Under the pieces are notes generated by a model that saw nothing but the letters and a program-made list of their open reading frames with translations, was not told the origin of the DNA and searched no databases. Both the position numbers and the translations under genes were made by a program. From an uncultured Candidatus Saccharibacteria bacterium (lineage in GTDB: Bacteria > Patescibacteriota > Saccharimonadia > Saccharimonadales > CAYUUR01), in NCBI GenBank assembly GCA_964448075.1, contig CAYUUR010000001.1, forward strand, positions 1,785 through 65,784: DNA of 64,000 nt. The letters run 5' to 3'. Positions 1 through 64,000 of this stretch are shown one piece after another (the first letter of the stretch is position 1; the number at the start of each line of letters is the position of its first letter).

Positions 1-628
1 TAAAGTGCCATGGCTCGTAGCTATAGCCCACTATGGATTCCATGCCCGGTGGGTAGCGAAGAATATACCCATAGGTATGGGCGTTCTTGGCAAGCCATTT
101 TGCGGTTTTTGTGTCTTTAAAACAATCTTCGATTACACATATGCCATCGGTGCCACTTAGGTCTATGGCCAAACCGGTTTGATGCTCGCTATAGCCTGGT
201 TTGGCGCTGTAGCGATTAGCAGCTGCTTGCCCATCCTGATCCACGTAGCGATTATAGACGGATTCTTGTAAAGAATACGATCGGTAGCCGCTAGCCAACA
301 TCAACGGCAGTCCTGTCTTTTTGGCCGCTCTTGCCAGTTGCTCTAATGCTGTTGCAGCATCATCACGCAGTTGCATTTCTGTGCTTGAATTACGGAGCAT
401 AATGTCTGGATAACGCATGTTTTTGGGCGTATAGTCACTCGGTAAGCGACGTTTTTTGTTTACAACTACCCATTGACTGTCAGGCTTACTGAGCGAATAC
501 ATGCTCTTGTTGAAAGTGCTTTGTTGTGTGGAGCTAGTTGGTGTTACGGCTTTTTCTGGTCGTAACAGCAGCCACGCAGTTACGCACAAAAATACCAGGA
601 TTCCGAAAGCAAAGAGTTTTTTAGGCAT
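1..628 (-). CDS. VanY-like D-alanyl-D-alanine carboxypeptidase (peptidase M15B); C-terminus beyond window edge
   Basis: Own minus-strand translation from ATG (626-628): MPKKLFAFGILVFLCVTAWLL (membrane anchor) ... LASGYRSY ... SEHQTGLAIDL ... YEPWHF. These are the zinc-ligand motifs of M15B D,D-carboxypeptidases. Missing from the ORF track because no stop lies in the window. Confidence 0.75.
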   Translation of the reverse strand, partial: MPKKLFAFGILVFLCVTAWLLLRPEKAVTPTSSTQQSTFNKSMYSLSKPDSQWVVVNKKRRLPSDYTPKNMRYPDIMLRNSSTEMQLRDDAATALEQLARAAKKTGLPLMLASGYRSYSLQESVYNRYVDQDGQAAANRYSAKPGYSEHQTGLAIDLSGTDGICVIEDCFKDTKTAKWLAKNAHTYGYILRYPPGMESIVGYSYEPWHF

Positions 629-705
629 GACTAGTAGTATAGCAATGTTACTATGATTCTTCTTTTGCTTGCGAGTACTACTGTTTTCAATTAGAGTTAT
701 CTGTA

Positions 706-1635
706 ATGTCTAAGAAGAAAGTGCCGCAGCCAGAAGATTATATTCGTCCGCTGTTTATTGATGGCATGCATGGGCGCGTCCTAAGGATGCCGCCTCCTGC
801 TGGAAAAACTCGAGAGATTCTCTTTGTGTACGGCCATCATTCTACGTTAGAACGTTGGTGGGGTGTTATGCAGGATCTCAATCAGTATGGAGCGGTCACC
901 ATGCCTGACCTTCCTGGATTTGGTGGAATGGACAGCTTCTACAAGAACGGTTCAGAACCAACCATAGATAATTTGGCCGATTACCTCGCGTCATTTATAA
1001 AGCTGTTCTACAAACGCCGTCGTGTGACGATAGCAGGTCTGTCGTTTGGTTTTGTAGTTGTGACCAGGATGTTACAACGCTACCCTGAGCTTGCCAAGAA
1101 AGTTGATCTGCTCGTTAGTGTGGTTGGCTTTGCCCATAAAGACGACTTTGTATTCACCAAACCTCGTTATTACAGTTATCTAGGGCTAGCAAAAGCAGTC
1201 AATGGCAAATATCGTGCCAAAGTCTTCCGTGCTTTGTTTCTTAATAGGTTTGTTTTAAAAATGGCTTATGCAAAAACTCGTAACGCCAAACAGAAATTCA
1301 TTGATAAATCCGCAGATGAATTTGCAGAAACCATGCAGAATGAAATAAAACTATGGCACGTCAATGACGTGCGTACCCGTGTATGCACAGTTATTCAATT
1401 CCTGCAGCTCAACAACTGCACTCAACAGGTTGATTTGCCCGTGTGGCATGTGTCTGTAAAAGCAGATCGATACTTTGATAATCATATGGTAGAACAACAC
1501 ATGCGCGTGATATTTAACGACTTCCATGATGTGCCGTCGAAGATGAAGACTCATGCTCCAAGTATTATTGCCAGTAAGAAGTCAGCTGCCGCTCTATTGC
1601 CAAACAGAATCCGCCAGTTATTGTCTGAATCCTAA
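706..1635 (+). CDS. alpha/beta-fold hydrolase
   Basis: 309 aa; nucleophile elbow GLSFG and overall alpha/beta hydrolase layout; no closer assignment possible. Confidence 0.55.
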   Translation: MSKKKVPQPEDYIRPLFIDGMHGRVLRMPPPAGKTREILFVYGHHSTLERWWGVMQDLNQYGAVTMPDLPGFGGMDSFYKNGSEPTIDNLADYLASFIKLFYKRRRVTIAGLSFGFVVVTRMLQRYPELAKKVDLLVSVVGFAHKDDFVFTKPRYYSYLGLAKAVNGKYRAKVFRALFLNRFVLKMAYAKTRNAKQKFIDKSADEFAETMQNEIKLWHVNDVRTRVCTVIQFLQLNNCTQQVDLPVWHVSVKADRYFDNHMVEQHMRVIFNDFHDVPSKMKTHAPSIIASKKSAAALLPNRIRQLLSES

Positions 1636-1655
1636 AGTGCTATAATACCTACAAG

Positions 1656-2795
1656 ATGAAAGTAGGGTTAGTCTGTCCGTATCATATTTTTCGTGGAGGT
1701 GGCGTCCAGGAATGCGTCTTTGCCATCCAGAAGGAGCTAACCTCACGTGGGCATACAGCCAAGATTATTACTCCCCTGCCTCGTGATGTAACAGATGAAG
1801 ACCGACATAATGAGTCGGTCGTTTTTGTTGGAACATCTGCCAATGTTAAGTCGCCCTTCCATACCACCGCGCAAGTTTCTGTAAGTCTAGACAGTAGTCA
1901 AATGAATACAATGCTCGAAGCAGAGCAATTTGATGTATTACATTTTCACGAGCCATGGGTACCAATCATGTCAAGACAGTTATTGACGCAATCAGGTGCC
2001 GTTAATGTTGCGACGTTTCACGCTAAGCTTCCAGAGACAGTTATGTCAAAGACTATCGAGAAAGTCATCACCCCGTATACCAAATCAGTTCTCAAATACA
2101 TTGATAGTTTCACTGCAGTTTCAGACGCAGCCGCCCAGTATGTCCGTACGGTGACTAATGAGCCGATTTCAATCGTTCCGAACGGTATTGATCTAAAGAA
2201 ATTCAAAGCTGTAAAAGCACGTCCTGTTTCGGATGCGCCTGTTTTAAGCTTCGTTGGACGACTCGAAAAGCGCAAGGGCGTGAAGTACCTCATCAAGGCG
2301 TTCGCACAATATCAAACCGTTAACTCAAAAGCCGAACTAAGGATTGCTGGTGATGGGCCTGACCGTGTCAAATTGGAGCAAATGGTGCACGATGAACGTA
2401 TACGTAATGTCACCTTCCTTGGCTATGTTTCTGATACCGAGAAGCAACAACTATTTGAGGAATCAGATCTGTTTTGCTCGCCGGCTTTATACGGCGAAAG
2501 TTTTGGGATTGTGCTCCTGGAAGCGATGGCAAAGGGATTAGTGACGATTGCCGGCGACAACCCAGGCTATGCTGCTGTAATGGACGGTCGTGGTGCTTTG
2601 TCGCTTGTCAATCCACAAGACACCGAACAGTTTGCACGGCGGATCCAAATTTTGCTTGAAGACGAAGCGACTCGTAAACTTTGGCGTTCATGGGCCCATG
2701 ATTACGTGAGACAGTTTGACTACCCGCTCATTGTTGAGCAGTACCTAAAAGTATATAAACAAGCCTTGGTTCATGAGAAGAAGCGACGTGGCTGA
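1656..2795 (+). CDS. glycosyltransferase family 4 (GT-B)
   Basis: 379 aa; C-terminal E-x7-E motif GESFGIVLLEAMAKG typical of GT4. Confidence 0.8.
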   Translation: MKVGLVCPYHIFRGGGVQECVFAIQKELTSRGHTAKIITPLPRDVTDEDRHNESVVFVGTSANVKSPFHTTAQVSVSLDSSQMNTMLEAEQFDVLHFHEPWVPIMSRQLLTQSGAVNVATFHAKLPETVMSKTIEKVITPYTKSVLKYIDSFTAVSDAAAQYVRTVTNEPISIVPNGIDLKKFKAVKARPVSDAPVLSFVGRLEKRKGVKYLIKAFAQYQTVNSKAELRIAGDGPDRVKLEQMVHDERIRNVTFLGYVSDTEKQQLFEESDLFCSPALYGESFGIVLLEAMAKGLVTIAGDNPGYAAVMDGRGALSLVNPQDTEQFARRIQILLEDEATRKLWRSWAHDYVRQFDYPLIVEQYLKVYKQALVHEKKRRG

Positions 2796-3936
2796 AAAGT
2801 TAAAGATAGCCTATGTCCTTGATGATAGTCTCGATGGTACAGACGGTGTACAGCAGTATGTTCTGACCGTATCTGATTGGATGACTGCACAGGGTCACGA
2901 GTGTCATTTTCTAACGGGGCATACGACCAGAACTGACATTGCAAACGTGCATAGTACTACCAAGGTTCTCAAGGTACGCTTCAACAAGAATAGAATGGCT
3001 ACTCCACTACCTGCAAACAAAAAACGCCTCAGCACACTTCTAAGAGACCAGAGGTTCGACATTGTGCACGTACAAATGCCCTATAGTCCACTTATGGCTG
3101 GACGACTACTGCGCGCCCTACCAGGTAGTACTGCGGCTGTAGGTACGTTCCACATTTTGCCATTTGGGCGCCTTCATACGAGTGCAAATCGGCTACTCGG
3201 TAAAGTGAATAGCCGAACACTGCAGCGATTTGACACCATAGTAGCTGTTTCGCCAGCCGCACAGGAGTTTGCCAAGCATGCCTATGGCGTAAACTCTGAA
3301 GTCTTGCCAAACGCTGTGAATATGCAGAAGTTTCTTACTAAAAAACCGATGCATAATCGGCCACGCAAACTGAGAATCGTTTTCTTAGGGCGACTCGTAG
3401 AGCGTAAAGGGGCGCAAGAACTGCTCACCGCCCTTGATTACCTGCAAACGCACGAACCTGCCTTTATGGCGTCGGTAGAGTGCGTAATGGTGGGCAAAGG
3501 TAAAGACCTGAGACGCCTGCGAAATTACGTATCGAGCCATCATCTAGACCATACGGTCAGCTTTGCTGGGTTTATTGACGAAGCAGGCAAGCCTGCCTTA
3601 CTTGCCAGTGCTGATCTTGCTGTATTCCCAAGTCTTGGCGGTGAAAGCTTTGGGATTGTGCTCATAGAAGCGATGGCAGCGGGTGCTGGTGTAGTGCTTG
3701 GTGGCGATAACCCAGGCTATCGTTCTGTTCTGGGCGAGCGTCCAGAGTTGCTCTGTGATCCGCAGCAGACGCAAGCATTTGCTGAACGCATCAAGCTCTT
3801 GCTCACCGACCAGGAACTTCACAATAGATTGCATGCCTGGCAAACAAGAAAAGTCCATCAATACGACATAGCACAAGTCGGGCCAAAACTGCTATCATAC
3901 TACCAAGCAGCGATAAAGCAGCATAAACGGGGGTAA
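2773..3936 (+). CDS. glycosyltransferase family 4 (GT-B), paralog of preceding gene
   Basis: 387 aa; GESFGIVLIEAMAAG motif; overlaps upstream GT4 by 23 nt, so probably co-translated. Confidence 0.8.
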   Translation: MRRSDVAEKLKIAYVLDDSLDGTDGVQQYVLTVSDWMTAQGHECHFLTGHTTRTDIANVHSTTKVLKVRFNKNRMATPLPANKKRLSTLLRDQRFDIVHVQMPYSPLMAGRLLRALPGSTAAVGTFHILPFGRLHTSANRLLGKVNSRTLQRFDTIVAVSPAAQEFAKHAYGVNSEVLPNAVNMQKFLTKKPMHNRPRKLRIVFLGRLVERKGAQELLTALDYLQTHEPAFMASVECVMVGKGKDLRRLRNYVSSHHLDHTVSFAGFIDEAGKPALLASADLAVFPSLGGESFGIVLIEAMAAGAGVVLGGDNPGYRSVLGERPELLCDPQQTQAFAERIKLLLTDQELHNRLHAWQTRKVHQYDIAQVGPKLLSYYQAAIKQHKRG

Positions 3937-3941
3937 CAACC

Positions 3942-5042
3942 ATGAAGCTCTTCACAAAAAACAGTGGTTTAACCATCAATATATCAAGTCAGGCAATCGT
4001 TCGAGCCGTCGTTATCATTGCAATTACATTATTGGGTTTGCGTTTTCTAACTCAAATCAGCTATCAGCTGACGCTCATCTTTACTGCGGCTTTTTTGGCG
4101 TTAGCGCTTAACCCCGCAGTATCATGGATTGCCGACCGTTTACGAAGTAAAAGTCGGGCTCAAGCGACCGGTATGGCCTATATACTCGTTATTCTTGTTC
4201 TAGGCGCATTTGTGGCTTTTGTGGTACCACCAATTGTGCGTCAAATGGTTGACTTTGCGAAGGACATACCAAGTACGATCAGTACAGTCAGCGACCAGGA
4301 TTCTCCGGTCGGTAATTTTGTACGCCGCAATAATCTGCAGGACGAAATCGATAGTATTAGTCAGGAACTCAAAGGCAAAGTTAACCAAGTACCAAGCACG
4401 GTCATAAGTACGGCGAGCTGGGTTGGTGGTGCCGTGTTCTCTACAATTACCGTGATAGTACTATCATTCATGATGCTTATTGAAGGGCCGCGCTGGTTTG
4501 AACGCCTATGGCAGGTTCAACCGAAAGAAAAACGAAAGCACCGACGTGATCTGGCGCACCGTATGTATCGGGTTGTTACATCGTACGTGAACGGACAGGT
4601 ATTGATTGCGCTCATCGCTTCATTGTTTTCTATGGCAGCTTTACTCATTGCTAGTACTATCACCGATTCATCGATAAATGTGGTGGCTATGGGCGGTATT
4701 GTGTTCTTGCTTGGGCTCATACCGTTAATTGGTAATACCATCGCGGCAGCGATAGTTATACTGGTTTCGTTATTTAGTTCGCTTGCCTTAGCGATAACGA
4801 TGGCAGTGTTCTTTATTGTCTATCAGCAAGTCGAGAATGCTACTCTCCAACCATATATTCAGGCCAAGGGAAATCAACTCACGCCATTAATTGTCTTCGT
4901 AGCAGCGCTGATTGGCGCTGGCTTTGGTGGTATTCTTGGCGCCTTTGTTGCTATCCCAGTAGCTGGTTGTATACGTGTACTTATGGAAGAGCACTTTGGT
5001 GAGTTTGATGCTAACGCAGAGCCAGTCAAACAAACAAAATAG
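3942..5042 (+). CDS. AI-2E (PerM/UPF0118) family transporter
   Basis: 366 aa polytopic membrane protein with AI-2E-like arrangement of TM segments and a central soluble loop. Confidence 0.6.
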   Translation: MKLFTKNSGLTINISSQAIVRAVVIIAITLLGLRFLTQISYQLTLIFTAAFLALALNPAVSWIADRLRSKSRAQATGMAYILVILVLGAFVAFVVPPIVRQMVDFAKDIPSTISTVSDQDSPVGNFVRRNNLQDEIDSISQELKGKVNQVPSTVISTASWVGGAVFSTITVIVLSFMMLIEGPRWFERLWQVQPKEKRKHRRDLAHRMYRVVTSYVNGQVLIALIASLFSMAALLIASTITDSSINVVAMGGIVFLLGLIPLIGNTIAAAIVILVSLFSSLALAITMAVFFIVYQQVENATLQPYIQAKGNQLTPLIVFVAALIGAGFGGILGAFVAIPVAGCIRVLMEEHFGEFDANAEPVKQTK

Positions 5043-5044
5043 CT

Positions 5045-6433
5045 TTATCTAATTCTTGACCAGATTTGACCGTGTTCAGTATCACGTACAACAATCCCCT
5101 GCTCTTTGAGCGCATCGCGTAGCTCATCGGACTTAGCCCAGTCCTTTTCAGCACGAGCTTTGCTCCGGTCGGCAATCAGCCGCTTCTGATCATCGGCAAT
5201 GTCGTTGTGCCCCGTGAGGTTAATCCCAAGGTATGAATTAATAGCTTTAACGGCTGCTTCTATACCTGCCTTAGAGAATTGCAAATCAAGCACCTGATTC
5301 ACATAAGCGTCGATACTAGCCACGGCAGCTGGTGTGTTTAGGTCGTCAGCGAGTGCGTGTTTGATGTTATCTTCCAGCGTTGTTTGAACAGTTGTGTCTT
5401 CTGACATGTCCTCTTGCCACTGCAAGTCGACAGCCTCAAACCATTTGTTAAGCCGGTTCTGAGATGCAGCGAGAATGTCCCAAGTGAAGTTGCCTTCTGT
5501 ACGATAGTGTTTGCTTAGTACGAGCAATTTAAATGCAGCAAGGTCGTATTTTTTATCAATGATGTCCTGAAGCGTGTATATGTTGCCAAGCGACTTACTC
5601 ATTTTGGTGCCGTCAACTTTAATATGGTTTGCATGCAACCAAATATTAGCAAACTGTTTGCCCGTTATGGCCTCCGTCTGTGCAATTTCATTTACGTGGT
5701 GCACGGGAATATGATCAATCCCGCCTGTATGTATATCGATTTGGTCGCCAAGCAGCTCACGTGCCATTACAGAACACTCTAGGTGCCATCCGGGGAAGCC
5801 TTTACCCCACGGACTGTCCCATTCCATATCACGCTTTTCTGCTGGGTCTGAGAACTTCCAGACAGCAAAGTCTGTGGGGTTCCTTTTGCCGGTGTCAGCG
5901 ACGCGTGCCCCAAAACGCAGCCCTTCAATATCAAGCTTGGCGAGTGCGCCATAATCTTCGAGTTTACTCGTGTCAAAGTAGACGCCGTCGTCGAGCTTGT
6001 ACGTGTAGCCCTTTGTTTCTAGTTGTTCCACAAATGCAATCTGCTGTGGGATATACTCGGTTGCTCGTGGCATAAAGCTGGGACGAATCAATCCCAAGAG
6101 CTCAAAGCCTTCATGCTCGGCAATCTTAATGTATTTGTCTGCAACATCCCATGCGGTCGTACCTTCTTTAAGAGCGCTTTTGAGCATTTTGTCCTCACCT
6201 GCATCCTCATCTGATGTCAGGTGGCCAACATCGGTGATGTTTTGGACACGTTTGACGTCATACCCTTCGGCTTTTAGTGCTCGGGTCAGAACATCCCAGT
6301 ATATGTATGACACCCAATTGCCAATGTGCGGTTGACTATAAACGGTCAGACCGCAGGTATATACGGTGACAGTTTTATTGTTAATTGGTGTTAGTGTTGA
6401 TTGGTCACGGGTTAAGGTGTTGAATAATTTCAT
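5045..6433 (-). CDS. cysS: cysteine--tRNA ligase
   Basis: 462 aa; class I motifs HIGN (PHIGNW) and KMSKS; CysRS-like throughout. Confidence 0.95.
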   Translation of the reverse strand: MKLFNTLTRDQSTLTPINNKTVTVYTCGLTVYSQPHIGNWVSYIYWDVLTRALKAEGYDVKRVQNITDVGHLTSDEDAGEDKMLKSALKEGTTAWDVADKYIKIAEHEGFELLGLIRPSFMPRATEYIPQQIAFVEQLETKGYTYKLDDGVYFDTSKLEDYGALAKLDIEGLRFGARVADTGKRNPTDFAVWKFSDPAEKRDMEWDSPWGKGFPGWHLECSVMARELLGDQIDIHTGGIDHIPVHHVNEIAQTEAITGKQFANIWLHANHIKVDGTKMSKSLGNIYTLQDIIDKKYDLAAFKLLVLSKHYRTEGNFTWDILAASQNRLNKWFEAVDLQWQEDMSEDTTVQTTLEDNIKHALADDLNTPAAVASIDAYVNQVLDLQFSKAGIEAAVKAINSYLGINLTGHNDIADDQKRLIADRSKARAEKDWAKSDELRDALKEQGIVVRDTEHGQIWSRIR

Positions 6434-7449
6434 GATTGCTTTTCCTGTTGAAGTTTGTCGAGTAGTTCAGTCGCAACCTTAATACATTCTGACTTTATCT
6501 CACTGAACGGTCGACCGTCTTGCACCTTGAATCCACTGGCATATTTGTGGCCACCGCCACCAAAATGTTCTGCTAGTTCACCGCCAATCGCGTATCCATA
6601 ATTGCAGCGGATTTTAGCAGTAACCTTGTTGTCCTTGTAGATTTTAAAGGCAATAGCTACTTGTGTGTCAGTCCCCATCCGCATGTCGTCTATTACCAAC
6701 ATAGAAGGGTTGTAGAGTGGGCTGTACTTTTGAATCTCTTCCCATGGTATGTCGACTGTGGCAATGCGATTGTCGGCCGCATAGGCTATCCGCTGCAGCA
6801 ATGCACCTTTGTAATTAAGCAGCTCCGGACTCTTGCGCATCATGGCACGACGGTCGTTTTCTAGGCGAGCCAGAACAACGCCATCCTCAACGAGTTCTGC
6901 GATGACATGAATGCTGCGCGGGGTTGTTCCTTCGCTAACAAGACCCAAGCTGTCAGACATGATAGACATGGCTAGCATTTCCTTGGCGGTCAGGTTGAGC
7001 TTCCAATCAAGCTGCAGTGCAAGTTCGTATATAACCTCGCCAGTAGCAACAGCCGGTTTATTGCATGTAACTGTAGCAAAAGAAATCTTGTCATCGGTTT
7101 GATGATGATCTATCACAATGCACGGTTTTGTTTTCAGCGCGTGTTTTTGACCGGAGCGTTCTGCAGAATCAAACAGGTCATCGGCGCTCATATCAACGAT
7201 GATACTGGCGTCAAACTTCTTAGGGATTTCTTTCTGCACTCTGTCCCAGCCGGGGATGTAACGAAGATACGTTGGAACATCAACGCCACAGTACATAACA
7301 GGCTCAATACCCATGTCACCAAGTATCTGCTCGAGCGCCAGGCTACTCGCCAGACTATCACCGTCTGGATTGTCCGCCTGGAGAATGACTACGCACTGAG
7401 CATCTGATAACGTTTTACCAATTTCGGCAGCTTCTGGATAGATGATCAT
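6430..7449 (-). CDS. nrnA: DHH/DHHA1 phosphoesterase (NrnA-type oligoribonuclease/pAp phosphatase)
   Basis: 339 aa; DHH motif (VIDHHQT) and DHHA1 GGGH motif; 4-nt overlap with cysS. Confidence 0.7.
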   Translation of the reverse strand: MIIYPEAAEIGKTLSDAQCVVILQADNPDGDSLASSLALEQILGDMGIEPVMYCGVDVPTYLRYIPGWDRVQKEIPKKFDASIIVDMSADDLFDSAERSGQKHALKTKPCIVIDHHQTDDKISFATVTCNKPAVATGEVIYELALQLDWKLNLTAKEMLAMSIMSDSLGLVSEGTTPRSIHVIAELVEDGVVLARLENDRRAMMRKSPELLNYKGALLQRIAYAADNRIATVDIPWEEIQKYSPLYNPSMLVIDDMRMGTDTQVAIAFKIYKDNKVTAKIRCNYGYAIGGELAEHFGGGGHKYASGFKVQDGRPFSEIKSECIKVATELLDKLQQEKQS

Positions 7450-7477
7450 AATGTTACAAGTATAAACTCTTTTGGAC

Positions 7478-8083
7478 TTAGAGTGTAGTTCGGCCTTCGA
7501 GTGCGCGACTTAAAGTTATCTGGTCAGCGTATTCAAGATCAACACCAATCGGTATGCCACGTGCCAGACGGGTTATCTTAACTTCTTTGTCTTCTAGTTG
7601 CTTTTGTATATATAGCGCGGTTGATTCGCCTTCAACACTAGCATTTGTTGCAAGTATAATTTCCTCGACACCATCCTCGTCAATGCGCTGCAAAAGCTCT
7701 GCAATATGGAGCTGTTCTGGGCCGATGCCATCAATTGGCGAAACAAGCCCGCCCAGCACGTGATATGTGCCTTGGTAAAGGCTGGTTTTCTCAAGTGCGA
7801 GGATATCAAATGGGTCAGCGACCACAGCGACGAGCTTTTTGTTACGTCCTGGGTGCGTGTAGAGCTCTGAGAGCTCTTGGTCGCCATCAATCAGTGCGAA
7901 GGTCTTCTTGCAGAGTGTTACGTTGGCTTGAAGGCTAGAAACGGCCTCTGCGATCTGATTTGACTTTGCATTGTCTGCTCTCAGTAAATAATACGCATAC
8001 CTTTCGGCAGTGCGCGGCCCAACCCCGGGAAGTTGCCCGAGTGCGTCTATGGCATTCTGGAGTGCATTGGGCAATATTTGCAT
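7478..8083 (-). CDS. recR: recombination protein RecR
   Basis: 201 aa; N-terminal HhH (LPGVGPRTAERYAYYLL) and Toprim-like C-terminal half. The usual C4 zinc finger looks degenerate, with only one Cys in VTLCKKT. Confidence 0.88.
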   Translation of the reverse strand: MQILPNALQNAIDALGQLPGVGPRTAERYAYYLLRADNAKSNQIAEAVSSLQANVTLCKKTFALIDGDQELSELYTHPGRNKKLVAVVADPFDILALEKTSLYQGTYHVLGGLVSPIDGIGPEQLHIAELLQRIDEDGVEEIILATNASVEGESTALYIQKQLEDKEVKITRLARGIPIGVDLEYADQITLSRALEGRTTL

Positions 8084-8095
8084 GAATCGTGCTCG

Positions 8096-8389
8096 CTAGA
8101 GTCCTAGATTGCCAAGGCTGCCCATAAGTGGCTGCATCTTCTCTGCTGCCAGCTTCTGACTTTGTGCAATGGCATCTTTGACGGCTTCTTCAACCCATTT
8201 TTCGAGCTGACCGATGTCGTCGGTGTCAATCATGTCTGGGTCAATGTGGATCTTCTTGATTTTTTGTTCACCAGTAATTTCAACTTTAACGGCACCATCA
8301 CCAACTTCGACAGTGATGATTTCTTTTTGTAACTGTTTTTGCAGCTTGCGTGCTTGCATTACCATCTTGGCTTGATCAAAACGACTCAT
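8096..8389 (-). CDS. ybaB: YbaB/EbfC nucleoid-associated protein
   Basis: 97 aa; YbaB-like sequence; sits next to recR as in the conserved dnaX-ybaB-recR cluster. Confidence 0.85.
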   Translation of the reverse strand: MSRFDQAKMVMQARKLQKQLQKEIITVEVGDGAVKVEITGEQKIKKIHIDPDMIDTDDIGQLEKWVEEAVKDAIAQSQKLAAEKMQPLMGSLGNLGL

Positions 8390-8437
8390 TACATGCTCCC
8401 TTACGATTCTGTAGTATTGTGTAAATATTGTAACAGA

Positions 8438-9622
8438 TTACGGTATCTGTGTCGTAAATGTTTTCTTGGTGTCAACGTTCTTTGGCCACGCTACAAAATA
8501 GCTGTAGAGATTAAAATAAACGCTCATGCAGACGAGTAATGAAACAGCAATGAACCCGATGTTGCGTGCTATAGGATTGCGCGGGAACACCGTAAACCAT
8601 TGTTGTAACAACAGGGCGATGCCGGCTGTGATGAGTACAAAAATAAATGGCATGACAATAATGAGATTTACTGCACCGTTGAGACTCGCTAAGAGCGCTC
8701 CAATAACCCCGACGCCTACCAATGCGCGCATACGGTCAAGTACGGATGTCTTATAGAGCACGTATACGCCAAGGCCAAAGAGGATCGTCATTGCTATGTC
8801 AATGTACGGCAGACGACCAAGCCAAAGCTCTGGCTGGAACGGTGCTCGTACAAAGATATGGTACGGTGTGAGAATAAAGTTAATTAAGGCATCTTTGATG
8901 ATCAGCACTTCTGGCAGTCCAAGCCAACGCGCTATTAGTGATGTATCGTTATAAAATGCGTAGCCAAGTAGACCGACAACTGGGACGCTGAGAGCGATTA
9001 AAGCGACCACAACGCCGTTATGGACATGTTTTATCTCCTGAATTACCCGTTGCCGTTGCCAGATAATCCCTGCCAAAATAATCCAAACAAAGCCCGGTAC
9101 GAACAAGAGCGACAGTATGCTGATTCCTACTATTGCGAGAGTGAGGTTGCGTGGTTTATTGGAACGCATTCGTAGCCCTACCCACAACAACGTAATACTA
9201 AGGACATACAATACAGTTGGTGCGCCGAGGCGTGCAACATGCAGGAACCAGCTAGAAGAAACAAACAATGCAGTGGCAAGCATCGCCACCCTTGAGGTAT
9301 ACCAGGTGCGCACCACCCTGTAGAAGAATACGACTGCAACAAGCGCGAAAAACGTACTGATTGCACGTGTAGCTAACAGGCTATCAAGACCAATCACAAA
9401 AAGGAATAGCTGGATAACCTTGTGTGGCAAAAACAGTGGGTTTTGGATGAGTAGGTCAACTGTTCTGGCTGCTTCACGAGCGAGCACTTCGGACGGGCCA
9501 GCATACGGCACGAGCCTGAGTAAGCGGAACCACATGATCGAGGCGACGCTTGCGCATGCAGCACCGTAGAGTAAGCACTGTTGCCAGGTAATGGTAAGAT
9601 GTTTCCGCACGGTATCCTTCAT
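8438..9622 (-). CDS. polytopic membrane protein, possibly GT-C (ArnT/PMT-like) glycosyltransferase
   Basis: 394 aa with about 10 hydrophobic segments; family assignment is a guess from topology only. Confidence 0.3.
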   Translation of the reverse strand: MKDTVRKHLTITWQQCLLYGAACASVASIMWFRLLRLVPYAGPSEVLAREAARTVDLLIQNPLFLPHKVIQLFLFVIGLDSLLATRAISTFFALVAVVFFYRVVRTWYTSRVAMLATALFVSSSWFLHVARLGAPTVLYVLSITLLWVGLRMRSNKPRNLTLAIVGISILSLLFVPGFVWIILAGIIWQRQRVIQEIKHVHNGVVVALIALSVPVVGLLGYAFYNDTSLIARWLGLPEVLIIKDALINFILTPYHIFVRAPFQPELWLGRLPYIDIAMTILFGLGVYVLYKTSVLDRMRALVGVGVIGALLASLNGAVNLIIVMPFIFVLITAGIALLLQQWFTVFPRNPIARNIGFIAVSLLVCMSVYFNLYSYFVAWPKNVDTKKTFTTQIP

Positions 9623-9651
9623 TGTTCTTTAGTATAGCATTATTGCTTATG

Positions 9652-11004
9652 CTAATTTGCAAATGGTTGTTCGTGACGTGTGTCCAGTGATCTAAAGCGT
9701 TGTTTTTCTTTGTCAAAATACAACTCAACATTACCGGTCGGTCCGTTACGATGCTTCTTGATCATGATATCGACAATGCCCTTACGTTCTGAGTCGGGAT
9801 TGTAATAATCTTCCCGGTAAATGAATGCCACGACGTCAGCATCTTGCTCGATAGATCCTGACTCACGTAGGTCAGAAAGCTGCGGATGGGGTGGCGTACG
9901 GCTTTCGACTGAGCGGCTTAACTGGCTTAGAGCAATAAGCGGAACATTCAGCTCACGAGCAATGCCCTTGAGACCACGTGATATCTCTGATATTTCTTGC
10001 ACGCGGTTGCCATCGCCGCCAAACTTGGCGCCACCGCTCATAAGTTGTAGATAGTCAACCACGATCAATCCTAGGGGCCGTAAGTGTGCCTCACGACGAG
10101 CCTTTGTGCGTAGGTCGCTCACGGTAATTCCTGGTGTGTCATCAATATATATAGGCGCTTCACCAAGCGTTCCCATTGCATGACCGATCTTTTCAAAGTC
10201 GGTGTCTGTCAGGTTGCCCGTCCGCAACGCCCAAGCATCAACTCCTGACTCCATTGCTAACATACGGTCAACAAGTTGTTCCTTGCTCATTTCCAGACTG
10301 AAGAGCAGTACTGTTTCATGAGACTTAACAGCGACGTTATGCGCCAAGTTAAGTGCCAGAGCAGTCTTACCCATAGAAGGTCGAGCCGCCAGAATGAACA
10401 GATCTGAGCGTTGTAGGCCTGCCAGCATATTGTCAAGATCTTTAAAGCCGGTCGGTACACCACGAATACGCCCTTTGTCTTTGTGGAGTTCATCTAGACG
10501 CTCAAAACTTTCTGAAAGGATTGACTCGAGACTCGCGATGTCTTGTTTAACGTGTTTTTGGCTTACTTCAAACAGTCGTGTCTCAGCTTCCTCGATCAGT
10601 TCCTGTAAGTTTGTACTCTCGTTAAAGCCCATCCCTACAATGTCTTGCGACGCATTAATAAGGCGACGGCGAATAGCTTTCTGGGAGACGATCTCTGCGT
10701 ACTGTTCGGCGTGCGCTGCAGTTGGCACAAAGTTTGTGAGTTCAGTTAGATAAGCAGCACCACCGACAGCTTCTAAAAATCCCGCACCTTTTAGCTGATC
10801 AGAAAGGGTCAATACATCGATGGGACGGTGCTGTTCGTATAGATGTGATATAGCCTCAAAAATATGACGATGTCGTTCCTCATAGAAGTCGGCCGCACCA
10901 ATTATGTCGGCAATCTTGACGATTGCGTCACTGTCAATTAAAAGAGCGCCTAATAAGCTGGCTTCAGCCTCGATATTCTGCGGCGGCACCTTCGGATTCA
11001 TCAC
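9652..11004 (-). CDS. dnaB: replicative DNA helicase DnaB
   Basis: 450 aa; N-terminal PPQNIEAEASLLGALL, Walker A ARPSMGKTALALN, RecA-like C-terminal domain. Confidence 0.95.
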   Translation of the reverse strand: MMNPKVPPQNIEAEASLLGALLIDSDAIVKIADIIGAADFYEERHRHIFEAISHLYEQHRPIDVLTLSDQLKGAGFLEAVGGAAYLTELTNFVPTAAHAEQYAEIVSQKAIRRRLINASQDIVGMGFNESTNLQELIEEAETRLFEVSQKHVKQDIASLESILSESFERLDELHKDKGRIRGVPTGFKDLDNMLAGLQRSDLFILAARPSMGKTALALNLAHNVAVKSHETVLLFSLEMSKEQLVDRMLAMESGVDAWALRTGNLTDTDFEKIGHAMGTLGEAPIYIDDTPGITVSDLRTKARREAHLRPLGLIVVDYLQLMSGGAKFGGDGNRVQEISEISRGLKGIARELNVPLIALSQLSRSVESRTPPHPQLSDLRESGSIEQDADVVAFIYREDYYNPDSERKGIVDIMIKKHRNGPTGNVELYFDKEKQRFRSLDTRHEQPFAN

Positions 11005-11038
11005 TTCCCTCTTGTTTGATCAGTTGTTGCAGTAGATA

Positions 11039-12583
11039 TTATTCTAACACCTCGGCGCCACCGAAAATATTGCTTATGGCTTCTAAACTTTCTACATCCT
11101 TAGGTTCTTCGGTCTTTGAAGCCAGTGTTTTCTGCGTTAATGGCGGCTGCACAACTGCAGCATTTTTGTCGACGATGGCCTTGATTGTAAAGCTTTGGCC
11201 ACATTGTTCGGTGATTATATCTGAAAGGATTTGCCGGTGTTTTTTGTCGGCGATTTTCTTTTGATGAAACCCAAAATTGAAGGTCAAAGTGATCGTATCG
11301 TCAGTTTGCTTAACTTGCGCCATACGTAATACTCCGTATAGCGTGTTATAGCGTTTCTTCACGACCGCCAAACACGCTTCCCAGTCAAAATCACTCACCT
11401 CTTGAGGTACTTTTATTTTTGATACTTGCTGTTTTATTTCATTCTGGGATTCTTTAGGTGTCTCATTATTGCTCTGCTTAGGATTGACGGCAGGAAGTAC
11501 TTCTTCTTTTACCACTGGCTGTGACTTCATTTTGGCTGGTTCTATCTTAACGGAAGCAAGGGGTGTACTTGCAGCTGCTTTGGTACTTTGTGAAGTGTGC
11601 GTATCGGACGCAGAAGTGGGGTGATCGAGTGCGAGGCTCATGCCAACAAGCGCAATCTCAAGTGCTGCATATGGGTCGGCGGCGGCCGAAACTTGGAGGA
11701 GCTTCTGCATTGATTGCAGTAGCAGATCGTCAGGCAGCTGGCCGGCTCTGTCCGCTAAAGATTGTCTGAATGAGACGTTGAGCTGGCTGGCAATGCGGGA
11801 TGCGTCATACCCTTCGTCACGGAGCAGAGCAAGTTGTTCGAAGATTGCACTGGCACCATTTGGTATTGCGTTCACTAGGTCGTCAATAGCAGCGTCAGGA
11901 GGTACGCCAAGCAATCCGTAGATCGTCTCGGCGTCGACCTTACCTTTGTGTTGGCTCATTTGGTCTAATAAGCTGATACTGTCACGGAAACTGCCCTGAC
12001 CATGCCGGGCAATGACTTCTAGGGCATCATCAGTGATGTCTATTTTTTCTGCCGTAGCAATAGTACGCAAATGCGCCGTCACCTGCTTTACGTCAACAGG
12101 CTTAAATGTGTACCGTTGGGTTCGACTAATGATCGTATCAGGTAACTTGTGTGCTTCTGTCGTAGCTAAAATAAAAATGACATGGGCTGGCGGTTCTTCA
12201 AGCGTCTTTAAGAGGGCGTTAAAAGCCTCTCGCGTGAGCATATGAACTTCATCAATGATATAGACTTTGTATTTACCTTGAACCGGCGCAATACTGACTC
12301 GGTCTCGAAGATCGCGCATTTCATCTATTCGCCGGTTTGATGCTGCATCGATCTCAATAATATCAACCGGTAACGCTGTCTCGTCGTATGCAAAACCATT
12401 CACTTCAAAAGCAAGGATACGTGCAATGCTGGTTTTGCCAATGCCGTGAGGCCCGGTAAACAGATATGCGTGGCTGATTCCTTCGTGTTTGAGGGCGTGA
12501 GTCAGCGCCGTGGTTATATGTTCCTGTCCGACGATTTCGGACAGACTCTTAGAACGGTACTTTCGATACAACGCTTTCCCCAT
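11039..12583 (-). CDS. dnaX: DNA polymerase III subunit gamma/tau
   Basis: 514 aa; Walker A GPHGIGKTS, clamp-loader box LLKTLEEPP, low-complexity linker, tau-like C-terminus. Confidence 0.9.
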   Translation of the reverse strand: MGKALYRKYRSKSLSEIVGQEHITTALTHALKHEGISHAYLFTGPHGIGKTSIARILAFEVNGFAYDETALPVDIIEIDAASNRRIDEMRDLRDRVSIAPVQGKYKVYIIDEVHMLTREAFNALLKTLEEPPAHVIFILATTEAHKLPDTIISRTQRYTFKPVDVKQVTAHLRTIATAEKIDITDDALEVIARHGQGSFRDSISLLDQMSQHKGKVDAETIYGLLGVPPDAAIDDLVNAIPNGASAIFEQLALLRDEGYDASRIASQLNVSFRQSLADRAGQLPDDLLLQSMQKLLQVSAAADPYAALEIALVGMSLALDHPTSASDTHTSQSTKAAASTPLASVKIEPAKMKSQPVVKEEVLPAVNPKQSNNETPKESQNEIKQQVSKIKVPQEVSDFDWEACLAVVKKRYNTLYGVLRMAQVKQTDDTITLTFNFGFHQKKIADKKHRQILSDIITEQCGQSFTIKAIVDKNAAVVQPPLTQKTLASKTEEPKDVESLEAISNIFGGAEVLE

Positions 12584-12634
12584 ATGCCTATTGATTATAG
12601 ACGCTAGAGTTCAGAATGCAGAGTGTATTAATTA

Positions 12635-13342
12635 CTATGCTGCGTTTTCACTTCGAAACGCACCGATAGCTTGTTCGGGCATTCGCACGACCACTTCAGC
12701 GTATGCTTCGAGCGATTGTTCGATCGGCGACGGCTGCGCAGGCAATAACCCTGACTGACGTGCGTAGTCGATTGATGCTACTGCAGACATGCCAATGCCA
12801 GCAGCTGCTATGCCACACGATGCTGCACGGGCAGCAAAACGACGGGTTGGTTTTTCAATCCCTGTCGATCCAAGCAGCAACCCCATTCCAAGGACTGTCT
12901 TAAACTCCCCAAGCTTCCCAGTATAATTAACATTAATCTCTTCACCTTTCACAGTGCCGATTGCGCTAATAACAGTCTTGGCTAGCTTTTGCGCCTTTGC
13001 GCTTTTACTGAGTAGCCGTGGAATGGCGCCAGATTTTTCTCCTGCGTGAATAATCGCTCCAGAAAACAGTGTATCTACGATAGGATCGCCAATCCGACCA
13101 GTTTTTGATCTTCGAAAACCCCATTTTGCCCAGTTCTGCGATTTATCCTCTTGTTTTGCCGCGAGACCGTCTGCCTTGTCGCTGAATGCAACAACCCCTG
13201 CACTTACCCAGTTTGCTGCAGGATCTCGCTTAACTGCACGATACAAAAAAGGAAGTGCAACAAGCCTCCCCAGAGTTAGGGCATTCGGTACTGTCAGCAG
13301 ATCTTCTTTGATTGCTAGTTTGTTTTCCTGTGACATTTTCAT
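12635..13342 (-). CDS. divergent CDP-alcohol phosphatidyltransferase-like protein
   Basis: 235 aa; VPNALTLGRL start and D-x2-DG-x2-A ... G-x3-D-x3-D (SDKADGLAAK ... GRIGDPIVD) with an expanded spacer. Confidence 0.35.
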   Translation of the reverse strand: MKMSQENKLAIKEDLLTVPNALTLGRLVALPFLYRAVKRDPAANWVSAGVVAFSDKADGLAAKQEDKSQNWAKWGFRRSKTGRIGDPIVDTLFSGAIIHAGEKSGAIPRLLSKSAKAQKLAKTVISAIGTVKGEEINVNYTGKLGEFKTVLGMGLLLGSTGIEKPTRRFAARAASCGIAAAGIGMSAVASIDYARQSGLLPAQPSPIEQSLEAYAEVVVRMPEQAIGAFRSENAA

Positions 13343-13398
13343 GCAAATACAATACCACCCAACAGTTTAAATACCATGAGCAATAAACTAACCTTCTT

Positions 13399-13905
13399 CT
13401 AGAGTGCGGCTTCGAGGGCGGCCCACTCGGCGCCATCTTCTTCAGGAACATTGACGCTGACTTGGTCGCCTGGCTTTGCCTTGAAGTATGTGACGCTCGC
13501 GAGCAAGACTCTGTACTGCTTGTCGCCGACCGTTACAAAGTAATGTCCGTCTTTTTGCTCGAGTACACCCACGATCTGCTTGCGTGGTATTGGGCCAATT
13601 TGCTTGTATAGGAATGCCCCGTCATCTGCAATGGTTAGTTTAAGGATGTCACCCTGTACTAGCTTTGATTTTGAGGCATAATTTGCAGGCACTGGGTATG
13701 TTTTGCCGTCAGAACCAACCATGTTCTGTCCATCAAATACACCTTCAATTACTTTGCCAAGGTTGTCATCAACAATTGCGTTAGTTACGCTCGGGTCGTC
13801 TCCTACAACGCTTACAAGCAGTTCTTTGGCTGCCGCAAGACTTGTCTCTGCCTCTGCTATTAGTGCTTTTAATCGTTTGATTTGTTTCTCTGGAAGCTCT
13901 GCCAT
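13399..13905 (-). CDS. hypothetical protein
   Basis: ORF-track frame 13399..13929 starts at TTG. The first ATG (13903-13905, MAELPEKQ) is more likely. No recognisable domain. Confidence 0.5.
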   Translation of the reverse strand: MAELPEKQIKRLKALIAEAETSLAAAKELLVSVVGDDPSVTNAIVDDNLGKVIEGVFDGQNMVGSDGKTYPVPANYASKSKLVQGDILKLTIADDGAFLYKQIGPIPRKQIVGVLEQKDGHYFVTVGDKQYRVLLASVTYFKAKPGDQVSVNVPEEDGAEWAALEAAL

Positions 13906-14011
13906 CGTTTTGGTCTCTCTTTTTACCAATAAGTGTTTATTGGGTACACTTACTCCTCAAGCTATCATGATTGTGTAATCAAGTCAAAACTATATGGAGT
14001 TTTCTGTGGAT

Positions 14012-14050
14012 AAAAAAGAACCCACCTGTATAGACAAGGGGTTCTTTTTT
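14012..14050 (-). terminator. intrinsic terminator after rplL (bidirectional shape)
   Basis: AGAACCC / GGGTTCT stem flanked by an A-run (14012-14017) and a T-run (14045-14050), about 60 nt after the rplL stop. Confidence 0.65.
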
Positions 14051-14108
14051 GAGAACAGTGCTTAGGCGAGTTCAACTGTTTGATCAAAGATCAAAGCAGC
14101 GGAGTAGG

Positions 14109-14489
14109 CTATGCCAACTCCACTGTAGCGCCAGCTTCTTCCAAAGCTTTCTTGGCGTTTTCTGCGTCTTCTTTCTTAGCCTTTTCAAGAACTGGCTTTG
14201 GTGCGCCATCAACAACTGCTTTAGCTTCACCAAGACCGAGGCCAGTGATGTCTTTAACGGCCTTGATAACAGCAACCTTTTGCGCGCCCGAATCCTTGAG
14301 GATAACGTCGTATTCGCTCTTCTCTTCTGCTGCGCCAGCGTCAGCGTCGCCGCCTGCTGGAGCTGCTACTGCAACTGCTGCAGCAGCTGGTTCGATGCCA
14401 TACTCATCCTTAAGGATGGTAGCAAGTTCGTTTACTTCTAGAACGCTCAAGTTAACGAGCTGTTCTGCAAATTTCTTTAGATCTGCCAT
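14109..14489 (-). CDS. rplL: 50S ribosomal protein L7/L12
   Basis: 126 aa; Ala-rich hinge and conserved C-terminal domain ([25 protein letters not shown]). Confidence 0.97.
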
Positions 14490-14506
14490 GAGATTGTTCC
14501 TTTCAA

Positions 14507-15031
14507 TTAGTTTGTGGCCTTAGCAGCAACTGCGTCCAAAAGACCGTGCAGGTTGCCTTTGAGCCCGCTCATTACATTATTAACTGGTGAGTTAAGGGTA
14601 TTGATAATACCGGCAATAAGCTCATTCTTGCTTGGCAATGTAGCCAAGGCTTTGACTTCGTCAGCTGACATGAAGTTGCCTTCAGCGCTGATTGCACCAA
14701 CAAACTGTAGGGTTGGTTGGGTTTTTGCAAACGTGGCAATGGTTTTTGCTGGTGCGACTTCATCATTACTGTTGAAGGCGTAGAGCAACATACCCTTGAG
14801 TTCGCTTACGTCGATGTCTTTGAATGCGTCACTACTTTGCAGCGCTTTGACGAAAAGGCGGTTTTTTATCACCTTCATTGTTGTGCCGTTCTCTCGGCCA
14901 TCGCGGCGGAGGCTTTGGAGAGCCTTTACCGGTGTGCCTTGATAAGCGACAACAACAGTCATCTTAGAACTGGTAAGTAGGTCAGATAATTCAGAGACAA
15001 CTTCATTCTTCTTTGCTTTTGTTAAAGCCAT
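14507..15031 (-). CDS. rplJ: 50S ribosomal protein L10
   Basis: 174 aa; L10-like sequence directly upstream of rplL. Confidence 0.95.
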
Positions 15032-15205
15032 AGATTAATTACTCCGTTTATTTATATCGACCTGGTGTTTTTTAAGGAGCGTTACCGACTAAAAAAGCCT
15101 TCAGCTTACGCCAAAGACTTTTTACTCGAAAACAAAATTAGATTTTGTGCCTCGGTAGCATTCTTAATCTGATTGCTCAGACGCTACTGTCTTTGGTAAC
15201 TAGAC
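15032..15205 (-). promoter_or_regulatory. rplJ 5' leader with internal attenuator hairpin (L10-leader-like)
   Basis: About 175-nt 5' UTR. On the minus strand, hairpin AGTCTTTGGC-GTAA-GCTGAAGGCT followed by T6 (15091-15119) lies about 60 nt before the ATG. Confidence 0.5.
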
Positions 15206-15208
15206 GCT

Positions 15209-15237
15209 ATTATACCGAAGTTAATCTTCAAAGTCAA
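15209..15237 (-). promoter_or_regulatory. sigma70-type promoter of rplJL
   Basis: Minus strand TTGACT (15232-15237), 17-nt spacer, TATAAT (15209-15214). Confidence 0.6.
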
Positions 15238-15500
15238 AGGTTTCGCATACGCTCAACTTTAGCACGCAAAGCTGGTGGTAGCTCATCAAGTACACGTGGC
15301 GGGCTTACGTTAGCGCCTTGCATGGCTGTAGAGCCGTCCGTTCGGGCTGGCTCTTCGGTTTCTGGGCGTTCCATCTCAACTGCGTTAAGGCCATTGCTTG
15401 GCACAAAATTGCCGCGCATAAGCGGAACGGCTGGCCGATCGCGCATCAAGGACTCGGCGAGTCTTTCAAACTCTGGTGTGTGTTCTGGATTGTTGTCCAT
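15234..15500 (-). CDS. hypothetical small acidic protein (88 aa)
   Basis: ATG preceded by SD AGGAGAG; no recognisable domain. Confidence 0.45.
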   Translation of the reverse strand: MDNNPEHTPEFERLAESLMRDRPAVPLMRGNFVPSNGLNAVEMERPETEEPARTDGSTAMQGANVSPPRVLDELPPALRAKVERMRNL

Positions 15501-15531
15501 TATTCTCTCCTGTTGTGGTGTAAGTGCAATT

Positions 15532-15560
15532 AAAAACCCCGCGCTGTTTCACGCGGGGTT
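15532..15560 (-). terminator. intrinsic terminator after the 159-aa ORF
   Basis: 9-bp stem AACCCCGCG / CGCGGGGTT followed by a U-run on the minus strand. Confidence 0.65.
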
Positions 15561-15670
15561 GTGTTGCTATTGGTAAAATGCCTCAAAACACCGCGTCTAG
15601 CGGATAATAATCTCCTGAGAAATAATTACATGAGTCATTGCATTTGATGTTACGCTTTTTTGCCCTGGTG

Positions 15671-16150
15671 TCAAGCCGGCAACTCAGCACGCATTGTGTC
15701 GAACTCTACTGCTGCCTCACGGACCACTCGTGAGTACAGACTATATACTGCATCAGCTTCTTCCATGATCATTATGCCCTGGGTTGCTCTTATGCGTGCT
15801 GCTTCGACTACTCGTTCATAGTCCTGAGATACGTTGAGTTTAGCTCCGCTATCGCGAATGTCTACTTCGCTTGCACATGCCTCTACGTAGGCTACTACCT
15901 CACAGAACTCGTGAGAATTAGTCTCGGCAATTTCAATAATCAATGGATCGTCGTTGCGTATGTGTTTCGGTTCCTTAGAGCCAAACTCTAATGTGGGCTT
16001 CATGCTGCCACGTTGTACAAACATGCTGTAGATGGTTCTGTCAGTGAACCTTATATGGATCGATGGCGTTATGATCTCTTTGATTGGTCCTATGTCTGTA
16101 GGGTCAATGTCGTGAAACTGTTCCCATCGTTTTTCTCTTGTTTCTATCAT
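15671..16150 (-). CDS. hypothetical protein (159 aa)
   Basis: ATG with strong SD (AAGGAGAcuacaaATG); own terminator; no recognisable domain. Confidence 0.55.
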   Translation of the reverse strand: MIETREKRWEQFHDIDPTDIGPIKEIITPSIHIRFTDRTIYSMFVQRGSMKPTLEFGSKEPKHIRNDDPLIIEIAETNSHEFCEVVAYVEACASEVDIRDSGAKLNVSQDYERVVEAARIRATQGIMIMEEADAVYSLYSRVVREAAVEFDTMRAELPA

Positions 16151-16334
16151 TTGTAGTCTCCTTGAATTTAATAACGGGCCTGAAGCCCGTTTATGATGAT
16201 GGCTGCGCTTGACGTCTACGACGTACGGGCTTCAATACTGAAGCACAGCCCGTTAAGGCTAAGGAGCAGGCCGAGTAGTGCTTGTTTTGTATTGAATAAA
16301 CTCATTACATACGATTCTATCATAAAAAATGTTG

Positions 16335-16363
16335 TTGACAATACAAACTCGCAAGAGTAAAGT
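16335..16363 (+). promoter_or_regulatory. sigma70-type promoter
   Basis: TTGACA (16335-16340), 17-nt spacer, TAAAGT (16358-16363). Confidence 0.5.
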
Positions 16364-16388
16364 CTGCATTGTGAAAGTTATATCGAAT

Positions 16389-16528
16389 CCAACTATTACC
16401 ATCAAGCACCTATGCCGCATGTACGGTCTCGTGCTTATTGTGGCCAAATAATAGTTGGAGTCCCCGCGTTAACATTCATCAAACAGAACACAAGCAAACC
16501 GGACTCCACAGCAGGAGGCCGGTTTTTT
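16389..16528 (+). promoter_or_regulatory. structured leader: long hairpin plus antiterminator/terminator alternative (riboswitch- or attenuator-like)
   Basis: P1 CCAACTATTA (16389-16398) pairs with TAATAGTTGG (16449-16458), enclosing about 14 more bp. TGGAGTCC (16456-16463) can pair with GGACTCCA (16501-16508), which is the 5' arm of terminator ACCGGACTCC/GGAGGCCGGT followed by T6 (16498-16528). Confidence 0.45.
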
Positions 16529-16541
16529 AAAGGAAAAGGCT

Positions 16542-16652
16542 ATGCACACCAACCACCCAAACTACAACCAAACCGTAAATGATGTCGTTTCGTATGAAAT
16601 GGCAGTGGTGCTTGCATTGTCTGAAACAAAAACGCACATGGTTGCCCAATAA
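16542..16652 (+). CDS. possible 36-aa peptide
   Basis: Own translation MHTNHPNYNQTVNDVVSYEMAVVLALSETKTHMVAQ; purine-rich AAAGGAAAAGG before the ATG; below ORF-track cutoff. Confidence 0.2.
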   Translation: MHTNHPNYNQTVNDVVSYEMAVVLALSETKTHMVAQ

Positions 16653-16664
16653 TATCGTATTAAA

Positions 16665-17045
16665 ATGACTAGCGAGAATAAGATGAGTGTATTTGAGAAA
16701 GCAGCAGTAGAAACGCCTGAGCCGAAGGATGAGCTACAGGAATACGCCGAGAAGGCGGCGCTTGGAGTATTTGAAAACTTTCAGGAGTTTGTAGACGGCC
16801 GTAGCAATGATTTCTCGGCTTACTTTGTACTTGGTAGCGATATACATGACAGGCAGAGAGAAATCTTTATGGGGTTGATAAGTGAATTCTATGAATCAAG
16901 CACTCAACTGCCTGAAGGAGCACTTGTGGTTACGGATAACGTAACACTTATGGCTTCATGTAATGCTTATATTGATCCTGATTCGCAAATAGCTATCCCA
17001 TACGACATCACGTACACCGCGACGCGGTTCGATTCAAATTTATAG
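16665..17045 (+). CDS. hypothetical acidic protein (126 aa)
   Basis: Only sizeable plus-strand ORF in this island; no clear SD; no recognisable domain. Confidence 0.4.
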   Translation: MTSENKMSVFEKAAVETPEPKDELQEYAEKAALGVFENFQEFVDGRSNDFSAYFVLGSDIHDRQREIFMGLISEFYESSTQLPEGALVVTDNVTLMASCNAYIDPDSQIAIPYDITYTATRFDSNL

Positions 17046-19334
17046 CTTTTTGAGCTTGTACTGGGTATAGCGCTCGGCGGCAAGCCGAGTTAACTCTTCG
17101 TCTTCACCTTTGTTTACAAACAGCATCGCGTCTGCCATCAGGGGATGCACTTTTGCTAGCTGTTCGTGCATTTGCAAGACGAGCTTACGGTAGCCTGGGT
17201 GCCCTTGTGGTGAGGTGCGGAGCTCATGAAAATGAAAAGCTTCCCGGGCATTGTACGTTATCTTCCAACGCATGCGATGCCCAAGCAACGTGGCGTACTG
17301 AGCCTCTAAACTATGCCCCTCAGCTTGCAGAAGACTGTACAGGGCAAGAGACAAATCAAAGCATTGTTCAAATGCATCACTCAGGCCGGCCTCTTCGATG
17401 AGTGCAGGTATTTCGTATCCGTAGCGTGGCGTCAGTTGTTGCCAGTTTAGATCGTCAACCATACGGTGTCGTTGCAGGTCGCGGAAGATCCCGTAGTCGC
17501 ACATGATGTCCCAGCTGTAGTGTGCCTTTTCGAACGCACGGCCAGGTTTGTGGCGGCGGTTGAGACGTTCACCTACTGACGCCTTGAACACAGCGTATTT
17601 CTTATCATAGCCCCATTCGCTTACTTCCTGTCTGATTTGCTCGAGCGGCAAACTACTATGCTCGTACAAAATATCCGCCACGATGTCTATCTCGTTGCGT
17701 GGCCAGTAGTCTGTCAGCGTGACCGGTTCTGATGGCGCACTATGCTGTTCAGGCAGCTGTTCATGAGCAATTGCTTTAACAGCCTGGTGCGTGTTAGCGC
17801 GATAGGCTATCAATGCACCGCCGCGATCAGGCCTGTCAGCCCTCTCCAAGAACGTAGGGATGACTTTGCGGGCCTCGTCGAGCAATTGTTGGCCAACAGT
17901 ACGTGCTTCTGGTAGCTCATCACTGAGCAGATGCATGATGAGCGACTCGAGCGCCTGCCCAGATGCATAAATACCCACTGTCGCTGTTGTTGCTACGGGC
18001 AGGACTGGTCGAACTGCATCACATGCTTGGGCTCGAACGGCTCCTTTCCAAGCTATATCGCGCTCCTTGGCAGGAACAGATGATTTATTGCCGATGTAGT
18101 CAGTTAGTTTGTGTACCATATAAGAATACAAATCAAATATCTGATCCATAGACTGAGCATACTGTTGAGCAACCTTTGCCGATAGTGAAGTCGGTGTAAA
18201 GTAGCGGTATTTACCATTGTCATCCTTGCGGTCAAAGTAAATATAGCGGGTTGATTGCTCGAGATATGCTGCCAATCTGCCCCATTCGAGTTTCTTTGTC
18301 AGGAGATTTGATGCGTTTTCAACGACAACATGTTGGCCTACCAGCTGTTGGACAGAATCATCACCGTATGCAGTGATAACTCGCTGCAATAGCTTTTCAT
18401 CTTTACCTGCAGATCCAATAAACTCATCCAATATTGTGACGCGCATATCATCAGCTCGGCGACTCAGCCGAGCCATGGCTGCCGCAATCGTCAGTGGCGT
18501 TAGGGTATCGTTAAATGCGTATACATTCCCACTCGTGTTGGTAACTGCAGTGTCTAGATATGCTTTGCCTTCGTCTGTGATGACGAAGTTACCTTGCTCT
18601 GATTTTGCTAGGTATGCAGGTGTATCCTCTGTTACGGGGCTGTTAACTGCAGGTTGCGATGCGCTTGATGATACAGAAACAGTATGGTCGATTTTGATCG
18701 TCTCACCAGGTTGGCCAAGTAAAGCGGCCACATGGTTCCATATCTCACGAGCAACTGTTTCGGCAGAACCTATAGCATAAACGACTGGCAAAGATCGGTT
18801 GTGTGCCTCCCAGAGGTACCCAGAACGCACTTTCTCTAGAAAATCAGCTTGGAGTGTGTCAAACCTTTCTGCCTGGTACCGTTCTGACATACGCTCTTGA
18901 AGCACTTTCACCGGTGCATCCAGTACGACTGTTAGATCGGGCTCCATGCCATCTATGGCGAAATTAATGATCTGATTAATTGTTTCATAGTCTTTGATGT
19001 CGCCGCGCGCATAATACTGGATTGCCAGGGTTGTAAGATAGCTACGGTCAACTAAGCAGTTAATGCCTTGATTGATGCTACGCTTGATACTCTCGAGCGA
19101 CTCCGAACGGGCTGCGTTATATAACAGTACCTCTGTGCGTGTGTTCATTGGGTAGCGTGGATCTTGTGTGAGGCTCCGGATGGCGCGAGCGGTGAGACTT
19201 GTTTGGCTATCTGGCTCACGAAAAACACGGACATCTAGTCCCTGCTTACGTAAATGATCAGCCAGGAGATTCAGTTGGGTTGATTTGCCGACTCCTTGGG
19301 GCCCTTCGATGACAATGTATTTACCCTTAGTCAT
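17040..19334 (-). CDS. fusion protein: thymidylate kinase (N-terminal) + long-form flavin-dependent thymidylate synthase ThyX
   Basis: 764 aa. N-terminus has IVIEGPQGVGKSTQ P-loop and LVDRSYLTTLAIQY (Tmk). The C-terminal ~550 aa carry ThyX-type motifs (LARLSRR; FRDLQRHRM...TPRY; FHELRTSPQGH), about twice the length of a single ThyX domain. Confidence 0.75.
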   Translation of the reverse strand: MTKGKYIVIEGPQGVGKSTQLNLLADHLRKQGLDVRVFREPDSQTSLTARAIRSLTQDPRYPMNTRTEVLLYNAARSESLESIKRSINQGINCLVDRSYLTTLAIQYYARGDIKDYETINQIINFAIDGMEPDLTVVLDAPVKVLQERMSERYQAERFDTLQADFLEKVRSGYLWEAHNRSLPVVYAIGSAETVAREIWNHVAALLGQPGETIKIDHTVSVSSSASQPAVNSPVTEDTPAYLAKSEQGNFVITDEGKAYLDTAVTNTSGNVYAFNDTLTPLTIAAAMARLSRRADDMRVTILDEFIGSAGKDEKLLQRVITAYGDDSVQQLVGQHVVVENASNLLTKKLEWGRLAAYLEQSTRYIYFDRKDDNGKYRYFTPTSLSAKVAQQYAQSMDQIFDLYSYMVHKLTDYIGNKSSVPAKERDIAWKGAVRAQACDAVRPVLPVATTATVGIYASGQALESLIMHLLSDELPEARTVGQQLLDEARKVIPTFLERADRPDRGGALIAYRANTHQAVKAIAHEQLPEQHSAPSEPVTLTDYWPRNEIDIVADILYEHSSLPLEQIRQEVSEWGYDKKYAVFKASVGERLNRRHKPGRAFEKAHYSWDIMCDYGIFRDLQRHRMVDDLNWQQLTPRYGYEIPALIEEAGLSDAFEQCFDLSLALYSLLQAEGHSLEAQYATLLGHRMRWKITYNAREAFHFHELRTSPQGHPGYRKLVLQMHEQLAKVHPLMADAMLFVNKGEDEELTRLAAERYTQYKLKKL

Positions 19335-20040
19335 ACGCCAATCCGTCTAGTTTTGTCGGCATGGAACGCTTGTCACGGTATGCTTGAGGTAACATCATAT
19401 CTGGTGACCAAAGTCGTTTTATATCCTCTATGTTTGTGCCCTGCTGGTACTTACCACTGAAGCCACTATCTCTACCAGAACCGTAATTTCCGGCAACTTC
19501 GCCAGTTTCATGGAATACCGCCTGCCCTATTCGTTCGCCTACAGGCAGCACAACCGTTTCGCGGTGGTTAAGGTTATATATCTCAAGCGTTAGGCGGTTG
19601 ATATAGCCTGGGTCGATCCATCCAGCGTCAAAGCATACGGCGATACCGTTTCTCCCCCAGCTTGAGCGGCTCTTAAGTTCACAGGCACCTGGCGGATTAA
19701 TGCCAAAGAATTCATGCGTATGCGCGAGGATGCGTTCGCCGGGCTTCAATGATATTACAGGATGGTCCGGCGGGATACTCGTTAGCAGCTTAAACCCGTT
19801 TAAGGCTGCCCAATCTTTGTGAGGCATCGCTTTATACGGACCGTCAAAGTACCGTTCAACATCTTCCTTATCAAAGGGATTGTAGATAACGCGCTCGTTA
19901 GTACGCTCAATCCGATAATAATGATAACCAAGCGTTACATCGAGACTGGCTTGTGAGACATGCCGGGGATTAAATGGTTGGCAAATAATGTGCCCCTCAT
20001 CGAGAGCTTGTCTGATCTGCGTATTGCTGTATACCCCCAT
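19327..20040 (-). CDS. dcd: dCTP deaminase family protein (possibly bifunctional dCTP deaminase/dUTPase)
   Basis: 237 aa; Dcd/Dut-fold sequence (SLDVTLG..., LTLEIYNLN); 8-nt overlap with the tmk::thyX start. Confidence 0.75.
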   Translation of the reverse strand: MGVYSNTQIRQALDEGHIICQPFNPRHVSQASLDVTLGYHYYRIERTNERVIYNPFDKEDVERYFDGPYKAMPHKDWAALNGFKLLTSIPPDHPVISLKPGERILAHTHEFFGINPPGACELKSRSSWGRNGIAVCFDAGWIDPGYINRLTLEIYNLNHRETVVLPVGERIGQAVFHETGEVAGNYGSGRDSGFSGKYQQGTNIEDIKRLWSPDMMLPQAYRDKRSMPTKLDGLAYD

Positions 20041-20122
20041 GGAACTCCTTTACCCCTAGTTTCTGCACTCATTGTACGTTTTATCACATATATGCCGCAA
20101 TAGAGCGCGAACGCTTTTTGTT

Positions 20123-20152
20123 GTATTATTTGCAAGTCAGTGTTTTAGTCAA
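20123..20152 (-). promoter_or_regulatory. candidate promoter of dcd-tmk::thyX
   Basis: Minus strand TTGACT (20147-20152), 18-nt spacer, TAATAC (20123-20128). Confidence 0.35.
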
Positions 20153-20154
20153 GT

Positions 20155-20183
20155 AAAAAGCACCACGTAGCGCGGTGCTTTTT
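20155..20183 (-). terminator. intrinsic terminator after rplA
   Basis: Stem GCACCGCG/CGTGGTGC (one G-U) flanked by A5 and T5 runs, 20 nt after the rplA stop. Confidence 0.7.
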
Positions 20184-20201
20184 ACAGGTTAAATGCTACT
20201 A

Positions 20202-21164
20202 CTATGAGTTAGCAATTTCGCTGACGGCAAGCTTCATGCTCGGACCCATCGCTGTAGTTACATATGCGGCTTTGACATATGAACCTTTAATAGAAGATGG
20301 CTTAGCGGCACGAATACTTGTGGCTACGGCCTGTGCATTCTCTAGGAGCTTTTCAGGGCCAAAACTAACTTTGCCGATTCCCAGGTGTACAATTCCCGTT
20401 GTATCGACACGGAACTCAACACGACCGGCCTGTGCATCCTTGACGCCTTTTACTACGTCGGTTGTGACAGTACCACTCTTTGGGTTTGGCATAAGTCCTT
20501 TAGGACCGAGCACACGAGCGTACTTACCAAGCTTACCCATCATCTGTGGTGTGGCAATAAGTACGTCAAAATCGAAGGTGCCTTTATCAAGTAGTTTTGT
20601 TACGGCTTCTTCGCCAGAAATATCTGCGCCGGCTTTTTTAGCTGCTGCAGCATCTTCAGAGTCAGCAAAAACAGCAATCTTCACTGTCTTGCCAGTTCCG
20701 GCTGGCAGTGCCACGATATCACGGATATTTTGATCTGCATGACGTGGGTCTACACCGAGGTTGATGTGGAGTTCTACGGTTGCATCAAACTTGACTGGGC
20801 TTGTTTTGGTAGCCAGTGTCAAAGCTTCTTTGAGCGTGTATTCTTTTTCAGCATCGACAAGCTTAGCAAGTTCACGGTACTTTTTGCTCTTGCGTTCTAG
20901 TTGGCTTTTGGGCGGGTTTTGCTTCTGTTTTGGCTTTGCCTCTGCGTCAGCTTCAGATTTCTCTGCTTTTCGTGCTTCTTTTGCTTCCTTTTCTTCAGCT
21001 TCTTTAGCGGCTTTAGCACTTCGCTTACCGGCTTTAGCGGTAGCTTTTTCTTCAGTAGCTTCTTCTACTGGTTCAGTAGTTTCAACGACGGTTTCCTCGA
21101 TGGGAGTTACTACGGTTTCTTTGATCTCTTCATTTTTAGTGGTTTTCTTCTTGGCTTCTGCCAT
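20202..21164 (-). CDS. rplA: 50S ribosomal protein L1 with ~90-aa Lys/Glu/Ala-rich N-terminal extension
   Basis: 320 aa; L1 core from about residue 92 (KKYRELAKLVD...); N-terminal low-complexity tail. Confidence 0.93.
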   Translation of the reverse strand: MAEAKKKTTKNEEIKETVVTPIEETVVETTEPVEEATEEKATAKAGKRSAKAAKEAEEKEAKEARKAEKSEADAEAKPKQKQNPPKSQLERKSKKYRELAKLVDAEKEYTLKEALTLATKTSPVKFDATVELHINLGVDPRHADQNIRDIVALPAGTGKTVKIAVFADSEDAAAAKKAGADISGEEAVTKLLDKGTFDFDVLIATPQMMGKLGKYARVLGPKGLMPNPKSGTVTTDVVKGVKDAQAGRVEFRVDTTGIVHLGIGKVSFGPEKLLENAQAVATSIRAAKPSSIKGSYVKAAYVTTAMGPSMKLAVSEIANS

Positions 21165-21226
21165 AACTATGCTCCTTTGTGGTGCGAACCCCGACTACAC
21201 GTGTGTGGTCAGGTCCCACAATCTTA
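21165..21226 (-). promoter_or_regulatory. rplA 5' leader / translation initiation region
   Basis: Minus-sense ...TTGTGGGACCTGACCACACACGTGTAGTCGGGGTTCGCACCACAAAGGAGCATAGTT-ATG; 5' TGTGG can pair with CCACA next to the SD. Confidence 0.4.
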
Positions 21227-21472
21227 TTAATTTATTACTTGTTCCTGAACGTTAATTGCTTGGGCGCTTTCAACCAAGCGTCCTACTGCATCTCGTATCT
21301 CTTGTAACCGTGCCACCGCCAGTGGGTCACCCCGCTCGGCTCGGTCAGTTATCTCTGCAATGCGTTGTCGATGCGTAGTAAGCGCATGTGTAGCGTTATC
21401 TAGCGTTGACATAAGATGATAGGTTCCACCATCTTCTCTGTCTACTACTGATTCGTGCGTGATATGTGTCAT
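21227..21472 (-). CDS. hypothetical small protein (81 aa) between rplK and rplA
   Basis: ATG start preceded by a copy of the rplA leader and SD; fills the spacer; no recognisable domain. Confidence 0.5.
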   Translation of the reverse strand: MTHITHESVVDREDGGTYHLMSTLDNATHALTTHRQRIAEITDRAERGDPLAVARLQEIRDAVGRLVESAQAINVQEQVIN

Positions 21473-21529
21473 ATACTTCCTTTGTGGTGCGAACGGCTGT
21501 TGTCAGCCTGCCACAGTTAAAAACGAATG
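21473..21529 (-). promoter_or_regulatory. duplicate of the rplA leader in front of the 81-aa ORF
   Basis: Minus-sense ...CTGTGGCAGGCTGACAACAGCCGTTCGCACCACAAAGGAAGTAT-ATG; 17-nt exact identity GTTCGCACCACAAAGGA with the rplA leader (21173-21189 vs 21478-21494). Confidence 0.45.
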
Positions 21530-21871
21530 TTATTTATCTGGGCTAAGTCTGTCTGATATCCCGTACTCCGCACAAAGTGCGTCCGCCGCGTCATCGTGAC
21601 CCAGAGCTCTCTGTTGCCAGATTTCACCAACTTTCCTGTCGAAGTCATCAATATATGTAGGTTCTAGTACGGGAACTTCGTGGTGAGAAATGAAGTAACC
21701 GAGACCAGTGGGGGTTCGAAGGACCTTAACGTCGCGTGTGCCCTCAGGATTGACTAACTCGATTGATGCGGCAAAGACATCTGGCTGTTGCATGTCGATG
21801 TCGACAACCGTATGAGGGTTTAGCTCAGTTAACTGAATTGTGCTGTCGTAAGGAGATAGACGTCCATCCAT
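21530..21871 (-). CDS. hypothetical small acidic protein (113 aa), translationally coupled to rplK
   Basis: ATG lies 3 nt after the rplK stop (TAA ATT ATG); no recognisable domain. Confidence 0.5.
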   Translation of the reverse strand: MDGRLSPYDSTIQLTELNPHTVVDIDMQQPDVFAASIELVNPEGTRDVKVLRTPTGLGYFISHHEVPVLEPTYIDDFDRKVGEIWQQRALGHDDAADALCAEYGISDRLSPDK

Positions 21872-21874
21872 AAT

Positions 21875-22306
21875 TTACTCTGCAATCTCCACGCCCATTG
21901 AACGCGCAGTGCCTGCAACCATCTTTTTGACCGCAGCGATGTCGTCGGTGTTCATGTCTTGTGCTTTGACTTCGGCAATTTCGGTCAGTTGCTGGTCGTT
22001 TAGTTTTTGGGGTAGCTTCTCCATGTTTGGCTTGCCGGAGCCTTTTTTGACACCGAGTTTTTCACGGATGAGTTCGTCGGTCGCGGCATTTACGTAGCGG
22101 AAGTCCATTGTACGGTCGTCGTAGATGGTTATGTGTGCAGTCAGCACACCTTTGAGGTCACGGGTTTGTTCATTGAAAGGATTGATAAAATCCATCATGT
22201 TGACACCGTACTGACCGAGGGTGCTACCAACCGGTGGCGCAGCACTGGCTTTGCCAGCTGGAATGCGCATCTTGAGGTTTGCTTTTACTTGTTTGGCTCC
22301 TGCCAT
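21875..22306 (-). CDS. rplK: 50S ribosomal protein L11
   Basis: 143 aa; LKMRIPAGKASAAPPVGSTLGQYGVN typical of L11. Confidence 0.96.
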   Translation of the reverse strand: MAGAKQVKANLKMRIPAGKASAAPPVGSTLGQYGVNMMDFINPFNEQTRDLKGVLTAHITIYDDRTMDFRYVNAATDELIREKLGVKKGSGKPNMEKLPQKLNDQQLTEIAEVKAQDMNTDDIAAVKKMVAGTARSMGVEIAE

Positions 22307-22374
22307 TATGTTCTCCTTGAATTGATTGCTCGTGCGGTGAAGCGTCCGCTAACGTGCGTAACTAAATAAGTATA

Positions 22375-22668
22375 CTACACTTCACCCCTGTTGTCTACTC
22401 TTATGCCAAGGATCTCATCTATCGTTATAAGATCCTCTCGCAATGATTCTACTTGCGCAGAGCTCACGGCACTAACACAGCCCAAAAGCAAGTTAACTTG
22501 TTGACGAACAAGCGCTCGTTCTTCAGCAGTAGTTCCTGCTTCATCCGCGTGATTGTCATCCCAAACAAGTTCACGATTGATACCTTCGATCGTCTCTAGA
22601 CCTTGCCGTAAACTAAAGCAAGCGCCATGCAGTCGTTCGAGTTTGTTTCGAGTCTGTTCTGACCCCAT
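22375..22668 (-). CDS. hypothetical small acidic protein (97 aa), translationally coupled to nusG
   Basis: ATG lies 3 nt after the nusG stop (TAA ACT ATG); fills the nusG-rplK spacer; no recognisable domain. Confidence 0.5.
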   Translation of the reverse strand: MGSEQTRNKLERLHGACFSLRQGLETIEGINRELVWDDNHADEAGTTAEERALVRQQVNLLLGCVSAVSSAQVESLREDLITIDEILGIRVDNRGEV

Positions 22669-22671
22669 AGT

Positions 22672-23214
22672 TTACACTCGTTTTACTTGGAGGGAATCGA
22701 GCTCGACTGGTGTTTCACGACCAAACATATTGACCAAGACCTTGAGTTTGCCTTTGGCAGCGTCAATCTCATTGATAGAGCCATCAAAGCCTTTGAAAGG
22801 ACCGTCGGTAATGTTGACGACATCGCCAATATTAAAGTCAATCTTGTGTTTTGGTTCATCACGGCCCATACGCTTGAGGATTTTTTCAATTTCGGCGTCA
22901 GACACTGGGGTTGGCTCTACGCCACTACCGACAAATCCGGTCACACTCGGCGTATTTCGTACAATGTACCATGCGTCTTCACTCAGCTTCATCTGCACGA
23001 GAACGTAGCCTTGGAAGATTTTCTTCTCAACGACTTTGCGCTTGCCGTTTTTGACCTCGATCATCTTTTCTTTAGGTACAAGTACCTGAAAGATCTTATC
23101 GGCCATATCGAGACTGTCAGCACGCTGACGAATACTCTCAGCTACCTTTTCTTCGTAGCCGCTATAGGTATGAATGGCATACCACTGTTTTTGTGAATCG
23201 TATCGTTTGCTCAT
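22672..23214 (-). CDS. nusG: transcription termination/antitermination factor NusG
   Basis: 180 aa; NGN domain (WYAIHTYSGYEEKV) and KOW motif (GDVVNITDGPFKGFDGSI). Confidence 0.95.
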   Translation of the reverse strand: MSKRYDSQKQWYAIHTYSGYEEKVAESIRQRADSLDMADKIFQVLVPKEKMIEVKNGKRKVVEKKIFQGYVLVQMKLSEDAWYIVRNTPSVTGFVGSGVEPTPVSDAEIEKILKRMGRDEPKHKIDFNIGDVVNITDGPFKGFDGSINEIDAAKGKLKVLVNMFGRETPVELDSLQVKRV

Positions 23215-23603
23215 GAACCTAGTAGTACCTTTCTAAATAGTTTATCTAAGCCGTAATCGGTTATCGCGATGATGAGTCCAAAGACCAAGGTGAACATAAT
23301 AACTGCGCTGGTAAGCCTGACTGACTCTTTGCGAGATGGCCAAGTAACTTGTTTGACCTCAGCCCAGCTCTCACGGAAGTATTTAGGGATAAATCGTCGC
23401 CGTTTGTTTAAGAAACGACCAACCTTATTGTCAGGCATTGGCAAGTAATACTCTTTACCCGCCGTACGTTTGACCGCGCTTGCTCCACCTTTGGCGCTCA
23501 CCGTTGCTTTCTTGAGTCTTCGCGGTTTCTTGTCAGCATTTGCTGAGGTCTGCGCGGCTTTTTCACGCAAGGTTTGTTTCTTACCAATCGGTTGCTTTGC
23601 CAC
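23211..23603 (-). CDS. secE: preprotein translocase subunit SecE with basic N-terminal extension
   Basis: 130 aa; GTG start with SD AAGGAGA; C-terminal SecE core (EVKQVTWPSRKESVRLTSAVIMFTLVFGLII). Confidence 0.85.
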   Translation of the reverse strand: MAKQPIGKKQTLREKAAQTSANADKKPRRLKKATVSAKGGASAVKRTAGKEYYLPMPDNKVGRFLNKRRRFIPKYFRESWAEVKQVTWPSRKESVRLTSAVIMFTLVFGLIIAITDYGLDKLFRKVLLGS

Positions 23604-23635
23604 CTAATGTCTCCTTACCGCATCTGCGATCTAAT

Positions 23636-23661
23636 AAAAAGAACCTACTAATATAGTAGGT
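23636..23661 (-). terminator. intrinsic terminator after histidine kinase gene
   Basis: 8-bp stem ACCTACTA/TAGTAGGT followed by a U-run on the minus strand. Confidence 0.6.
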
Positions 23662-23704
23662 CTCGACATGTCAATAGTACCTCACTGAGCTTCTAGGGTC
23701 AAGT

Positions 23705-24808
23705 TTATTTGAGATTAGGAAAATATACACTAAAAGTCGAGCCTTTATTGAGTTCGCTCTTGAGTTCTAATTCTGCATGCACAAGACGCGCAAGCTTCAT
23801 AGTCACGTACAGGCCAAGACCCGTTCCGCTGCTTTTTCGCGTACGAAAGTCTTCACTGCGAAAGAACTTGTCGTATACACGTTCTTGATCGCCTTTGCTA
23901 ATACCGATCCCTGTATCAGTTATTGCAAAACATATACCGTTATCCTTAGGTTTTGCGGCAATCGTAACTGAGCCTTTTTCGGTGTACTTAATAGCGTTGG
24001 TTATGAAGTTTTGCAGGACTTCGCGTACATAGAGCTGACTAGACTTCAATGCTTCAAGCTTGGGGTCCAGTGTGGCATATAACTTTAAGCCTTTGGCTTC
24101 TGCATCGGGTGTGTAGTTTTTTACGAGTTCAGTGACGAGTTCATGGGCGTTGATAGTTTCAACCTCAACGTTTAGCTTACCGCGTTCGGCACGCGAAAGT
24201 GTAGAAAGGTCATTTATGAGGCCGGATAAGAACGTAATCTGGTTATGCGCCTGGTGCAAAGCATCAATAACCGCAACATTATCGTTGCCAGACTTGTTGA
24301 CGATAAATTCTGCGTTACTGATGTTTCCTTCCGCTATAGCTATCGGTGTACGAAGTTCGTGGCTCACTACGCTAATGAATTCATCGCGTTCTTCCTCAAG
24401 TGACTTCTCACGAGTGATATCACGCATCAGCACCACATAGCCTTGCATGCCTTGCTGCCCGTAGCCGAGCTTTACTGGCGCAATACTTAAATACAAGCTT
24501 GCCATACTGTCGTCACCATATTTAAGGCGGAAATCGCGTGATGAGGTAGAAGTAGTTGCTCCTCTCACAAGTGCCTTGACATCAACTGGCTGGTTATTCT
24601 TATCTACAAGTCGTAAAACGGTGCTGAGAGATTTGTTTTGAATCTCACTGTTAAGGTCCAGGATATTAAGTGCTGCACCATTGTAAAATAGAATCTTTGC
24701 TGTTTGGTCCGTGGCTATAACACCATCACCCATACTATTGATAAGACTTCTGAGACGTTCGTGTTCGAGTTCGGCAGTTGTGTCGTTTGTTTCGCGTGGT
24801 TCAGGCAT
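23705..24808 (-). CDS. cytoplasmic PAS-domain sensor histidine kinase (no adjacent response regulator)
   Basis: H-box SHELRTPI plus N and G boxes (HATPase_c); PAS-like N-terminus; no TM segment. Start moved to ATG 24806-24808 to avoid overlap with the upstream gene. Confidence 0.8.
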   Translation of the reverse strand: MPEPRETNDTTAELEHERLRSLINSMGDGVIATDQTAKILFYNGAALNILDLNSEIQNKSLSTVLRLVDKNNQPVDVKALVRGATTSTSSRDFRLKYGDDSMASLYLSIAPVKLGYGQQGMQGYVVLMRDITREKSLEEERDEFISVVSHELRTPIAIAEGNISNAEFIVNKSGNDNVAVIDALHQAHNQITFLSGLINDLSTLSRAERGKLNVEVETINAHELVTELVKNYTPDAEAKGLKLYATLDPKLEALKSSQLYVREVLQNFITNAIKYTEKGSVTIAAKPKDNGICFAITDTGIGISKGDQERVYDKFFRSEDFRTRKSSGTGLGLYVTMKLARLVHAELELKSELNKGSTFSVYFPNLK

Positions 24809-24815
24809 ATGAGTA

Positions 24816-25544
24816 TTATGCCATACTTGTAATGCTTGCCCCAGCAAAAACACTCGGTCGATGGTTCCTCATTTGCTTGCGTACTTCTGGCAGATTTGGA
24901 ACATGCTGAGCGACAATTCGCCAAAACTCCGGGCTATGGTCAAGATGTCTTGTGTGTGCTAACTCGTGTATTAACACGTAATCAATCAATTGTTCAGGTA
25001 AGAGCATGAGGAAGTAGTTGAGCGTAATGTGATACGTACTGCTACAGCTGCCCCACCGTGATTTGAGTTGTCGTATGCTGAGTGACTGATACTGCATGCC
25101 GGTAGCATTGGCAAGGAGGCGTAATCTATCTGGCAAATAATCGTCAGCTTGGCGTTGCAGAGCGCGCTTGGCGCCACGAACGGCAGCAGCTTGAACCGAA
25201 GGATCTGCCTCGCCCAGAATACTTGGGTGTTTAACCACGACTCGATTTTCAGTTGTACTAACGCGCGGCGACGGGACTGAATTATCAGGTATAAACACTA
25301 GAACATGACTCTTGCCCAGTGTTTGTTGATTGTGCAATTGCGTTGATACGTTCTGACGTTGGCTTTGCACCCAAGCCTTCTTTTGCTGCAAGAACGCAAG
25401 ACCAGCGCTATAGGGAACCCAGGTCGGCATGTTGACCCGTACATGTCCATCCACACTGAGGCTAATTCGAATACTACGGCTGCCGCGTCGCTTAGTTAAC
25501 TGTACTTTGCCGAAGTCAACTGTGTCGATGTTTTTGGAAGACAT
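24816..25544 (-). CDS. YgjP-like (DUF45/M48-type) metal-dependent hydrolase
   Basis: 242 aa; WGSCS ... IDYVLIHELAHTRHLDHSPEFW signature. Confidence 0.75.
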   Translation of the reverse strand: MSSKNIDTVDFGKVQLTKRRGSRSIRISLSVDGHVRVNMPTWVPYSAGLAFLQQKKAWVQSQRQNVSTQLHNQQTLGKSHVLVFIPDNSVPSPRVSTTENRVVVKHPSILGEADPSVQAAAVRGAKRALQRQADDYLPDRLRLLANATGMQYQSLSIRQLKSRWGSCSSTYHITLNYFLMLLPEQLIDYVLIHELAHTRHLDHSPEFWRIVAQHVPNLPEVRKQMRNHRPSVFAGASITSMA

Positions 25545-26293
25545 TAGCGAATAACAATATTGCGTCGAGAAAGGTCAACGCGGCCACCACTTGAGTTAGG
25601 TATGAGGTTAACAAGCTCGGGTTTTGCGACATTAGAAGAATAGTTTTCGGCGGTTACAATACCCATTTCGTAGAGTTTCTTCATAACTGCGCCAAGCTGG
25701 GTGTTAAAGGTGTGCTTACCGCTTATAACCATGTAATCTTCGTGGCGTGGGTTCTGCATGCTTCCGATAAATGCATCAAACTCGGGACGGGTATACGGCT
25801 GTGCGTACTTGTCGTTGTTGCGGCGGCGGTCACGCTTGGCTGTTCGTGCAAAAGCACTGTCAGTATCGATCTGTAGCCAAATCAGCAGTGGGTCAGCTTT
25901 GGCTTTGCGCGCAATGTCTCTGATCGTACGACGCTGCACGAGCCGATGTGCATTTGTGTCAAAGATCACGCTCACGCCTGCATTCAGAAACTCCTCCGTC
26001 ATATATTCCATGAGGTGTGTTACGACTTCATTCTCTTGCTTGTCGTACTTAGGTTTATCAAAGAGTTCGTATCTAATTCTGTCGCCCTGAACATGTGCAG
26101 CCGACATGGCTTTGCTGAGTTCGTCTGCAAAGTGCGTCTTGCCTGCTCCAGGGAAGCCGTAGAGCATAATTACCACCGGTTTAGTTACGACAATTTTATT
26201 CATCCCTATATGTATAACAGAATCCCTGTTAGAAATAAAGTTGTCAGAGGTGACAAATGTTGTAAATTCGCGTATCATATCCCTGTCCTGCAA
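25544..26293 (-). CDS. P-loop kinase/ATPase (AAA_33 or zeta-toxin-like fold)
   Basis: 249 aa; Walker A YGFPGAGKTHFA; no closer assignment. Confidence 0.5.
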   Translation of the reverse strand: MQDRDMIREFTTFVTSDNFISNRDSVIHIGMNKIVVTKPVVIMLYGFPGAGKTHFADELSKAMSAAHVQGDRIRYELFDKPKYDKQENEVVTHLMEYMTEEFLNAGVSVIFDTNAHRLVQRRTIRDIARKAKADPLLIWLQIDTDSAFARTAKRDRRRNNDKYAQPYTRPEFDAFIGSMQNPRHEDYMVISGKHTFNTQLGAVMKKLYEMGIVTAENYSSNVAKPELVNLIPNSSGGRVDLSRRNIVIR

Positions 26294-26393
26294 CTATACG
26301 AGTTATGCAGTTCTGAGCCCGATCAAAATGTCACGCCATTTTGTCGGCGCGAAATATGGGGTCCCCACAAAATCAACGATTTTGAGGGGTGTC

Positions 26394-27962
26394 TTAGGGG
26401 AGTAGCTCAGTTGGTAGAGCACCGGTCTCCAAAACCGGGTGTCGCAGGTTCAAGTCCTGTCTCCCCTGCCATATAGAACTTTCAGTAAGTTTCAGCACAG
26501 TTGCAAACGGTTCGTTAGGTGTAAAACGGACCGTTTTGCCTTTCAGTGAGAGGTTCGATAGCACAATACTGATAATCTGCCGCTTTTCTTCATCGTTAGC
26601 AACTTCAAAGATTTTATCGCCGTGTTTGAATAGCTGTAACAGATACGAAGCTGTCGCATAGAAGTTTTGATCTGCGTCTTCTAGCCGTGCTAATTGACCG
26701 TCTATCCTTGCTATTTCTTGGTCGTACCGACCTTTGTTTTCGTTATAATCATCGGGAGTAATACTACCGCTAGTCATTGCATCAAAGGCAACACGAATAC
26801 GGTGCTTGTAGTCATCACGGTCAGTCCGTAGCTTTTTGAGCATATCGTCTTGGAAGCGGTTTTCGGCTTCGTGTGATGACTTTACTTCTGTTTCAAGACG
26901 AGCAATTTCATCGGCAGGTATGTTCTTGAAGGCTTTGAACACTGCCATAAACTGGGCGGTCAAATCAACTTGGGTTACATAAGTAATCTTCTTGTGTTTT
27001 TTTCGGGCATTGGTGCAATGATAGAAATGGTAGCTATGCTCATTTCCGTTCTTCTGTTTCTTTTCACGATATTCAGTCGTTACCGCACAGCCACAGTCTG
27101 CACAGGTTATCAGACCACGATAGATAAACGGTATGCCAATAAATCGCCGTTTACCTAGTCGGTTACCGTCTAGCACATCCTGGACCATTTCAAACAGCTC
27201 ACGACTGACGAGCTGTTGGTAAGTGTGTACATATTCTTTACCGCCACCTTTCTTATCAACGATTATACCGATATAAAACTTATCACGCAGTATGTCGTGA
27301 ACACGGCTTTTTGACAGATTAACCTTCAATTCTTCGGCTATCTTGCGGCGTAGACTTTCGCAAGAATACGCACCAGTCGCAAATAGCGTGAACATACGCT
27401 TAACTACTTCGCTGTTAAAAGCATCGGGCTGAACCGATTTTTGTCGTGTGCCTATGGTTACATTGTTGTAGCCGTATGGAGCACCCCACGGCAGTTCGCC
27501 CCGTTCTAGCTTGGATAGTTTGGTGTTCATACCATCTTCTTTGATGCGTTCAAGCTGCGACTTGGCAAACATTACTTTAAAGTCCCATTGGATAATTTCA
27601 TTTGATCGGCTTTCTTGCGACAACACAAGCCTATCATCAATAAAGTGCAGCTTTACTTTGTGTTTGGTGCGAAGCTCATCAATCAATACGCTGTCACGAA
27701 AGTTGCGTGTTATACGGTCTACCCGAAACGAAACAATATCTGTTACCTTGTTTTTCTTAGCAAAACTAACCATTTCCTGAAACTTATTGCGAGCCTTGTA
27801 CTCACTGCCAGTTTCACTAATTTTGAAAGTTTTGATGACATTCAAGCCGTTGGTTTTGGCGTATTCTTTTGCACGGGGTAGCTGTATTTCTTCTAGCGAC
27901 AAACCTTCTGTTTCTTGCCGCTTGGTGGATACACGGGCAAAAATGATGGTCTTGTTGCTCAT
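26394..27962 (-). CDS. large serine recombinase (integrase)
   Basis: 522 aa; resolvase catalytic domain (IIFARVSTKRQ, VDRITRN), recombinase domain, Cys-rich zinc ribbon (CADCGC...YHCTN), long coiled-coil region. The last 25 codons are antisense to tRNA-Trp. Confidence 0.88.
   Translation of the reverse strand: MSNKTIIFARVSTKRQETEGLSLEEIQLPRAKEYAKTNGLNVIKTFKISETGSEYKARNKFQEMVSFAKKNKVTDIVSFRVDRITRNFRDSVLIDELRTKHKVKLHFIDDRLVLSQESRSNEIIQWDFKVMFAKSQLERIKEDGMNTKLSKLERGELPWGAPYGYNNVTIGTRQKSVQPDAFNSEVVKRMFTLFATGAYSCESLRRKIAEELKVNLSKSRVHDILRDKFYIGIIVDKKGGGKEYVHTYQQLVSRELFEMVQDVLDGNRLGKRRFIGIPFIYRGLITCADCGCAVTTEYREKKQKNGNEHSYHFYHCTNARKKHKKITYVTQVDLTAQFMAVFKAFKNIPADEIARLETEVKSSHEAENRFQDDMLKKLRTDRDDYKHRIRVAFDAMTSGSITPDDYNENKGRYDQEIARIDGQLARLEDADQNFYATASYLLQLFKHGDKIFEVANDEEKRQIISIVLSNLSLKGKTVRFTPNEPFATVLKLTESSIWQGRQDLNLRHPVLETGALPTELLP
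26396..26471 (+). tRNA. tRNA-Trp (anticodon CCA), CCA end encoded
   Basis: Hand-folded cloverleaf: acceptor AGGGGAG/CTCCCCT, D arm GCTC/GAGC, anticodon arm CCGGT-CTCCAAA-ACCGG, T arm GCAGG-TTCAAGT-CCTGT, discriminator G, CCA. Confidence 0.9.
26450..26469 (+). repeat. attL core (TCAAGTCCTGTCTCCCCTGC)
   Basis: Identical 20-mer at 32983-33002; flanking bases differ on both sides. Confidence 0.85.
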
Positions 27963-28147
27963 ATATCAACCTTGCTGTCTTCTATCAGCTTATGAACATC
28001 ATCTATCTTGAAAAGGTACGACTTACCGACTTTGTAGGCGGTAATCTTGCCTGATTTTATCCATCTATAAATGGTTATTTTGCTAACTTGGAGCAATTCG
28101 CAAACATCTTCAATCTTGTAGAATTTGCTATCTTTCATACTTATCAT
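27959..28147 (-). CDS. excisionase-type helix-turn-helix DNA-binding protein
   Basis: 62 aa; YKIEDVCELLQVSKITIYRWIKSGKI resembles the Xis/AlpA (HTH_17) family; 4-nt overlap with the recombinase start. Confidence 0.6.
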   Translation of the reverse strand: MISMKDSKFYKIEDVCELLQVSKITIYRWIKSGKITAYKVGKSYLFKIDDVHKLIEDSKVDI

Positions 28148-28163
28148 TATATATCATTCCTTA

Positions 28164-29321
28164 TCACTTATCTAAATATCTTTGTAACTTTACAGGCTCA
28201 AACTTTTGTAACTGGCTTTCTATAATGTCAAAGCTGGCAATTTTTCGTCTAGCGAAGTTTAGGCTGTTTATCTTCTTGTTCAGGTTATACCATTGTTGGC
28301 TAGTGAAGTTACCGATATTACGGACATCACGGCTTCCTGTGGTTTCAAGCAATGTCTTATACGCAACAGCTTCCATAATCGTACCTATTTGCGTTCGTGG
28401 ATTTTGTATTGATAACTCAGTCAATAGTGCAGGTGCGGTTTTATCAGTCAGCGAGATAGCTGGATAGGTTTCACGCAGTTTGGTTATTTCGTACCGCAAC
28501 ATCTTCTTGGCGGTGGTTTCGTTGAACAGATCACGGAAAGTTAAACTATCAGTCTGTAAACCTGCATCTTTGAACGACTTTTTGATCTGTGGTCTACCAA
28601 TGTACCGTGCTTCAACACGCACCATTTCAAACGGACTGGCAAGCGGTTTTTCATCAAATAGTGATAGCTGGCAGTAATAGTCTTTTTCTAGCAAGCCTTT
28701 TTCGGTAACTTTAGACTTTGTGTGTTCTTTTAGCTTGTCATAGATACACAAGCCCCACTTACTGCTGTAAAAGTGCATTGCTTCGCCGTTGTTGATGTAC
28801 TTTTGCCCGTCACTTTTCTTGCGTGTCGTATAGTTGCATTTTTCTAAGTCGGTTATGATGGCGTGAGCAGTTGAATAGTCGGTCAGCGTTATGTTTTTAG
28901 AATAGTGTATGGTGCTGACCATTGCGTCTTTAAGCGTGTTCGGACCAGTAACTACCACGCCGATATTGTGTAGTTTGCGTTGTAGCTGGACGCACAGGTA
29001 ATCAAAATCGCTTTGCGTTATTTCATTAAAATTGTCGTTATGAACGACCTTTTGTGCAGAAAACTCAATGTTGAGAGTGATGGGTACGCCACCACGGCGT
29101 ACTGCCTTAATAAGCGTCAGGCGGGGTATATAGTTGCCGTCAGCCTTTTCTTTGGCGGTTGGGTTGCGTTCTACCAAAAAAGCCTTCTTTGTGCCGAACT
29201 GAACAAATGGCGGTCTAAAGAAATTGGTTACATCTGTCGCAAACTGTTTGTAGCAACCTTCCATCAGCTCAAAGTCTTTACGCCATTCTAGCGTTATTAC
29301 TACTGTATCTACCATTTTCAT
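28164..29321 (-). CDS. putative rolling-circle replication initiator (Rep_trans / phage gpII-like)
   Basis: 385 aa. N-terminal MVDTVVITLEW and the motif GLCIYDKLKEH resemble the xRIYDKxxE box I recall from this family. From memory only. Confidence 0.35.
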   Translation of the reverse strand: MKMVDTVVITLEWRKDFELMEGCYKQFATDVTNFFRPPFVQFGTKKAFLVERNPTAKEKADGNYIPRLTLIKAVRRGGVPITLNIEFSAQKVVHNDNFNEITQSDFDYLCVQLQRKLHNIGVVVTGPNTLKDAMVSTIHYSKNITLTDYSTAHAIITDLEKCNYTTRKKSDGQKYINNGEAMHFYSSKWGLCIYDKLKEHTKSKVTEKGLLEKDYYCQLSLFDEKPLASPFEMVRVEARYIGRPQIKKSFKDAGLQTDSLTFRDLFNETTAKKMLRYEITKLRETYPAISLTDKTAPALLTELSIQNPRTQIGTIMEAVAYKTLLETTGSRDVRNIGNFTSQQWYNLNKKINSLNFARRKIASFDIIESQLQKFEPVKLQRYLDK

Positions 29322-29583
29322 TGCTCACTACTTCTTCAAACTTTATTGCTACTGCTTCTTCTATGGCTAAGCCCACCTGTTTGTTGATGGGATAGTACAC
29401 ATCAATGTCCTTGCCAATCATCTTGCGTGTTGGGTACACAAGCCTATAACCGCCATTCGGTCTGGTAAACACACCGACTGAACCGCAGTAGATGGCTTCG
29501 TACAGCACAAAGCTGGCAAAGCCAACCAAGCCGTTATTGGCTTTGACTGGCACTATCTGCACTTCGCTGATCGCTTTCATCAT
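29278..29583 (-). CDS. SpoVG-like nucleic-acid-binding protein
   Basis: 101 aa; aligns by eye with B. subtilis SpoVG (VxxVxx...G..GFASFVL...VYPTRK...YYPIN vs AIASITL...AMPSKR...THPIN). Confidence 0.55.
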   Translation of the reverse strand: MMKAISEVQIVPVKANNGLVGFASFVLYEAIYCGSVGVFTRPNGGYRLVYPTRKMIGKDIDVYYPINKQVGLAIEEAVAIKFEEVVSNENGRYSSNNARMA

Positions 29584-29713
29584 CTACATCGCCTTCCTGT
29601 AATTTTTCAATTACTTTTTCCCGTTGATCTATCTTGATCAGCAATTTAGTCAGCAAAAGCATAGGGTCGGGATTGGCGACCTGTTCGTCTTGTTTCTTTG
29701 GTTGCTTGATCAT
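29534..29713 (-). CDS. possible 59-aa protein
   Basis: Own translation MIKQPKKQDEQVANPDPMLLLTKLLIKIDQREKVIEKLQEGDVDDES...; overlaps the SpoVG-like start by 50 nt; below ORF-track cutoff. Confidence 0.25.
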   Translation of the reverse strand: MIKQPKKQDEQVANPDPMLLLTKLLIKIDQREKVIEKLQEGDVDDESDQRSADSASQSQ

Positions 29714-29743
29714 ACCCCGATGGTATGAAAAAGCTATTTAGCC

Positions 29744-30565
29744 TTATTTTGGCTGTTTTTTGGGCGGAGCAATATATTTTGGGTTAAGCCGAACTGATTT
29801 TGTAGTGAGTTTGAATAAATCAGGTATATCTGTGTATTTTTCTACACGGGCATTTATCTTCTTGATAGCGTCATACACCTTATTCCAGTCAGTCGGCTTT
29901 TGTAAGTCAGGTAAATAGTCGTATAGGCTGTCCCAGGCTTGCTGCAAGTCTTTAAGCTGCCAAAGTTCGTGCGGCTTTTCAAATATCAGCTTGCAGATAG
30001 CTGGTTGATATTCTGCATTCTTCTTAAAGCGTATGGCTTCGTCAGCGAAGAATATGGTGCGTTTGTCGGCATCGTAGCTGGCTGGTTCGGTGGTAGTAGA
30101 TTTGGCTGGTAATATGTGTTCACTACTTTCTTCATAGTCAAAAATGATACGCCGAAGTTCAGCTACACGGTCACTAAAATCATCAAGTATATCTTCTAGT
30201 TTCTGCTCATTTTTGGTCAGTTCGTTTATTGATAAATGCCTAGCACCTACCGTATGAGGGTCGCTGAATTGCATTTTATAGCGTGTCTTGCCAATCCTAT
30301 CCAGCACAGCTTCAACATCCTTTATCCAACCTTCTACGAACTGCTGGGCTGCCCGTAAAACTTCTATAGTTTTTTCGTGTTCTGGTTCTGGTTCAGGGTA
30401 TCCAAATGTAGGAATACCAAACGGACCAGTCTTTACTATCTGTGGCGTGGACATTATATGAGGCATTCTGGTTGGCACTAGGGACGCATTTAACTTGCTA
30501 AAGTCATTGCTAACCTTATTACCTTCTTCATACAGTTTTACCAGTTCAGCTACATCGTCTTTCAT
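29744..30565 (-). CDS. hypothetical protein (273 aa), element-encoded
   Basis: Long ORF in the element backbone; C-terminal third might be a winged-helix domain (guess). Confidence 0.5.
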   Translation of the reverse strand: MKDDVAELVKLYEEGNKVSNDFSKLNASLVPTRMPHIMSTPQIVKTGPFGIPTFGYPEPEPEHEKTIEVLRAAQQFVEGWIKDVEAVLDRIGKTRYKMQFSDPHTVGARHLSINELTKNEQKLEDILDDFSDRVAELRRIIFDYEESSEHILPAKSTTTEPASYDADKRTIFFADEAIRFKKNAEYQPAICKLIFEKPHELWQLKDLQQAWDSLYDYLPDLQKPTDWNKVYDAIKKINARVEKYTDIPDLFKLTTKSVRLNPKYIAPPKKQPK

Positions 30566-30654
30566 ACACCTTCAAATCCTGCTTTTATTATACAAAATGA
30601 TGATTGCGTTTGATAACGATTGATAAGTTATTCGTGGTAAGATTGTAAGAAGTT

Positions 30655-31605
30655 ATGTCATTAAAATCACCACAAAATAGCTTAAAGAATGCCTACGGTA
30701 CATTTTTGTTCAAAGACGGTGGTTACCTTCCAGGCATACTGCTAATAGCCCATAAGCTTCGTGAGCTTAGCGATGGGGATACTAAGCTTATATGTCTTCA
30801 CACAAACGATGTTGAGCAGTCTGTACTTGAAGCCATTGCCACAATTTATGATGAAGTGCAGTCTGTTGAACATCTTAGATTTGGTCAAAATCGGGTCGGT
30901 AGGCAAACGCCTTTGCCATTTATGTTCACCCGCTTTCGTTTTTTGCAGCTCAAACATATAGATAAGGTTTTGGTTTTTGACGCAGATATGCTGCCACTGG
31001 CTGACTATGATGGTCTATTTGAGTTGGACGCACCAGCAGGTGTAATCAATGAGAGTAAAGAAAATATGAAGGGTGACAATCATACCGCCGAAAAGTTAGA
31101 TAAATGGGAATGGCATAAGAAATATGAGCCACTGTACGGACACGGCAAGCTGTTGCCAAAAGATATGACTGATAAACCAATCTTACAGCCTGAACAAAAT
31201 ATGGGTATAAATGGTGGTCTAATGCTATTGCAGCCATCGGAAGCTGACTTTGAAGCTTTTTCTAGCTGGTGTAAACAGCCCGACAATCAGGCTGCCATTG
31301 AGAAAATGCCTTGGCCTGATATGCAAGCAGTCACGGCTTTTTATTCTGGGAAATGGATAAATATAGACGCAAAGTATTTGGGTTTATATGGTTATCCAAA
31401 CATATCATCGTTAAATGGTATTCATTTCATAGGACCAAAGCCTTGGCAATGGCGAGCCAAAGGTTTTGCATATCGCTTAAATAACTATCCTGACTATAAG
31501 CTATGGGCAGATGAGTATTTGAAGATGTGTGAACAGCGACCCGAATTACTTAAATACAAGCAGCTTGCAAACTTGAAGCAGCAAATAGAAGCTGAAATTA
31601 AATAG
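30655..31605 (+). CDS. glycosyltransferase family 8 (glycogenin/LgtC-like), element cargo
   Basis: 316 aa; N-terminal AYGTFLF..GYLPG, DxD motif VFDADML, GT8-like C-terminal region. Confidence 0.65.
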   Translation: MSLKSPQNSLKNAYGTFLFKDGGYLPGILLIAHKLRELSDGDTKLICLHTNDVEQSVLEAIATIYDEVQSVEHLRFGQNRVGRQTPLPFMFTRFRFLQLKHIDKVLVFDADMLPLADYDGLFELDAPAGVINESKENMKGDNHTAEKLDKWEWHKKYEPLYGHGKLLPKDMTDKPILQPEQNMGINGGLMLLQPSEADFEAFSSWCKQPDNQAAIEKMPWPDMQAVTAFYSGKWINIDAKYLGLYGYPNISSLNGIHFIGPKPWQWRAKGFAYRLNNYPDYKLWADEYLKMCEQRPELLKYKQLANLKQQIEAEIK

Positions 31606-31695
31606 TAAAAAACGCTTGGTATTTTTACAGCCGTAAAAATTCGGCATTGATACGGCGGAGTACCTACAACAGATATAAAGGGTGACCACCCCCCC

Positions 31696-32646
31696 CTAGG
31701 TTACTTCTTTCGGTACTCCTTCATAAAAAGGTAGTAAATCTTCCAAATACTCTTTACGGGTGGCATAGGCATAGTCTTTAGACCACCGAACAAGCAGTAG
31801 GTTACTTTGAACTATCATTTCGTCATCTGTTATTGCGTGTCTTTTTTGTTTCTTACCAGATTTTATTGGGTCTATAAGCTCAATAAGTATTTCGGGTGTT
31901 AGGGCAAGATAGTGCCTTCTTTGGGCGATGTGATTGCTGTACATCTTTTCAACCATCGTTTTGCCAGTTTTGTTGAACACTTCAACCACTGGTGTATCAG
32001 TGGTTATGAATTTTTTTGAGCCTTTGGCTAAATAAAACCGCCATTTCTTTATCGAAAACCATCTGTAAAACTCTTCGCATTTGGCAATAAGTTGTAAATG
32101 ATTAACGTTGTTATCAAAATCTAGTTCGTATTCGCCACTTTCAAGGGTCTTTCTAGCGTCTTCAATCTGTTCATCAGTTACCTTATACCCTTTTTCTGCC
32201 AAAGCTTCTTTAGCACCATCTGTAAAGTTCGGGTGCGAAGCCATTAGCGTAGTCATTTGCTTCATACCATCAGCCATAGTCTTGTTCACCTGTCTTCGCA
32301 TATGTGGACTTCTAATCCATAAAGAAGCCATAAACCACGCCAGAATATCTAGCTGATGGTCAGTTAGTAGTCTGTAACTCCATATTGCATCAACTATATT
32401 GTTATATTCTTTGGCAAACTTATCTTCAATTTCACCGAAGAATTGTTCAAACACTTGGCTGGTTTCATCTTCTTTGCCAGTTTCAACAGCGTAATAGAAG
32501 TCGGCATAACAAACACCACTATACGGCTGTGCCTTTATGATTTCCCCTTTTTTAATATCTAAAGTCTGTAACATATTATCAACTGCAAATCGCTTGAAGT
32601 AAAAACGGGGTGCGAAATGTTGCTTCTTAGTGATCTGTTTTGTCAT
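31696..32646 (-). CDS. DUF4238-like protein, element cargo
   Basis: 316 aa; N-terminal KKQHFAPRFYFKRFA resembles the H-x-x-P-x-F-Y-L-x-x-F start I associate with DUF4238 (from memory). Confidence 0.45.
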   Translation of the reverse strand: MTKQITKKQHFAPRFYFKRFAVDNMLQTLDIKKGEIIKAQPYSGVCYADFYYAVETGKEDETSQVFEQFFGEIEDKFAKEYNNIVDAIWSYRLLTDHQLDILAWFMASLWIRSPHMRRQVNKTMADGMKQMTTLMASHPNFTDGAKEALAEKGYKVTDEQIEDARKTLESGEYELDFDNNVNHLQLIAKCEEFYRWFSIKKWRFYLAKGSKKFITTDTPVVEVFNKTGKTMVEKMYSNHIAQRRHYLALTPEILIELIDPIKSGKKQKRHAITDDEMIVQSNLLLVRWSKDYAYATRKEYLEDLLPFYEGVPKEVT

Positions 32647-32780
32647 ACTGCTATTTTACAGCCGCATAAGTCATAAGCACAGGTGTATAGCCGTGTCGGT
32701 CTAGTATTGGTTTAAGTATTTCGGATATAATTTCAAAAGGCAGTTCGGGGTTACATATTGCGTCCTTTAGGGGCTGCCAA

Positions 32781-32812
32781 AATAAAAGGATCCCGTCTGG
32801 GGTCCTTTTATT
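32781..32812. other. 14-bp perfect/G-U hairpin (terminator- or ssDNA-origin-like) near the right end of the element
   Basis: AATAAAAGGATCCC-GTCT-GGGGTCCTTTTATT; A/T runs on both sides. Confidence 0.5.
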
Positions 32813-32982
32813 TTGTTGGTGAGCCAAGACTCGGTTCTGCGTCGTAGATTTTGCTTTAGCAAAAGATACTTGTCGCTGGTGCATTCGTGAAGTGCTGCGC
32901 ACAGAAACTTGTTTCGAGCACAGCACAATACGGCCACGGGCTGACTGTCTCCTGGAAATAGGGACAATTGCCAGCGCACTAG

Positions 32983-33002
32983 TCAAGTCCTGTCTCCCCT
33001 GC
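32983..33002 (+). repeat. attR core (TCAAGTCCTGTCTCCCCTGC), partial tRNA-Trp 3' end
   Basis: Identical to 26450-26469; followed by TT instead of CA. Confidence 0.85.
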
Positions 33003-33031
33003 TTCGCAAAATCCTGTTAAACTAAAAAACA

Positions 33032-33592
33032 ATGAATCAACTCCCAACATTTATAACTGGAAATCAGAACAAGGCTGATTACCTTTCTAGGCAGCTTGGA
33101 TTTGACCTTGATCATCAAAAAATTGAGCTTGATGAACTCCAGTCAACAGACTTGCATGTGATTGTTGAGCACAAGTTACGTCAGGCTTATGAAGTTTGCG
33201 TAAAGCCCGTGCTTGTCGAAGATGTAAGTCTTGTTTTTAATGCACTCAATGACTTACCAGGACCGTATATCAGATGGTTCGTTGATCACGCCGGCGATGA
33301 AGCCTGCTGTCGGATGCTTGATGGTTTTGATGACCGTAGTGCAGTTATTCGCTGCACGTTTGGTTATTATGATGGAGACGCTATAGAGTTCTTCGATAGT
33401 GAGCTGCCTGGTACGATATCCGACACACCCCGTGGGAGTAATGGTTTCGGGTTTGATAGGTTCTTTATAAACGAAGGTTACACAATAACGCGTGCTGAAA
33501 TGACACAAGAAGAAAACGAACGAACCTACGCAGAACTAATGAAGCCATTTGCGCAAGTGCGTAGTTTTCTGCAATCACAAAGTAACGAGTAA
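33032..33592 (+). CDS. rdgB: non-canonical purine NTP pyrophosphatase (RdgB/HAM1 family)
   Basis: 186 aa; FITGNQNK start and C-terminal GFGFD motif. Confidence 0.8.
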   Translation: MNQLPTFITGNQNKADYLSRQLGFDLDHQKIELDELQSTDLHVIVEHKLRQAYEVCVKPVLVEDVSLVFNALNDLPGPYIRWFVDHAGDEACCRMLDGFDDRSAVIRCTFGYYDGDAIEFFDSELPGTISDTPRGSNGFGFDRFFINEGYTITRAEMTQEENERTYAELMKPFAQVRSFLQSQSNE

Positions 33593-33597
33593 ATAGC

Positions 33598-33630
33598 AAA
33601 AGCCCGCAGAGTAAATCTACGGGCTTTGTT
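33598..33630. terminator. bidirectional terminator between rdgB and rpf
   Basis: 8-bp stem AAAGCCCG/CGGGCTTT between convergent genes. Confidence 0.6.
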
Positions 33631-33649
33631 TACGTCTTTAGCATAGACG

Positions 33650-34285
33650 CTATCTCAAACCGAGTTTTGCGCTACATGCTGGCCAGTGACCCCAGCCGCC
33701 GCTACCTTTAAGCATTTCAGCGCGACGGATTTGCTCTGCCTTGCTTGCTTGGTGTGGATAGCCGCTGCCGCCAACTCCGCGCCAACTACTCAAGCTAAAC
33801 TGCAGGCCTCCGTAGTAACCGTTGCCAGTGTTAATTGACCAGTTACCGCCTGATTCACAGGCAGCGAGCCTATCCCACGCACTTCCAGTGCTCGCAGTAA
33901 CTTTTGGCGCAACATAAGCTTTGCGTGGTGTATTGCGAACAGTTGTTTTTGGTGACTGTACTGGCGTTGATGCTGGAACAACTGCATCACTCGGCAATTC
34001 TCGCCGTTTAAGTTTTTCCGACTTACTTGGAATGCGGATTTTGTCACCTGGATAGATGAGATCCGGGTGCTTTATCTTTTTGTTAGCGTAGAACAGTCGT
34101 TCGTATGTTGAACGATGTTTTTTGGCGATAATCGATAAGCTATCGCCTGGCTTAACCGTAACAACCTTTTTGGTTTCTACGGGCTTTGGTTTCTGATTTG
34201 ATTCCTGTGCATGCACAGATGAGCCGCTGGACGTCAAGATAATTGCGCCCAAAAACAGACCCACTATTGTTGCGATTACTCGCAT
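33650..34285 (-). CDS. secreted LysM + Rpf (resuscitation-promoting factor-like transglycosylase) protein
   Basis: Start set at ATG 34283-34285 (SD AGGGAGG; signal/TM MRVIATIVGLFLGAIIL). LysM (VKPGDSLSIIAKK...YPGDKIRIP) and Rpf domain (WDRLAACESGGNWSINTGNGYYGGLQF). Confidence 0.85.
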   Translation of the reverse strand: MRVIATIVGLFLGAIILTSSGSSVHAQESNQKPKPVETKKVVTVKPGDSLSIIAKKHRSTYERLFYANKKIKHPDLIYPGDKIRIPSKSEKLKRRELPSDAVVPASTPVQSPKTTVRNTPRKAYVAPKVTASTGSAWDRLAACESGGNWSINTGNGYYGGLQFSLSSWRGVGGSGYPHQASKAEQIRRAEMLKGSGGWGHWPACSAKLGLR

Positions 34286-34464
34286 AGTAGCCTCCCTTAT
34301 ACCCTGTTGTAATGTACCCTTATTGCTATTTAAAAGTTTCGCAGCCGACGCCGCGTGGGTCATTTAGGTAAGTATCTTTTCCACCTCACGAGTAAAAAAG
34401 ACACAATGACTAGCCTACTACACCCACATGTAGTGTCAAGCCCCTTACGCCTAACCATATAACT

Positions 34465-34494
34465 AAAAAGCTCCATAACAGATGTCATGGAGCT
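34465..34494 (-). terminator. intrinsic terminator after rpmG
   Basis: Stem AGCTCCAT/ATGGAGCT followed by U5 on the minus strand. Confidence 0.65.
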
Positions 34495-34515
34495 TTATGC
34501 GCAGTAATGTAATAT

Positions 34516-34713
34516 TTACTTTGTTACTTGATTTCGGCCAAGATTTTTCTTGGTTTCTGTATACCAAGTATGCTTTCGCAACACTGGATTATACTTTTTC
34601 AGACGCAGTTTGTCTGGAGTATTCATAGTGTTTTTCTTGGTGTAGTAGTGTCGGTGACCCGTCTCTTCACACACTAGACCAATTACTTTGCGTTTATCGC
34701 CTTTTTTTGCCAT
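34516..34713 (-). CDS. rpmG: 50S ribosomal protein L33
   Basis: 65 aa; KVIGLVCEETGHRHYYTKKN...LRLKKYNPVLRKHTWYTETK matches the L33 pattern. Confidence 0.9.
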   Translation of the reverse strand: MAKKGDKRKVIGLVCEETGHRHYYTKKNTMNTPDKLRLKKYNPVLRKHTWYTETKKNLGRNQVTK

Positions 34714-34919
34714 TATTTCTTCACCTCACTTTTCTTTGGAATGATGATTGCAAGTACAACATAGGCTACAACACCTGGGAATAGTCCAGTGATAACTGTA
34801 CCGAGCGCCCATCCAGCACGTACGAGTGTTGGATCAACGTCAAAATACTCAGCAATACCCGCACATACACCGTCGAGTTTGCGATCATCTTCTGATTTGT
34901 ATAGTATCTTCTTTGCCAT
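34713..34919 (-). CDS. PspC-domain membrane protein
   Basis: 68 aa; LYKSEDDRKLDGVCAGIAEYFDVDPTLVR plus one TM segment. Confidence 0.8.
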   Translation of the reverse strand: MAKKILYKSEDDRKLDGVCAGIAEYFDVDPTLVRAGWALGTVITGLFPGVVAYVVLAIIIPKKSEVKK

Positions 34920-34955
34920 TTACAACATTCTAACAGATTATAGTTGATATTTCAA

Positions 34956-35032
34956 TGGAGCCGTTGTAATCTTCGATTTCACCTGGCCTCCTTGGAAAAT
35001 ACGAGCAAACACGGTTGTTCAGTATTGTCCTC
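34956..35032 (-). repeat. tRNA-Thr-trailing structured unit u' (ends in a copy of the tRNA-Thr(GGU) acceptor 3' strand)
   Basis: Minus-sense GAGGACAATAC-TGAACAACCGTGTTTGCTC-GTATTTTCC-AAGGAGGCC..AATC-GAA-GATT-ACAACGGCTCCA; the last 12 nt match the tRNA 3' end at 35033-35044. Confidence 0.6.
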
Positions 35033-35107
<75 letters not shown>

Positions 35108-35137
35108 ACATTCAGTGGACTATGATAGCATTTTTAG

Positions 35138-35521
35138 CTATTTTCTGAAAGCTCTCTCTGAAGGTAGTTTCAGAGTATACAAGGGTGCAATCTCCTCGAC
35201 AACTGCCGCCTGCTCAACAATAAGCCAAGGCTTAACAGTGCTGGTTAATCCCCGCCGGACAATACTAAAGTATCTACTGTCTTCATCGGACATTTCGGTT
35301 ATTAATGGCTCAAAAAGCATTTCTGCGTCATCTGCACCGAGTCTTAGGTATTCAGCTGGCTGTGAATGTACGAAACACACCAATCTGCCTAAAGCATGCT
35401 CTTTATCCTGGGCAACTATAGTAAAGTCGACAGCTCGAACATCATCCTCGACCCTGCCCCAATACCATTTCTCGCGTTCATCCATTATATATACAGTAGA
35501 ACGGTTCACCATGCTTAACAA
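35138..35521 (-). CDS. hypothetical acidic protein (about 115-127 aa) between tRNA genes
   Basis: ORF-track start is TTG; ATG candidates at 35512 and 35485; no SD; no recognisable domain. Confidence 0.4.
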   Translation of the reverse strand: MLSMVNRSTVYIMDEREKWYWGRVEDDVRAVDFTIVAQDKEHALGRLVCFVHSQPAEYLRLGADDAEMLFEPLITEMSDEDSRYFSIVRRGLTSTVKPWLIVEQAAVVEEIAPLYTLKLPSERAFRK

Positions 35522-35679
35522 CTATAAACACCAATATTCTGTTGTAATTTCAATCTCGACAGTGTTGGATGAAAACACTTCCGTGGTTTTTTGAAAAAGT
35601 AAGAATTCGCTTAACAGATAAAAAGACCTCCGATGAGGCCTTAATTCAGTATGGTGCAGCATCATGGCTGAGATCAGAC

Positions 35680-35907
35680 CTATTTTAGACCTGAGCCCGC
35701 AGCACAGGTTGAGCCAATGACTTTACAGGACATTTCGCTTTTATGAGGATTTCTCACATATACTTCTGTCAGTTCACACTCTTGAACGCCGCCACATGTC
35801 ACGACAAGCTCGTCAGCTCCATCTCTTGTCATAAATTCTTCTACCGCTGGGTCGCAATTCCTATAGATAAGACAGTTATCCCATTCGATTGTCTCTTGCG
35901 TTCTCAT
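35680..35907 (-). CDS. hypothetical Cys-rich small protein (75 aa) between tRNA genes
   Basis: First ATG at 35905-35907. An extended -10-like TGATATACT ends about 7 nt upstream, so possibly leaderless. Confidence 0.35.
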   Translation of the reverse strand: MRTQETIEWDNCLIYRNCDPAVEEFMTRDGADELVVTCGGVQECELTEVYVRNPHKSEMSCKVIGSTCAAGSGLK

Positions 35908-35927
35908 TAGCAAAGTATATCAAATCT

Positions 35928-35951
35928 AAAAGACTTCCGAAGAAGTCTTTT
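35928..35951 (-). terminator. intrinsic terminator after tRNA-Tyr
   Basis: Perfect 10-bp stem AAAAGACTTC/GAAGTCTTTT with a 4-nt loop, 15 nt after the tRNA 3' end. Confidence 0.7.
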
Positions 35952-35965
35952 GAGCATAAGCGATT

Positions 35966-36051
35966 TGGTGCAGGGAGAGGGATTCGAACCCCCGAAGGCA
36001 TAAGCCAGCAGATTTACAGTCTGCCGTGTTTGACCGCTTCACTACCCCTGC
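35966..36051 (-). tRNA. tRNA-Tyr (anticodon GUA), long variable arm, CCA encoded
   Basis: Hand fold: anticodon arm GCAGA-CTGTAAA-TCTGC, long extra arm, T loop TTCGAAT. Confidence 0.88.
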
Positions 36052-36158
36052 ATATGAAGGAGCCGGAGCTCCTTCTTTGTTAAAACACTTCTTGAAACTA
36101 CACTCACATTGTAATCTCTTTTGATTAGGATTCCTCGCAATGGTCCTAATCAACTCAA

Positions 36159-36237
36159 TTCTGGAGCCGCCTGTAGCCTTCGGCTTCATCCGGCTTCCTC
36201 GAAAACATATTGCCAGCAAGCTGTCATATGTTTTCTG
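36159..36237 (-). repeat. tRNA-Thr-trailing structured unit u1
   Basis: Minus-sense GAAAACATAT-GACAGCTTGCTGGCA-ATATGTTTTC-GAGGAAGCC..AGCC-GAA-GGCT-ACAGGCGGCTCCA; the last 13 nt match the 3' end of tRNA-Thr(UGU). Confidence 0.6.
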
Positions 36238-36314
36238 TTGAGCCGCCTGTAACCCTTTGGGATGCAGTTGCTCCCTCAGAAAGTTCAAGCCAGCAAGCTG
36301 TCAGAACTTTCTTC
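36238..36314 (-). repeat. tRNA-Thr-trailing structured unit u2
   Basis: Minus-sense AGAAAGTTC-TGACAGCTTGCTGGCTT-GAACTTTCT-GAGGGAGCA..CCC-AAA-GGG-TTACAGGCGGCTCA; directly abuts the tRNA-Thr(UGU) 3' end. Confidence 0.6.
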
Positions 36315-36391
36315 TGGAGCCGCCTGTCGGATTCGAACCGACGACCTACGGTTTACAAAACCGTCGCTCTAACCAACTGAGCTAAGGCGGC
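36315..36391 (-). tRNA. tRNA-Thr (anticodon UGU), CCA encoded
   Basis: Hand fold: GCCGCCT acceptor, anticodon arm ACGGT-TTTGTAA-ACCGT, T arm GTCGG-TTCGAAT-CCGAC. Confidence 0.9.
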
Positions 36392-36434
36392 ATCAATTAC
36401 TTAAAAGTACCGCAGAAGTGTACCAAAACAGGGG

Positions 36435-37088
36435 TTAAATTACAACTCTTTTGGGGCGCACAACCCGTTTACGCTTGCCAGATGGCACGACTAACTTACT
36501 TAACTTTGCCTTAACTTCATCTGCTTCTGGCTGCATGCCGCGACTTTCATAGGCTTTCATAAGGAGTGTGTAACTTTCTTTGTTTGGCTCAAGTTCTATA
36601 GCTTTGTTTAGCTCATCAAACATTTGTTTGTCGTTATTGAGCTTTTCTAGCACTTTGGCGTAAGCGATATGTCGCGCGGCAAGCTGATCATCGAGTTTCA
36701 GCGCTTGTTCAAAGGCAACAGCTGCTTTCTGGTAATTCTCTGTTTCATAGTATATAAGGCCGAGGTTGTGAAGGCTCGACTGCGTTGCTTCTATGCTTGA
36801 AGCAATTTCAAAACAGTCGATGGCGTCTTTGTATTCCTTTTGCTTTGCGTACAGTATGCCAAGGCGGTTATAGGCAGCAGCATTCTTTTCGTCGATCTTT
36901 AGAATAGTCAGAAGTGCTTTCTCTGCACGTAAGAAACGGTTTTCACGCATTCCTTGATGGGCAATATCCCAGAGTTTTCCTACTTTATCCGATATTTTAC
37001 GTGGAAGTGGTGACAGCTCCTCGTCACGCCATTGTGTGCTGCGTAATGCGAACATTCCGAATCCTGCGATGAGTAGTAATGCAAACAT
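36435..37088 (-). CDS. membrane-anchored TPR-repeat protein
   Basis: 217 aa; N-terminal TM then several TPR-like repeats (AAYNRLGILYAKQKEYKDAIDCFE...). Confidence 0.7.
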   Translation of the reverse strand: MFALLLIAGFGMFALRSTQWRDEELSPLPRKISDKVGKLWDIAHQGMRENRFLRAEKALLTILKIDEKNAAAYNRLGILYAKQKEYKDAIDCFEIASSIEATQSSLHNLGLIYYETENYQKAAVAFEQALKLDDQLAARHIAYAKVLEKLNNDKQMFDELNKAIELEPNKESYTLLMKAYESRGMQPEADEVKAKLSKLVVPSGKRKRVVRPKRVVI

Positions 37089-37116
37089 TGCTAGCTATTA
37101 TAGCATGCCTGGGCAA

Positions 37117-37977
37117 CTATATTTGCAGAGCAAGGTCAGTCAGTATAAGCTTTTTGTTAACGCCAGACCGAGTTGATGACTCACTGTGTGAGATTGCTTC
37201 ACGGCATGATTGCCAGCGCTTTACTTGTTGCGACTGCTTTTTGGACGCTGCTGCGCGTTGCCCTATTTGAGCAATTCTATCCATTGCCCACAGTAAGTCT
37301 GTAATCGTTGCTTGTTCTTTGGCAAGTGTCTCAATCATCGTTAAGCGCTGATATTGATCTGCAACAATGAACTGTTTTGCAATGTCAATCTGCCCAATGA
37401 GTGGGTGTTCCTCTTCTGCCAGTAAGGCGTGTGTAAGGCCAGGTAAACCTGCACTTAAAAGGATCATTTTGTCGATTTCGTTAGAAGCTGAAAACTCACG
37501 AGAAAAGTACTCTTTAATGACTGCTGACTGAGGGCAAATTACCTCACATGCCTGCATTCTTGAGTGGATGGTTCTGAGCAATTTTTGAGGCTGGCTGGCA
37601 GTCAAGATAATGCAGGTATCAGCAGGCGGTTCTTCGAGTGTTTTAAGTAAGGCATTCTGGGCCTCGTTTGTCATAGTGTCTGCGTCTGAAATGTGTATAA
37701 CACGGCGAATGCCGGCTTTGCCAGGCGTTATGAGCTTCAAGAATGCCGTGATTTCACGAACGTGCTCAATTGATATTGATGCGTCCTCTGCAATATGTTT
37801 GTAGTATGGATAGTCGGCAAGTTTACTCGGTTCGATGTTAAGTAACCTTGCTACGTACCATTTAGCAACCGTGTCTTTACCAACACCTCGCTGTCCAGTA
37901 AGTAATATAGTGTGTGGCTTTTTTTTCAGAAAAGCTTCAAGCGTCTGTTGTGTACGTGGATGGAGTAGAACTTCCAT
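37117..37977 (-). CDS. holB: DNA polymerase III subunit delta'
   Basis: 286 aa; LLTGQRGVGKDT P-loop-like and ALLKTLEEPP clamp-loader box. Confidence 0.75.
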   Translation of the reverse strand: MEVLLHPRTQQTLEAFLKKKPHTILLTGQRGVGKDTVAKWYVARLLNIEPSKLADYPYYKHIAEDASISIEHVREITAFLKLITPGKAGIRRVIHISDADTMTNEAQNALLKTLEEPPADTCIILTASQPQKLLRTIHSRMQACEVICPQSAVIKEYFSREFSASNEIDKMILLSAGLPGLTHALLAEEEHPLIGQIDIAKQFIVADQYQRLTMIETLAKEQATITDLLWAMDRIAQIGQRAAASKKQSQQVKRWQSCREAISHSESSTRSGVNKKLILTDLALQI

Positions 37978-37983
37978 ATATCG

Positions 37984-38841
37984 CTAGCCTATCATGACAG
38001 TGAAGTTATCTGGCAAAGGTGACTCAAACACTTTGCGTTCGCTACTTGGCAGTGTTATTTCAAGCGAAGTTGCGTGCAAGTACATGCGATCAGCTGGTTC
38101 TCCGCCATATAGAATGTCCCCAACGATTGGATGCTTGATATGCTGCAAATGAACGCGCAGCTGATGCGTACGCCCTGTGTAGGGATAAAGTGCCAGGTGG
38201 GTATGGACACCATCGGTTGCGATTACTTTATATGTCGTTGTTGCGGTTTTGCCGTGCACAGTTGGGTAAAAGCTTTTGGGGTCTTTTGGATTTCTTCCAA
38301 TAGGTATGTCAATCACAGCCTCCGCTGGGTCTACGGTGCCAGTGACGATAGCTTGATAGCTTTTCTTTACTTTGCGCAACGAGAACTGCTTTTGCAGAAA
38401 GCTTAAAGCTTCTGGGGTCTTTGCACAAATAATGACCCCTGAAGTCGCCCTATCAAGCCTATGAACAATACCGCCACGATCACCGGTTTGATCACGTAGT
38501 TTTGGCGCAATAAACGTGGCTACTGTAGCCTCTGGGTTAAATGCACCTTTGCTATGAGTTAAAACGCCGGCTGGCTTATTGATTACAATACAATCGTCGT
38601 CTTCATACAGTACAGGCAGATCGATATCAGGAATGATCTGTGCTTGCTCAAAGTCAAAGTCAACTTCTATAGTATCGTTTTCACGAATCTTATAGCTCGG
38701 TCGTTCTTTTTGACCGTTCACGGTCACCTTATTCTGATCAAACAGCTTACCGACAAATGCCCGACTGACAGCGTCAGCATGCTTTGTTATGGTTACATCT
38801 AATCGTGCACCAGTGTCATCCAACGAGGCCTTAAACTTCAT
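37984..38841 (-). CDS. rluD: RluA-family 23S rRNA pseudouridine synthase (RluD-like) with S4 domain
   Basis: 285 aa; catalytic HRLDRATSG motif; N-terminal S4-like domain. Confidence 0.85.
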   Translation of the reverse strand: MKFKASLDDTGARLDVTITKHADAVSRAFVGKLFDQNKVTVNGQKERPSYKIRENDTIEVDFDFEQAQIIPDIDLPVLYEDDDCIVINKPAGVLTHSKGAFNPEATVATFIAPKLRDQTGDRGGIVHRLDRATSGVIICAKTPEALSFLQKQFSLRKVKKSYQAIVTGTVDPAEAVIDIPIGRNPKDPKSFYPTVHGKTATTTYKVIATDGVHTHLALYPYTGRTHQLRVHLQHIKHPIVGDILYGGEPADRMYLHATSLEITLPSSERKVFESPLPDNFTVMIG

Positions 38842-38850
38842 AGTCGTATG

Positions 38851-39882
38851 CTATTTCCTCAATCCAACGGCTTTTTGCACGCGGTTGAGTGTTTGGTTGG
38901 CTACTACGTTCATCGCTTCTTCAGACGAAACAAGCTTAGCATCAACTGCTTTTTGGTCGATAGCTGCAAACTTGGCCTGAAAATCTGTAAGGAATGATTT
39001 TACGACGTCTGCTGTTGCTTGCTTTAATGGTCCGTATTGCGTTTGACCTTCAAATTCAGCAATGACTTCCTTGAGTTCGCGGCCACTTAATGCGCTCAGG
39101 ATAGTTAGAAGGTTGCTGATCCCCGGACGTTCTTTCATATCAAATTTTATCTCGTTAAAGCTGTCAGTTGCTGCACTCATAATCTTCTTGGCGGCTGCTT
39201 CTGGCGTATCGCCAAGGAAGATAACACCTTTACCTGTTTCATCTGATTTGCTCATTTTTTTGGTTGGATCAATCAGATCACGAATTCGTAAGCGTTCTTG
39301 AGATTCAGCAAAAGCAATCTGAGCTTTCTCCGGTTCTGGTGGTCTAAATAACTCACCAAACTTATTGTTCATTCGTATGGCAATGTCGCGGGCCAGCTCT
39401 ACATGCTGAGTCTGATCAGCACCTACAGGCACATACTTAGCGCCGTAAAGGATAATGTCTGCTGTCATCAGCACCGGGTAGCCAAATAGGCCGACACTAA
39501 CATTAGCCTTGCCATCTGATTTCTCTTTGTATTGAGTCATACGGTTTAGTTCACCCATGTAGGTAAAGCAGTTGAGAATGATCGTAAGCTCACTATGGGC
39601 AGGTACCATGCTCTGTCGATACACGAAGGTGTCATTATTTGACAGGTCTAGCCCTGATGCCACAAACAGTCGCACATTATGCATCGTTTGCTCATACAGC
39701 TTACTGTGGTCTATTGGTGTGGTGAAGCTATGCAGATCAGGCACGAACAGATTGATCTGATACTCACCAGCATATTGCTTTTGCATTTGGACAATGGGTA
39801 ACAACGCTCCAAGGTAGTTGCCAAGGTGCAAGTCGTTATTGGCACGCAGGCCGGTCAAAATTACTGGTTTACTCATCGTCAC
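38851..39882 (-). CDS. trpS: tryptophan--tRNA ligase
   Basis: 343 aa; class I HIGH-like HLGNYLGA and KMSKS motifs; TrpRS-like. Confidence 0.93.
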   Translation of the reverse strand: MTMSKPVILTGLRANNDLHLGNYLGALLPIVQMQKQYAGEYQINLFVPDLHSFTTPIDHSKLYEQTMHNVRLFVASGLDLSNNDTFVYRQSMVPAHSELTIILNCFTYMGELNRMTQYKEKSDGKANVSVGLFGYPVLMTADIILYGAKYVPVGADQTQHVELARDIAIRMNNKFGELFRPPEPEKAQIAFAESQERLRIRDLIDPTKKMSKSDETGKGVIFLGDTPEAAAKKIMSAATDSFNEIKFDMKERPGISNLLTILSALSGRELKEVIAEFEGQTQYGPLKQATADVVKSFLTDFQAKFAAIDQKAVDAKLVSSEEAMNVVANQTLNRVQKAVGLRK

Positions 39883-40561
39883 TACCTATAATAACCTTTT
39901 CTTTCTTGCGCGCAAAGAAGCCGGCGTAGGTTGCATACTCTTTTTCGCCGTACAGAAACGGATAGCCGTTAATTTGGCTGCTGTATTGATAGTTCTGCAT
40001 AGGCTTATTCAAGTAACTACTATCAAGCAAGTCTTCAATATAGAAGACCTCGATTGAACCAGCTTGTTCGCGGCCATTACTATTTGCAATACGCTTAGCA
40101 AGTCGCTTTGCCTCGCCTATGGTCTGAAGCGCATCTGCACCATATTCAATCGAGATGCCGCATTGCACGTTGCCTATTAAAGCATGCTCAACAATATGTG
40201 GCGGCATCACCACGGCTCGTTCCATACCAAGGCCGAGGGCTATCCGCAATATCTCAGGGCTTGCCTCGCGGATGATTGCGACTTTGCCAACGTCAGACGT
40301 TGACGAATGGATGTCTAGCACCAGTTGGTACTGGCGGGCCTTTTTGAGTATTTGCTGCGCACGTCTGACCTCAGCTAACCCTATGTCTTTAGTAGCGTAT
40401 GCACGATTCATGTCAATTGTGATGAATCGCTTGTTTTGCATAAAGGCTATGGGGTTTCCCAATAGAACGGCTTGTTTTAGCTCAGCGAGCGCCTCAGCAA
40501 CGAGCGCGCCAAAGCGCTCGTTGCCATGTTGGCAATATATCGTAAGAGTAGCCTTATTCAT
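39869..40561 (-). CDS. AstE/AspA-family (succinylglutamate desuccinylase/aspartoacylase-like) zinc deacylase
   Basis: 230 aa; QHGNERFG, DMNR and LDIHSST motifs typical of the family. Confidence 0.55.
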   Translation of the reverse strand: MNKATLTIYCQHGNERFGALVAEALAELKQAVLLGNPIAFMQNKRFITIDMNRAYATKDIGLAEVRRAQQILKKARQYQLVLDIHSSTSDVGKVAIIREASPEILRIALGLGMERAVVMPPHIVEHALIGNVQCGISIEYGADALQTIGEAKRLAKRIANSNGREQAGSIEVFYIEDLLDSSYLNKPMQNYQYSSQINGYPFLYGEKEYATYAGFFARKKEKVIIGSDDE

Positions 40562-41180
40562 GAATTTCTCCTATGAGCATTACTGCATCTGTTATGTTAC
40601 GTAGGTCGTATACTGTTTCAAACTGCTCTTGTATGACTGGGTTCCTGTGAGTTGGAATCCTGCCATAAAGATTTCGAGGGTATCTATCGCGATGGTACGG
40701 CAAATCGTCTTGTGGTAGTCCAATTTTAGTAGCCAACCTTGCGACTTCAGCTTCTGATACTATCGATCCATGTGGACTTCTAGCTGTTGGCTGAACAAGA
40801 TTGCAAACCGTCTCGAACATCCTTAGAATCGCTGGGTTTCGCGTGACGGCAAATAATCGTTTTGCGTTGGTTGTCTCAATTGCTTCTCGTAGCATCGATG
40901 TCCCTATCTTCCGGTTTTGAGCTTGTTGACGAATAACAATTCCATTTAAGTATAGGAGTGCTCCAGGATACTCTTCATACATAGCAAACCCAACAAGCTG
41001 TTCTTCCGAAAACACATACTGAACTAAGCCTGCTGTTCGCAGGTGCTCTTCTGCGTCAACAATGCAGTCATCTAGTGTCCTGCCGCCGAAGCCAGTTTGC
41101 ACGACTTCTCCTGCAGACATACTATTAACCTGTGTTTCCGAAGTATATGGCGCCAGCGGTGTGATCTTTATATCGTTCAT
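40554..41180 (-). CDS. GNAT-family N-acetyltransferase
   Basis: 208 aa; acetyl-CoA site IVIRQQAQNRKIGTSML; 8-nt overlap with the downstream deacylase gene. Confidence 0.65.
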   Translation of the reverse strand: MNDIKITPLAPYTSETQVNSMSAGEVVQTGFGGRTLDDCIVDAEEHLRTAGLVQYVFSEEQLVGFAMYEEYPGALLYLNGIVIRQQAQNRKIGTSMLREAIETTNAKRLFAVTRNPAILRMFETVCNLVQPTARSPHGSIVSEAEVARLATKIGLPQDDLPYHRDRYPRNLYGRIPTHRNPVIQEQFETVYDLRNITDAVMLIGEIHE

Positions 41181-41318
41181 CGCCTTTCCCCCGTGTTGCT
41201 ATGAATGTGGGCGTTTGGCTTGCCGCTACAGGCCGCGAATCCATTCACGGTCTTTCTACCAGTTTGGTTGATTTCAAGAGCTATTTTCTGGGCATGAACG
41301 GCAAATGCCTGATCCTGC

Positions 41319-41573
41319 TTACTGAATGACTGGCCAAACTGACTCCTGTGCACCTTTGGGTGCAACAAGTACGTCACGAGCGCCTGCTAGTATTGCAAGG
41401 TAGTCGCGCTTCAACTCTGATTTCATGTCAAATACATCAATCTCAACACAAACACCGACAGCTGAACGTGCAGCAGCTAGTAGCATCTGGGATTGCATGA
41501 ATGGTTTCAATTTTTCTTGTTGTATTTGATCAGCAATTTCTTGAATATGCTTATTTCTTTCTTCTAATTCCAT
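41319..41573 (-). CDS. hypothetical small protein (84 aa)
   Basis: ATG with SD AAGGAGA; no recognisable domain. Confidence 0.45.
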   Translation of the reverse strand: MELEERNKHIQEIADQIQQEKLKPFMQSQMLLAAARSAVGVCVEIDVFDMKSELKRDYLAILAGARDVLVAPKGAQESVWPVIQ

Positions 41574-41614
41574 AGTTTCTCCTTAGTATTCTTTCAAAAT
41601 TCTTACATATTTTG

Positions 41615-41863
41615 TTATGTTGCTCGTTTATCACGCGCTTCTTTTTGTTTGACTTGTGCTTCGCGTAGTTGGGCTAGTGCCATAACTGCTGTTCTGTGCA
41701 TTTGCTCAAGTTTACCGCGATGTTCTTCTTCGTCCTGGCCTTCAATAAATCTTGACTGCCAGTTTTCGTTTTCCCATGATGCCCATTCTGCAATTAGTTC
41801 ATCTCCTCGTTGGTTAATGTTGTTTTCTTGCTCTGGGGTCATAGGTGATTCAAATTCGTTCAT
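41615..41863 (-). CDS. hypothetical small acidic protein (82 aa)
   Basis: ATG with SD-like AAAGGAA; no recognisable domain. Confidence 0.45.
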   Translation of the reverse strand: MNEFESPMTPEQENNINQRGDELIAEWASWENENWQSRFIEGQDEEEHRGKLEQMHRTAVMALAQLREAQVKQKEARDKRAT

Positions 41864-41886
41864 GTTAGTTCCTTTTCGTTAGTATT

Positions 41887-42012
41887 AAAAAAACCGCCTT
41901 GTGGCGGTTCGCGAGTTAGTTGTTTTACAAAATTATGCTAATACGAAACAGAACGCCACATGGAGGTGGAGTTATACCAATAACCAAAAAAGTTTATGAT
42001 ATGTTTCATAAC
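41887..42012 (-). ncRNA. candidate small RNA (~125 nt) or 23-aa peptide transcript
   Basis: Bounded by a TTGACA-17-TATCTT promoter and the terminator AACCGCC-ACAA-GGCGGTT followed by U7. Contains a CCAC-CUCCAU-GUGG hairpin and the small ORF MKHIINFFGYWYNSTSMWRSVSY, which has no SD. Confidence 0.35.
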
Positions 42013-42018
42013 TACAGT

Positions 42019-42047
42019 AAGATACGTCATTAAGTGTATTCTGTCAA
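42019..42047 (-). promoter_or_regulatory. sigma70-type promoter of the candidate small RNA
   Basis: Minus strand TTGACA (42042-42047), 17-nt spacer, TATCTT (42019-42024). Confidence 0.4.
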
Positions 42048-42054
42048 ATACATA

Positions 42055-42089
42055 AATAGAATGTTCGGATTTACTCCGAACATTCTATT
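42055..42089 (-). terminator. 15-bp perfect hairpin, probable rplM-rpsI terminator
   Basis: AATAGAATGTTCGGA / TCCGAACATTCTATT with a 5-nt loop; U-rich tail on the minus strand. Confidence 0.55.
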
Positions 42090-42172
42090 ACAGTTTCCGG
42101 GAAGAGCAGCCCGACAAAATGTATCATTTTGCCGGAGCGACGAGAAACCCTAACCAGGGTGTCTCGTTACGT

Positions 42173-42571
42173 CTAACGCTTCGTGAACTGTCGTTGCTTA
42201 CGTGCGCCCTTAAGACCGAACTTCTTACGTTCTTTCTCACGTGGGTCACGACCAAGCAGGTCAGCGCGCTTAAGCGTGCTTTTGAGGTCTTCGTTCATGA
42301 CTGCAAGTGCCTTAGCGATGCCAAGACGGATTGCATCAACCTGACCGGCATGTCCGCCGCCACTCACAACAGCTGATACATTGTACTTATCAGTCTGTTC
42401 TAGTACAGCAAAAGGACGCTCAAGTTCTGTCATCAAGTTTTTGCTACTTGCAAGATACTCAACTGCAGGCTTGCCGTTGATGGTAATCTCGCCTTTGCCG
42501 CTTGTGAGGCGTACACGTGCTGTGGCGCTCTTACGACGGCCCAGTGCGTAGAAATAGTTATTTGTAGCCAT
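42173..42571 (-). CDS. rpsI: 30S ribosomal protein S9
   Basis: 132 aa; ends in KKFGLKGARKQRQFTKR, typical of S9. Confidence 0.96.
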   Translation of the reverse strand: MATNNYFYALGRRKSATARVRLTSGKGEITINGKPAVEYLASSKNLMTELERPFAVLEQTDKYNVSAVVSGGGHAGQVDAIRLGIAKALAVMNEDLKSTLKRADLLGRDPREKERKKFGLKGARKQRQFTKR

Positions 42572-43011
42572 TACTTACCTTCCTTTACAGAATACTTCTG
42601 TGGCTTCTGTGGTGCATGCTGGTGTTCACTACCTGCATAGATCTTCAAACGAGCAAGACGTCCATCACGTAGCTTGTTCACAGGCAACATGCCGCGTACG
42701 GCCTTGAAGATAACTTCTGTTGGGTCTTGATCAAGCTGTTCTTGTAGTGTCTTCTCTCTAAGCCCACCTGGGTAGTGGCTGTGCTTGTAGTAAACTTTCT
42801 TTAGTTTTTTATCACCTGTTACTACCAAATCTGCAGCGTTGATGACAACAACAAAGTCACCGCAATCAATGTGCTTGGTGAAGCTTGGCTTGCCTTTGCC
42901 TGTCAGTAGTGTAGCAACAACTGTTGCAACACGGCCAAGTGGTGCTTCAGCAGCATCAACTTCGTGCCAAGCGCGTGTCACATCTTCTGGTTTGGCGCTA
43001 TAAGTTTTCAT
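42571..43011 (-). CDS. rplM: 50S ribosomal protein L13
   Basis: 146 aa; L13-like, upstream of rpsI. Confidence 0.95.
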   Translation of the reverse strand: MKTYSAKPEDVTRAWHEVDAAEAPLGRVATVVATLLTGKGKPSFTKHIDCGDFVVVINAADLVVTGDKKLKKVYYKHSHYPGGLREKTLQEQLDQDPTEVIFKAVRGMLPVNKLRDGRLARLKIYAGSEHQHAPQKPQKYSVKEGK

Positions 43012-43484
43012 TATTTCGCCTCCTTCGTGGCTTTTGGCTTTGCAGCGGGCTTCTTGGCGACTGTTTTTGCAGGTGCCTTTGGCTTAGCTGCTGCTTTAGC
43101 TGGCTTTGCAACTGGTGCAGCTGACAAATCGTCAACAAAACTTATGCGTGCCATCTGCGTGTTATCACCGCGGCGTGTACCTGTTTTTTCAATTCGTAGG
43201 TGGCCACTGTCGCGTGCACTTAACTTAGGCGCAATCTCATCGACAAGTTTGTGCGCGCTTTCGATAGTCTGTAATGAGCTGACAATCTGACGACGGTTGT
43301 GGAGATCAGCTTTCTTGGCCTTAGTAATCAGCTTTTCGACATATGGAACTGTCTCTTTAGCCTTCGTAAGGGTCGTTTCTATAGACTCATACTTGATGAG
43401 TGAGTCGGCAAGGCCCTTAATAAGGGCTTCGCGCTGGTCGCGCTCTCTACCGAACTTCTTACCTTTATATCCGTGGCGATGCAT
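43011..43484 (-). CDS. rplQ: 50S ribosomal protein L17 with Ala/Lys/Pro-rich C-terminal tail
   Basis: 157 aa; MHRHGYKGKKFGRERDQR start; about 40-aa basic tail. Confidence 0.95.
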   Translation of the reverse strand: MHRHGYKGKKFGRERDQREALIKGLADSLIKYESIETTLTKAKETVPYVEKLITKAKKADLHNRRQIVSSLQTIESAHKLVDEIAPKLSARDSGHLRIEKTGTRRGDNTQMARISFVDDLSAAPVAKPAKAAAKPKAPAKTVAKKPAAKPKATKEAK

Positions 43485-43485
43485 C

Positions 43486-44430
43486 TTAAAGCTCCATCTC
43501 CGCCATTTTTTCTTTGACTTCGTCTAGGGCTTTGCTGCCAAAACCTTTGAGGTCACGCAACTCAGCATCACTCAGTGAGAACAAGTCTTTGAGTGTATGA
43601 ATTTCATTGTTAATGAGTGCGTTTGTGGTACGAGCTGAAAGATTAAGATCTTCGATTGGAGTCATCAGCTCAGCTGAATCATCGCCAGAAGCGATGTCTT
43701 CACTGCCTGGTTCATGTGCACCAGCTGCAGCACCTGCTTCTACGCGGGTTTGACCTGCGAGAGCGGTGTACTGGTTAACAAGGATGGCTGAGGCTTCTTC
43801 AAAGGCTTCAGCTGGCGTGATAGTACCGTCTGTGTCGATGGTGATCAAGAGCTTGTCGAGGTCGGTCATCTGACCAACACGAGTGTTTTCAACCTTATAA
43901 CGCACACGCTGTACTGGACTGAATACTGCGTCAACAGCAATCATGTCGCTTGCTTTGCGGTTAGCGCTTTCGTCGATTGTTCGGTAGCCACGACCTGTTT
44001 CGATAACCATGTCGATAACAAGTTCTGCTTTAGAGCCGTCAAGGTGAGCAATAACGTGATCAGTGTTTACAACTTCTACATCAGCATTCGTTTGGATATC
44101 TTTTGCGGTAACAACGCCAGACCCTTTTTTGGTCAAACGAATAGTTTGTGGCTCTTCGCTAAAAGTACGGAAGCGAATGCCTTTGAGGTTCAACATGATG
44201 TCTACCACGTCTTCTTTGACGTTTGGTAGCGTTGTGAACTCGTGACTTGCGCCTTCTACCTTAAAGGCAGTGATTGCTGCACCAGAAATACTAGAAAGCA
44301 GTACGCGCCGTAGTGAGTTCCCAAGAGTCATGCCGTAGCCACTGTGCAATGGTTCAACTATTAATGTAGCTGATGTCTTGGTGTGGTCGTCTACGCTTAC
44401 AACGCCTGGGGTATAGATTGTCTTTGACAT
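43486..44430 (-). CDS. rpoA: DNA-directed RNA polymerase subunit alpha
   Basis: ORF-track start 44466 is TTG and overlaps rpsD; ATG 44428-44430 follows SD AAGGAGG. NTD and CTD (LNLSARTTNAL) recognisable. Confidence 0.93.
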   Translation of the reverse strand: MSKTIYTPGVVSVDDHTKTSATLIVEPLHSGYGMTLGNSLRRVLLSSISGAAITAFKVEGASHEFTTLPNVKEDVVDIMLNLKGIRFRTFSEEPQTIRLTKKGSGVVTAKDIQTNADVEVVNTDHVIAHLDGSKAELVIDMVIETGRGYRTIDESANRKASDMIAVDAVFSPVQRVRYKVENTRVGQMTDLDKLLITIDTDGTITPAEAFEEASAILVNQYTALAGQTRVEAGAAAGAHEPGSEDIASGDDSAELMTPIEDLNLSARTTNALINNEIHTLKDLFSLSDAELRDLKGFGSKALDEVKEKMAEMEL

Positions 44431-44446
44431 AGGTTTGTCCGCCTCC

Positions 44447-45064
44447 TTATCGTGAGTAATACTCAACGATTAATTGTTCATTAATTTCTGGTTCTGCCTC
44501 TTCTCGTAATGGCTTGCCAGTGACACTTACTTCAATTTTCTTACGATTAACCTTGAGCCAGCTATTTGCTTCTGCTGCTGGGCTAATTTCATCGATACGC
44601 TTGAAATACTCATTTGCTTTACTGTGGTCGCGGAGAGTGATCTTATCACCTTCTTTGACGCGGATTGAAGGAATGTCGACGCGTCGGTCGTTCAACATGA
44701 AGTGGCCATGAGTTACAAGTTGTCGTGCTGCACGACGGCTAGGTGCGAAGCCGCTCCGGTAAACAACGTTATCGAGTCTTCGTTCCAAAAGTTGTAAGAG
44801 CATTGCTCCAGATTGACCCTGAGTTCGTGAAGCTTCCTTCATGAGGTTTGAGAACTGTCGCTCCAGCAAACCGTATAGGCGCTTAACTTTCTGTTTCTCA
44901 CGAAGTTGCAGTGAATACTGACTGGCTTTGCCACGTGGTGGTCGTCCTGTTGGAGACTTACCCGGCAAAGTTGTGCGCTTTGCAAGCGCTTTATGAGCTT
45001 TAGGGTGAAGAGCATAGCCTTCACGACGGCTCATTTTTACAATTGATTGTCTATCTCGTGCCAT
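44447..45064 (-). CDS. rpsD: 30S ribosomal protein S4
   Basis: Start set at ATG 45062-45064 (MARDRQSIVKMSRREG), one nt after the rpsK stop; S4 domain present. Confidence 0.94.
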   Translation of the reverse strand: MARDRQSIVKMSRREGYALHPKAHKALAKRTTLPGKSPTGRPPRGKASQYSLQLREKQKVKRLYGLLERQFSNLMKEASRTQGQSGAMLLQLLERRLDNVVYRSGFAPSRRAARQLVTHGHFMLNDRRVDIPSIRVKEGDKITLRDHSKANEYFKRIDEISPAAEANSWLKVNRKKIEVSVTGKPLREEAEPEINEQLIVEYYSR

Positions 45065-45065
45065 A

Positions 45066-45461
45066 TTAGATCCTTCGCGCCTTACGTGGACGGCAACCAC
45101 CGTGTGGTACACCTGTCACGTCGCTAATACTCTCGACCTGTACTTCTTGGGCTTGCAACACACGAACGGCTGCATCGCGACCAAGTCCTACACCTTTAAT
45201 AAATACATCTGCCTTGCTAAAACCATGTAGCTGTTTAGCTGCCTGAATAGCTTTTTCTGCTGCAACTTGTGCTGCGTAAGCCGTACCTTTCTTAGAGCCA
45301 CGGAACCCGCAACCACCTGCACTAGCAGTAGTAAGGACGCCGCCCTTGCTATCTGTTACCGTAATAATGGTGTTATTGAATGTTGCGAGTACGTGAACTT
45401 GCCCAAAGGGTACTGATCGCTTAGCTTTTTTCTTCTTGACTGTTGTAGTAATTTGTTCCAT
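45066..45461 (-). CDS. rpsK: 30S ribosomal protein S11
   Basis: 131 aa; GQVHVLATFNNTIITVTD typical of S11. Confidence 0.96.
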   Translation of the reverse strand: MEQITTTVKKKKAKRSVPFGQVHVLATFNNTIITVTDSKGGVLTTASAGGCGFRGSKKGTAYAAQVAAEKAIQAAKQLHGFSKADVFIKGVGLGRDAAVRVLQAQEVQVESISDVTGVPHGGCRPRKARRI

Positions 45462-45469
45462 ATCTATCC

Positions 45470-45856
45470 TTAGGTCTTAGACGCTACCTTCTTAGCGGTA
45501 CCACCCACAGTTGTCTTGCGCCCACGACGCGTACGTGCGTTTGTTCGTGTTCGTTGTCCCCGTGATGGAAGGTTAGATTTGTGACGAAGGCCTCGGTAAG
45601 AACCGATGTCCTTGAGACGCTTAATGTTTGTGGCAACAATACGCTGTAACTCACCTTCAACTACGAGGTCAGCGTTGATAACGTCCTGAATTCGTGAAAT
45701 TTCTGCGTCAGTAAGGTCTTTGACACGTACTGTTGGCTCAACTTTAGCTTTTTCTAAAATATCAGCACTTGTCTTTGGTCCAACGCCGTAGACATACGTC
45801 AGTGCTATCTGAACTTGCTTTTCTGTCGGGATAGTTACCCCTGAAATTCGAGCCAT
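45470..45856 (-). CDS. rpsM: 30S ribosomal protein S13
   Basis: 128 aa; MARISGVTIP... typical of S13. Confidence 0.96.
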   Translation of the reverse strand: MARISGVTIPTEKQVQIALTYVYGVGPKTSADILEKAKVEPTVRVKDLTDAEISRIQDVINADLVVEGELQRIVATNIKRLKDIGSYRGLRHKSNLPSRGQRTRTNARTRRGRKTTVGGTAKKVASKT

Positions 45857-45859
45857 TCT

Positions 45860-45976
45860 CTACCCCTGCCTTTGCTTGTGCTTTGGCTTAAACTTGTTAA
45901 TAACATACAAACGACCCTTGCGACGAACAATCTTGTCGTCGGGGCTGATTTTTTTTACACTTGCACGCACTTTCAT
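45860..45976 (-). CDS. rpmJ: 50S ribosomal protein L36
   Basis: Own translation [38 protein letters not shown] (38 aa; non-zinc form without Cys); below ORF-track cutoff. Confidence 0.9.
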
Positions 45977-46085
45977 GCGGATCACCGGTCCTTTCTATGA
46001 GCCTGGATGACACACTGCTTAATATTGATAACGTCGCTAGAACTTCTGCAGAAAGGCACTAAGGATGTACCCTGTTGTAAAAGCA

Positions 46086-46307
46086 CTAGGACTTGCGATA
46101 GGTGATTCTGCCCTTAGTAAGATCATAAGGGGTCAACTCGACCGTAACGCTGTCACCTGGCACGATACGAATGTAATGTTTTCGCATTTTACCGGCGACG
46201 TGAGCTATAATTTGATGACCGTTTTCGAGCTCGACACGAAATTGAGTACCCGGAAGGGTCTCGATTATAGTGCCTGTTAGTTCGATTACTTCCTTATTTC
46301 CAGCCAT
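46086..46307 (-). CDS. infA: translation initiation factor IF-1
   Basis: 73 aa; S1-like fold sequence ([24 protein letters not shown]). Confidence 0.95.
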
Positions 46308-46358
46308 AAATATATAACAAGACCTGATTATATCAGATAGAGTGCCTATCTGTAAACA

Positions 46359-47879
46359 CTATTTTGATTTACTTTTCGGTTTTGTAGATCTTTTACCCGA
46401 CGGTAATCGATCCCGCATGCGTAGCCGGCCACCACCACTTGCGGCTAATGCTGGCTCGCTGCTGTCATAGAAGAAATCAGGCTGCTCATACTGGTCGTAA
46501 GTCACCATCAACGCTCGTGATTCTATCTGACGCATCGTCTCTAGCGCAACAGCTACGAGGATCAACACACTAGTACCGCCAAGCGCGATATTCGAATTAG
46601 TGAACATCTGCCCCAAAATAGGCATTAAGGCCAGTGCGCCGAGGCTGAGAGCCCCAAAGAGCGTTAAACGGTTAACTGTCTTGGCAAGATATTTCTCAGT
46701 TTGTTTACCAGAACGCACTCCTTCGATAAACCCACCTTGCTTCTGTAGGTTCTCTGATATTTCTTTGGAGTCAAAAGTAATACCGGTATAGAAGAACGTA
46801 AAGACAACGACGAGCAGGAAGTAGACGATTGGGTAGATGTATGGTTCCCATCCACCTGCGGCAAAGGTTTGTGGACTTGGGTTTTGGAACCATAGGACTA
46901 AGTTTGTGCCAAGTTCTTGCAAGCGCACGCTATCAGAACCTTGTAGAATTTGACCAACGAAGCTCGGAACACTCAAGAACGCTAATGCAAAGATGATTGG
47001 CACTACACCAGCAGTAATGATCTTGATGGGCAATGTAGTGGTCACTCCGCCGTAAGCGCGGTTGCCTTGGACGCGTTTAGCATAGTGTACTGTTATGCGT
47101 CTGGCACCTTCATTTAATTTGACAACAAGATATGTTAATACTACCGTGACGACCAAAACAATTAACGCAAATATGAGTGCACCTCTGTTTACTGGTAAAG
47201 TGAGTCCGAGGACACGCCAGGTGCCATCCCCTGTTGTGACGGCTGCAGCAAGACTCGCTATCGTCGACGGCAACTGACTAACAATACCTACAGTAATAAG
47301 AAGTGATATACCATTTCCAATGCCTTCTTCGGTTATGAGTTCGCCGAGCCACATCAGTAGCATTGAACCACCGGTCAGGGCAGCAATCATCAGCGCCCAC
47401 TGCATCGGGGAACTCGTTGCGGTAATATCGATACCGCCAACCGATTGCGCTGACTGCCTTACGAGGAAAATTGCGCCAACAGATTGAACAATGGCCAGCG
47501 GCAGGGAAAGCAGGCGCGTATACTGGTTGATCTTCTTGCGGCCGAATTCACCCTCTTGATTGAGTGCTTCAAGCTTAGGGATTGCTTTGGTGAGCAACTG
47601 CATAATAATCGATGCGTTAATATATGGCCCAAGACCAATCAACATAATTGAGAAGTTGGCCAGTGCACCACCTGAAAGGACGTCAAGAAAACTGAGTAAC
47701 TGCGTTGTTTCAGTAGATGTATAGATTGATTCAAGTACTTGCTTGAGGGTCTGTGGGTCGCTCAGTGGTATCGGTATATGCGCTAGGATACGAAAAATAA
47801 GAAGCATTCCAAGTACTGCAAGTACACGCTTTCGCATGTCTGCATTCTTCAGTGACTTCCAAATTAAACGCCAATTCAT
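46359..47879 (-). CDS. secY: preprotein translocase subunit SecY with basic C-terminal extension
   Basis: 506 aa, 10 TM SecY layout; about 50 extra C-terminal residues. Confidence 0.95.
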   Translation of the reverse strand: MNWRLIWKSLKNADMRKRVLAVLGMLLIFRILAHIPIPLSDPQTLKQVLESIYTSTETTQLLSFLDVLSGGALANFSIMLIGLGPYINASIIMQLLTKAIPKLEALNQEGEFGRKKINQYTRLLSLPLAIVQSVGAIFLVRQSAQSVGGIDITATSSPMQWALMIAALTGGSMLLMWLGELITEEGIGNGISLLITVGIVSQLPSTIASLAAAVTTGDGTWRVLGLTLPVNRGALIFALIVLVVTVVLTYLVVKLNEGARRITVHYAKRVQGNRAYGGVTTTLPIKIITAGVVPIIFALAFLSVPSFVGQILQGSDSVRLQELGTNLVLWFQNPSPQTFAAGGWEPYIYPIVYFLLVVVFTFFYTGITFDSKEISENLQKQGGFIEGVRSGKQTEKYLAKTVNRLTLFGALSLGALALMPILGQMFTNSNIALGGTSVLILVAVALETMRQIESRALMVTYDQYEQPDFFYDSSEPALAASGGGRLRMRDRLPSGKRSTKPKSKSK

Positions 47880-47959
47880 GTTCTACCCTCTAGCTCACTT
47901 GTAAATATTCCTATGCAGTATAGCGCATAACGAATACGAATATCTATTACTATGTGTTG

Positions 47960-48421
47960 TTATTTCGTAACTTTTGGACGAGCGACACGTTCAGTTTTGG
48001 TGAATGTTCCGCCAGCTTTGGTAACTGCTGCAATAGCACTTTGACTAGCTGCCGGCAATTTAACGCTTATTTTGCGCTTCAGTTCGCCCTTAACGATCAA
48101 CTTAACATTGACGTGCAAGCTTGATATCAGGCCATGACCTGCAAGGACTGCAGTATCAATGGTCGTTTCTTTCAGATCGTTGATTTGTCCAGTGTAGATG
48201 TTCTCAAAAGGTACGCGCTTAGACGTAAAACCACGAAGTTTTGGTATACGCTGCATGAGAGGATTCTGACCACCTTCAAAACCTGGTCGTGTTCCACCAC
48301 TCTTACGTGCGTTCTGTCCTTTTGTACCGCGTCCAGCTGTTTTACCACGACCGGCTGCTATACCGCGACCAACGCGTTTGCGATTCTTTGACGATGTGAT
48401 ATTTAGATCATTGTATTTCAT
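47960..48421 (-). CDS. rplO: 50S ribosomal protein L15
   Basis: 153 aa; GRGIAAGRGKTAGRGTKGQ typical of L15; overlaps the rpsE stop by 4 nt. Confidence 0.95.
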   Translation of the reverse strand: MKYNDLNITSSKNRKRVGRGIAAGRGKTAGRGTKGQNARKSGGTRPGFEGGQNPLMQRIPKLRGFTSKRVPFENIYTGQINDLKETTIDTAVLAGHGLISSLHVNVKLIVKGELKRKISVKLPAASQSAIAAVTKAGGTFTKTERVARPKVTK

Positions 48422-48990
48422 GCGACCTCCGCTTCGGGCTTTTTGGCAGCAGGCTTGCTAGCTTTTTTGGTTTCAGCAATAGCTCCGTACTTGTTGGAAA
48501 CCCAATTCTTTGCTGGTTGGATTGATTCTAGAGCTGCGATGGTTGCGTAAGCAGTGTTTGTCTTATTGCTTGAGCCAAGAGACTTCGATAGCGCGTTATG
48601 TACGCCTGCAACATCCAGAATCGTACGAACAACGCCGCCGGCAATAAGACCAGTACCCGCACTCGCAGGCTTCAACAAAATGTATGCACCACTCACGCGG
48701 CCAGTAGCTTCATGTGGCAAAGTATCTTTGTAAAGTGCGACCGTGATCATATTTTTCTTAGCAACTTCTGTGGCCTTAGTAATGGCTGCCGTAACATCTG
48801 CACCCTTTGCAGTACCAACGCCAACTTTACGTTTGTGATCACCAACAACAACAAGTGCGCGGAATCTAAAACGCCGACCACCTTTTACTACACGAGCAAC
48901 ACGGTCAATGTGAAGGACCTGCTCATCAAACTGTTTTTCTTCTGCTGGCGCATCATTGCGACGGCCACGTGATTGATCGTACTGTGCCAT
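48418..48990 (-). CDS. rpsE: 30S ribosomal protein S5
   Basis: Start set at ATG 48988-48990 (MAQYDQSRGRR), one nt after the rplR stop; S5 dsRBD and C-terminal domains. Confidence 0.94.
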   Translation of the reverse strand: MAQYDQSRGRRNDAPAEEKQFDEQVLHIDRVARVVKGGRRFRFRALVVVGDHKRKVGVGTAKGADVTAAITKATEVAKKNMITVALYKDTLPHEATGRVSGAYILLKPASAGTGLIAGGVVRTILDVAGVHNALSKSLGSSNKTNTAYATIAALESIQPAKNWVSNKYGAIAETKKASKPAAKKPEAEVA

Positions 48991-48991
48991 A

Positions 48992-49348
48992 TTAGAACTC
49001 CAATCCATTCTGGCGTGCCGCATCAGCAAGCGCCTTGATTCGGCCATGATACTTGCGACCGTTTCTATCAAATACTACTTTTTTAACCTTAACTGCTGTA
49101 GCTTTCTTGGCAAGGTTCTCACCAACATAAGCAGCTTTTTCAGTCATCGTCCCTGTTGCCTTTTTGTCTCCAACAGTTGTGAAACTTGCAAGTGTCTTAT
49201 GTGCGGTATCATCAATGATCTGTGCTGATACATGCAGGTTAGTAATAGAAACACTGAGGCGTGGACGTTCAGTCGTGCCACTAACTGTTGCGCGTACGCG
49301 GCGCTTTCGTTGTGCCGCATTCTGTATTTTCTTGGTTAGTCTATTCAT
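48992..49348 (-). CDS. rplR: 50S ribosomal protein L18
   Basis: 118 aa; L18-like, spc order. Confidence 0.95.
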   Translation of the reverse strand: MNRLTKKIQNAAQRKRRVRATVSGTTERPRLSVSITNLHVSAQIIDDTAHKTLASFTTVGDKKATGTMTEKAAYVGENLAKKATAVKVKKVVFDRNGRKYHGRIKALADAARQNGLEF

Positions 49349-49356
49349 AATGGTTC

Positions 49357-49896
49357 CTATTTGTCCTTACCTGATTTACCGCTCTTACGGATAATACGTT
49401 CACCAACATACTTAATACCTTTGCCTTTGTATGGCTCTGGCTTCTTCAGGGAGCGGATTTCAGCCGCTACTTGGCCAACTTGCTGCTTGTTTATACCGCT
49501 GATTGTGATAATGTTCTGCTCAACACTCACGGTGATTCCTTGAGGGATCTTATACATAACGTCGTGTGAAAACCCGACATTAAGCTTAAGGTCAGTACCT
49601 GCAAGCGCTACGCGGTAACCAACACCGTTAAGTTCTAGCTTTTTCTCAAAGCCTTGGCTTACACCAACTACAAGGTTTTGTAGTAGTGCACGCATCAGGC
49701 CGTGCTTTGCACGAACTTTTGGTTCGTCGTTGGCTCGCGTAACGATGATTTCATCGCCTTCTTGTTTGACGGTGATGTCCGGCATGGTGAACTGGCTCAA
49801 TGAACCTTTGCTCCCGTTAACCGTGATGACATCTTTGTCGACAGTGATTGTCACACCGCTGGGGATTTGAATGGGCAGTTTTCCTACTCGACTCAT
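49357..49896 (-). CDS. rplF: 50S ribosomal protein L6
   Basis: 179 aa; MSRVGKLPIQIPSGV typical of L6. Confidence 0.96.
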   Translation of the reverse strand: MSRVGKLPIQIPSGVTITVDKDVITVNGSKGSLSQFTMPDITVKQEGDEIIVTRANDEPKVRAKHGLMRALLQNLVVGVSQGFEKKLELNGVGYRVALAGTDLKLNVGFSHDVMYKIPQGITVSVEQNIITISGINKQQVGQVAAEIRSLKKPEPYKGKGIKYVGERIIRKSGKSGKDK

Positions 49897-49918
49897 GATG
49901 TTATTCCTTTAATTTCCT

Positions 49919-50326
49919 TTAATATACTCTACAAATTAGTTCGCCACCGAGACGTTGATCTTTGGCGTCTTTGCCGGTCATAATACCTTTTGATGTAGAT
50001 ACGATGACCAGTCCACGTCCGCGCATGATTGTCGGGATCTTGTCAGCTCTTGTGTACATGCGGCGGCCGGGAGTACTCATTCGACTGATCTCAGTGATAC
50101 GTGCGTTTTCAGATGGCTGATTTATGACGATTGACAGCGTTTTGCCTGGTGTGTCTTCGTTCTTTTTAACAGAAACACTCTGAACAAAGTGATTTTGCTT
50201 GAGAATCTCAGCAATTGATTCCTTCATCTTTGAATGAGGCATCGTCACTTCTTGTTTGTTTACATTAATAGCATTGCGGATGCGTGTTAGCATATCTGCA
50301 ACTGGGTCTGTACTTACCATACTCAT
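49919..50326 (-). CDS. rpsH: 30S ribosomal protein S8
   Basis: 135 aa; DPVADMLTRIRNA typical of S8. Confidence 0.96.
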   Translation of the reverse strand: MSMVSTDPVADMLTRIRNAINVNKQEVTMPHSKMKESIAEILKQNHFVQSVSVKKNEDTPGKTLSIVINQPSENARITEISRMSTPGRRMYTRADKIPTIMRGRGLVIVSTSKGIMTGKDAKDQRLGGELICRVY

Positions 50327-50331
50327 ACTCC

Positions 50332-50601
50332 TTACCAGCTCGCTTTCGTTACACCAGGAATCTCACCCTTTGAGGCGTGCTCACGGAAACTTATACGACT
50401 CAAGCCAAAGGTGCGCATATACGCATGAGGACGACCAGTTTCCATACAGCGATTCTTCCATCGTGTTGGCGATGAATTACGGGGGAGCTTGTGCAGACCA
50501 TCGTAATCACCCATTTTCTTTAGCTCAGCACGCTTGTCGGCGTACTGCTTGATCATCTTTTGACGCTTCAAGTCACGTGCAATGATTGATTTCTTAGCCA
50601 T
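50332..50601 (-). CDS. rpsN: 30S ribosomal protein S14 (long, non-zinc form)
   Basis: 89 aa; [15 protein letters not shown]... and C-terminal IPGVTKASW. Confidence 0.95.
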
Positions 50602-51194
50602 TACTTGGCTCCCTTCTCATGTGTTTTCTCAAATGGCATACCAAACTTTTCGAGCAAGGCTCGGCTGTGGTCTGGATTATTTGCCTTGATGACAAATACT
50701 ACTTGCATACCGTGTGGGGTTGTTGTTTCTTCAAAGGTCAGTTCTGGGAATACTGATTGATCAACCAAACCTAAGCTAAAGTTGCCCTGACGGTCAAAGG
50801 CTTTTGCACTCACACCGTGGAAGTCACGCAGTCGTGGGAGGACTATGTTGATCAAGCGGTCGGCAAATTCGTACATTTTTTCACCCCGAAGAGTTACCTT
50901 GAGCCCAATTTTGTTACCTTCGCGCAGTTTGAACGTTGCAATCGAAAGACGTGCAGTGGTTTCAATCGGTTGCTGACCTGTTATTTTGCGAAGTGTGTTT
51001 GCAGCAATTTCCATGAGCTTCTTATCGTCTTTTGCACGTCCAAGACCAACGTTTAGAACGATTTTCTCAAGACGTGGTACCTCATTCGAATTCTTAAGGC
51101 CAAGATCCTTTTGCAAAGCTGCAGCGTACTCATTGTTGTAGAGTACTTTCAGTCGTGCGTTTGTGGTTGCTACTTGTTTTGTTGCGGTAGCCAT
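50601..51194 (-). CDS. rplE: 50S ribosomal protein L5
   Basis: 197 aa; L5-like, spc order. Confidence 0.95.
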
Positions 51195-51520
51195 TACTTG
51201 ATCTCCTTGCCGCTTTTCTTAGCGATACGAACTTTGGTGCCTGCTTTGTCAAAGCTGTAGCCAATACGGGTTGGCTTCTTTGAGGTTGGGTCAACCAAAG
51301 CTACTTTTGATACCCAGATTGGTTTTGTCAGTTCGATAATACCGCCCTGAGGGTACTGCTTGTTTGGCTTCTGGTGCTTCTTAACGATGTTAATGCCTTC
51401 TACTGTGACTTTGTTGTCGCTTGGGTGTACGGCAACGACTTTACCAGTCTTGCCTTTGTACTTACCAGCCAACACCACAACGGTGTCATTCTTCTTCAAT
51501 CGAATCTTATAAAGCGTCAT
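51194..51520 (-). CDS. rplX: 50S ribosomal protein L24
   Basis: 108 aa; KOW motif ([20 protein letters not shown]). Confidence 0.95.
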
Positions 51521-51888
51521 TATAGTACCTCCGGAGCGAGTGAGATAATCTTGGCGTAACCCATGTCGCGGAGTTCACGAGGAACTGGCCCGAAGATACG
51601 AGTTGCCTTAGGTAGTTTATCGTCACCAATGATAACTGCAGCGTTATCATCAAACTTAATTGTTGAACCGTCTTTGCGCTTGATTGGGTAGCTTGTACGT
51701 ACCACAACCGCGCGAACAACAGTCTTCTTTTTGACGTTGCCGCTAGGGTTAGCTACTTTAACGGTAGCAACGATAGTGTCGCCAACGCGAGCGTAACGCT
51801 TGCGTGTGCCGCCAAGAACACGAATGCAAAGGATTTCCTTAGCACCGCTGTTGTCACATACGATTAATCGTGATTCTTGTTGGATCAT
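51520..51888 (-). CDS. rplN: 50S ribosomal protein L14
   Basis: 122 aa; [18 protein letters not shown] typical of L14. Confidence 0.97.
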
Positions 51889-52154
51889 ACGTCTTCCCCT
51901 TTGGACTCACGGATAACTGGACGTTCTACTACTTTTGTAAGTGTAAACCGCTTACGTGCACTGATTGGTCGAACTTCGCTAATAATGACTTTGTCGCCTT
52001 CTTGCGCTTCGTTCTTTTCATCGTGTGCCATGAATTTCTTACTGACAGAATACTGCTTCTTATAGATTGGGTGTGTCATGCGAGTAACGACGGTGACGGT
52101 AATGGTCTTGTCGGCTTTGCTTGATGACACAACACCAGTAAATGTTTTAGCCAT
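51885..52154 (-). CDS. rpsQ: 30S ribosomal protein S17
   Basis: 89 aa; S17-like, S10/spc order. Confidence 0.95.
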
Positions 52155-52354
52155 TACATGTTCTCCTTCGTTAGCTGCTCGCCCAAAACGGTAAGCATAC
52201 GCGCCAAGTCTTTACGCTTGTGTCGGATGACCTTAACGTTCTGCACTTCACCACCGTGCATACGGCGTCGTAGTTCAGCGATCTCTTCGCGTAGTTTAGT
52301 GCTTTCCTTGGTCAGGTCTGCTGTTGATAATTTACGGATTTCTACAACTTTCAT
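52154..52354 (-). CDS. rpmC: 50S ribosomal protein L29
   Basis: 66 aa; L29-like helical hairpin sequence. Confidence 0.93.
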
Positions 52355-52358
52355 AGTG

Positions 52359-52772
52359 TTACGCCTCCTCCCTTACGAGGAACTTGGTTTTAATTGGCAA
52401 CTTGTGGGCAGCCAATCGCATTGCTTCACGGGCTACATCTTCTGGTACACCTTGCATTTCAAACAAGATTGTCCCCGGACGGACCTTAGCTGCAAAATAC
52501 TCTGGGTTTCCTTTACCACTACCCATCTTTACGTCCTGTGGCTTACGAGTCACTGGAGTATGAGGGAAGATGCGGATCCAGATCTTTCCACCACGCTTGA
52601 TATGACGAGTCATAGCTTGACGTGCAGCCTCGATCTGGCGAGATGTGATACGCTCTGAGCCTTGTGACTGTAGTGCGTATTCACCAAAGGCAATCGCGTT
52701 TCCACTAGTAGCTACTCCGCGGATCTTGCCCTTGCGTACCTTTCGGTACTTTGTTCGTTTTGGCATTAGCAT
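52359..52772 (-). CDS. rplP: 50S ribosomal protein L16
   Basis: 137 aa; [11 protein letters not shown] typical of L16. Confidence 0.97.
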
Positions 52773-52773
52773 G

Positions 52774-53403
52774 TTAGGCTACCTCACCCTTGTAGATCCA
52801 TACTTTAACCCCAATAATGCCTTTTTGCGTCGTGGCTCGTGCTGCAGCGTAGTCGATATCTGCTCGAATGGTATGTAGTGGAACACTACCAGCGACTTCT
52901 TTTTCAAGTCGTGACATGTCAGCACCATTAAGTCGACCAGCGACTTCGATACGAATACCCTTAGCGCCAGCACGCATAGTGTTTGCAGAAGACTGCTTAA
53001 TAGCACGACGGAATGAGATTCTTCGTTCTAGTTGGTTAGCAATGTTTTCAGCAACAAGCTTGGCGTACATTTCTGGCTTCTTGATTTCTTCGATGTTAAC
53101 ACGAGCAGGAACTCCGTAGATCTTTTCGATAGCAGCCTTCAGCTCTTGTGCACCAGAACCACCACGACCAATCACAACACCAGCTTTTGCTGTGGTGACT
53201 GTTACAGTGACAAGGTTTGGTGATCGTTCAATATCTACCTTGTTAATTGCTCCACGTGAGCCAACTTTGTTGACAATCAAGCGTCGAACTTCAAGATCTT
53301 GACGAAGGTAGTTTGCATAATCTTTCTTGGATGCGAACCACTTGCTGCGCCAGTCCTTATTGACTTGAAGTCGCATGCTGATTGGGTTTACTTTTTGTCC
53401 CAT
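52774..53403 (-). CDS. rpsC: 30S ribosomal protein S3
   Basis: 209 aa; [14 protein letters not shown] domain. Confidence 0.97.
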
Positions 53404-53786
53404 TACTTCTTCTCCTCAGCTTTCTTAGCTTGCGCAGGTTTCTTAGGTGCACGCTGCTCACCATCAACAATTACAGTGATATGAGATGTGCGACGTTGGA
53501 AAGGAAGGGCACGACCATGTGCTGCAGGACGGTATCGCTTGTAACGAACACCAGGGGTGACGGTAATTGCAGTAATAGTCAGCGTGTCGGCCTTGTAGTT
53601 ATGGTTGTTATCAGCATTTGCCTTGGCAGACTTGATAGCCTTGATAACTGGTTCAGCTGCACGACGTGGTGTGTGCTGCAGGATGGTGATGGCGTCTTCA
53701 ACAGAGCGACCACGAACCAAGCTAGCTACAACACCAACCTTACGTGGGCTCATACGAACACCTTTACTAATAGATTGGACAGACAT
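53403..53786 (-). CDS. rplV: 50S ribosomal protein L22
   Basis: 127 aa; L22-like with a short basic C-terminal tail. Confidence 0.95.
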   Translation of the reverse strand: MSVQSISKGVRMSPRKVGVVASLVRGRSVEDAITILQHTPRRAAEPVIKAIKSAKANADNNHNYKADTLTITAITVTPGVRYKRYRPAAHGRALPFQRRTSHITVIVDGEQRAPKKPAQAKKAEEKK

Positions 53787-53788
53787 TG

Positions 53789-54064
53789 TTATTTGCCTCC
53801 CTTAGCAAGCTTACCGCCATGTGAGCGGAACTTGCGGGTAGGTGCAAATTCACCGAGCTTATGACCAACCATGTTTTCGGTAATGAAAACAGGAACATGC
53901 ACTTTACCGTTGTGAACAGCAATAGTTTTGCCAACAAACTCAGGACTAATTGTGCAAGCACGTGCCCAAGTCTTAATGATAGTACGGTCTTCGTTGCCCA
54001 AAGCGTTTACTTTCTTAGCAAGCTTTGGATCGACAAATGGACCTTTCTTTAGTGATCGACTCAT
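53789..54064 (-). CDS. rpsS: 30S ribosomal protein S19
   Basis: 91 aa; [12 protein letters not shown] typical of S19. Confidence 0.97.
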
Positions 54065-54073
54065 AATGCTACC

Positions 54074-54910
54074 TTATTTCCTCTTCGCCTGATGACGGGT
54101 TCTTACAATAAACTTACTGCTCGTCTTGCGACTACGTGTCTTGAAACCAAGTGTCTTCTGACCCCAAGGCGTACGTGGATCGCGACCAATACCGTGTGCA
54201 CCACCGTCACCACCACCGTGCGGATGATCAGCTGCGTTCATAGCAATACCACGAACGCCTGGACGCTTACCCTTGAGGCGATTACGGCCAGCTTTACCAA
54301 TCTTGATGTTCTGATGTTGTACGTTACCAACGGTTCCGAGACTCGCAGTACATGTCAGATGGACTAAGCGGACTTCGCCACTAGGCAGTTTAACTTGTGC
54401 ATAGTCACCTTCTTTTGCAGCAAGCTGAACACTAGCACCAGCAGAGCGTGCTAGCTGGGCACCACGTCCTGGCTGTAATTCAACAGCGTGGAGAATACTA
54501 CCAACCGGGATGTTCTTGAGAGGAAGACGGTTACCAAGTTCTATGGCTACTTCTTCGCCAGACTCAATCTTCTGGCCAACCTGCATGTTAGCGGCTGCCA
54601 GAATGTAGTGATATACGTTATCGCTGTCTTTGATACGAGCAATACGAGCAGAACGGTTCGGGTCATACTCAATGTGTTCAATCGTAGCAACTGTACCAGG
54701 GGCTAGCTTGAAGTTAACCTTACGGTAGAACTTCTTTGCGCCACCACCACGATGACGAGTAGTAATGCGGCCTTGGTTGTTACGCCCACTCTTTTGCTTC
54801 TTTACAACGAGAAGTGAACGAACAGGCTTGCGTGTAGTGATTTCGCTCATATCCTGCGTGGTCATACCGCGCTGTGCAGGAGTAACTGGCTTCATCTGTT
54901 TAATGGCCAT
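54074..54910 (-). CDS. rplB: 50S ribosomal protein L2
   Basis: 278 aa; L2 signature [14 protein letters not shown]. Confidence 0.97.
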
Positions 54911-55278
54911 TACTTGGTCTCCTTTTTAGCCTTCTTAGCGGCTTTTTCAGCTTGCTTAGCTTCAGCGTCGGCAGCTTCATCAATTGCATCAAATACAGGT
55001 ATTTTGTCGCCTTTTGCTACGCGGACGTAGGCTTTTTTGATGTCACTGCGCTTACCGGCAACTGCTCGGCTTCGCTTACGATAGCTCTGCTTGACTTTGC
55101 CTTTAGCAACAATAATGTTTACTTCTTCAACCTTAACGTCAAACTGAGCAGCAACAGCTGCAGCTACCATGACTTTATTAGCGCTGGTAGGCACATCAAA
55201 AACGTAGGTGTTATGTAGTTTGCTCAAAGCGTAAGTCTTTTCACTCATGCGTGGCTTCAATGCTAGTTCTTTACTCAT
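54910..55278 (-). CDS. rplW: 50S ribosomal protein L23 with Ala/Lys-rich C-terminal tail
   Basis: 122 aa; L23 core plus an ~25-aa tail. Confidence 0.93.
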
Positions 55279-55934
55279 TTTGCAGCCTCATCTTTCTTTG
55301 CCGGAGCTGTAAGCCAAGCTACAACTTCCTTGAGTGCTCCAGCAGTAATCAGGATCATATCTGCATTCAGAACATCATATACGTTTAGGTAGCTACTCTG
55401 GGAGACCTTTACGTCACGGAGATTACTGGTCGCACGGACAATTTCTGGAGTTTTCTGCTCAGTGACAATAAGCGTTCGACGCATAGCACCAACCTTATCA
55501 AGTAATTTGACGGCTTCTGAGGTTTTGCCGTCTTTGATAGCAAAGGCTTCAATGACTGCAATCTTGTTTGCTTCTGCAGCAACGCTCAACGCTTGGCGGA
55601 TTGCCTGGCGCTTTGCAGCTGTTGGCATTCGCTTGGTGTAGTTTTCGTTACCTGTTGGGCCGAAAACGATACCACCACCGCGCCAAATTGGGTTACGGCT
55701 TGAACCGAAACGTGCGCGGCCAGTACCCTTTTGTTTCCAAGGCTTGCGGCCACCACCACGGACATCGCCGCGGTTTTTAACATTAGCTGTGCCGAGTCGG
55801 CCGTTAGCAAGATACGCTACGTATGCTTGCTTAAGTAGATCATGGTTAGCTGTGTCGACTGCAAAGACTGCTTTGTCGAGTTTTGCAGCAGTTGTAGCTT
55901 TAGTGCCGGATTTGGTAAATGTTGTTACTGCCAT
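55275..55934 (-). CDS. rplD: 50S ribosomal protein L4
   Basis: Start set at ATG 55932-55934 ([10 protein letters not shown]), one nt after the rplC stop; L4 loop [16 protein letters not shown]. Confidence 0.95.
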
Positions 55935-55935
55935 A

Positions 55936-56547
55936 TTATGCTCCTTGTACCACAACTATGCTTTTGCGTGGACCTGGCACTGCACCGACGACGCCGATGA
56001 TATTGTGCTCTGTGTCTACGAGTGCAATCTTTAGGTTTGTGACGGTAACGCGTTCGTGACCCATTTGGCCGGCCATTTTCTTACCCTTGAAGATGCGCTG
56101 TGGGTACATAGAACCGATAGAACCAACCTTACGGGTGTTTCCTTTACCACCATGTGTTTTGCGCTGTCGGTGGAAGTTGTGACGCTTGATCGTTCCTGCC
56201 CAGCCTTTACCTTTGCTCGTGCCAGTGACTTGTACCGTGTCGCCAATTGAAAAGACCTCTGGTGTGAGCGTTTCGCCAACCTTGAGGTCTTCTGTGATTT
56301 CTGGAACGCGAATTTCGCGTACGATTTTTGGTGTTACTTTTGATTGCTTGAAATGTCCTGCCTGGGCTTTGCCCATATTCTTGGCAGTTTCAAAACCGAG
56401 CTGCACAGCTGTATAGCCGTCAACATCTGTGGTTTTGACTTGCGTAATAACGCAAGGACTAGCGGAAAGCAAGGTAACAGCAGTCATAGTACCGTCATCA
56501 GAGATGGTACTGGTCATGCCAACCTTTCGTGTAATAAGGGCTTTCAT
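55936..56547 (-). CDS. rplC: 50S ribosomal protein L3
   Basis: 203 aa; [13 protein letters not shown] and [13 protein letters not shown] typical of L3. Confidence 0.97.
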
Positions 56548-56759
56548 AGTGTCTTATAACCTTTTCGTTACAGGTACAGTGCATGAAAATACTTGATGGC
56601 CGGTGGTTTCTACCTCTGTAGACCTACCAATTCATCAAGTTCATGATGTACACAAAGTTTGATATACCATAACAGATTAGCAGAAAACACCCACTACTGT
56701 CAATATGTTGTCTATTCTACATTTAATTCTGAAAGATTTTGGGTGGATCTTTTTAAAGG

Positions 56760-57035
56760 CTATATAACAATATGGAGGCCGAGGGGGAGCCAGAAGCTAA
56801 TGAAGGCCGACATCAAGAGAATAGCGTAGCCAATCTTTTTGTCGAGCTGTAAACGCTCGTGACGCAGTAATACTACACCAGCTAGCAGACCAATTGGTAT
56901 GGGTATTTGTGCTCCACTACTAGTGACAATGCGTAGCCAGAACGATCCTAGTACGAGGTAAACGACGAGTTTTAGAAAGTATATACTGTCTACTTCTTTG
57001 GTTCGTGTTTGTTTTGTTTTTGTTTTACTCGGCAT
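56760..57035 (-). CDS. hypothetical small membrane protein (91 aa) between rpsJ and rplC
   Basis: Three hydrophobic segments after a basic N-terminus; no SD. Confidence 0.4.
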   Translation of the reverse strand: MPSKTKTKQTRTKEVDSIYFLKLVVYLVLGSFWLRIVTSSGAQIPIPIGLLAGVVLLRHERLQLDKKIGYAILLMSAFISFWLPLGLHIVI

Positions 57036-57083
57036 TTAGTTAGTATAACAGCTTACGCTTTCTAAACCAGTTGGATTGTTCTA

Positions 57084-57779
57084 TTAACTATTGGTAGGAC
57101 CGGTCAAATAATGATGCAAAGTTTCATCGCTCAGTACATCGTTTGCTAGTACTTCTGCCTCATGTCGCATGGCTCTCGTTGCACTATCCAACCTGAAAAC
57201 TCGGCTGAAGTTGCCAAACTGAGCCTTATCTACCTCATGGCTGAGCCTCTCGGTATGTGCGATCGAGGCCATATACGCGATAGAATGTGAATACACACGC
57301 GCTGTACTCCTTCGGTAACTACTGTGCGGTTCGGACCCAACGAGTGCCAGTAGTTTCCAGTGCCCACGACCGGCGATATCTTGAGCTGACGAACGAGCAT
57401 TTGCCATGATAGTATCCTCAATCGTTTCATGTGTTGCCACTGACTGAAGAAGCCCATTGACGGTGCTGAAGTAGCGGCGCCGTTCACTGATACTGGCCAT
57501 CATTTTTCTTCCGAGCATGAGTCCAACTATTGCGCCAGTGACGAATGCAGCTCCAGATTGTGACATCAACGTCGGGTCGTCTTCATGTTTTTCTGATGCC
57601 CCACTCAATGTTACACGTAAATAATATGGCACCTTCTGCCAGTTGTAATTTGCATACTCAATACTACCCTTTTTTGCAACAGCATCAATAATCGACTCGC
57701 AAGCATTGTCAAATTCAAACTGAACGTTATCTAATGCTCGTTGAGTTGGCATTGTTCCAAGAATTTCTAAATCAGACAT
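57084..57779 (-). CDS. hypothetical protein (231 aa) between rpsJ and rplC
   Basis: Longest ORF in the 1.29-kb rpsJ-rplC spacer; ATG start, no SD; one central hydrophobic segment; no recognisable domain. Confidence 0.45.
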
Positions 57780-57833
57780 GGGTAGTATGTTATTTATGTT
57801 CGGTGTATGTAGTTACTTCAGCGTAACTGACAA

Positions 57834-58175
57834 CTACATCTTTATTTCGGCATCACAGCCGGCAGGAAGCGAAAGATTCATTAGTGAATCAATTGTCTTT
57901 GGTGTTGGCTCTAACACATCGATAATACGTTTGTGTACACGCATTTCAAACTGTTCACGGCCTTTTTTATAAACGTGCGGGCTCTTAACAACAGTGTAAG
58001 TTGTTTTCTTGGTTGGAAGTGGGATTGGCCCAGCAATTGTTGCACCGGTACGGATTGCTGTATCAACAATCTGCTTAGCAGACTGATCGATTACTTTGTG
58101 ATCATATGCCTTAAGACGGATACGGATCTTTTGCTTACCGTCTTTCTTTTCTAGTGGTTTTTTGGCGTCAGCCAT
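57834..58175 (-). CDS. rpsJ: 30S ribosomal protein S10
   Basis: 113 aa; [17 protein letters not shown] typical of S10. Confidence 0.97.
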
Positions 58176-58386
58176 GATGTGCTCCTTTCATGAGCACTAG
58201 GGCGGAGGGGGAAGGATGAAGGGTGGAGGTTTTCCTCATTCCCTTTTGCCTTAGCCCTTAGCCCTAGTCTGTGATGTAACATCTCCGTAAGTGCTATAGA
58301 GAGCCCTGTACGACGACTTTTAGTCATCACGATTAGTTTGTAATACAATCCTACAACAATAATCAATTTTTGTGAAGGATCTTCTG
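58176..58386 (-). promoter_or_regulatory. long structured rpsJ 5' leader
   Basis: 211 nt. Hairpin GTGCTC-ATGAAAG-GAGCAC overlaps the SD (58179-58197). A pyrimidine tract with two CCTCC faces the tandem GGGCTAAGGGCTAAGG. Confidence 0.4.
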
Positions 58387-58821
58387 TTAAGTGATACTAG
58401 ATGCAGCCTCTAATGTGCGCTGCCTTTCACTTCGCTCAATGCCATAGCGTTTATCAAGTGTATGTCGCGGCCCGCCTTGAAAAGCATTATATGCCGATAG
58501 TGCGTAGTTAAGTGCGCGCTTACCAACTAAGTGACACCTGTCATATCTGCCGTAGTAGTATCCACTGGTATCGATATTGAAGTATCTCTCTTGTCGCAGC
58601 GTTTCAACTTCATGAAGTGTTACACCTTCATCATCTGCGAGCTGCCTGAATATGTAGCCACTAAGTTCATATGCAACATCATTGGCGAGGGCTATTTCAC
58701 CGTTGTCGATAAGTTCTGTAGCTTTCTGAATAGTTTCAGCTAAACCACATTCTTGACTAGCAATCTCCTCAATACTAGTTCGTATGAGTCCCGCCTGGCT
58801 ATCACGCGAATAATAGGTCAT
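58387..58821 (-). CDS. hypothetical protein (144 aa) between tuf and rpsJ
   Basis: ATG with SD AAGGAGA; no recognisable domain. Confidence 0.5.
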   Translation of the reverse strand: MTYYSRDSQAGLIRTSIEEIASQECGLAETIQKATELIDNGEIALANDVAYELSGYIFRQLADDEGVTLHEVETLRQERYFNIDTSGYYYGRYDRCHLVGKRALNYALSAYNAFQGGPRHTLDKRYGIERSERQRTLEAASSIT

Positions 58822-58963
58822 GTTTTCTCCTTAAGATCGTCTGAAATATATACAAAAGTAGCGATAAACGCAAGCACAAGCATAATCAGAACACTTTGCG
58901 TGGTGGTTTTAGATAGAGCTCGGGTTTTTCAAGCGTGTTATGCAGTGTTAGTAACCGATAATG

Positions 58964-58998
58964 AAAAAGGAGCTGTACTTAGCGTATAGCTCCTTTTT
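58964..58998 (-). terminator. intrinsic terminator after tuf (bidirectional shape)
   Basis: AAAAAGGAGCT ... AGCTCCTTTTT, 50 nt after the tuf stop. Confidence 0.65.
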
Positions 58999-59047
58999 CT
59001 GTCGCAGGTCTTATCCTGCAGTGTGCCCTGGTAAAGGGGCGAGATCG

Positions 59048-60229
59048 CTACTTGTTGATCTTGGTAACAACACCAGCACCTACGGTACGGCCACCTTCGC
59101 GGATAGCGAAGCGTAGACCCTGTTCCATAGCGATTGGTGCAAGCAGTTTAACCTTGAAGGTTACTGTGTCGCCCGGCATGACCATTTCTTTGTCAGCTGG
59201 GAGTTCAACCTCACCAGTTACGTCCGTAGTACGGAAGTAGAACTGTGGCTTGTAGCCCTTGAAGAATGGTGTGTGACGACCGCCTTCATCCTTAGTGAGG
59301 ATATAGACTTCTGCATCAAACTCAGTGTGAGGAGTGATTGAACCAGGCTTAGCCAAAACTTGGCCGCGCTCGATGTCATCACGCTCAATACCACGAAGCA
59401 AGATACCAGCGTTATCACCAGCTTGTCCTTGATCAAGAGATTTCTTGAACATTTCGATGCCAGTTACAACTGATTTCTTGGTGTCGCGGACACCAGTAAT
59501 TTCAACTTCGTCGTTAACTTTAACGATACCCTGTTCAATACGGCCAGTAGCAACAGTGCCACGACCTTTGATTGAGAAGACGTCTTCGATAGCCATCATG
59601 AAAGGCTTGTCGAGGTCGCGCTTAGGCTCTTCAACATAGTCATCCATAGCTTTGATCAGTTCCATGATTGCATCTTCGTTAGCTGCATCGCCTTCGAGTG
59701 CCTTGGTAGCTGAACCCTTGATGATTGGAGCATCTTCGTCAAAACCGTTCTTAGCGAGCAGTTCACGAATGTCCATTTCAACTAGTTCGATGAGTTCTGG
59801 ATCAGCAAGATCCATCTTGTTCATGAATACAAGAATCTTAGGTACGCCCACTTGCTTAGCAAGAAGTACGTGTTCACGAGTCTGAGGCAACGGACCGTCG
59901 TTAGCGGCAACCACGAGGATAGCACCATCGATCTGCGCAGCACCGGTAATCATGTTCTTCACATAGTCGGCGTGACCTGGCATGTCAACGTGCGCGTAGT
60001 GGCGCTTTTCTGATTCATATTCTTGGTGAGAAGTCGCAATGGTAATACCACGTGCTTTCTCTTCTGGGGCGTTGTCAATCTGATCATACGCAATTGGTTT
60101 GTTAACGTCGCTCGGTAGCTTTTTAGCTAGTACAGCGGTGATAGCAGCCGTAAGTGTCGTTTTACCGTGGTCAACGTGACCCATAGTACCTACGTTTACA
60201 TGCGGCTTGCTTCGGTCAAAATCTGCCAT
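59048..60229 (-). CDS. tuf: elongation factor Tu
   Basis: 393 aa; [22 protein letters not shown] GTPase motifs. Confidence 0.98.
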
Positions 60230-60380
60230 GTAGATTTGTCTCCTATTATTAGTTCATTATTTTATCGCGGTCCATGTCACATCAATAGCAACGCCCTCTC
60301 GCGAGTACATCAATAATCTTACCTGTTAGTCGGTCTTTTGTAAAGAGTTTTAACGTCAGTTTAGGAAGTGCACAAGTATA

Positions 60381-60791
60381 TTATTGAGCTGCCAATATTT
60401 GCACACAAAACCGTTCTTCTAGTTCTTGTTGTGCAGTCATGGTTCTATCAAGAGCTAGACGCTCATAGTCATTCACCATGAATTGAGGCATTTTTACAGT
60501 AGGAATAGATTCGTTGTCTGATGATACAGGTAAACCAAGCCAGATATACTGATTACTTACAGCAGTACTACAGCGTCGAAGCGTATCAGCACATTCTCGA
60601 TCTGGAATATAGTGAGCAGCTTCAATCTGTCTTTTGACCAGTTGTCTACTTAGCCACAAACCCATTGTGAACGTTGACTGTTCCCGATCGTAGCTCGTAT
60701 ATGCAAAGTAAATAACTGCATGACCACTGTAGCCTGGCTCTATGCTACGGAATCGTTCGGCGCTAATCTCGGTAAACTTGTCGCGAAGCAT
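60381..60791 (-). CDS. hypothetical protein (136 aa) between fusA and tuf
   Basis: ATG 5 nt after the fusA stop (TAG TAAGC ATG); no recognisable domain. Confidence 0.5.
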   Translation of the reverse strand: MLRDKFTEISAERFRSIEPGYSGHAVIYFAYTSYDREQSTFTMGLWLSRQLVKRQIEAAHYIPDRECADTLRRCSTAVSNQYIWLGLPVSSDNESIPTVKMPQFMVNDYERLALDRTMTAQQELEERFCVQILAAQ

Positions 60792-60796
60792 GCTTA

Positions 60797-62884
60797 CTAC
60801 TTGGCGTTTTTGGCAATGATAGCTTCTGTGACGTTTGGTGGAACGTCTTCGTAGTGGTCAAGCTCCATACTTGAACTCGCACGACCTTGCGTCATTGAAC
60901 GCAGGTTGGTGGTGTAACCAAACATTTCACCAAGTGGTACAAAGGCAGTGATTTCTTTAACGCCGCTGGAAAGGTCTTCCATAGACTCGATGCGTCCACG
61001 CTTACTGTTGAGGTCACCAATGACATCGCCCATGAACTCTTCAGGTGTTACGGCAACAACCTTCATGATAGGTTCAAGGAGTACTGGCTTAGCAACCTTC
61101 ACACCAGCTTGCAGTGCCATAGAGCCAGCAATCTTAAAGGCCATTTCGTTTGAGTCAACGTCGTGGTAGCTTCCGTCGTACAGTTCTGCCTTGATATCAA
61201 CAACAGGGTATCCGGCGATAACACCGTTAGACATTGCCTCGATGATACCTTGCTCAACTGGCTTGATGTATTCACTTGGGACAACTCCACCCTTGATAGA
61301 GTTAATGAACTCAAAGCCTTTACCAGCTTCGTTCTGAGACAGGCGAAGCCAAACGTGACCGTACTGACCACGTCCACCAGATTGCTTGACGAACTTACCT
61401 TCAATTTCAACAGCGTCTTTGCGGATAGTTTCACGGTAGGCAACCTGTGGTTGACCAATGTTGGCCTCGACATTGAACTCGCGCTTCATACGGTCAACGA
61501 GAATTTCGAGGTGAAGCTCACCCATACCAGAGATAATTGTCTGGCCTGTTTCTTCGTCAACACGAACACGGAAAGTTGGATCTTCCTCTGCAAGACGCTG
61601 CAATGCTAGGCTCATCTTCTCTTGGTCAGCCTTTGTCTTTGGTTCGATTGCAATGCTGACAGGCGGTTCAGGGAATGTAATGCTCTCAAGCACAATAGGA
61701 TCATTGATTTCACAAAGTGTGTTACCAGTTGTTGTACCCTTAAGGCCAACGATGGCAGCGATATCACCAGCACCGATTTCAGTAACGTCTTCACGCTTGT
61801 CAGCTTGCAGACGTACAATACGGCCGATGCGTTCTTTGCTACCCGTAGAACTGTTCAGAATATATGACCCAGCTACGAGCTTACCTGAGTAAACACGGAA
61901 GTAAGCCAGCTTACCAACAAAAGGATCAGTTGTGATCTTAAAGGCCAGCGCTGCAAAAGGATCAGATTCGCTTGGCTTTCGCTCAATTTCATCACCAGTC
62001 TTTGGGTGCGTGCCCCAGGTAGAACCAACGTCAAGTGGGCTTGGCAGGTAGTCATTAACCATATCGAGTACTTTTTCTACGATAACGCCACGGCCATCGC
62101 CCCCAGTTACGGCAAAGAACTTACCTGATAGCACAGCGGTACGGATAGCTTGCTTGATTTCATCAGTTGACAGACCTTCTTCACCGACTTCAAAGAACTT
62201 CTCCATCATGGCTTCGTCTTCTGCGACGGCATTTTCTATCAGCAGGCTGCGGTATTTCTTGGCCTTGTCGAGCATATCTTCTGGGATTTCACCCTCAATC
62301 AGCTCTTTATCGGTGAAGTCTTTGTAGGTGTATGCCTTCATTTCGACGAGGTCAATTACACCGTTGATGGCTTGTTCAAAACCAATTGGCAAATGCACAG
62401 GGAATGCGTGTTTGCTGAGGCGGTTATGGATAGAGTCGAGAGACTTGTAGAAGTCACCACCCGTTTGGTTGATTTTGTTGATGAAACAAATACGTGGGAC
62501 TTTGTACTTGTCAGCTTGGCGCCAGACAGTTTCAGATTGTGATTCAACACCCATCTTACCGTCAAAGACCACACACGCACCATCAAGCACACGTAGTGAA
62601 CGCTCAACTTCAACGGTGAAGTCGATGTGACCAGGAGTATCGATAATGTTAATCTGGTTACTCTTCCAGTAACAAGTCACTGAAGCAGCCACGATAGTAA
62701 TACCGCGCTCGCGCTCTTGTGCCATCCAGTCGGTTGTTGTCTCACCTTCGTGCACTGCACCGATCTTGTGGTTCAAACCAGTACGGTAGAGGATACCTTC
62801 TGTAGTGGTAGTTTTACCGGCATCAATGTGCGCGATAATACCGAGGTTCCTAATATCTTTCATTGGTGTTGTTTTTGCCGCCAT
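60797..62884 (-). CDS. fusA: elongation factor G
   Basis: 695 aa; AHIDAGKTTTTE, DTPGHIDF motifs, five-domain EF-G length. Confidence 0.98.
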   Translation of the reverse strand: MAAKTTPMKDIRNLGIIAHIDAGKTTTTEGILYRTGLNHKIGAVHEGETTTDWMAQERERGITIVAASVTCYWKSNQINIIDTPGHIDFTVEVERSLRVLDGACVVFDGKMGVESQSETVWRQADKYKVPRICFINKINQTGGDFYKSLDSIHNRLSKHAFPVHLPIGFEQAINGVIDLVEMKAYTYKDFTDKELIEGEIPEDMLDKAKKYRSLLIENAVAEDEAMMEKFFEVGEEGLSTDEIKQAIRTAVLSGKFFAVTGGDGRGVIVEKVLDMVNDYLPSPLDVGSTWGTHPKTGDEIERKPSESDPFAALAFKITTDPFVGKLAYFRVYSGKLVAGSYILNSSTGSKERIGRIVRLQADKREDVTEIGAGDIAAIVGLKGTTTGNTLCEINDPIVLESITFPEPPVSIAIEPKTKADQEKMSLALQRLAEEDPTFRVRVDEETGQTIISGMGELHLEILVDRMKREFNVEANIGQPQVAYRETIRKDAVEIEGKFVKQSGGRGQYGHVWLRLSQNEAGKGFEFINSIKGGVVPSEYIKPVEQGIIEAMSNGVIAGYPVVDIKAELYDGSYHDVDSNEMAFKIAGSMALQAGVKVAKPVLLEPIMKVVAVTPEEFMGDVIGDLNSKRGRIESMEDLSSGVKEITAFVPLGEMFGYTTNLRSMTQGRASSSMELDHYEDVPPNVTEAIIAKNAK

Positions 62885-62887
62885 TCT

Positions 62888-63346
62888 CTATCCCTCTTTC
62901 TGTTCGTTCGTAATGCTCTTGTATTGTGTTGCGAGTGTTTCTAATCGTTGTTGAGTACCTTCAGCACCATCTGCCATTTGGCTTCTGTAGGCTAGGCTGT
63001 ATGCAAGGGTGTCCCAGACGGCCTCTTCGGCTGCGAAAACATCATTAGTAGACAGGTCGAGTGCTGAATCAAGATCAACACGTACACTGTCCCTAACGAC
63101 AGACTTGGCCAGCGCCATATACAACTCTGAAGGCGAATCAACGGATTCTTTCTCAAAGAGTTCTTCAGCAAGCTGCATCCATCTGGTTTTGTTTATTGCA
63201 ATCTCAGCCACTCTATTGTGCCACACCGCTTTCTGCATCTTGTGGCACGCCAGCGTATGGTGACGCTTCGTACAAGAAGTCAACATTTGCAACTGGTCCG
63301 TAGTCTCTGAAGACTTCGATAGCGTCATCTCGGACATCGACGTCAT
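62888..63346 (-). CDS. hypothetical acidic protein (96-152 aa) between rpsG and fusA; start uncertain
   Basis: Stop lies 3 nt before the fusA ATG. The longest form overlaps the 99-aa ORF by 134 nt; internal ATGs at 63238 and 63178. Confidence 0.45.
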   Translation of the reverse strand: MTSMSEMTLSKSSETTDQLQMLTSCTKRHHTLACHKMQKAVWHNRVAEIAINKTRWMQLAEELFEKESVDSPSELYMALAKSVVRDSVRVDLDSALDLSTNDVFAAEEAVWDTLAYSLAYRSQMADGAEGTQQRLETLATQYKSITNEQKEG

Positions 63347-63512
63347 CTACCACCCAAGCACGGACAGTGTCAAAGCCTTCTACCTGGAATGGATTCTGTG
63401 GTCGATACCTTAGTGCATCGACTACAAACAGCTCACCACAAGCAGCTTCATTGAACATTCCTTGGTCGCCGATACTGAGGAGATCTGCTGATACTTTTGT
63501 TTCAAACGCCAT
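63213..63512 (-). CDS. hypothetical acidic protein (99 aa), translationally coupled to rpsG
   Basis: ATG 2 nt after the rpsG stop (TAA TC ATG); no recognisable domain. Confidence 0.5.
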   Translation of the reverse strand: MAFETKVSADLLSIGDQGMFNEAACGELFVVDALRYRPQNPFQVEGFDTVRAWVVDDVDVRDDAIEVFRDYGPVANVDFLYEASPYAGVPQDAESGVAQ

Positions 63513-63514
63513 GA

Positions 63515-63991
63515 TTATCTCGCAAAGTGAGCAAAGGCTCGGTTAGCTTCAGCCATCTTGTGTGTGTCTTCACGCTTCTTAACGGCTGTTCCTGTGTTGT
63601 TGTAGGCGTCCATAAGCTCTGCAGCAATGCGGTCTTCCATGCTCATACCTTTTTTGGCGCGAGCAGCAGCAACAAACCACATCATGGTGAGGTGATTCTG
63701 GCGTTGGCCCTTAACTTCAAAAGGAATCTGGTAGTTCGCACCACCAACGCGGCGAGAACGAGTCTCAACCTGCGGCTGAATGTTCTTCATAGCTTGTTCA
63801 AACACATCAAGTGGGTTCTGCACCTTGAGCTTATCGGCAGCTTTTTGCATACCACCATAGACAAGTCGTTCAGCAAGCTGCTTCTTACCGTTAAGCATGA
63901 CGCGGTTAATAAGACGCTGGACCTGTACAGAGTTGTACACGCGGTCAGCTGGGATATCTCGCACGAGTGATTTGGTTACTTTTCTAGGCAT
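63515..63991 (-). CDS. rpsG: 30S ribosomal protein S7
   Basis: 158 aa; MPRKVTKSLVRDIPADRVYNS typical of S7. Confidence 0.97.
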   Translation of the reverse strand: MPRKVTKSLVRDIPADRVYNSVQVQRLINRVMLNGKKQLAERLVYGGMQKAADKLKVQNPLDVFEQAMKNIQPQVETRSRRVGGANYQIPFEVKGQRQNHLTMMWFVAAARAKKGMSMEDRIAAELMDAYNNTGTAVKKREDTHKMAEANRAFAHFAR

Positions 63992-64000
63992 TTTGGACTC

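Follow-up and report, generated by a model that had tools for sequence, protein, structure and literature searches.

The locus raises the question of what becomes of a site-specific recombinase whose gene runs through the attachment site on which it acts. In the window, a stretch of 64,000 nucleotides from an uncultured Saccharibacteria bacterium (Candidate Phyla Radiation, CPR), an element is integrated at a tRNA-Trp gene, and the original prediction was that its recombinase ORF runs across the attachment site without losing frame at either junction. This proved correct not only here but throughout the clade, where int is full-length in circular contigs and split in integrated copies. The predicted dependence of the C-terminus on integration also stands, as a 522-aa integrated protein differing from the free form, but the exchanged tail is 40 codons long, not 110. 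We consider it very likely that attP lies inside the element’s own int gene and that integration into tRNA-Trp swaps the last 40 amino acids for tRNA-antisense codons, given the following arrangement.

26394..26465, minus strand: host-derived end of int in the integrated form, 23 antisense tRNA-Trp codons (GRQDLNLRHPVLETGALPTELLP); stop at 26394-26396
26396..26471, plus strand: host tRNA-Trp(cca) gene (ARAGORN; Rfam RF00005, 71.3 bits)
26471-26466, minus strand: attL crossover hexamer TGGCAG, antisense of the tRNA 3' CTGCCA (26466-26471)
26466..27962, minus strand: element-derived part of int, codons 1-499, a predicted large serine recombinase ending in W498-Q499
26466-32773: integrated element, 6,308 bp with one copy of the shared hexamer counted
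32651..32773, minus strand: detached 3' end of int at attR, 40 codons (PLKDAICNPELPFEIISEILKPILDRHGYTPVLMTYAAVK) and a stop
32774..32779, minus strand: attR crossover hexamer TGGCAG, the element’s right end, from homology breaks and the empty site

The integrated-form ORF (26394..27962, minus strand) encodes 522 aa ending ...WQGRQDLNLRHPVLETGALPTELLP; this antisense ORF, the tRNA-Trp gene and a 20-bp repeat spaced 6,533 bp apart had all been reported correctly. The hexamer TGGCAG, antisense of the terminal CTGCCA of the tRNA, supplies codons W498-Q499, rather than the seven core-encoded residues WQGRQDL proposed earlier. Measured by the hexamer, the attL-attR offset is 6,308 bp, or 2 mod 3, and in the reconstructed free form Q499 is followed by 40 codons, giving a protein of 539 aa whose last 40 residues are PLKDAICNPELPFEIISEILKPILDRHGY... 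The int genes of L001-L028 match at 74-97% identity over exactly residues 1-499. By its domains the enzyme is assigned to the large serine recombinases (serine integrases): the catalytic domain (Pfam Resolvase PF00239, 6e-14, residues 6-151) is accompanied by Recombinase (PF07508, 3.6e-09) and Zn_ribbon_recom (PF13408, 9.6e-07) domains, and the R10-S12-T13 motif, with S12 at the position of the serine nucleophile, is invariant in 79 homologues, as are C287, C290 and C316. An AlphaFold2 (AF2) model of P0006 (mean pLDDT 85.5) contains a long helical hairpin at 350-454, with helices 350-397 and 403-454 between zinc-ribbon strands, which is consistent with a predicted coiled-coil insertion. After integration all Pfam domains (residues 1-499) are kept in one ORF and only the 40 C-terminal codons are detached. 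A search of the ORFs and Pfam matches within the 6.3-kb element for a tyrosine integrase found none, and serine-recombinase domains only.

All four recombination sites have been seen: attL and attR in the window, attB in a chromosome of the same host that lacks the element, and attP in circular relatives. In the empty chromosome (L034), whose Ham1 protein is identical to that of the window, position 26471 is joined directly to 32774; its nt 1-30 match window 26442-26471 and nt 25-282 match window 32774-33031, each at 100% identity, and the overlap of the two blocks is CTGCCA. An occupied copy from another sample (L033) is 100% identical to the window, and the presence of occupied and empty alleles of the same host in public data points to recent gain or loss. 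Homology to the window is lost at 32779-32781 in five related elements and one circular relative (the relatives named for this break being L015, L018, L024, L026 and L001), the first four of those named being embedded in unrelated host DNA. Identity between attL and attR spans 6-13 bp per locus, and the sole block common to both across all ten loci analysed is TGGCAG. The homology breaks and the empty-site junction thus place the crossover inside TGGCAG, for which the predicted circle junction is …TATATGGCAGCCCCTAAAGGAC…; the sequence at the attP centre is TGGCAG-CCCCTAAAGGAC. Neither attP nor attB showed clear dyad symmetry, and the crossover dinucleotide is placed only to within TGGCAG. Because the exchange is limited to the tRNA’s last six bases, CTGCCA (26466-26471), which it has in common with the element, the tRNA is left intact.

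The DNA to the right of attR had been read differently, and contains the following.

About 32780-32815: host hairpin directly after the tRNA CCA, 17-bp stem by folding, likely the tRNA-Trp terminator
32780..32982, plus strand: host stretch, the hairpin then ~170 nt of intergenic DNA, 100% identical in L034
32983..33002, plus strand: 20-bp partial repeat of the 3' end of tRNA-Trp, same sequence as 26450-26469 and already in L034

The 20-bp repeat, TCAAGTCCTGTCTCCCCTGC, occurs exactly at 26450-26469 and 32983-33002, 6,533 bp apart, and had been taken for the att core, which put attR 225 bp away from its position (a core ending at 33002 versus the hexamer at 32774-32779). Since the empty-site join runs from 26471 to 32774, the hairpin, the 204-bp stretch and the outer repeat are host DNA, and the outer repeat belonged to the host before integration and is not this element’s att core; it is also missing from the related occupied locus L005. 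The hairpin, earlier located at 32781-32812 within the recombinase frame, is real but belongs to the host and is not in the int tail. Likewise, the open frame 32651..32986 (minus strand, 111 aa) does exist with its TTG start inside the repeat, and joining at the repeat does yield the predicted 614-codon ORF, but the protein of the free form has 539 aa. The two candidate junctions are separated by 68 Arg/Ser/Gln-rich codons, a stretch of host DNA. A search of this frame for stops and frameshifts in the closest relative, L005, found a TAA and two compensating 1-nt indels, all in the 68-codon part, which at pN/pS 1.02 evolves neutrally (int of the same pair, 0.08), and no homologue matched the first 70 residues of the 110-aa tail. 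The stretch is open in 3.3% of shuffles; multiplied by 1/3 for frame, this makes an open and in-frame stretch a coincidence at the level of about 1%.

The free form is represented among relatives. L001 and L002 represent one 6,472-bp contig recovered from two samples, circularly permuted and with a 141-bp terminal overlap; no tRNA was found in it, the two ends of the window’s element abut in L001 (blastn), and its int encodes 533 aa ending WQG-LKDALCNPELPFELISETLRPILERHGFVPLLA. L011 is a perfect concatemer with a 5,208-bp period in which int and tail are contiguous, as they are in the circular contigs L001/L002 and L023; the same arrangement occurs in L004 and L019, for which circularity is not established. 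This evidence for circular forms comes from relatives at 77% Int identity rather than from the window’s own element, and consists of contig sequences. In the window and at least 13 integrated loci, by contrast, int and tail are split at TGGCAG. All integrated relatives that retain the int-side (attL) end lie in tRNA-Trp(cca), with at least ten different tRNA sequences; the tRNA-Trp gene was called in L005-L008, L015, L017, L020, L021, L024 and L026, and in L012, L014 and L025 it could be read in antisense where the contig ends. One of these, L015, occupies a different host, its Int being 97% identical to that of the window and its DNA 95% identical over 4.26 kb. The tRNA-antisense end in relatives ranges from one codon (L015, WQG-stop) to about 18, as set by the host tRNA sequence. 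Tryptophan occupies the W498 position in 101 of 120 homologues; about 65 homologues run on into tRNA-antisense peptides, and 44 of the 120 stop no more than four residues past the tryptophan. In relatives at 41-46% identity the overlap is of the same kind, with tRNA-Gln(ctg) and tRNA-Asn(gtt). This clade-wide arrangement, tRNA-Gln and tRNA-Asn relatives included, establishes that in this clade of serine integrases the C-terminus does depend on integration. Truncated derivatives with only the last 99 int codons and the tail also occur (L017/L020, 1.2 kb; L026, 3.4 kb; L024, 5.2 kb).

Across at least ten host backgrounds, all integrated copies have the detached tail in frame right after TGGCAG and three further nucleotides, and the same holds for all 17 distinct tail variants from 24 loci, which have the motif LKDAxCNPxLPxE...KP[IL]L[DE]... 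Alignment of homologous C-termini, which had been proposed as a check, showed that P0003 and P0006 have a similar tail, with the match limited to the last ~35-40 residues; similarly, conservation of the tail frame in relatives applies to the 40 codons and not to the 68. The first eight tail codons (pS 0.335) overlap the presumed attP arm, where there is constraint at the DNA level. For codons 9-28, the 20 codons beyond the arm, pS is 0.715, pN 0.249 and pN/pS 0.35, against 0.16 for the int body, both being pairwise values that are not phylogenetically independent; L13, E16 and P24 are invariant. As these codons lie beyond a plausible half-site and pS is near-saturated, the ratio indicates selection on a peptide made only in the free form. 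The conserved tail is probably helical, AF2 confidence there being only 58-75. Its end varies (…AAVK in the window, …VVK in L005, mostly …LA or …PA in other relatives; overall -LA, -PA, -FA, -PT, -VK and -VG, never -AA), and the need for a tail is not universal, since more distant members of the clade have tails that are short or unrelated.

In the mechanism that we propose, the recombinase would act on an attP inside its own coding sequence, 40 codons upstream of the stop, and on the final 3' bases of the host’s tRNA-Trp gene, with strand exchange within TGGCAG. The free circle would then encode 499 + 40 = 539 aa with the conserved tail and the chromosome 499 + 23 tRNA-antisense codons, 522 aa, while the 40 tail codons would be left 6.3 kb away at attR, behind the tRNA terminator hairpin. 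We infer that the tail-bearing form may be the one acting on the free element, in integration, and that, with the tail lost, the enzyme of the integrated state may differ in activity, directionality or stability. For excision, the product of the adjacent gene would probably be needed as well:

27959..28147, minus strand: HTH_17 excisionase-like protein, 62 aa (Pfam PF12728, 3.4e-15; PHROG excisionase families, 5.9e-11)

This gene lies upstream of int in all relatives and overlaps the int start in every one, by 4 nt in the window. From its sequence the protein is a candidate recombination directionality factor (RDF), and the suggestion that direction might be controlled without a classical RDF is weakened accordingly.

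Whether the C-terminal swap matters to the enzyme is a separate issue from the junction geometry, and here the strongest competitor has close to an even chance: that the swap is a neutral by-product of int overlapping a tRNA-mimicking attP, with the integrated and free enzymes functionally equivalent and the tail kept by DNA-site constraint or by a generic need for a C-terminal cap. The integrated tails, 1 to about 23 residues after Q499, show no conservation, which agrees with this, as do the many clade members that stop just past the tryptophan, the unrelated tails of distant ones, the location of the best-conserved tail codons (LKDAxCNP) within the expected ~25-bp attP arm, and the availability of an excisionase-like gene for directionality. 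However, purifying selection on codons 9-28, beyond the half-site, is not what equivalence would lead one to expect. More speculatively, attP in the int ORF could be a built-in state sensor, the conserved ~35-40-aa helical tail tuning direction, synapsis or stability; we hold this only tentatively. The tailed enzyme would come from the free element only, the tRNA-antisense-tailed chromosomal enzyme would behave differently, and the tail might, for example, work through the coiled-coil or zinc-ribbon region, on which RDFs act, or be a degron. The idea would extend to the whole CPR serine-integrase clade targeting tRNA 3' ends (Trp, Gln, Asn) and, if true, would give serine integrases a level of directionality control, encoded in cis, that has not been described for them.

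It is improbable that the window copy is a decaying, immobile relic in whose lineage the two protein forms no longer alternate. Truncated derivatives do exist, and the tails of the window and L005 diverge at the C-terminal end, but the backbone ORFs of the window copy are all intact, int is under strong constraint relative to L005 (pN/pS 0.08), a 97%-identical Int is present in a different host, and occupied and empty alleles of the same host coexist. Finally, a 6,533-bp element with the 20-bp repeat as core, an excised Int of 614 aa with a 110-aa tail and a circle junction of …TGGCAGGGGAGACAGGACTTGACTAGTGCG… draws on an exact repeat that matches the tRNA 3' end and on an open, in-frame stretch of 110 codons, but is refuted by the empty site, is at odds with the homology breaks, with L005 and with the neutral, unmatched 68 codons, would require 14 bp of identity between the attP and attB arms, which would be unusual for a serine integrase, and retains a negligible probability.

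Returning to attP within int and a crossover in TGGCAG, several known systems invite comparison. In canonical phage serine integrases attP is intergenic beside int, and the targets are mostly protein-coding genes. The enzyme described here is like phiC31, Bxb1, A118 and SPbeta in its resolvase, recombinase and zinc-ribbon domains and its predicted long helical insertion, and probably like canonical serine integrases in having little attP/attB identity and an expected separate small directionality factor. In the open-access literature we found no serine integrase with attP inside its own ORF, nor comparable tRNA 3'-end targeting. Classical tRNA-gene islands have a long core that regenerates the tRNA 3' half, and their two ends are marked by the direct repeat of that segment; here the 20-bp repeat already occurs in the empty L034, and the end of the element falls 204 bp short of it. 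In SSV1-type fuselloviruses attP also lies inside int and the target is a tRNA gene, and integration splits the tyrosine integrase gene into two non-functional parts, whereas here residues 1-499, with all Pfam domains, are still one ORF. Another parallel is myxophage Mx8 (IntP/IntX), where attP lies within int and integration gives the gene a new 3' end, the prophage Int being active but altered (PMC6070905). Unlike Mx8, a tyrosine recombinase, the enzyme here is a large serine recombinase as judged from its sequence, the shared core is 6 bp, the target is the last six tRNA bases, and 40 codons are swapped. In mycobacteriophage integration-dependent immunity, attP lies in the repressor gene and the viral form has a C-terminal tag (PMC8092301); there too, tRNA 3'-end integration truncates or re-tails a phage protein at attL and ties its properties to integration state. 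That system re-tails a repressor, uses a tyrosine integrase, and has viral tails ending in -AA degradation signals, whereas here the integrase itself is re-tailed and the tails end mostly in -LA or -PA; with int as the gene crossed and no -AA tail end, the element falls outside the repressor/ssrA-like class. Artificial fusions also indicate that C-terminal appendages can set direction: an RDF fused to a serine Int is used to drive excision (PMC5737554), and RDFs have been placed at the Int C-terminus (PMC11722253; bioRxiv 10.1101/2025.05.02.651858).

The remaining genes complete the picture of a family of small mobile elements in Saccharibacteria, which have a replication gene of the rolling-circle type and can also occur as free circles.

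28164..29321, minus strand: replication initiator-like protein, 385 aa (Phage_CRI / G2P N-terminal domain, Pfam PF05144, 3.8e-07)
29278..30565, minus strand: conserved backbone genes, SpoVG-like 101 aa, 59 aa and 273 aa
30655..32646: variable cargo region with two cargo genes
30655-31605, plus strand: cargo, glycosyltransferase family 8 gene (Pfam)
31696-32646, minus strand: cargo, DUF4238 gene (Pfam)

The 385-aa protein also matches a PHROG replication protein and is kept in all relatives, and backbone gene order is the same in L001, L004-L008 and L033. In relatives, the cargo region holds other genes, either an SWI2/SNF2 helicase with an N6_N4 methylase or a SHOCT protein.

The sequence features from which the original prediction was built (a tRNA, an integrase frame antisense to it, a 20-bp repeat and a 614-codon join) are all present in the window.

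Features of the integrase gene and its tRNA
26396-26471, plus strand, tRNA-Trp(cca), Rfam 71 bits
26394..27962, minus strand, 522-aa int ORF with C-terminal end ...SIWQGRQDLNLRHPVLETGALPTELLP, antisense across the entire tRNA-Trp
26450-26469 and 32983-33002, exact 20-bp repeat TCAAGTCCTGTCTCCCCTGC

Because the 522-aa ORF carries Resolvase, Recombinase and Zn_ribbon_recom domains, we assign it to the large serine recombinases (LSRs); a junction made at the 20-bp repeat gives the ORF of 614 codons. In the integrated state, any transcription or translation of int would run head-on and antisense through the host tRNA-Trp (26394-26471), which could interfere with expression of the tRNA or mean that int has to be silenced.

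With the 614-aa reconstruction as the query, a homologue search listed 120 homologues, in all of which the alignment was confined to residues 1 to ~500. A tryptophan occupies the position of W498 in 101/120 of those listed, and merely reflects CCA read in antisense. Past this residue, ~65 of the 120 continue into antisense-tRNA-type peptides (…DSNPR…, …ESNHD…), 44 stop at most four residues on, and a few have other tails. P0003 and P0006, close homologues at 77-79% identity, terminate in WQG-L[KR]DALCNP[ED]LP…, and their tails match just the last ~40 residues of the 110-aa tail originally proposed (WQP-LKDAICNPELPFEIISEILKPILDRHGY…).

The contig encoding P0006 (6,472 bp) comes from two samples (L001 and L002), whose copies are circularly permuted, overlap by 141 bp at their termini, lack a tRNA and make up a 6,331-bp circle, in which int continues through TGGCAG directly into the tail to give 533 aa. 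Three integrated relatives (L006, L007 and L008; 74-81% identity) each lie in a tRNA-Trp gene of a different host; at their far ends, host DNA, often with a terminator hairpin, is followed by TGGCAG plus 3 nt and then by the tail in frame. A degenerate pattern built on the opening codons of the tail, run against metagenome contigs, yielded 18 loci, and TGGCAG plus 3 nt precedes the tail in 18/18. The 3′ terminus of int lies immediately upstream of the tail at L011/L027, L023 and L019, identifying these as episomal forms; at the other loci that position is taken by unrelated host DNA. The junction variant of the window, TGGCAG-CCC-CTAAAGGAC, recurs in L015 (integrase 97% identical to that of the window), L018, L024 and L026, with four unrelated flanks. 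No match to the tail DNA pattern was found in the viral contigs scanned, and a profile search with 14 tails returned only six ORF calls of 43-64 aa, with 10 candidates from a word index, which says little on prevalence. L011/L027 (contig JGI1221J13441_10000452, 18.8 kb) repeats perfectly in tandem every 5,208 bp (5628/5628 matching at this lag), and represents either a small circle unrolled by the assembler or a true concatemer such as rolling-circle replication is expected to produce. Deletion derivatives of 1.2, 3.4 and 5.2 kb (L017/L020, L026 and L024, respectively) retain just the last 99 int codons and the detached tail, and are bounded in tRNA-Trp by an attL-like and an attR-like junction, both intact.

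By blastn, the window element ceases to match L015, L018, L024, L026 and the circular L001 at window 32779-32781, and its two ends abut in L001. Across ten loci analysed at both ends, attL and attR share 6-13 bp per locus, with TGGCAG as the sole block common to all. The right-flank Ham1 protein (33032-33592) recurs unchanged on two further contigs, L033 and L034; no exact-sequence record was found for the left-flank AAA_33 protein. L033, from sample SRR16481186, is 100% identical to window 26415-35072 and hence an occupied copy. L034, from SRR34217542, starts with TCGCAGGTTCAAGTCCTGTCTCCCCTGCCA followed by AAATAAAAGGATCCC…; its first 30 nt match window 26442-26471 and its nt 25-282 match window 32774-33031, both at 100%, with an overlap of CTGCCA. 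L034 is the unoccupied attB. This empty site places the crossover inside CTGCCA/TGGCAG, sets the element length at 6,308 bp, and assigns the hairpin, the ~170-nt stretch and the outer 20-bp repeat to the host, where they are present in the absence of any insertion. The predicted attP of the window element contains …GAAAGTTCTATATGGCAGCCCCTAAAGGACGCAATATG…. A dyad-symmetry scan of 14 attP and 10 attB sequences, taking every candidate central dinucleotide, gave 3-9 matches of 22 versus ~5.5 expected, and no centre stood out.

The 20-bp repeat was originally taken as the att core and attR, a role now withdrawn since its outer copy is already in the empty site; a perfect tRNA-fragment repeat is thus no proof of element ends. 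The empty chromosome carries the tRNA-Trp gene, then 204 bp, then a perfect 20-bp copy of that gene's own 3′ end (32780-33002; 26450-26469), an arrangement resembling a scar left by an earlier integration of another kind, with a long core. Folding places a hairpin with a 17-bp stem immediately after the tRNA CCA, most simply the tRNA-Trp terminator; a simple terminator scan missed it because the T-run forms part of the stem. Rfam (E<=1, 26300-33200) matched the tRNA alone, with nothing for the 204-bp stretch. Capture of this stretch by the element in the lineage of the window and L005, considered since its conservation equals that of the adjacent cargo, is ruled out by the empty site. An alternative attR at 'GGGAGACAG' in L005 was also rejected, as it would put the crossover ~9 bp away from its position in every relative, and the stretch belongs to the host.

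Corrected anatomy of the integrase
27962-26466, minus strand, int codons 1-499, in free and integrated forms
32773-32654, minus strand, free-form tail of 40 codons, stop at 32653-32651 (TAG)

The free form, as reconstructed, has 499 + 40 codons (539 aa, ending …SIWQPLKDAICNPELPFEIISEILKPILDRHGYTPVLMTYAAVK), and the integrated form 499 + 23 antisense-tRNA codons (522 aa). Integrated-form tails in other hosts range from one residue (L015: WQG*) to ~18, and hold no conserved information. The free-form tail is conserved across 17 distinct variants, with L4, D6, A7, C9, L13, E16 and P24 invariant in the WQx-tail alignment. In pairwise comparisons, which are not phylogenetically independent, its first eight codons, which probably overlap an attP arm, have a pS of 0.335 and a pN/pS of 0.21; in the next 20 codons synonymous change is near-saturated (pS 0.715) and pN/pS is 0.35, compared with 0.16 for the int body. 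This combination in the next 20 codons argues for selection on the peptide and not on the DNA site alone. AF2 confidently modelled the LSR body of P0006 preceding the tail, and the tail itself as short helices of modest confidence (pLDDT 58-75).

At the sequence level the corrected finding is solid: the junctions place attP inside int, and recombination with the tRNA 3′ end keeps the tRNA and re-tails the integrase. What the exchange does for the element is less certain. That it is a tolerated by-product has close to an even chance, in our estimate. We infer that the tail matters to the free-form enzyme, and consider it possible, though less likely than not, that the tail swap alters activity, direction or stability. 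Precedents for a functional swap are Mx8 IntP/IntX (PMC6070905) and the re-tailed repressors of integration-dependent immunity (PMC8092301); in engineering, an RDF fused to an LSR C-terminus serves to drive excision (PMC5737554, with the C-terminal attachment described in PMC11722253 and bioRxiv 10.1101/2025.05.02.651858). Under either reading a classical directionality factor is probably present, given an excisionase-like neighbour: a gene overlapping the int start encodes an HTH_17 protein that matches excisionase families.

Integration-state-dependent variants were found documented just for tyrosine integrases such as Mx8, whereas the present enzyme is of the serine family. Neither this CPR element family nor any serine integrase whose own ORF contains attP was found described in the open-access literature searched, an absence that is weak evidence. 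What is new, as far as we can tell, is the enzyme class, the 6-bp target at a tRNA end and the conservation across a clade; the principle was already known from tyrosine integrases. Genome engineering relies heavily on serine integrases, and their choice of direction is under active structural study. Here is a natural family in which the integrase C-terminus is rewritten by the reaction that the integrase catalyses, with a tail conserved only in the free form; since all four att sites are readable from public data, it offers a directly testable case of state-dependent serine integrase variants. The family is also an example of serine integrases that target tRNA 3′ ends through an overlap of just 6 bp.

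The original prediction has int joined in the circle to …GGGAGACAGGACTTGACTAGTGCG… through a 110-codon frame. Among shuffled versions of the 68 codons that separate the two candidate junctions, 3.3% are open; the length must also be a multiple of three, making the openness a ~1% coincidence. The closest related locus, L005 (Int 92% identical, host related), shares this stretch without the outer repeat; read in that frame, its hairpin loop contains a TAA, and two 1-nt indels offset each other. For the window-L005 pair, pN/pS is 1.02 over the stretch and 0.08 over int; the stretch is noncoding, and the frame is discarded as the excised-form tail. No Pfam family matched the 111-aa frame, and a 22-mer from the 204-bp stretch, scanned against genome contigs, matched nothing beyond the L005 contig and, by chance, a high-GC Gemmatimonadaceae contig (L009). 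The concept that int crosses the att site, with a C-terminus dependent on integration, stands; the attR coordinates, core residues and 614-aa product do not.

The L005 host lacks window 32953-33650 (outer repeat and Ham1 gene), with the break at a CTGTCTCC(C) microhomology. Past the hairpin, ~140 nt of host sequence (32816-32952) is ~85-88% identical between the window and L005, and flanking host genes are 69-81% identical. The whole 237-nt region with the hairpin has a fold z of -4.4, partly owing to the hairpin, and no Rfam match; 32816-32952 could encode a small RNA or have a regulatory role on the downstream side of tRNA-Trp.

The overlap extends to other tRNAs: tRNA-Gln(ctg) in L029 and tRNA-Asn(gtt) in L031 are likewise overlapped antisense by integrases 41-46% identical to that of the window, with the L029 ORF spanning the whole tRNA-Gln and beyond. 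The arrangement is thus a clade trait, and many C-termini given in databases for the clade are artefacts of antisense tRNA in the integrated state; annotated ends such as …DSNPR… and …ESNHD… should be read as antisense tRNA.

Genes of the element and its relatives
Backbone: int, 62-aa HTH_17 protein, Phage_CRI-like replication initiator, SpoVG-like protein, two unknowns
Variable cargo, window, 30655-32646: GT8 and DUF4238
Variable cargo, L006-L008, about 3100-7300: SWI2/SNF2 helicase and N6_N4 DNA methylase
Variable cargo, L001, 5399-5965: SHOCT-domain protein

The cargo slot separates the detached tail from the backbone genes, and its content differs among relatives; that of L006-L008 looks like a defence module. 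The tail stop (TAG, 32653-32651) is 4 nt ahead of the DUF4238 start codon (32646), so that int and DUF4238 would be adjacent and co-oriented in the free circle; integration leaves DUF4238 behind the terminator of the host tRNA. Names of homologous integrases point to Saccharibacteria and other CPR hosts, bacteria whose mobile elements are poorly known and for which a common small one is described here. Near the site (window 35033-36391) is a cluster of tRNA-Thr(ggt), tRNA-Tyr(gta) and tRNA-Thr(tgt), and its synteny in L005, L008, L012, L017, L020, L024 and L026 indicates that these hosts are related Saccharibacteria.

Follow-up and report, generated by a model that had tools for sequence, protein, structure and literature searches.

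Separate promoters and candidate leader RNAs for rpsJ and rplC across Saccharibacteria, with a variable gene slot between the two genes

Introduction

In cyanobacteria and plastids, and in archaea, the gene for ribosomal protein S10 is joined to the str/tuf cluster, and the block led by the L3 gene forms a separate unit. Adjacency of the S10 and L3 genes is not universal, since rpsJ follows tuf in these groups. In Escherichia coli, L4 attenuates at a hairpin and U-run in the S10 leader (PMC3616713). A candidate r-leader for L4 has been described in Archaeoglobi, where it lies upstream of rplC (Eckert and Weinberg 2020, PMC7247131), and a lineage-specific structured candidate leader, the motif RLC-47-1 of rpsJ in Peptostreptococcaceae, lies within the S10 gene's 5′ UTR (NAR 2024, PMC11109978). 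The rpsJ promoter of TM7x works stand-alone (PMC10633639). Our literature searches returned no published description of a split between rpsJ and rplC in Saccharibacteria, or of leaders of either gene in that lineage.

Here we describe the interval between rpsJ and rplC in a 64-kb window, by which we mean the whole stretch of DNA that was analysed, and compare it with 69 Saccharibacteria species-representative loci. Taken as a whole, and with the attenuator proposed below counted in, the explanation that we consider probable is that this interval is the local version of a Saccharibacteria-wide layout, in which two separately promoted, leader-controlled units are accompanied by an insertion-tolerant slot. 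The first unit would be rpsJ alone and the second rplC onward, each with its own promoter and leader, while the slot in the window would hold two independent genes, ORF231 and ORF91.

Results

Layout of the locus

The open reading frames of the window, together with Pfam matches, place rpsJ and rplC 1286 nt apart (56548–57833). Every gene is on the minus strand, as are all the features whose coordinates are given here, and the order is rpsJ, ORF231, ORF91, a spacer of 212 nt and rplC. The rpsJ gene (57834–58175; Pfam PF00338, E 1.6e-35) encodes ribosomal protein S10 and is preceded by an SD, AGGAG. ORF231 (231 aa; 57084–57779) starts 54 nt past the rpsJ stop, and the intervening spacer (57780–57833), as read from the sequence, contains a small AT-rich hairpin without a U-run (57811–57828). 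ORF91 (91 aa; 56760–57035) is followed by the non-coding spacer of 212 nt (56548–56759) and then by rplC (55936–56547; Pfam PF00297), which encodes L3 and is the first gene of a tightly packed rplC-rplD-rplW-rplB-... block whose genes after rplC overlap or abut. A sequence-only reading of this DNA had reported a gap of 1.29 kb carrying two co-directional ORFs. Its coordinates and ORFs were exact, and Pfam identifies the flanking genes as those of S10 and L3.

The same reading pointed out that both ORFs lack an SD. No SD-like 4/5-mer is present at −18 to −4 of either one, but such a motif is likewise missing from 39 of the 82 gene-like ORFs of the window. For the two slot genes, the missing SDs can be explained by promoter −10 boxes that sit 6–7 nt ahead of the start codons.

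The split across Saccharibacteria

The separation of rpsJ from rplC is found throughout the lineage. Across the 69 loci the gap measures 137–5398 nt (median 1256 nt), none is shorter than 60 nt, and the canonical rpsJ-rplC junction occurs in 0 of 69. Because no locus has a gap below 137 nt, the split is the normal Saccharibacteria layout and ancestral to the lineage. The rpsJ gene is also set apart from tuf, by a median of 551 nt across the lineage. The contents of the gap differ between species and are mostly co-directional ordinary genes, amongst which NUDIX genes are the commonest. It had been suggested from the sequence that the S10 operon was in effect cut here; rpsJ does appear to be transcriptionally apart from rplC, but with 69 of 69 loci split this is no event of the present genome. 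Synteny in relatives had been put forward as a check on recent insertion, and the absence of intact adjacency from all 69 loci means that it lends no support to such an event.

ORF91, a member of a widespread family

Three hydrophobic segments (residues 18–38, 39–57 and 68–91) agree with the initial description of ORF91 as a three-TM protein, and its AF2 model (pLDDT 76) consists of three helices, a fold for which no PDB match was found. Members of its family occupy the rpsJ-rplC gap of 35 of the 69 species loci and form ~98 clusters at 50% identity in a set of 1.84 billion proteins. The residues W33, P45, P47, G49, G53, D65, K67, P84 and G86 are invariant, and dN/dS is 0.04–0.11. Judged by its sequence, ORF91 is a member of a Saccharibacteria-wide family of small, predicted three-TM proteins. 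The term orphan, originally applied to both ORFs, therefore fits ORF231 at genus level but not ORF91.

ORF91 probably has an extended −10 promoter of its own, TGTTATACT (57042–57050). As this box ends 6 nt ahead of the ATG, its mRNA is probably leaderless or near-leaderless, and translation would begin accordingly close to the 5′-end. The strict pattern TGnTAnnnT ends 3–12 nt (mostly 6–7) ahead of the start in 19 of 34 family members, and most of those outside the strict pattern have close variants.

ORF231 and the possibility of a recent insertion

ORF231 is represented by only four clusters among 5.8 billion proteins, always ~55 nt past rpsJ. With a dN/dS of 0.10–0.14, it has the sequence characteristics of a genus-restricted orphan under purifying selection, and selection of this kind on both ORF231 and ORF91 upholds the earlier claim that both are real genes. 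Further homologues were recovered neither by a profile search of the 5.8 billion proteins nor by an iterative HMM search that covered 3530 ORFs from the full set of loci. In locus L156 the corresponding place is taken by an ORF of 228 aa, which shows no detectable relationship to ORF231 (hhalign probability 1.3%). The profile searches that had been recommended for the 231-aa protein gave no family and only non-significant matches in the PDB; a likeness to the RelSeq HD-domain helix was local (E 0.59) and was rejected as evidence. None of ORF231, ORF91, ORF144 and ORF136 had a significant match in Pfam, NCBIfam, PHROGs or PADLOC. The ORF231 protein is all-alpha, with one borderline hydrophobic GxxxGxxxG segment at about residues 75–92 (Kyte-Doolittle 19-residue maximum 1.54), and its AF2 model (pLDDT 37) was left out of the fold search. 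A −10-like TAACAT (57787–57792) ends 7 nt ahead of its ATG; L081 and L088 have the TAnnnT pattern at this distance too, and L085 has an imperfect version of it.

The synonymous divergence of ORF231 (dS 1.6–1.9) exceeds that of its neighbours (0.15–1.0), and allelic replacement by recombination could be imagined from these values. The idea stays speculative because dS is comparable in the accessory ORF136 and goes up to 0.5–1.0 in the flanking r-protein genes against L085, so that codon-bias effects are possible.

The divergence of ORF231, its confinement to four close lineages and the variation of slot content by species could also be attributed to a recent insertion, possibly of mobile DNA, that cut a canonical S10 operon at this point and left two orphan ORFs and a makeshift rplC promoter. 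This explanation is largely refuted, and we regard it as very improbable. All 69 relatives are already split, the ORF91 family is widespread, and the rplC promoter and leader are conserved lineage-wide, as detailed below. The mobile-element origin for which tests had been proposed also fared poorly: the interval has neither target-site duplications nor terminal repeats and lacks flanking direct or inverted repeats, with only short chance-like ones present, and the searches returned no transposase, integrase, phage or defence matches or other mobility genes. ORF231 has a GC content of 0.46 and ORF91 one of 0.44, where genes average 0.46±0.03, and GC3 is typical. The ORF231 gene alone may represent a genus-level gain into a slot that was already there.

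A conserved promoter for rplC

The predicted promoter of the rplC operon (56674–56703) consists of a −35 TTGACA (56703–56698), a TGC (56682–56680) and a −10 TAATCT (56679–56674). The pattern TTGACA-N15-TGnTAnnnT occurs at this single site in the 64 kb, and ~70 relatives share a TTGACA that is perfect or 5/6, a fixed spacer of 17–18 nt and TGnTAnnnT. We read TTGACA-N15-TGC-TAATCT as a strong sigma-70-type promoter with an extended −10, predicted to drive rplC onward. The pairing of TTGACA with TAATCT had already been singled out as a promoter candidate, and it proves to be near-invariant across ~70 species and unique in the window. The spacing of 18 nt to TAATCT, which is 1 nt above the optimum, counts against our main explanation.

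Directly 5′ of the −35, most relatives carry a conserved GTAGAAT-N3-CAAC (56707–56720), for which this is the only good match in the window. It may serve as an UP-like or activator site, or it may be the −10 box of a second promoter in tandem. The promoter block including this element (56674–56720) is 100% identical to that of L081, against only 59% for the adjacent 39 nt. The extended −10-like TGGTATATC (56669–56661) is present as first described, but relatives do not preserve its TG, and it was rejected as a second promoter. Because it lies downstream of the conserved −10, it would be part of the transcribed leader.

A covarying leader RNA upstream of rplC

Transcription from this promoter would produce a 5′ leader of ~120 nt (56548–56673). 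It contains a conserved irregular hairpin with a bulged AGGUC/GAAACC core (56591–56640) and a U-run (56586–56589) 38 nt ahead of the rplC ATG. The stem CTTGATG/CATCAAG enclosing a GGT/ACC helix, which was noticed in the initial inspection, is borne out by the minimum-free-energy fold and by covariation over 60–70 relatives. Alifold and pair counts support 11 pairs, 8 of them with compensatory changes. Paired cells amount to 93.6–94.1% compared with 82.5–82.9% after shuffling, and there are 73–90 double-change cells against 23–27 expected, a value attained in 0 of 500 shuffles. In slid-register controls the covariation collapses to far lower levels.

The element is linked exclusively to rplC. 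A covariance model has a single match in the window (75 bits) and matches 70 of 83 sources, one per locus and always just 5′ of rplC; at E<0.01 it has no match in six rplC-bearing loci (L044, L055, L061, L072, L076, L078). In an independent pattern scan of metagenomes, rplC was found ≤400 nt downstream in 80 of 120 matches; of the 35 that lacked rplC, 33 are not covariance-model matches. No Rfam family was assigned to the leader when positions 50000–64000 were scanned with cmscan at E up to 10 against the families of Rfam 15. As regards mimicry of a ribosomal protein's rRNA binding site, the E. coli rrn operon yielded no covariance-model match, and the single match of a loose motif, in 23S rRNA (nt 603–635), is within chance expectation.

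A candidate attenuator and its alternatives

The element sits between the conserved promoter and the first ORF, as the geometry of an attenuator requires. In 61 of the 70 matches a U-run of 4–6 lies no more than 10 nt past the stem, and the hairpin has a median energy of −18 kcal/mol. Without a helper the hairpin would terminate inefficiently, because the U-run starts 2–3 nt past a stem that is bulged and only moderately stable. These features of the rplC leader are best read as those of a new ribosomal-protein leader that works as an attenuator. The sigma-70-type promoter would drive the ~120-nt leader, in which the bulged hairpin precedes the U-run; an excess of a ribosomal protein encoded downstream would bind the AGGUC/GAAACC core, and termination at the U-run would then be favoured, amounting to autogenous transcription attenuation. 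By analogy with E. coli, L4 would be the likeliest ligand, with L3 as the alternative.

The hairpin and U-run could instead form a constitutive intrinsic terminator of the upstream unit, whether rpsJ or the slot genes, that serves for insulation only. Stem and U-run have a suitable geometry, and co-directional genes precede the hairpin in most loci. A simple terminator scan, which missed this hairpin as well because its stem is bulged and long, detected no other terminator-like site from rpsJ to rplC in the window. We nevertheless hold a plain terminator to be decidedly unlikely. The hairpin is downstream of the conserved promoter and hence inside the rplC transcript. Loci whose upstream neighbour has the opposite orientation (L001, L017, L028, L065, L073) retain the hairpin, so that the element would act on the rplC transcript rather than merely end an upstream gene. 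Its unpaired and bulged nucleotides, AGGUC and GAAACC, are the most conserved positions, which fits a binding site better than a plain terminator. Furthermore, the whole leader of 126 nt is without a single substitution in L081 and L085, whose genomes differ from this one elsewhere (rplC dS 0.16–0.33).

A third interpretation is that the rplC leader binds a protein or other ligand and acts post-transcriptionally, on translation, on mRNA stability or as a processing site. The U-run would on this view contribute to the binding site or serve as a single-stranded landing pad, and would be no terminator. Many r-leaders act translationally (PMC7247131), and the conserved UUUUUAUG reaches past what a terminator needs. 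In most loci only 16–40 nt separate the U-run from the start codon, a distance that leaves room for translational control or effects on RNA stability. The separation of the hairpin from the SD or start codon, however, varies in sequence and in length, from 16 to >200 nt, and no conserved pairing with the SD was found. Both observations argue against direct occlusion, and we consider post-transcriptional action unlikely.

A second leader upstream of rpsJ

A structured leader that is separate from the rplC element lies upstream of rpsJ (58267–58334) and has the form GUGAUGACUAAAAGUC, hairpin, GAUGUUACAUCAC. Across 44 aligned sequences, its 16 pairs have 96% of their cells paired compared with 79% after shuffling. 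Double-change cells number 126 against 42.7 expected, and 0 of 500 shuffles attain 126. It has no Rfam match (cmscan, E up to 10). Division of the S10 operon had been thought to have consequences for L4-type autoregulation. To judge from the sequences, autoregulation is probably not lost, since rpsJ and rplC each have a conserved structured leader of their own.

Discussion

S10 and L3 are syntenic ribosomal markers used for binning and placing genomes of candidate phyla. The presence of up to 5 kb of variable DNA between them in Saccharibacteria affects the extraction of marker blocks and checks of contig continuity. The rplC and rpsJ leaders, both with covarying pairs, are candidates for new RNA families in a lineage for which almost no RNA regulation has been described, and the split operon with its leaders offers a testable case of rewired r-protein feedback. 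Saccharibacteria are now genetically tractable (PMC10633639), which means that promoter, leader and insertion-tolerant slot alike can be used and tested directly.

A more far-reaching scenario can be offered tentatively, as a possibility that we would not call probable. Two unrelated, previously undescribed RNAs, namely the rpsJ leader and an L4- or L3-responsive rplC attenuator, may have replaced the single control point of the S10 operon. Between two ultra-conserved genes this would have left a transcriptionally insulated, recombination-anchored slot where these epibionts, being naturally competent, exchange accessory genes, for example those for NUDIX or nucleotide-salvage enzymes and small membrane proteins.

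Comparison with known systems

The S10 leader of E. coli resembles the Saccharibacteria rplC element in being the 5′ leader of an operon that encodes L3, L4, L23 and L2, in having a hairpin followed by uridines, where termination occurs in E. coli, and in carrying protein-binding determinants in a conserved loop or bulge, which in the Saccharibacteria element are candidates only (PMC3616713). The two differ in position and architecture. The E. coli leader is upstream of rpsJ, comprises five hairpins, of which HG overlaps the S10 start, and is restricted to Gammaproteobacteria, whereas the Saccharibacteria element is a single bulged hairpin upstream of rplC, located between ORF91 and rplC and 1.2 kb downstream of rpsJ. 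As regards homology, no match was obtained at E up to 10, a result that applies to the families in Rfam 15. Moreover, Saccharibacteria rpsJ has a separate and different leader.

The L4 r-leader candidate of Archaeoglobi is similarly located directly before rplC-rplD-rplW-rplB, with S10 outside that operon (PMC7247131). It is, however, archaeal and rated uncertain by its authors; the likeness is judged by description and by the cmscan at E up to 10, in which no leader family of Rfam 15 matched. The RLC-47-1 motif is analogous to the rpsJ leader at 58267–58334 and not to the rplC leader; it comes from a different phylum, and the likeness is judged by description and a negative Rfam scan. Gene orders in which S10 is attached to str/tuf share with Saccharibacteria an L3-led block that is a separate unit. 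Saccharibacteria differ from them in that rpsJ stands apart from tuf as well, with its own predicted promoter and leader, and in that variable cargo is found at the junctions.

Organization of the rpsJ-rplC junction

All relevant genes, from fusA through rplC, lie on the minus strand of the window. A 136-aa ORF (ORF136; 60381-60791) occupies the gap between fusA (60797-62884) and tuf (59048-60229), and a 144-aa ORF (ORF144; 58387-58821) that between tuf and rpsJ (57834-58175; S10 by Pfam). Both are unannotatable; a homologue with 73% identity to ORF136 occupies the equivalent place in the related locus L081 (dN/dS 0.10), and no homologue of ORF144 was found in any fetched locus. Between rpsJ and rplC (55936-56547; L3 by Pfam) are a 231-aa ORF (ORF231; 57084-57779), a 91-aa ORF (ORF91; 56760-57035) and a 212-nt spacer (56548-56759), with rplD, rplW, rplB and further genes packed tightly downstream of rplC. 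The sequence-only reading had correctly described ORF231 as starting 54 nt after rpsJ, ORF91 as having three hydrophobic segments, and both as lacking a Shine-Dalgarno (SD) sequence.

It had also presented the arrangement as a remarkable insertion of orphan ORFs, which proved to be ordinary in the lineage. The S10 protein as query yielded 80 species-representative loci, essentially all labelled Saccharibacteria/Saccharimonadia, and tuf, rpsJ and rplC were placed by tblastn in 69 of them. All 69 are already split: the gap ranges from 137 to 5398 nt (median 1256 nt), none is shorter than 60 nt, and the canonical arrangement was found in none. Seven loci have an ORF-free gap of 137-201 nt, and the remainder carry one to eight ORFs. 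Gap ORFs of at least 80 aa are mostly co-directional (125 vs 27 on the opposite strand), and gap content is very variable (119/206 ORFs are singletons). A Pfam scan of 100 larger gap ORFs identified ordinary enzymes, including NUDIX (13/100), HAD hydrolases, adenosine deaminase, CTP synthase, guanylate kinase, PfkB kinase, M29 peptidase and beta-lactamase-family proteins. Across the 80 loci the cargo is enriched in NUDIX hydrolases and other nucleotide-metabolism enzymes, and one gap ORF has a reverse-transcriptase domain. The fusA-tuf (median 549 nt) and tuf-rpsJ (median 551 nt) junctions are likewise expanded lineage-wide. With a gap that is never canonical, the rpsJ-rplC split is therefore ancestral and general, not specific to the window genome.

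Genes within the junction

ORF231 has only four homologous clusters (66-72% identity) among 5.8 billion proteins, and a profile search found no further homologues. A homologue lies ~55 nt after rpsJ on every contig that retains the upstream flank. Its pairwise dN/dS of 0.10-0.14 identifies it, by substitution pattern, as a real gene. The protein has no relative by family, fold or solved structure; the prediction is of an all-alpha protein in which a single segment is borderline hydrophobic and resembles a glycine zipper. A mobile-element origin of the insert, a check proposed in the earlier reading, was negative for repeats, composition and phage/defence families. A TAnnnT hexamer ends 7 nt before the ORF231 ATG in three of four lineages, and the evidence that such a -10-like box explains the absent SD is weaker than for ORF91.

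ORF91 is not an orphan as had been supposed. Its family occurs in the gap of 35/69 loci and, among 1.84 billion representatives, falls into ~98 clusters when grouped at 50% identity. Its invariant residues are W, P, G, D and K, and dN/dS is 0.04-0.11. The AF2 model consists of three helices (pLDDT 76), with no fold match in the PDB. In the window copy, 6 nt lie between the end of TGTTATACT and the ATG. A strict pattern recovers this extended -10 geometry before the start of at least 19/34 family members, and most of the remainder have close variants, which points to an independent leaderless transcript. The SD is missing from about half of the window's gene-like ORFs, and TGnTAnnnT ends 6-10 nt before the start of several (e.g., 1656, 9622(-), 12583(-), 37088(-)), which suggests frequent use of leaderless mRNAs by this genome.

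A conserved promoter and structured leader upstream of rplC

The non-coding stretch before rplC measures ~160-250 nt whichever gene adjoins it upstream. When 230 nt ahead of rplC were aligned for 73 loci, a near-invariant block emerged, GTAGAAT-N3-CAAC-N3-TTGACA-N15-TGnTA(A/C)TCT (56674-56720, minus strand). The TTGACA/TAATCT pair, 18 nt apart, and the sequence TGGTATATC had both been picked out in the sequence-only reading; both are present, and the pair, proposed there as an rplC promoter candidate, falls within this block and is by its sequence a promoter of sigma-70 type whose -10 is extended. The TTGACA-N15-extended -10 site occurs nowhere else in the 64-kb window. The 47-nt block is identical in L081 and 70% identical in a second related locus, L085; the 39 nt just upstream are only 59% identical in these comparisons. 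Directly upstream of the -35, the conserved GTAGAAT-N3-CAAC (56707-56720, minus strand) forms a GTAGA...TCTAC palindrome in a subset of species.

Downstream of the promoter, the leader has the consensus (5'->3') GGUAU..., ACUUGGYG ... GGYAGGUC, a variable apical stem, GAAACCRC ... CRCCAAG, and (C/U)AUUUUUAUG. The window sequence folds to the consensus hairpin (56591-56640, minus strand; z = -2.3), and the previously noted CTTGATG/CATCAAG stem around GGT/ACC is this fold. RNAalifold predicted 11 pairs in two helices, with compensatory changes in eight. Paired cells amounted to 93.6-94.1% vs 82.5-82.9% after shuffling, and double-change cells to 73-90 vs 23-27; 0/500 shuffles matched the observed values on any measure, and pairing fell to 29-55% in slid-register controls. 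The leader is identical over all 126 nt in L081 and L085, where dS is 0.16-0.33 for rplC and 0.39-0.85 for rpsJ.

A covariance model gave one match in the window (56582-56673, minus strand; 75 bits). Of 83 sources, 70 yielded exactly one match at each locus, always just 5' of rplC, and some of them lay outside the seed alignment. Linkage was tested independently by running a degenerate core pattern on JGI metagenome contigs: 80/120 matches had a same-strand rplC no more than 400 nt away (at a median of 28 nt beyond the U-run), 5 were cut short where the contig ended, and 35 were without rplC. Thirty-three of these 35 are not covariance-model matches, about the chance number expected for such a pattern, leaving two true exceptions, one at a contig end and one at a junction with phage-like genes. 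The latter contig, L156 (WBZM01014868.1, 1-4344), carries a 228-aa ORF, an ORF91 homologue and the rplC leader, followed not by rplC but by opposite-strand phage-like genes (a 559-aa primase-helicase-like ORF and a 450-aa ORF), and may represent a prophage/phage junction or an assembly chimera.

The leader matches no family in Rfam 15. An L10_leader (RF00557) was found at 15081-15214 (minus strand; 58 bits, above the gathering threshold), so Rfam does detect some ribosomal-protein leaders in this genome. The spacer holds a well-supported candidate for a new cis-regulatory RNA.

A candidate leader upstream of rpsJ

A conserved region with a -10-like TA(C/G)AAT also precedes rpsJ; the sequence acting as -10-like box there, TGTAGGAT, is similar to the GTAGAAT-N3-CAAC motif. 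The region contains the structured motif GUGAUGACUAAAAGUC-[hairpin]-GAUGUUACAUCAC (58267-58334, minus strand), near a promoter-like TTCACA-17-TAGGAT (58376-58348). Across 44 Saccharibacteria loci, 10 of 16 predicted pairs show compensatory changes, paired cells make up 96% (79% shuffled), and double-change cells number 126 against 43 expected, equalled by 0/500 shuffles. The motif has no Rfam match and is a candidate S10 leader in the rpsJ 5' UTR. The rpsJ promoter of TM7x has been put to successful use as a promoter on its own (PMC10633639). S10 and the L3 block thus each come with a separate promoter and leader; the operon is divided, and feedback control is probably kept.

The motif lies 8-233 nt from the start codon among relatives. 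In the window, a purine/pyrimidine-run-rich insertion of ~85 nt (58176-58266, minus strand) separates it from the rpsJ SD and includes a 28-nt imperfect inverted repeat (58196-58223/58241-58268).

Proposed mechanism and comparison with known systems

The strong conserved promoter would drive a transcript bearing the conserved bulged hairpin and then a U-run (56586-56589). A U-run of 4-6 follows the stem in 61/70 matches, and the hairpins have a median energy of -18 kcal/mol. These features could also belong to a constitutive terminator insulating rplC, which we regard as quite improbable; the leader is retained at loci whose upstream neighbour lies on the other strand, and the residues that vary least in it are unpaired or adjoin bulges. 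A post-transcriptional role for the leader is also unlikely. The U-run precedes the gene that opens the L3-L4-L23-L2 block, and the order promoter, hairpin, U-run and gene is, as read from sequence, that of a ribosomal-protein leader working through attenuation. On this anatomy and on precedents in E. coli and Archaeoglobi, we favour a candidate autogenous attenuator with L4 as putative ligand, or L3 as the nearest encoded protein. Comparison with an E. coli rrn operon did not establish rRNA mimicry by the leader.

In E. coli, L4 stimulates termination at a hairpin and U-run in the S10 leader (PMC3616713); both systems place these elements in the leader of an operon encoding L3 and L4. In Archaeoglobi, a candidate L4 leader has been proposed directly upstream of rplC (PMC7247131), the position occupied here. 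Our literature search found no paper on the Saccharibacteria rpsJ-rplC split or on either leader. Ribosomal-protein leaders, attenuators and leaderless genes are all of known kinds, as are variable loci flanked by conserved genes; the RNA motifs, their position ahead of rplC and the slot shared across the lineage are new.

Follow-up and report, generated by a model that had tools for sequence, protein, structure and literature searches.

On the minus strand of the window, by which we mean the whole 64,000-nt stretch of Candidatus Saccharibacteria DNA that was analysed, the genes rpsG, orfA, orfB, fusA, orfC, tuf, orfD and rpsJ follow one another. The upstream anchor of slot 1 is rpsG (ribosomal protein S7; 63515..63991), an ORF 98% identical to a gene bearing the Pfam Ribosomal_S7 domain in the related genome L176. 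Slots 1 and 2 are separated by fusA (EF-G; 60797..62884), whose homologue in L171 carries the Pfam EF-G domains, and slots 2 and 3 by tuf (EF-Tu; 59048..60229; cluster name elongation factor Tu), with rpsJ (S10; 57834..58175; cluster name ribosomal protein S10) as the downstream anchor. A first-pass annotation had placed a co-directional ORF in every junction of this series, and our analysis confirms this: all four ORFs look like genuine genes. The same pattern is found at two further sites that it listed: nusG, a 97-aa ORF, rplK, a 113-aa ORF and rplA follow one another with 3-nt spacings at the slot ORFs, and the rpsJ-rplC junction holds ORFs of 231 and 91 aa. In slot 1, orfA (63213..63512; 99 aa, pI 4.05) has its ATG 2 nt past the rpsG stop, as annotated, and is a lineage-specific orphan, predicted to be protein-coding in three assemblies from the source organism, with a singleton cluster and neither a family nor a PDB match. 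The acidic orfB (62888..63211) begins with a GTG 1 nt past the orfA stop. Its stop does lie 3 nt before the fusA ATG, as originally described, but the length given then (96-152 aa) does not stand; we set it at 107 aa (63211-62888) because of the alignment with a 107-aa homologue, and the 152-aa reading, where it runs over orfA, has a non-coding score in the frame of orfB. That homologue, P0055, is 93.5% identical, and three independent assemblies carry it in the rpsG-fusA junction.

Slot 2 is filled by orfC (60381..60791, minus strand), a 136-aa ORF whose ATG is indeed 5 nt past the fusA stop. It falls into a new family of small proteins with at least 13 members, the homologues being 117-150 aa long and 27-73% identical, with conserved motifs. 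In every context recovered they sit between the fusA stop and tuf, 0-5 nt past that stop except in L174, where a 76-aa ORF intervenes. AlphaFold confidently predicts an alpha/beta fold for orfC (pLDDT 85, pTM 0.81), and the predicted structure had no fold match. Synonymous divergence of orfC from the closest relative, L084, is high (dS about 1.6, and likewise for orfE), the flanks being at 0.15-0.38; over the seven genes dS follows the coding-bias score, and the high values could be an effect of codon bias and not of allele exchange. A conserved spacer (60230..60380, minus strand) separates orfC from tuf and is 98% identical to L084 across its 151 nt; it contains the tuf Shine-Dalgarno sequence and a site that resembles a promoter, TTTACA-17-TAAGAT. 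Slot 3 opens with an intrinsic terminator after tuf (58963..58999, minus strand; inverted repeat I2), made of a 12-bp stem and a U run in a 93-nt region that folds at -38.1 kcal/mol (z = -6.3). Beyond it, 226 nt past the tuf stop, begins orfD (58387..58821; 144 aa, pI 5.1), an orphan specific to the strain lineage; the strong Shine-Dalgarno sequence that had been noted is present as AAGGAG 5 nt before the ATG. Among 5.8 billion clusters its sole match is itself. The right-hand border of slot 3 is a conserved non-coding region 5' of rpsJ (58270..58358, minus strand), a probable promoter or leader, which is 94% identical to L084 and 88% to L176, with unrelated sequence upstream. The rpsJ-rplC slot contains orfE (57084..57779, minus strand; 231 aa), which has a 66% identical homologue at the matching L084 site, and, just 5' of rplC, orfF (56760..57035, minus strand; 91 aa), a small hydrophobic protein with pI 10.2 and one hydrophobic segment that is conserved across the clade, with homologues in L002, L003, L004, L024, L084, L095, L097, L104 and L176.

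We surveyed synteny in 27 related Saccharimonadales genomes, scoring slot occupancy and turnover and counting a junction as enlarged at 250 nt or more. Enlargement is clade-wide and affects about two thirds of the slot junctions: the four slots of rpsG/fusA/tuf/rpsJ/rplC show it, in order, in 14/21, 14/20, 8/15 and 9/10 genomes, and junctions in the interior of the S10 operon in 0/19. In 37 of the 39 enlarged junctions the longest ORF is co-directional (p = 2.8e-9). Occupants are largely unrelated from species to species and most slot ORFs in relatives are unique, while some are ordinary enzymes (an acyltransferase, an alpha/beta hydrolase, a GDSL lipase, a UPF0047 protein); junctions are compact and empty in L006, L009, L091, L092 and L004, some of them close lineages. 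The backbone of the EF-G tree is unresolved, so that patchy distribution and repeated loss are inseparable. Slot proteins have a lower pI than the rest of the window proteins (medians 5.5 and 7.7, p = 0.0013), 14 of 15 slot-1 proteins falling below pI 6, and in 11 of 14 genomes the first slot gene starts 1-3 nt past the rpsG stop. The regular starts past rpsG and the acidity in slot 1 would also fit a single ancestral gene that diverged beyond recognition.

Turnover is visible even among the nearest relatives of the window, all of which are metagenome contigs. In L084 the segment with orfD (59047-58359) is swapped for an unrelated one whose 82-aa ORF has a terminator and a Shine-Dalgarno sequence of its own, and the proteins on either side are 99-100% identical to those of the window. 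The next closest relative, L176, whose EF-G is 97% identical and whose contig has indel errors in fusA and tuf, has orfB but is missing orfA, orfC and orfD (the gap at the last is about 180 nt); unrelated genes of 236 aa and 155 aa take the places of orfC and orfE. A 297-nt block with orfA (63508-63212) is exactly missing from L176, L177 and L178; microhomology at its junction does not exceed 5 nt (ATGGC) and would equally fit a deletion in L176. Slot content changes by gene-sized gain, loss and non-homologous replacement. The comparison with L176 also exposes a tract of low divergence (62138..63211, no strand assigned) that comprises orfB and about the first 250 codons of fusA. Synonymous divergence (pS) is 0.155 in orfB, 0.46-0.51 in rpsG and, in successive blocks of fusA, 0.27, 0.39 and 0.45, then 0.72, 0.81 and 0.61. 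Fisher's test gives p = 1.3e-9, the maximum chi-square segment was matched by 0 of 200 permutations, and nine control comparisons showed no 5'-3' gradient of divergence. The left limit of the tract, 63211, comes from the block pS, whereas the chi-square segment of nucleotide identity starts at 63796 inside rpsG. The junction is identical across three assemblies. We read this roughly 1-kb tract, which is centred on orfB, reaches into fusA and is common to two lineages that are otherwise saturated at synonymous sites, as a putative recombination import, the one such tract demonstrated, from one genome pair. These comparisons show the histories of slot genes to be decoupled from those of their flanks.

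We think it reasonably likely that in this Saccharimonadales clade the four rpsG/fusA/tuf/rpsJ/rplC junctions are permissive slots for accessory genes, which are exchanged by homologous recombination and expressed via the operon. Saccharibacteria are naturally competent and integrate DNA via homologous recombination (PMC10633639); no competence genes were seen in the scanned part of the window. DNA brought in by natural transformation would recombine through the ultra-conserved flanking genes, which may be the only sequences similar enough between species to serve as homology arms. A double crossover would swap a slot, while one homologous anchor and an illegitimate join, that is, homology-facilitated illegitimate recombination as defined in PMC3240628, would add a gene. 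The genes orfA, orfB and orfC have no Shine-Dalgarno sequences and start 1-5 nt past the preceding stop; they would share the str operon transcript, and their translation would rely on termination-reinitiation. The earlier interpretation of 2-5 nt spacings as translational coupling is reasonable and is strengthened by the regular starts in relatives. Lying past the tuf terminator with its own Shine-Dalgarno sequence, orfD may have its own promoter.

It is worth asking whether the ORFs might simply be chance open frames within long non-coding spacers, as the missing Shine-Dalgarno sequences of orfA, orfB and orfC and the lack of homologues for orfA and orfD might suggest. We find this barely credible, because in every junction of the window the longest co-directional ORF is at least as long as in 99.5-100% of shuffles, the strand bias holds clade-wide, and coding scores are frame-specific. 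A codon log-likelihood model, for which 39 long genes of the window served as training set (mean 0.19), gives orfA, orfB, orfC and orfD scores of 0.23, 0.24, 0.10 and 0.17 in their own frames and negative scores in the other five, and their codon usage is native. Purifying selection acts on orfB (dN/dS 0.16 vs P0055), orfC (0.10 vs L084), orfE (0.13) and orfF (0.035), and lengths and motifs are conserved in the orfC family; for orfB and orfC the chance-frame reading is refuted. We conclude that orfA-orfD look like protein-coding genes, although the gene status of orfA and orfD, as they lack homologues, stands on composition and signals only. Their products are predicted to be soluble, acidic and mutually unrelated. 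The orphans had been described as mostly acidic and as unlike each other or any recognised family; they are in fact all acidic (pI 4.05-5.4), their maximum mutual z is 2.7, and searches of Pfam, NCBIfam, PHROGs and PADLOC gave no match. Gene birth in highly transcribed spacers, one of the options raised at first, would account for orfA, orfD and many unique occupants in relatives: transcription is assured by location, orfD stands alone among the clusters searched, most other window orphans are singletons like it and orfA, and most slot ORFs of relatives are unique. But the DNA of orfA and orfD has no non-coding counterpart in the nearest relatives, where it is absent or replaced, and frame-shifted homology between slots was not found. 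Given also the native, frame-specific codon usage, the confidently predicted fold of orfC, and the fact that orfB and orfC, equally orphan-like at first, have homologues under purifying selection, we consider a de novo origin quite unlikely.

Another option from the first-pass annotation was that of lineage-specific accessory proteins of translation. Slot genes could be partners of the translation machinery, inherited vertically and evolving so fast that their homology is no longer recognisable, for example acidic chaperones or assembly helpers of basic ribosomal proteins or EF-G, kept beside their partners for stoichiometric, coupled expression. Starts 1-5 nt past the stops of rpsG, fusA, nusG and rplK, the regular slot-1 starts and the acidity of slot proteins are consistent with this, as is the orfC family, which is tied to fusA yet falls to 27% identity at 85% EF-G identity; Patescibacteria are also described as having about half as many ribosome biogenesis factors as is usual (PMC12641178). 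One would then not expect empty junctions or slots occupied by enzymes unrelated to translation, nor that L176, which is nearer to the window than the orfC-bearing L087 and L088, should have the unrelated 236-aa gene. Moreover, proteins in the same slot have no residual similarity outside the named families, none resembles a known translation factor, and the synonymous divergence of orfB is far under that of its flanks. We regard this reading as unlikely, and slot proteins, rather than forming an accessory set dedicated to translation, are probably diverse and dispensable. It seems very improbable to us that the ORFs are part of a classic selfish or mobile system directed at conserved genes (free-standing homing endonucleases, integron cassettes, insertion sequences, toxin-antitoxin pairs or phage remnants). 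Insertions are gene-sized, precise and between highly conserved genes, and the tract around orfB resembles flank co-conversion, but domains of nucleases, integrases, transposases, toxins or defence systems are missing from the slot genes, slot borders have no direct or inverted repeats, and no attC-like element was found; viral contigs and phage genomes gave no relatives of orfD, and orfC has no fold match to viral proteins. The initial suggestion of cassette-like selfish genes holds in its first half, given the gain, loss and replacement of genes and the orfB tract, whereas selfish machinery was not found.

Exchangeable slots of this kind recall several known systems. In T4-like phages, free-standing homing endonuclease genes likewise form gene-sized insertions between conserved genes and co-transfer flanking sequence, but the slot genes have no nuclease domain. 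Ribosomal operons have non-ribosomal residents, such as secY, adk, map and infA in spc and ybxF in the Bacillus str operon. Pseudomonadales have a gene without assigned function between rpsR and rplI (PMC9132574). Such extras are co-transcribed with ribosomal protein genes and some are lineage-restricted, as here, but they are stable across orders or phyla, whereas slot occupants vary between species even with near-identical flanks. In Gammaproteobacteria, multigene insertions occur between concatenated translation operons (Brandis et al. 2019, PMC6735719), and the rpoBC-str-S10-spc supercluster is open to insertions in some lineages; those insertions part one entire operon from the next and, over long timescales, are rare, while here the additions are single small genes, placed at gene-gene junctions within and between operons in most clade members. 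There are also the hotspots of horizontal transfer that are flanked by core genes, lack mobile elements and owe their diversity to double homologous recombination (Oliveira et al. 2017, PMC5635113); hotspots of this type whose flanking core genes recombine are over-represented in transformable bacteria. The slots share with them variable genes between fixed core genes, rapid turnover, the absence of integrase or mobile-element genes, a recombined flanking core gene and a naturally transformable phylum. They differ in lying inside the str and S10 ribosomal operons and not between operons, in holding one or two small genes that are 1-5 nt from their neighbours and so expressed as part of the operon, in being flanked by the most conserved genes of the genome, and in being known from a few metagenome contigs and not from population analysis. 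Homology-facilitated illegitimate recombination, which requires a single homologous anchor, next to which foreign DNA is added (PMC3240628), would by analogy fit gene-by-gene accretion at fusA, tuf and rpsG, as well as the precise 297-nt orfA difference that borders the orfB-fusA tract.

The str and S10 operons have a textbook invariant gene order and form the backbone of phylogenomic marker sets. The first-pass annotation had placed co-directional orphan ORFs in every junction from rpsG to rpsJ of this Saccharibacteria contig; we confirm that observation and find that it extends across the clade. On the minus strand of the window the order is rpsG, orfA (99 aa), orfB, fusA, orfC (136 aa), tuf, orfD (144 aa), rpsJ, orfE (231 aa), orfF (91 aa) and rplC, and the close spacings described earlier are exact: 2 nt from the rpsG stop to the orfA ATG, 3 nt from the orfB stop to the fusA ATG, and 5 nt from the fusA stop to the orfC ATG. 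The strong ribosome-binding signal ascribed to orfD is also there (AAGGAG, 5 nt before the ATG), with a strong tuf terminator upstream. Junctions within the window's S10, spc and alpha operons are compact. The window's EF-Tu and S10 group in clusters that bear the name of Candidatus Saccharibacteria (TM7), and the nearest EF-G genes all belong to Saccharimonadales metagenome bins.

The junction ORFs of the window are real genes. In a codon log-likelihood model trained on 39 long window genes (training mean 0.19), each scores positively in its own frame and negatively in the five others (orfA 0.23, orfB 0.24, orfC 0.10, orfD 0.17, orfE 0.12, orfF 0.19), and their lengths exceed those found in shuffled sequence. 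Ratios of dN/dS are low for orfB (0.16), and orfE and orfF (0.13 and 0.035) are under purifying selection. As first described, the orphans resemble neither one another, in an orphan-versus-orphan comparison, nor any recognised family, with no significant match for any of the six in Pfam, NCBIfam, PHROGs or PADLOC. No homologue of orfA was found by exact-cluster look-up or by tblastn against ~180 loci; a cluster search for orfD homologues gave a firm negative, and viral contigs and phage genomes held no relative of it.

The limits of orfB needed revision. It is a real ORF ending 3 nt before fusA, as reported, but the proposed length of 96-152 aa does not stand: alignment with a homologue gives 107 aa at 63211-62888, with a GTG start 1 nt past the orfA stop. 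Gene callers report 96 aa, but its 90% cluster includes a 107-aa member, the homologue in question, which three independent assemblies place between rpsG and fusA. Where the 152-aa reading runs over orfA, it is non-coding in that frame. This homologue came from the cluster look-up, a pattern scan of metagenome contigs having returned no relative. That orfA and orfB are one frameshifted gene is ruled out by the homologue in L176, the next-closest relative, in which orfB is complete alone. A perfect inverted repeat of 8 bp (GTGCCACA...TGTGGCAC) lies across the orfA end, immediately ahead of the GTG of orfB (63215-63245, minus strand); its fold is no better than that of shuffles (z = -1.4).

How general is this arrangement? 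From genomes and metagenomes we retrieved 160 regions surrounding fusA, and we mapped the junctions in 27 genomes whose EF-G is at least 78% identical, counting gaps of at least 250 nt as enlarged; L175 is the same strain as the window. Enlargement was seen at rpsG-fusA in 14/21 genomes, at fusA-tuf in 14/20, at tuf-rpsJ in 8/15 and at rpsJ-rplC in 9/10, versus none of 19 observations at junctions inside S10 (rplC to rpsC). In 37 of the 39 enlarged junctions the longest ORF runs in the direction of the operon (binomial p = 2.8e-9); its median is 129 codons, against 55 on the opposite strand, and in 32 junctions it is longer than in 99% of shuffles. With the own-frame coding scores, these lengths and this strand bias lead us to reject chance ORFs. 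Junctions are enlarged across the clade, but some relatives are compact, with every junction closed up in one subclade (L006, L009, L091, L092) and 2 nt between rpsG and fusA in L004, and occupants are mostly unique. Five occupant families can be recognised, namely orfF-like (clade-wide), orfC-like and orfE-like proteins, a 145/150-aa pair and a 333/337-aa pair; the remaining occupants are unique by BLASTP, HMM search, hhalign, shuffled Smith-Waterman z-scores, phmmer and all-frame tblastn. When ~28 slot proteins from relatives were scanned, Pfam recognised a few ordinary enzymes (Acyl_transf_1, an alpha/beta hydrolase, a GDSL lipase and UPF0047) and left the rest unmatched. Slot proteins are more acidic (median pI 5.5 vs 7.7 for other window proteins, p = 0.0013), with pI below 6 in 14/15 proteins of the rpsG-fusA slot, where the first gene begins 1-3 nt past the rpsG stop in 11/14 genomes.

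Several further features of these slots deserve mention. Many unalignable rpsG-fusA proteins carry CxxC-type Cys pairs (L001, L005, L008, L089, L090, L099, L100, L171), and a separate Cys-rich protein of 72/76 aa adjoins the orfC-family gene, after it in L171 (3153-3371) and before it in L174 (280-510). These features hint at small metal-binding proteins and at reshuffling inside a slot. In more distant Saccharibacteria (L011, L013-L016, L028; EF-G ~70% identical) the gaps between rpsG and fusA and between fusA and tuf extend to 2-5.6 kb and contain several larger ORFs, which suggests that the str operon has been progressively broken up in this phylum.

Comparison with close relatives, all of them metagenome contigs, shows slot-specific turnover of genes. 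In L084, the closest, the EF-G, EF-Tu, S10, L3 and L4 proteins are 99-100% identical to those of the window; orfC is 73% and orfE 66% identical. Identity falls at the fusA stop and returns at the orfC stop, and over 151 nt of non-coding DNA ahead of tuf it stands at 98%. In place of the whole orfD segment (59047-58359) L084 has unrelated DNA that carries an 82-aa ORF and a Shine-Dalgarno sequence and terminator of its own. Identity is only 57% in the rpsJ-orfE spacer; the last ~165 nt before rplC are identical. dS is ~1.6 in both orfC and orfE and 0.15-0.38 in the flanks. Taken by itself, this contrast could reflect codon bias, since dS follows the coding-bias score over the seven genes. Between orfF and rplC, L084 has a further ORF of 90 aa that is missing from the window (L084:4684-4956; singleton cluster, weak DUF202-like hit), another gene-sized difference amid near-identical flanks.

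L176 has a sequence that carries indel errors and proteins that are again close to the window's (EF-G 97%, S7 98%, S10 99% identical). It has orfB and lacks orfA: exactly 297 nt (63508-63212) are missing, and orfB therefore follows rpsG by 6 nt. The same block is absent in L177 and L178. An unrelated 236-aa gene occupies the orfC position of L176 and an unrelated 155-aa gene the orfE position, and the tuf-rpsJ junction is empty (~180 nt). Synonymous divergence (pS) between window and L176 is 0.51 and 0.46 in the two halves of rpsG, 0.155 in orfB, 0.27, 0.39 and 0.45 in successive 89-codon blocks of fusA codons 1-267, and 0.72, 0.81 and 0.61 in those of codons 268-534, Nei-Gojobori estimates being rough near saturation; orfB differs from rpsG plus fusA at Fisher p = 1.3e-9. 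A maximum chi-square scan of nucleotide identity delimits a low-divergence segment from 63796, inside rpsG, to 62138 (7.6% vs 17.9% divergence), matched in 0/200 permutations. Block pS, unlike the scan, puts the rpsG-side boundary at the rpsG/orfB junction. Nine control comparisons showed no such dip at the 5' end of fusA, pS being uniformly saturated in them, and three assemblies agree exactly on the rpsG-orfB-fusA junction. This comparison removes the codon-bias ambiguity. A vertically inherited orphan with weaker codon bias should exceed S7 and EF-G in synonymous divergence, not fall below them, and we therefore read orfB together with 5' fusA as a recombination import between otherwise well-separated lineages; it is the one clear tract reaching into the flanks, in one pair, window and L176.

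On balance, we think that these junctions probably serve as accessory-gene slots within the str and S10 operons, with contents exchanged by recombination, which is the best-supported reading. Incoming DNA would enter by natural transformation and recombine homologously with the ultra-conserved flanks. Experiments have shown other Saccharibacteria to be naturally competent and to take up linear DNA into the genome by way of ~1-kb homology arms (PMC10633639); no competence gene was seen among ten window proteins scanned. Addition of genes might proceed by homology-facilitated illegitimate recombination, for which one homologous anchor suffices (PMC3240628). Once in place, orfA, orfB and orfC would share the transcript of the str operon and be translated through termination-reinitiation, and orfD may be expressed partly from its own signals. 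Transformable species are over-represented among carriers of horizontal gene transfer (HGT) hotspots that are free of mobile elements and flanked by recombining core genes (PMC5635113). The slots resemble such hotspots in holding differing content between the same two core genes, as seen across the 27 genomes and in L084 and L176, and in lacking integrase, transposase or other mobile-element genes among the proteins scanned; on this reading they are a novel variant of core-flanked hotspots. The literature that we searched contains no description of orphan genes at ribosomal-operon junctions in Saccharibacteria.

Could the slot genes instead be fast-diverging partners of the translation machinery, close to the accessory role that the first-pass annotation had entertained? 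Such a role would fit their tight coupling to neighbours, their common acidity, the regularly placed start behind the rpsG stop and the constant location of orfC, but junctions are empty in L004, L006, L009, L091 and L092, most occupants are unique and some are enzymes, a near relative has orfC replaced, and the orfB tract also speaks against it. Pfam and NCBIfam gave no significant match to a translation factor, ribosomal protein or biogenesis factor, and PDB sequence searches returned nothing below E = 0.06. We regard such a partnership as unlikely. That orfA and orfD ultimately arose de novo seems to us quite unlikely: orfD has no protein homologue, as expected of a newborn gene, but the nearest relatives contain no syntenic non-coding precursor, the orfA block being absent in L176-L178 and that of orfD replaced in L084 and absent in L176.

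Domains of nucleases, integrases or transposases are absent from both the window orphans and the ~28 slot proteins of relatives, and slot borders carry no repeats; on these grounds classic selfish elements are rejected. We also rejected integron cassettes (no attC-type repeat, no integrase domain, and inverted repeats in 56.5-64 kb that amount to the tuf terminator and chance pairs) and free-standing homing endonucleases (no GIY-YIG, HNH, LAGLIDADG or similar nuclease domain).

orfC stands out among the occupants. It has four homologues at 53-74% identity, and eight more at 24-39% emerged when 1.84 billion representatives were searched with a profile; invariant positions include G44-L45-W46, H60 and E123-L-E-x-R-F128, and dN/dS against L084 is 0.10. 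In every recovered context the gene lies between fusA and tuf, 0-5 nt past the fusA stop except in L174, where the 76-aa Cys-rich ORF intervenes. An EF-G neighbour-joining bootstrap tree built to examine the patchy distribution of orfC had an unresolved backbone. The AlphaFold model from 13 sequences, which replaced a discarded five-sequence model (pLDDT 40), is a confident alpha/beta fold (pLDDT 85, pTM 0.81), and Foldseek found no significant match to it in PDB or BFVD (best E = 0.18). orfC is a new protein family whose predicted fold is unmatched in these two libraries. The best non-significant likeness is to human phosphohistidine phosphatase PHPT1 (Foldseek E = 0.18, TM 0.38-0.44; model m0bc9e583ce8e), and the best sequence lead is the yeast histidine-phosphatase-fold protein YKR043C (E = 0.066, non-significant). 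His60 is invariant in the family and Asp64 nearly so; we treat the phosphatase likeness as a lead only.

The str/S10 junctions of this clade are sites of orphan-gene turnover, and at least one recombination tract enters fusA. They offer a specific and testable way for new genes to gain expression and spread in regulator-poor genomes, and they call for caution, as fusA, tuf and rps markers of Saccharibacteria can be mosaic. They are also a compact natural system for studying the origin and function of orphan genes, with four slots, dozens of unrelated small proteins, transformable organisms, and one new family with a confidently predicted fold unmatched among the solved and viral structures searched. 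It is tempting to speculate, though we lean against it for now, that the str, S10 and nusG-rplK junctions are the main platform for orphan-gene entry, expression and cross-species spread in naturally competent ultra-small bacteria, because homology arms that work across species need a level of nucleotide identity that only ultra-conserved genes retain, and the operon gives free transcription and coupled translation. If so, the conservation of translation genes would itself create a shared accessory-gene exchange system inside ribosomal operons.

Some other features of the window are worth recording. A near-perfect hairpin of ~75 nt (58176-58270, minus strand; -42.6 kcal/mol, z = -4.8) lies between the conserved region upstream of rpsJ and the rpsJ Shine-Dalgarno sequence; it is single-copy in the window and missing from L084 and L176. 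It may be a small palindromic element that was inserted here, or a regulatory stem particular to this lineage. The parallel case annotated around nusG holds good, the order being nusG, a 97-aa ORF, rplK, a 113-aa ORF and rplA, with spacings of 3 nt. These two acidic orphans (22375-22668 and 21530-21871, minus strand) start 3 nt past the nusG and rplK stops, respectively, fall in singleton clusters and share the geometry of orfA and orfC. The rplA ORF (20202-21164, minus strand) encodes 320 aa, of which the L1 domain spans residues 120-308 only; the N-terminal ~95 residues are a low-complexity Lys/Glu/Ala-rich extension, and a 366-nt non-coding gap precedes the gene. In this genome rplJ-rplL lies apart from rplK-rplA, and two acidic orphan ORFs with no Pfam match (15234-15500, 88 aa, and 15671-16150, 159 aa; both minus strand) sit upstream of the L10 leader (Rfam RF00557, 15081-15214) and rplJ-rplL.
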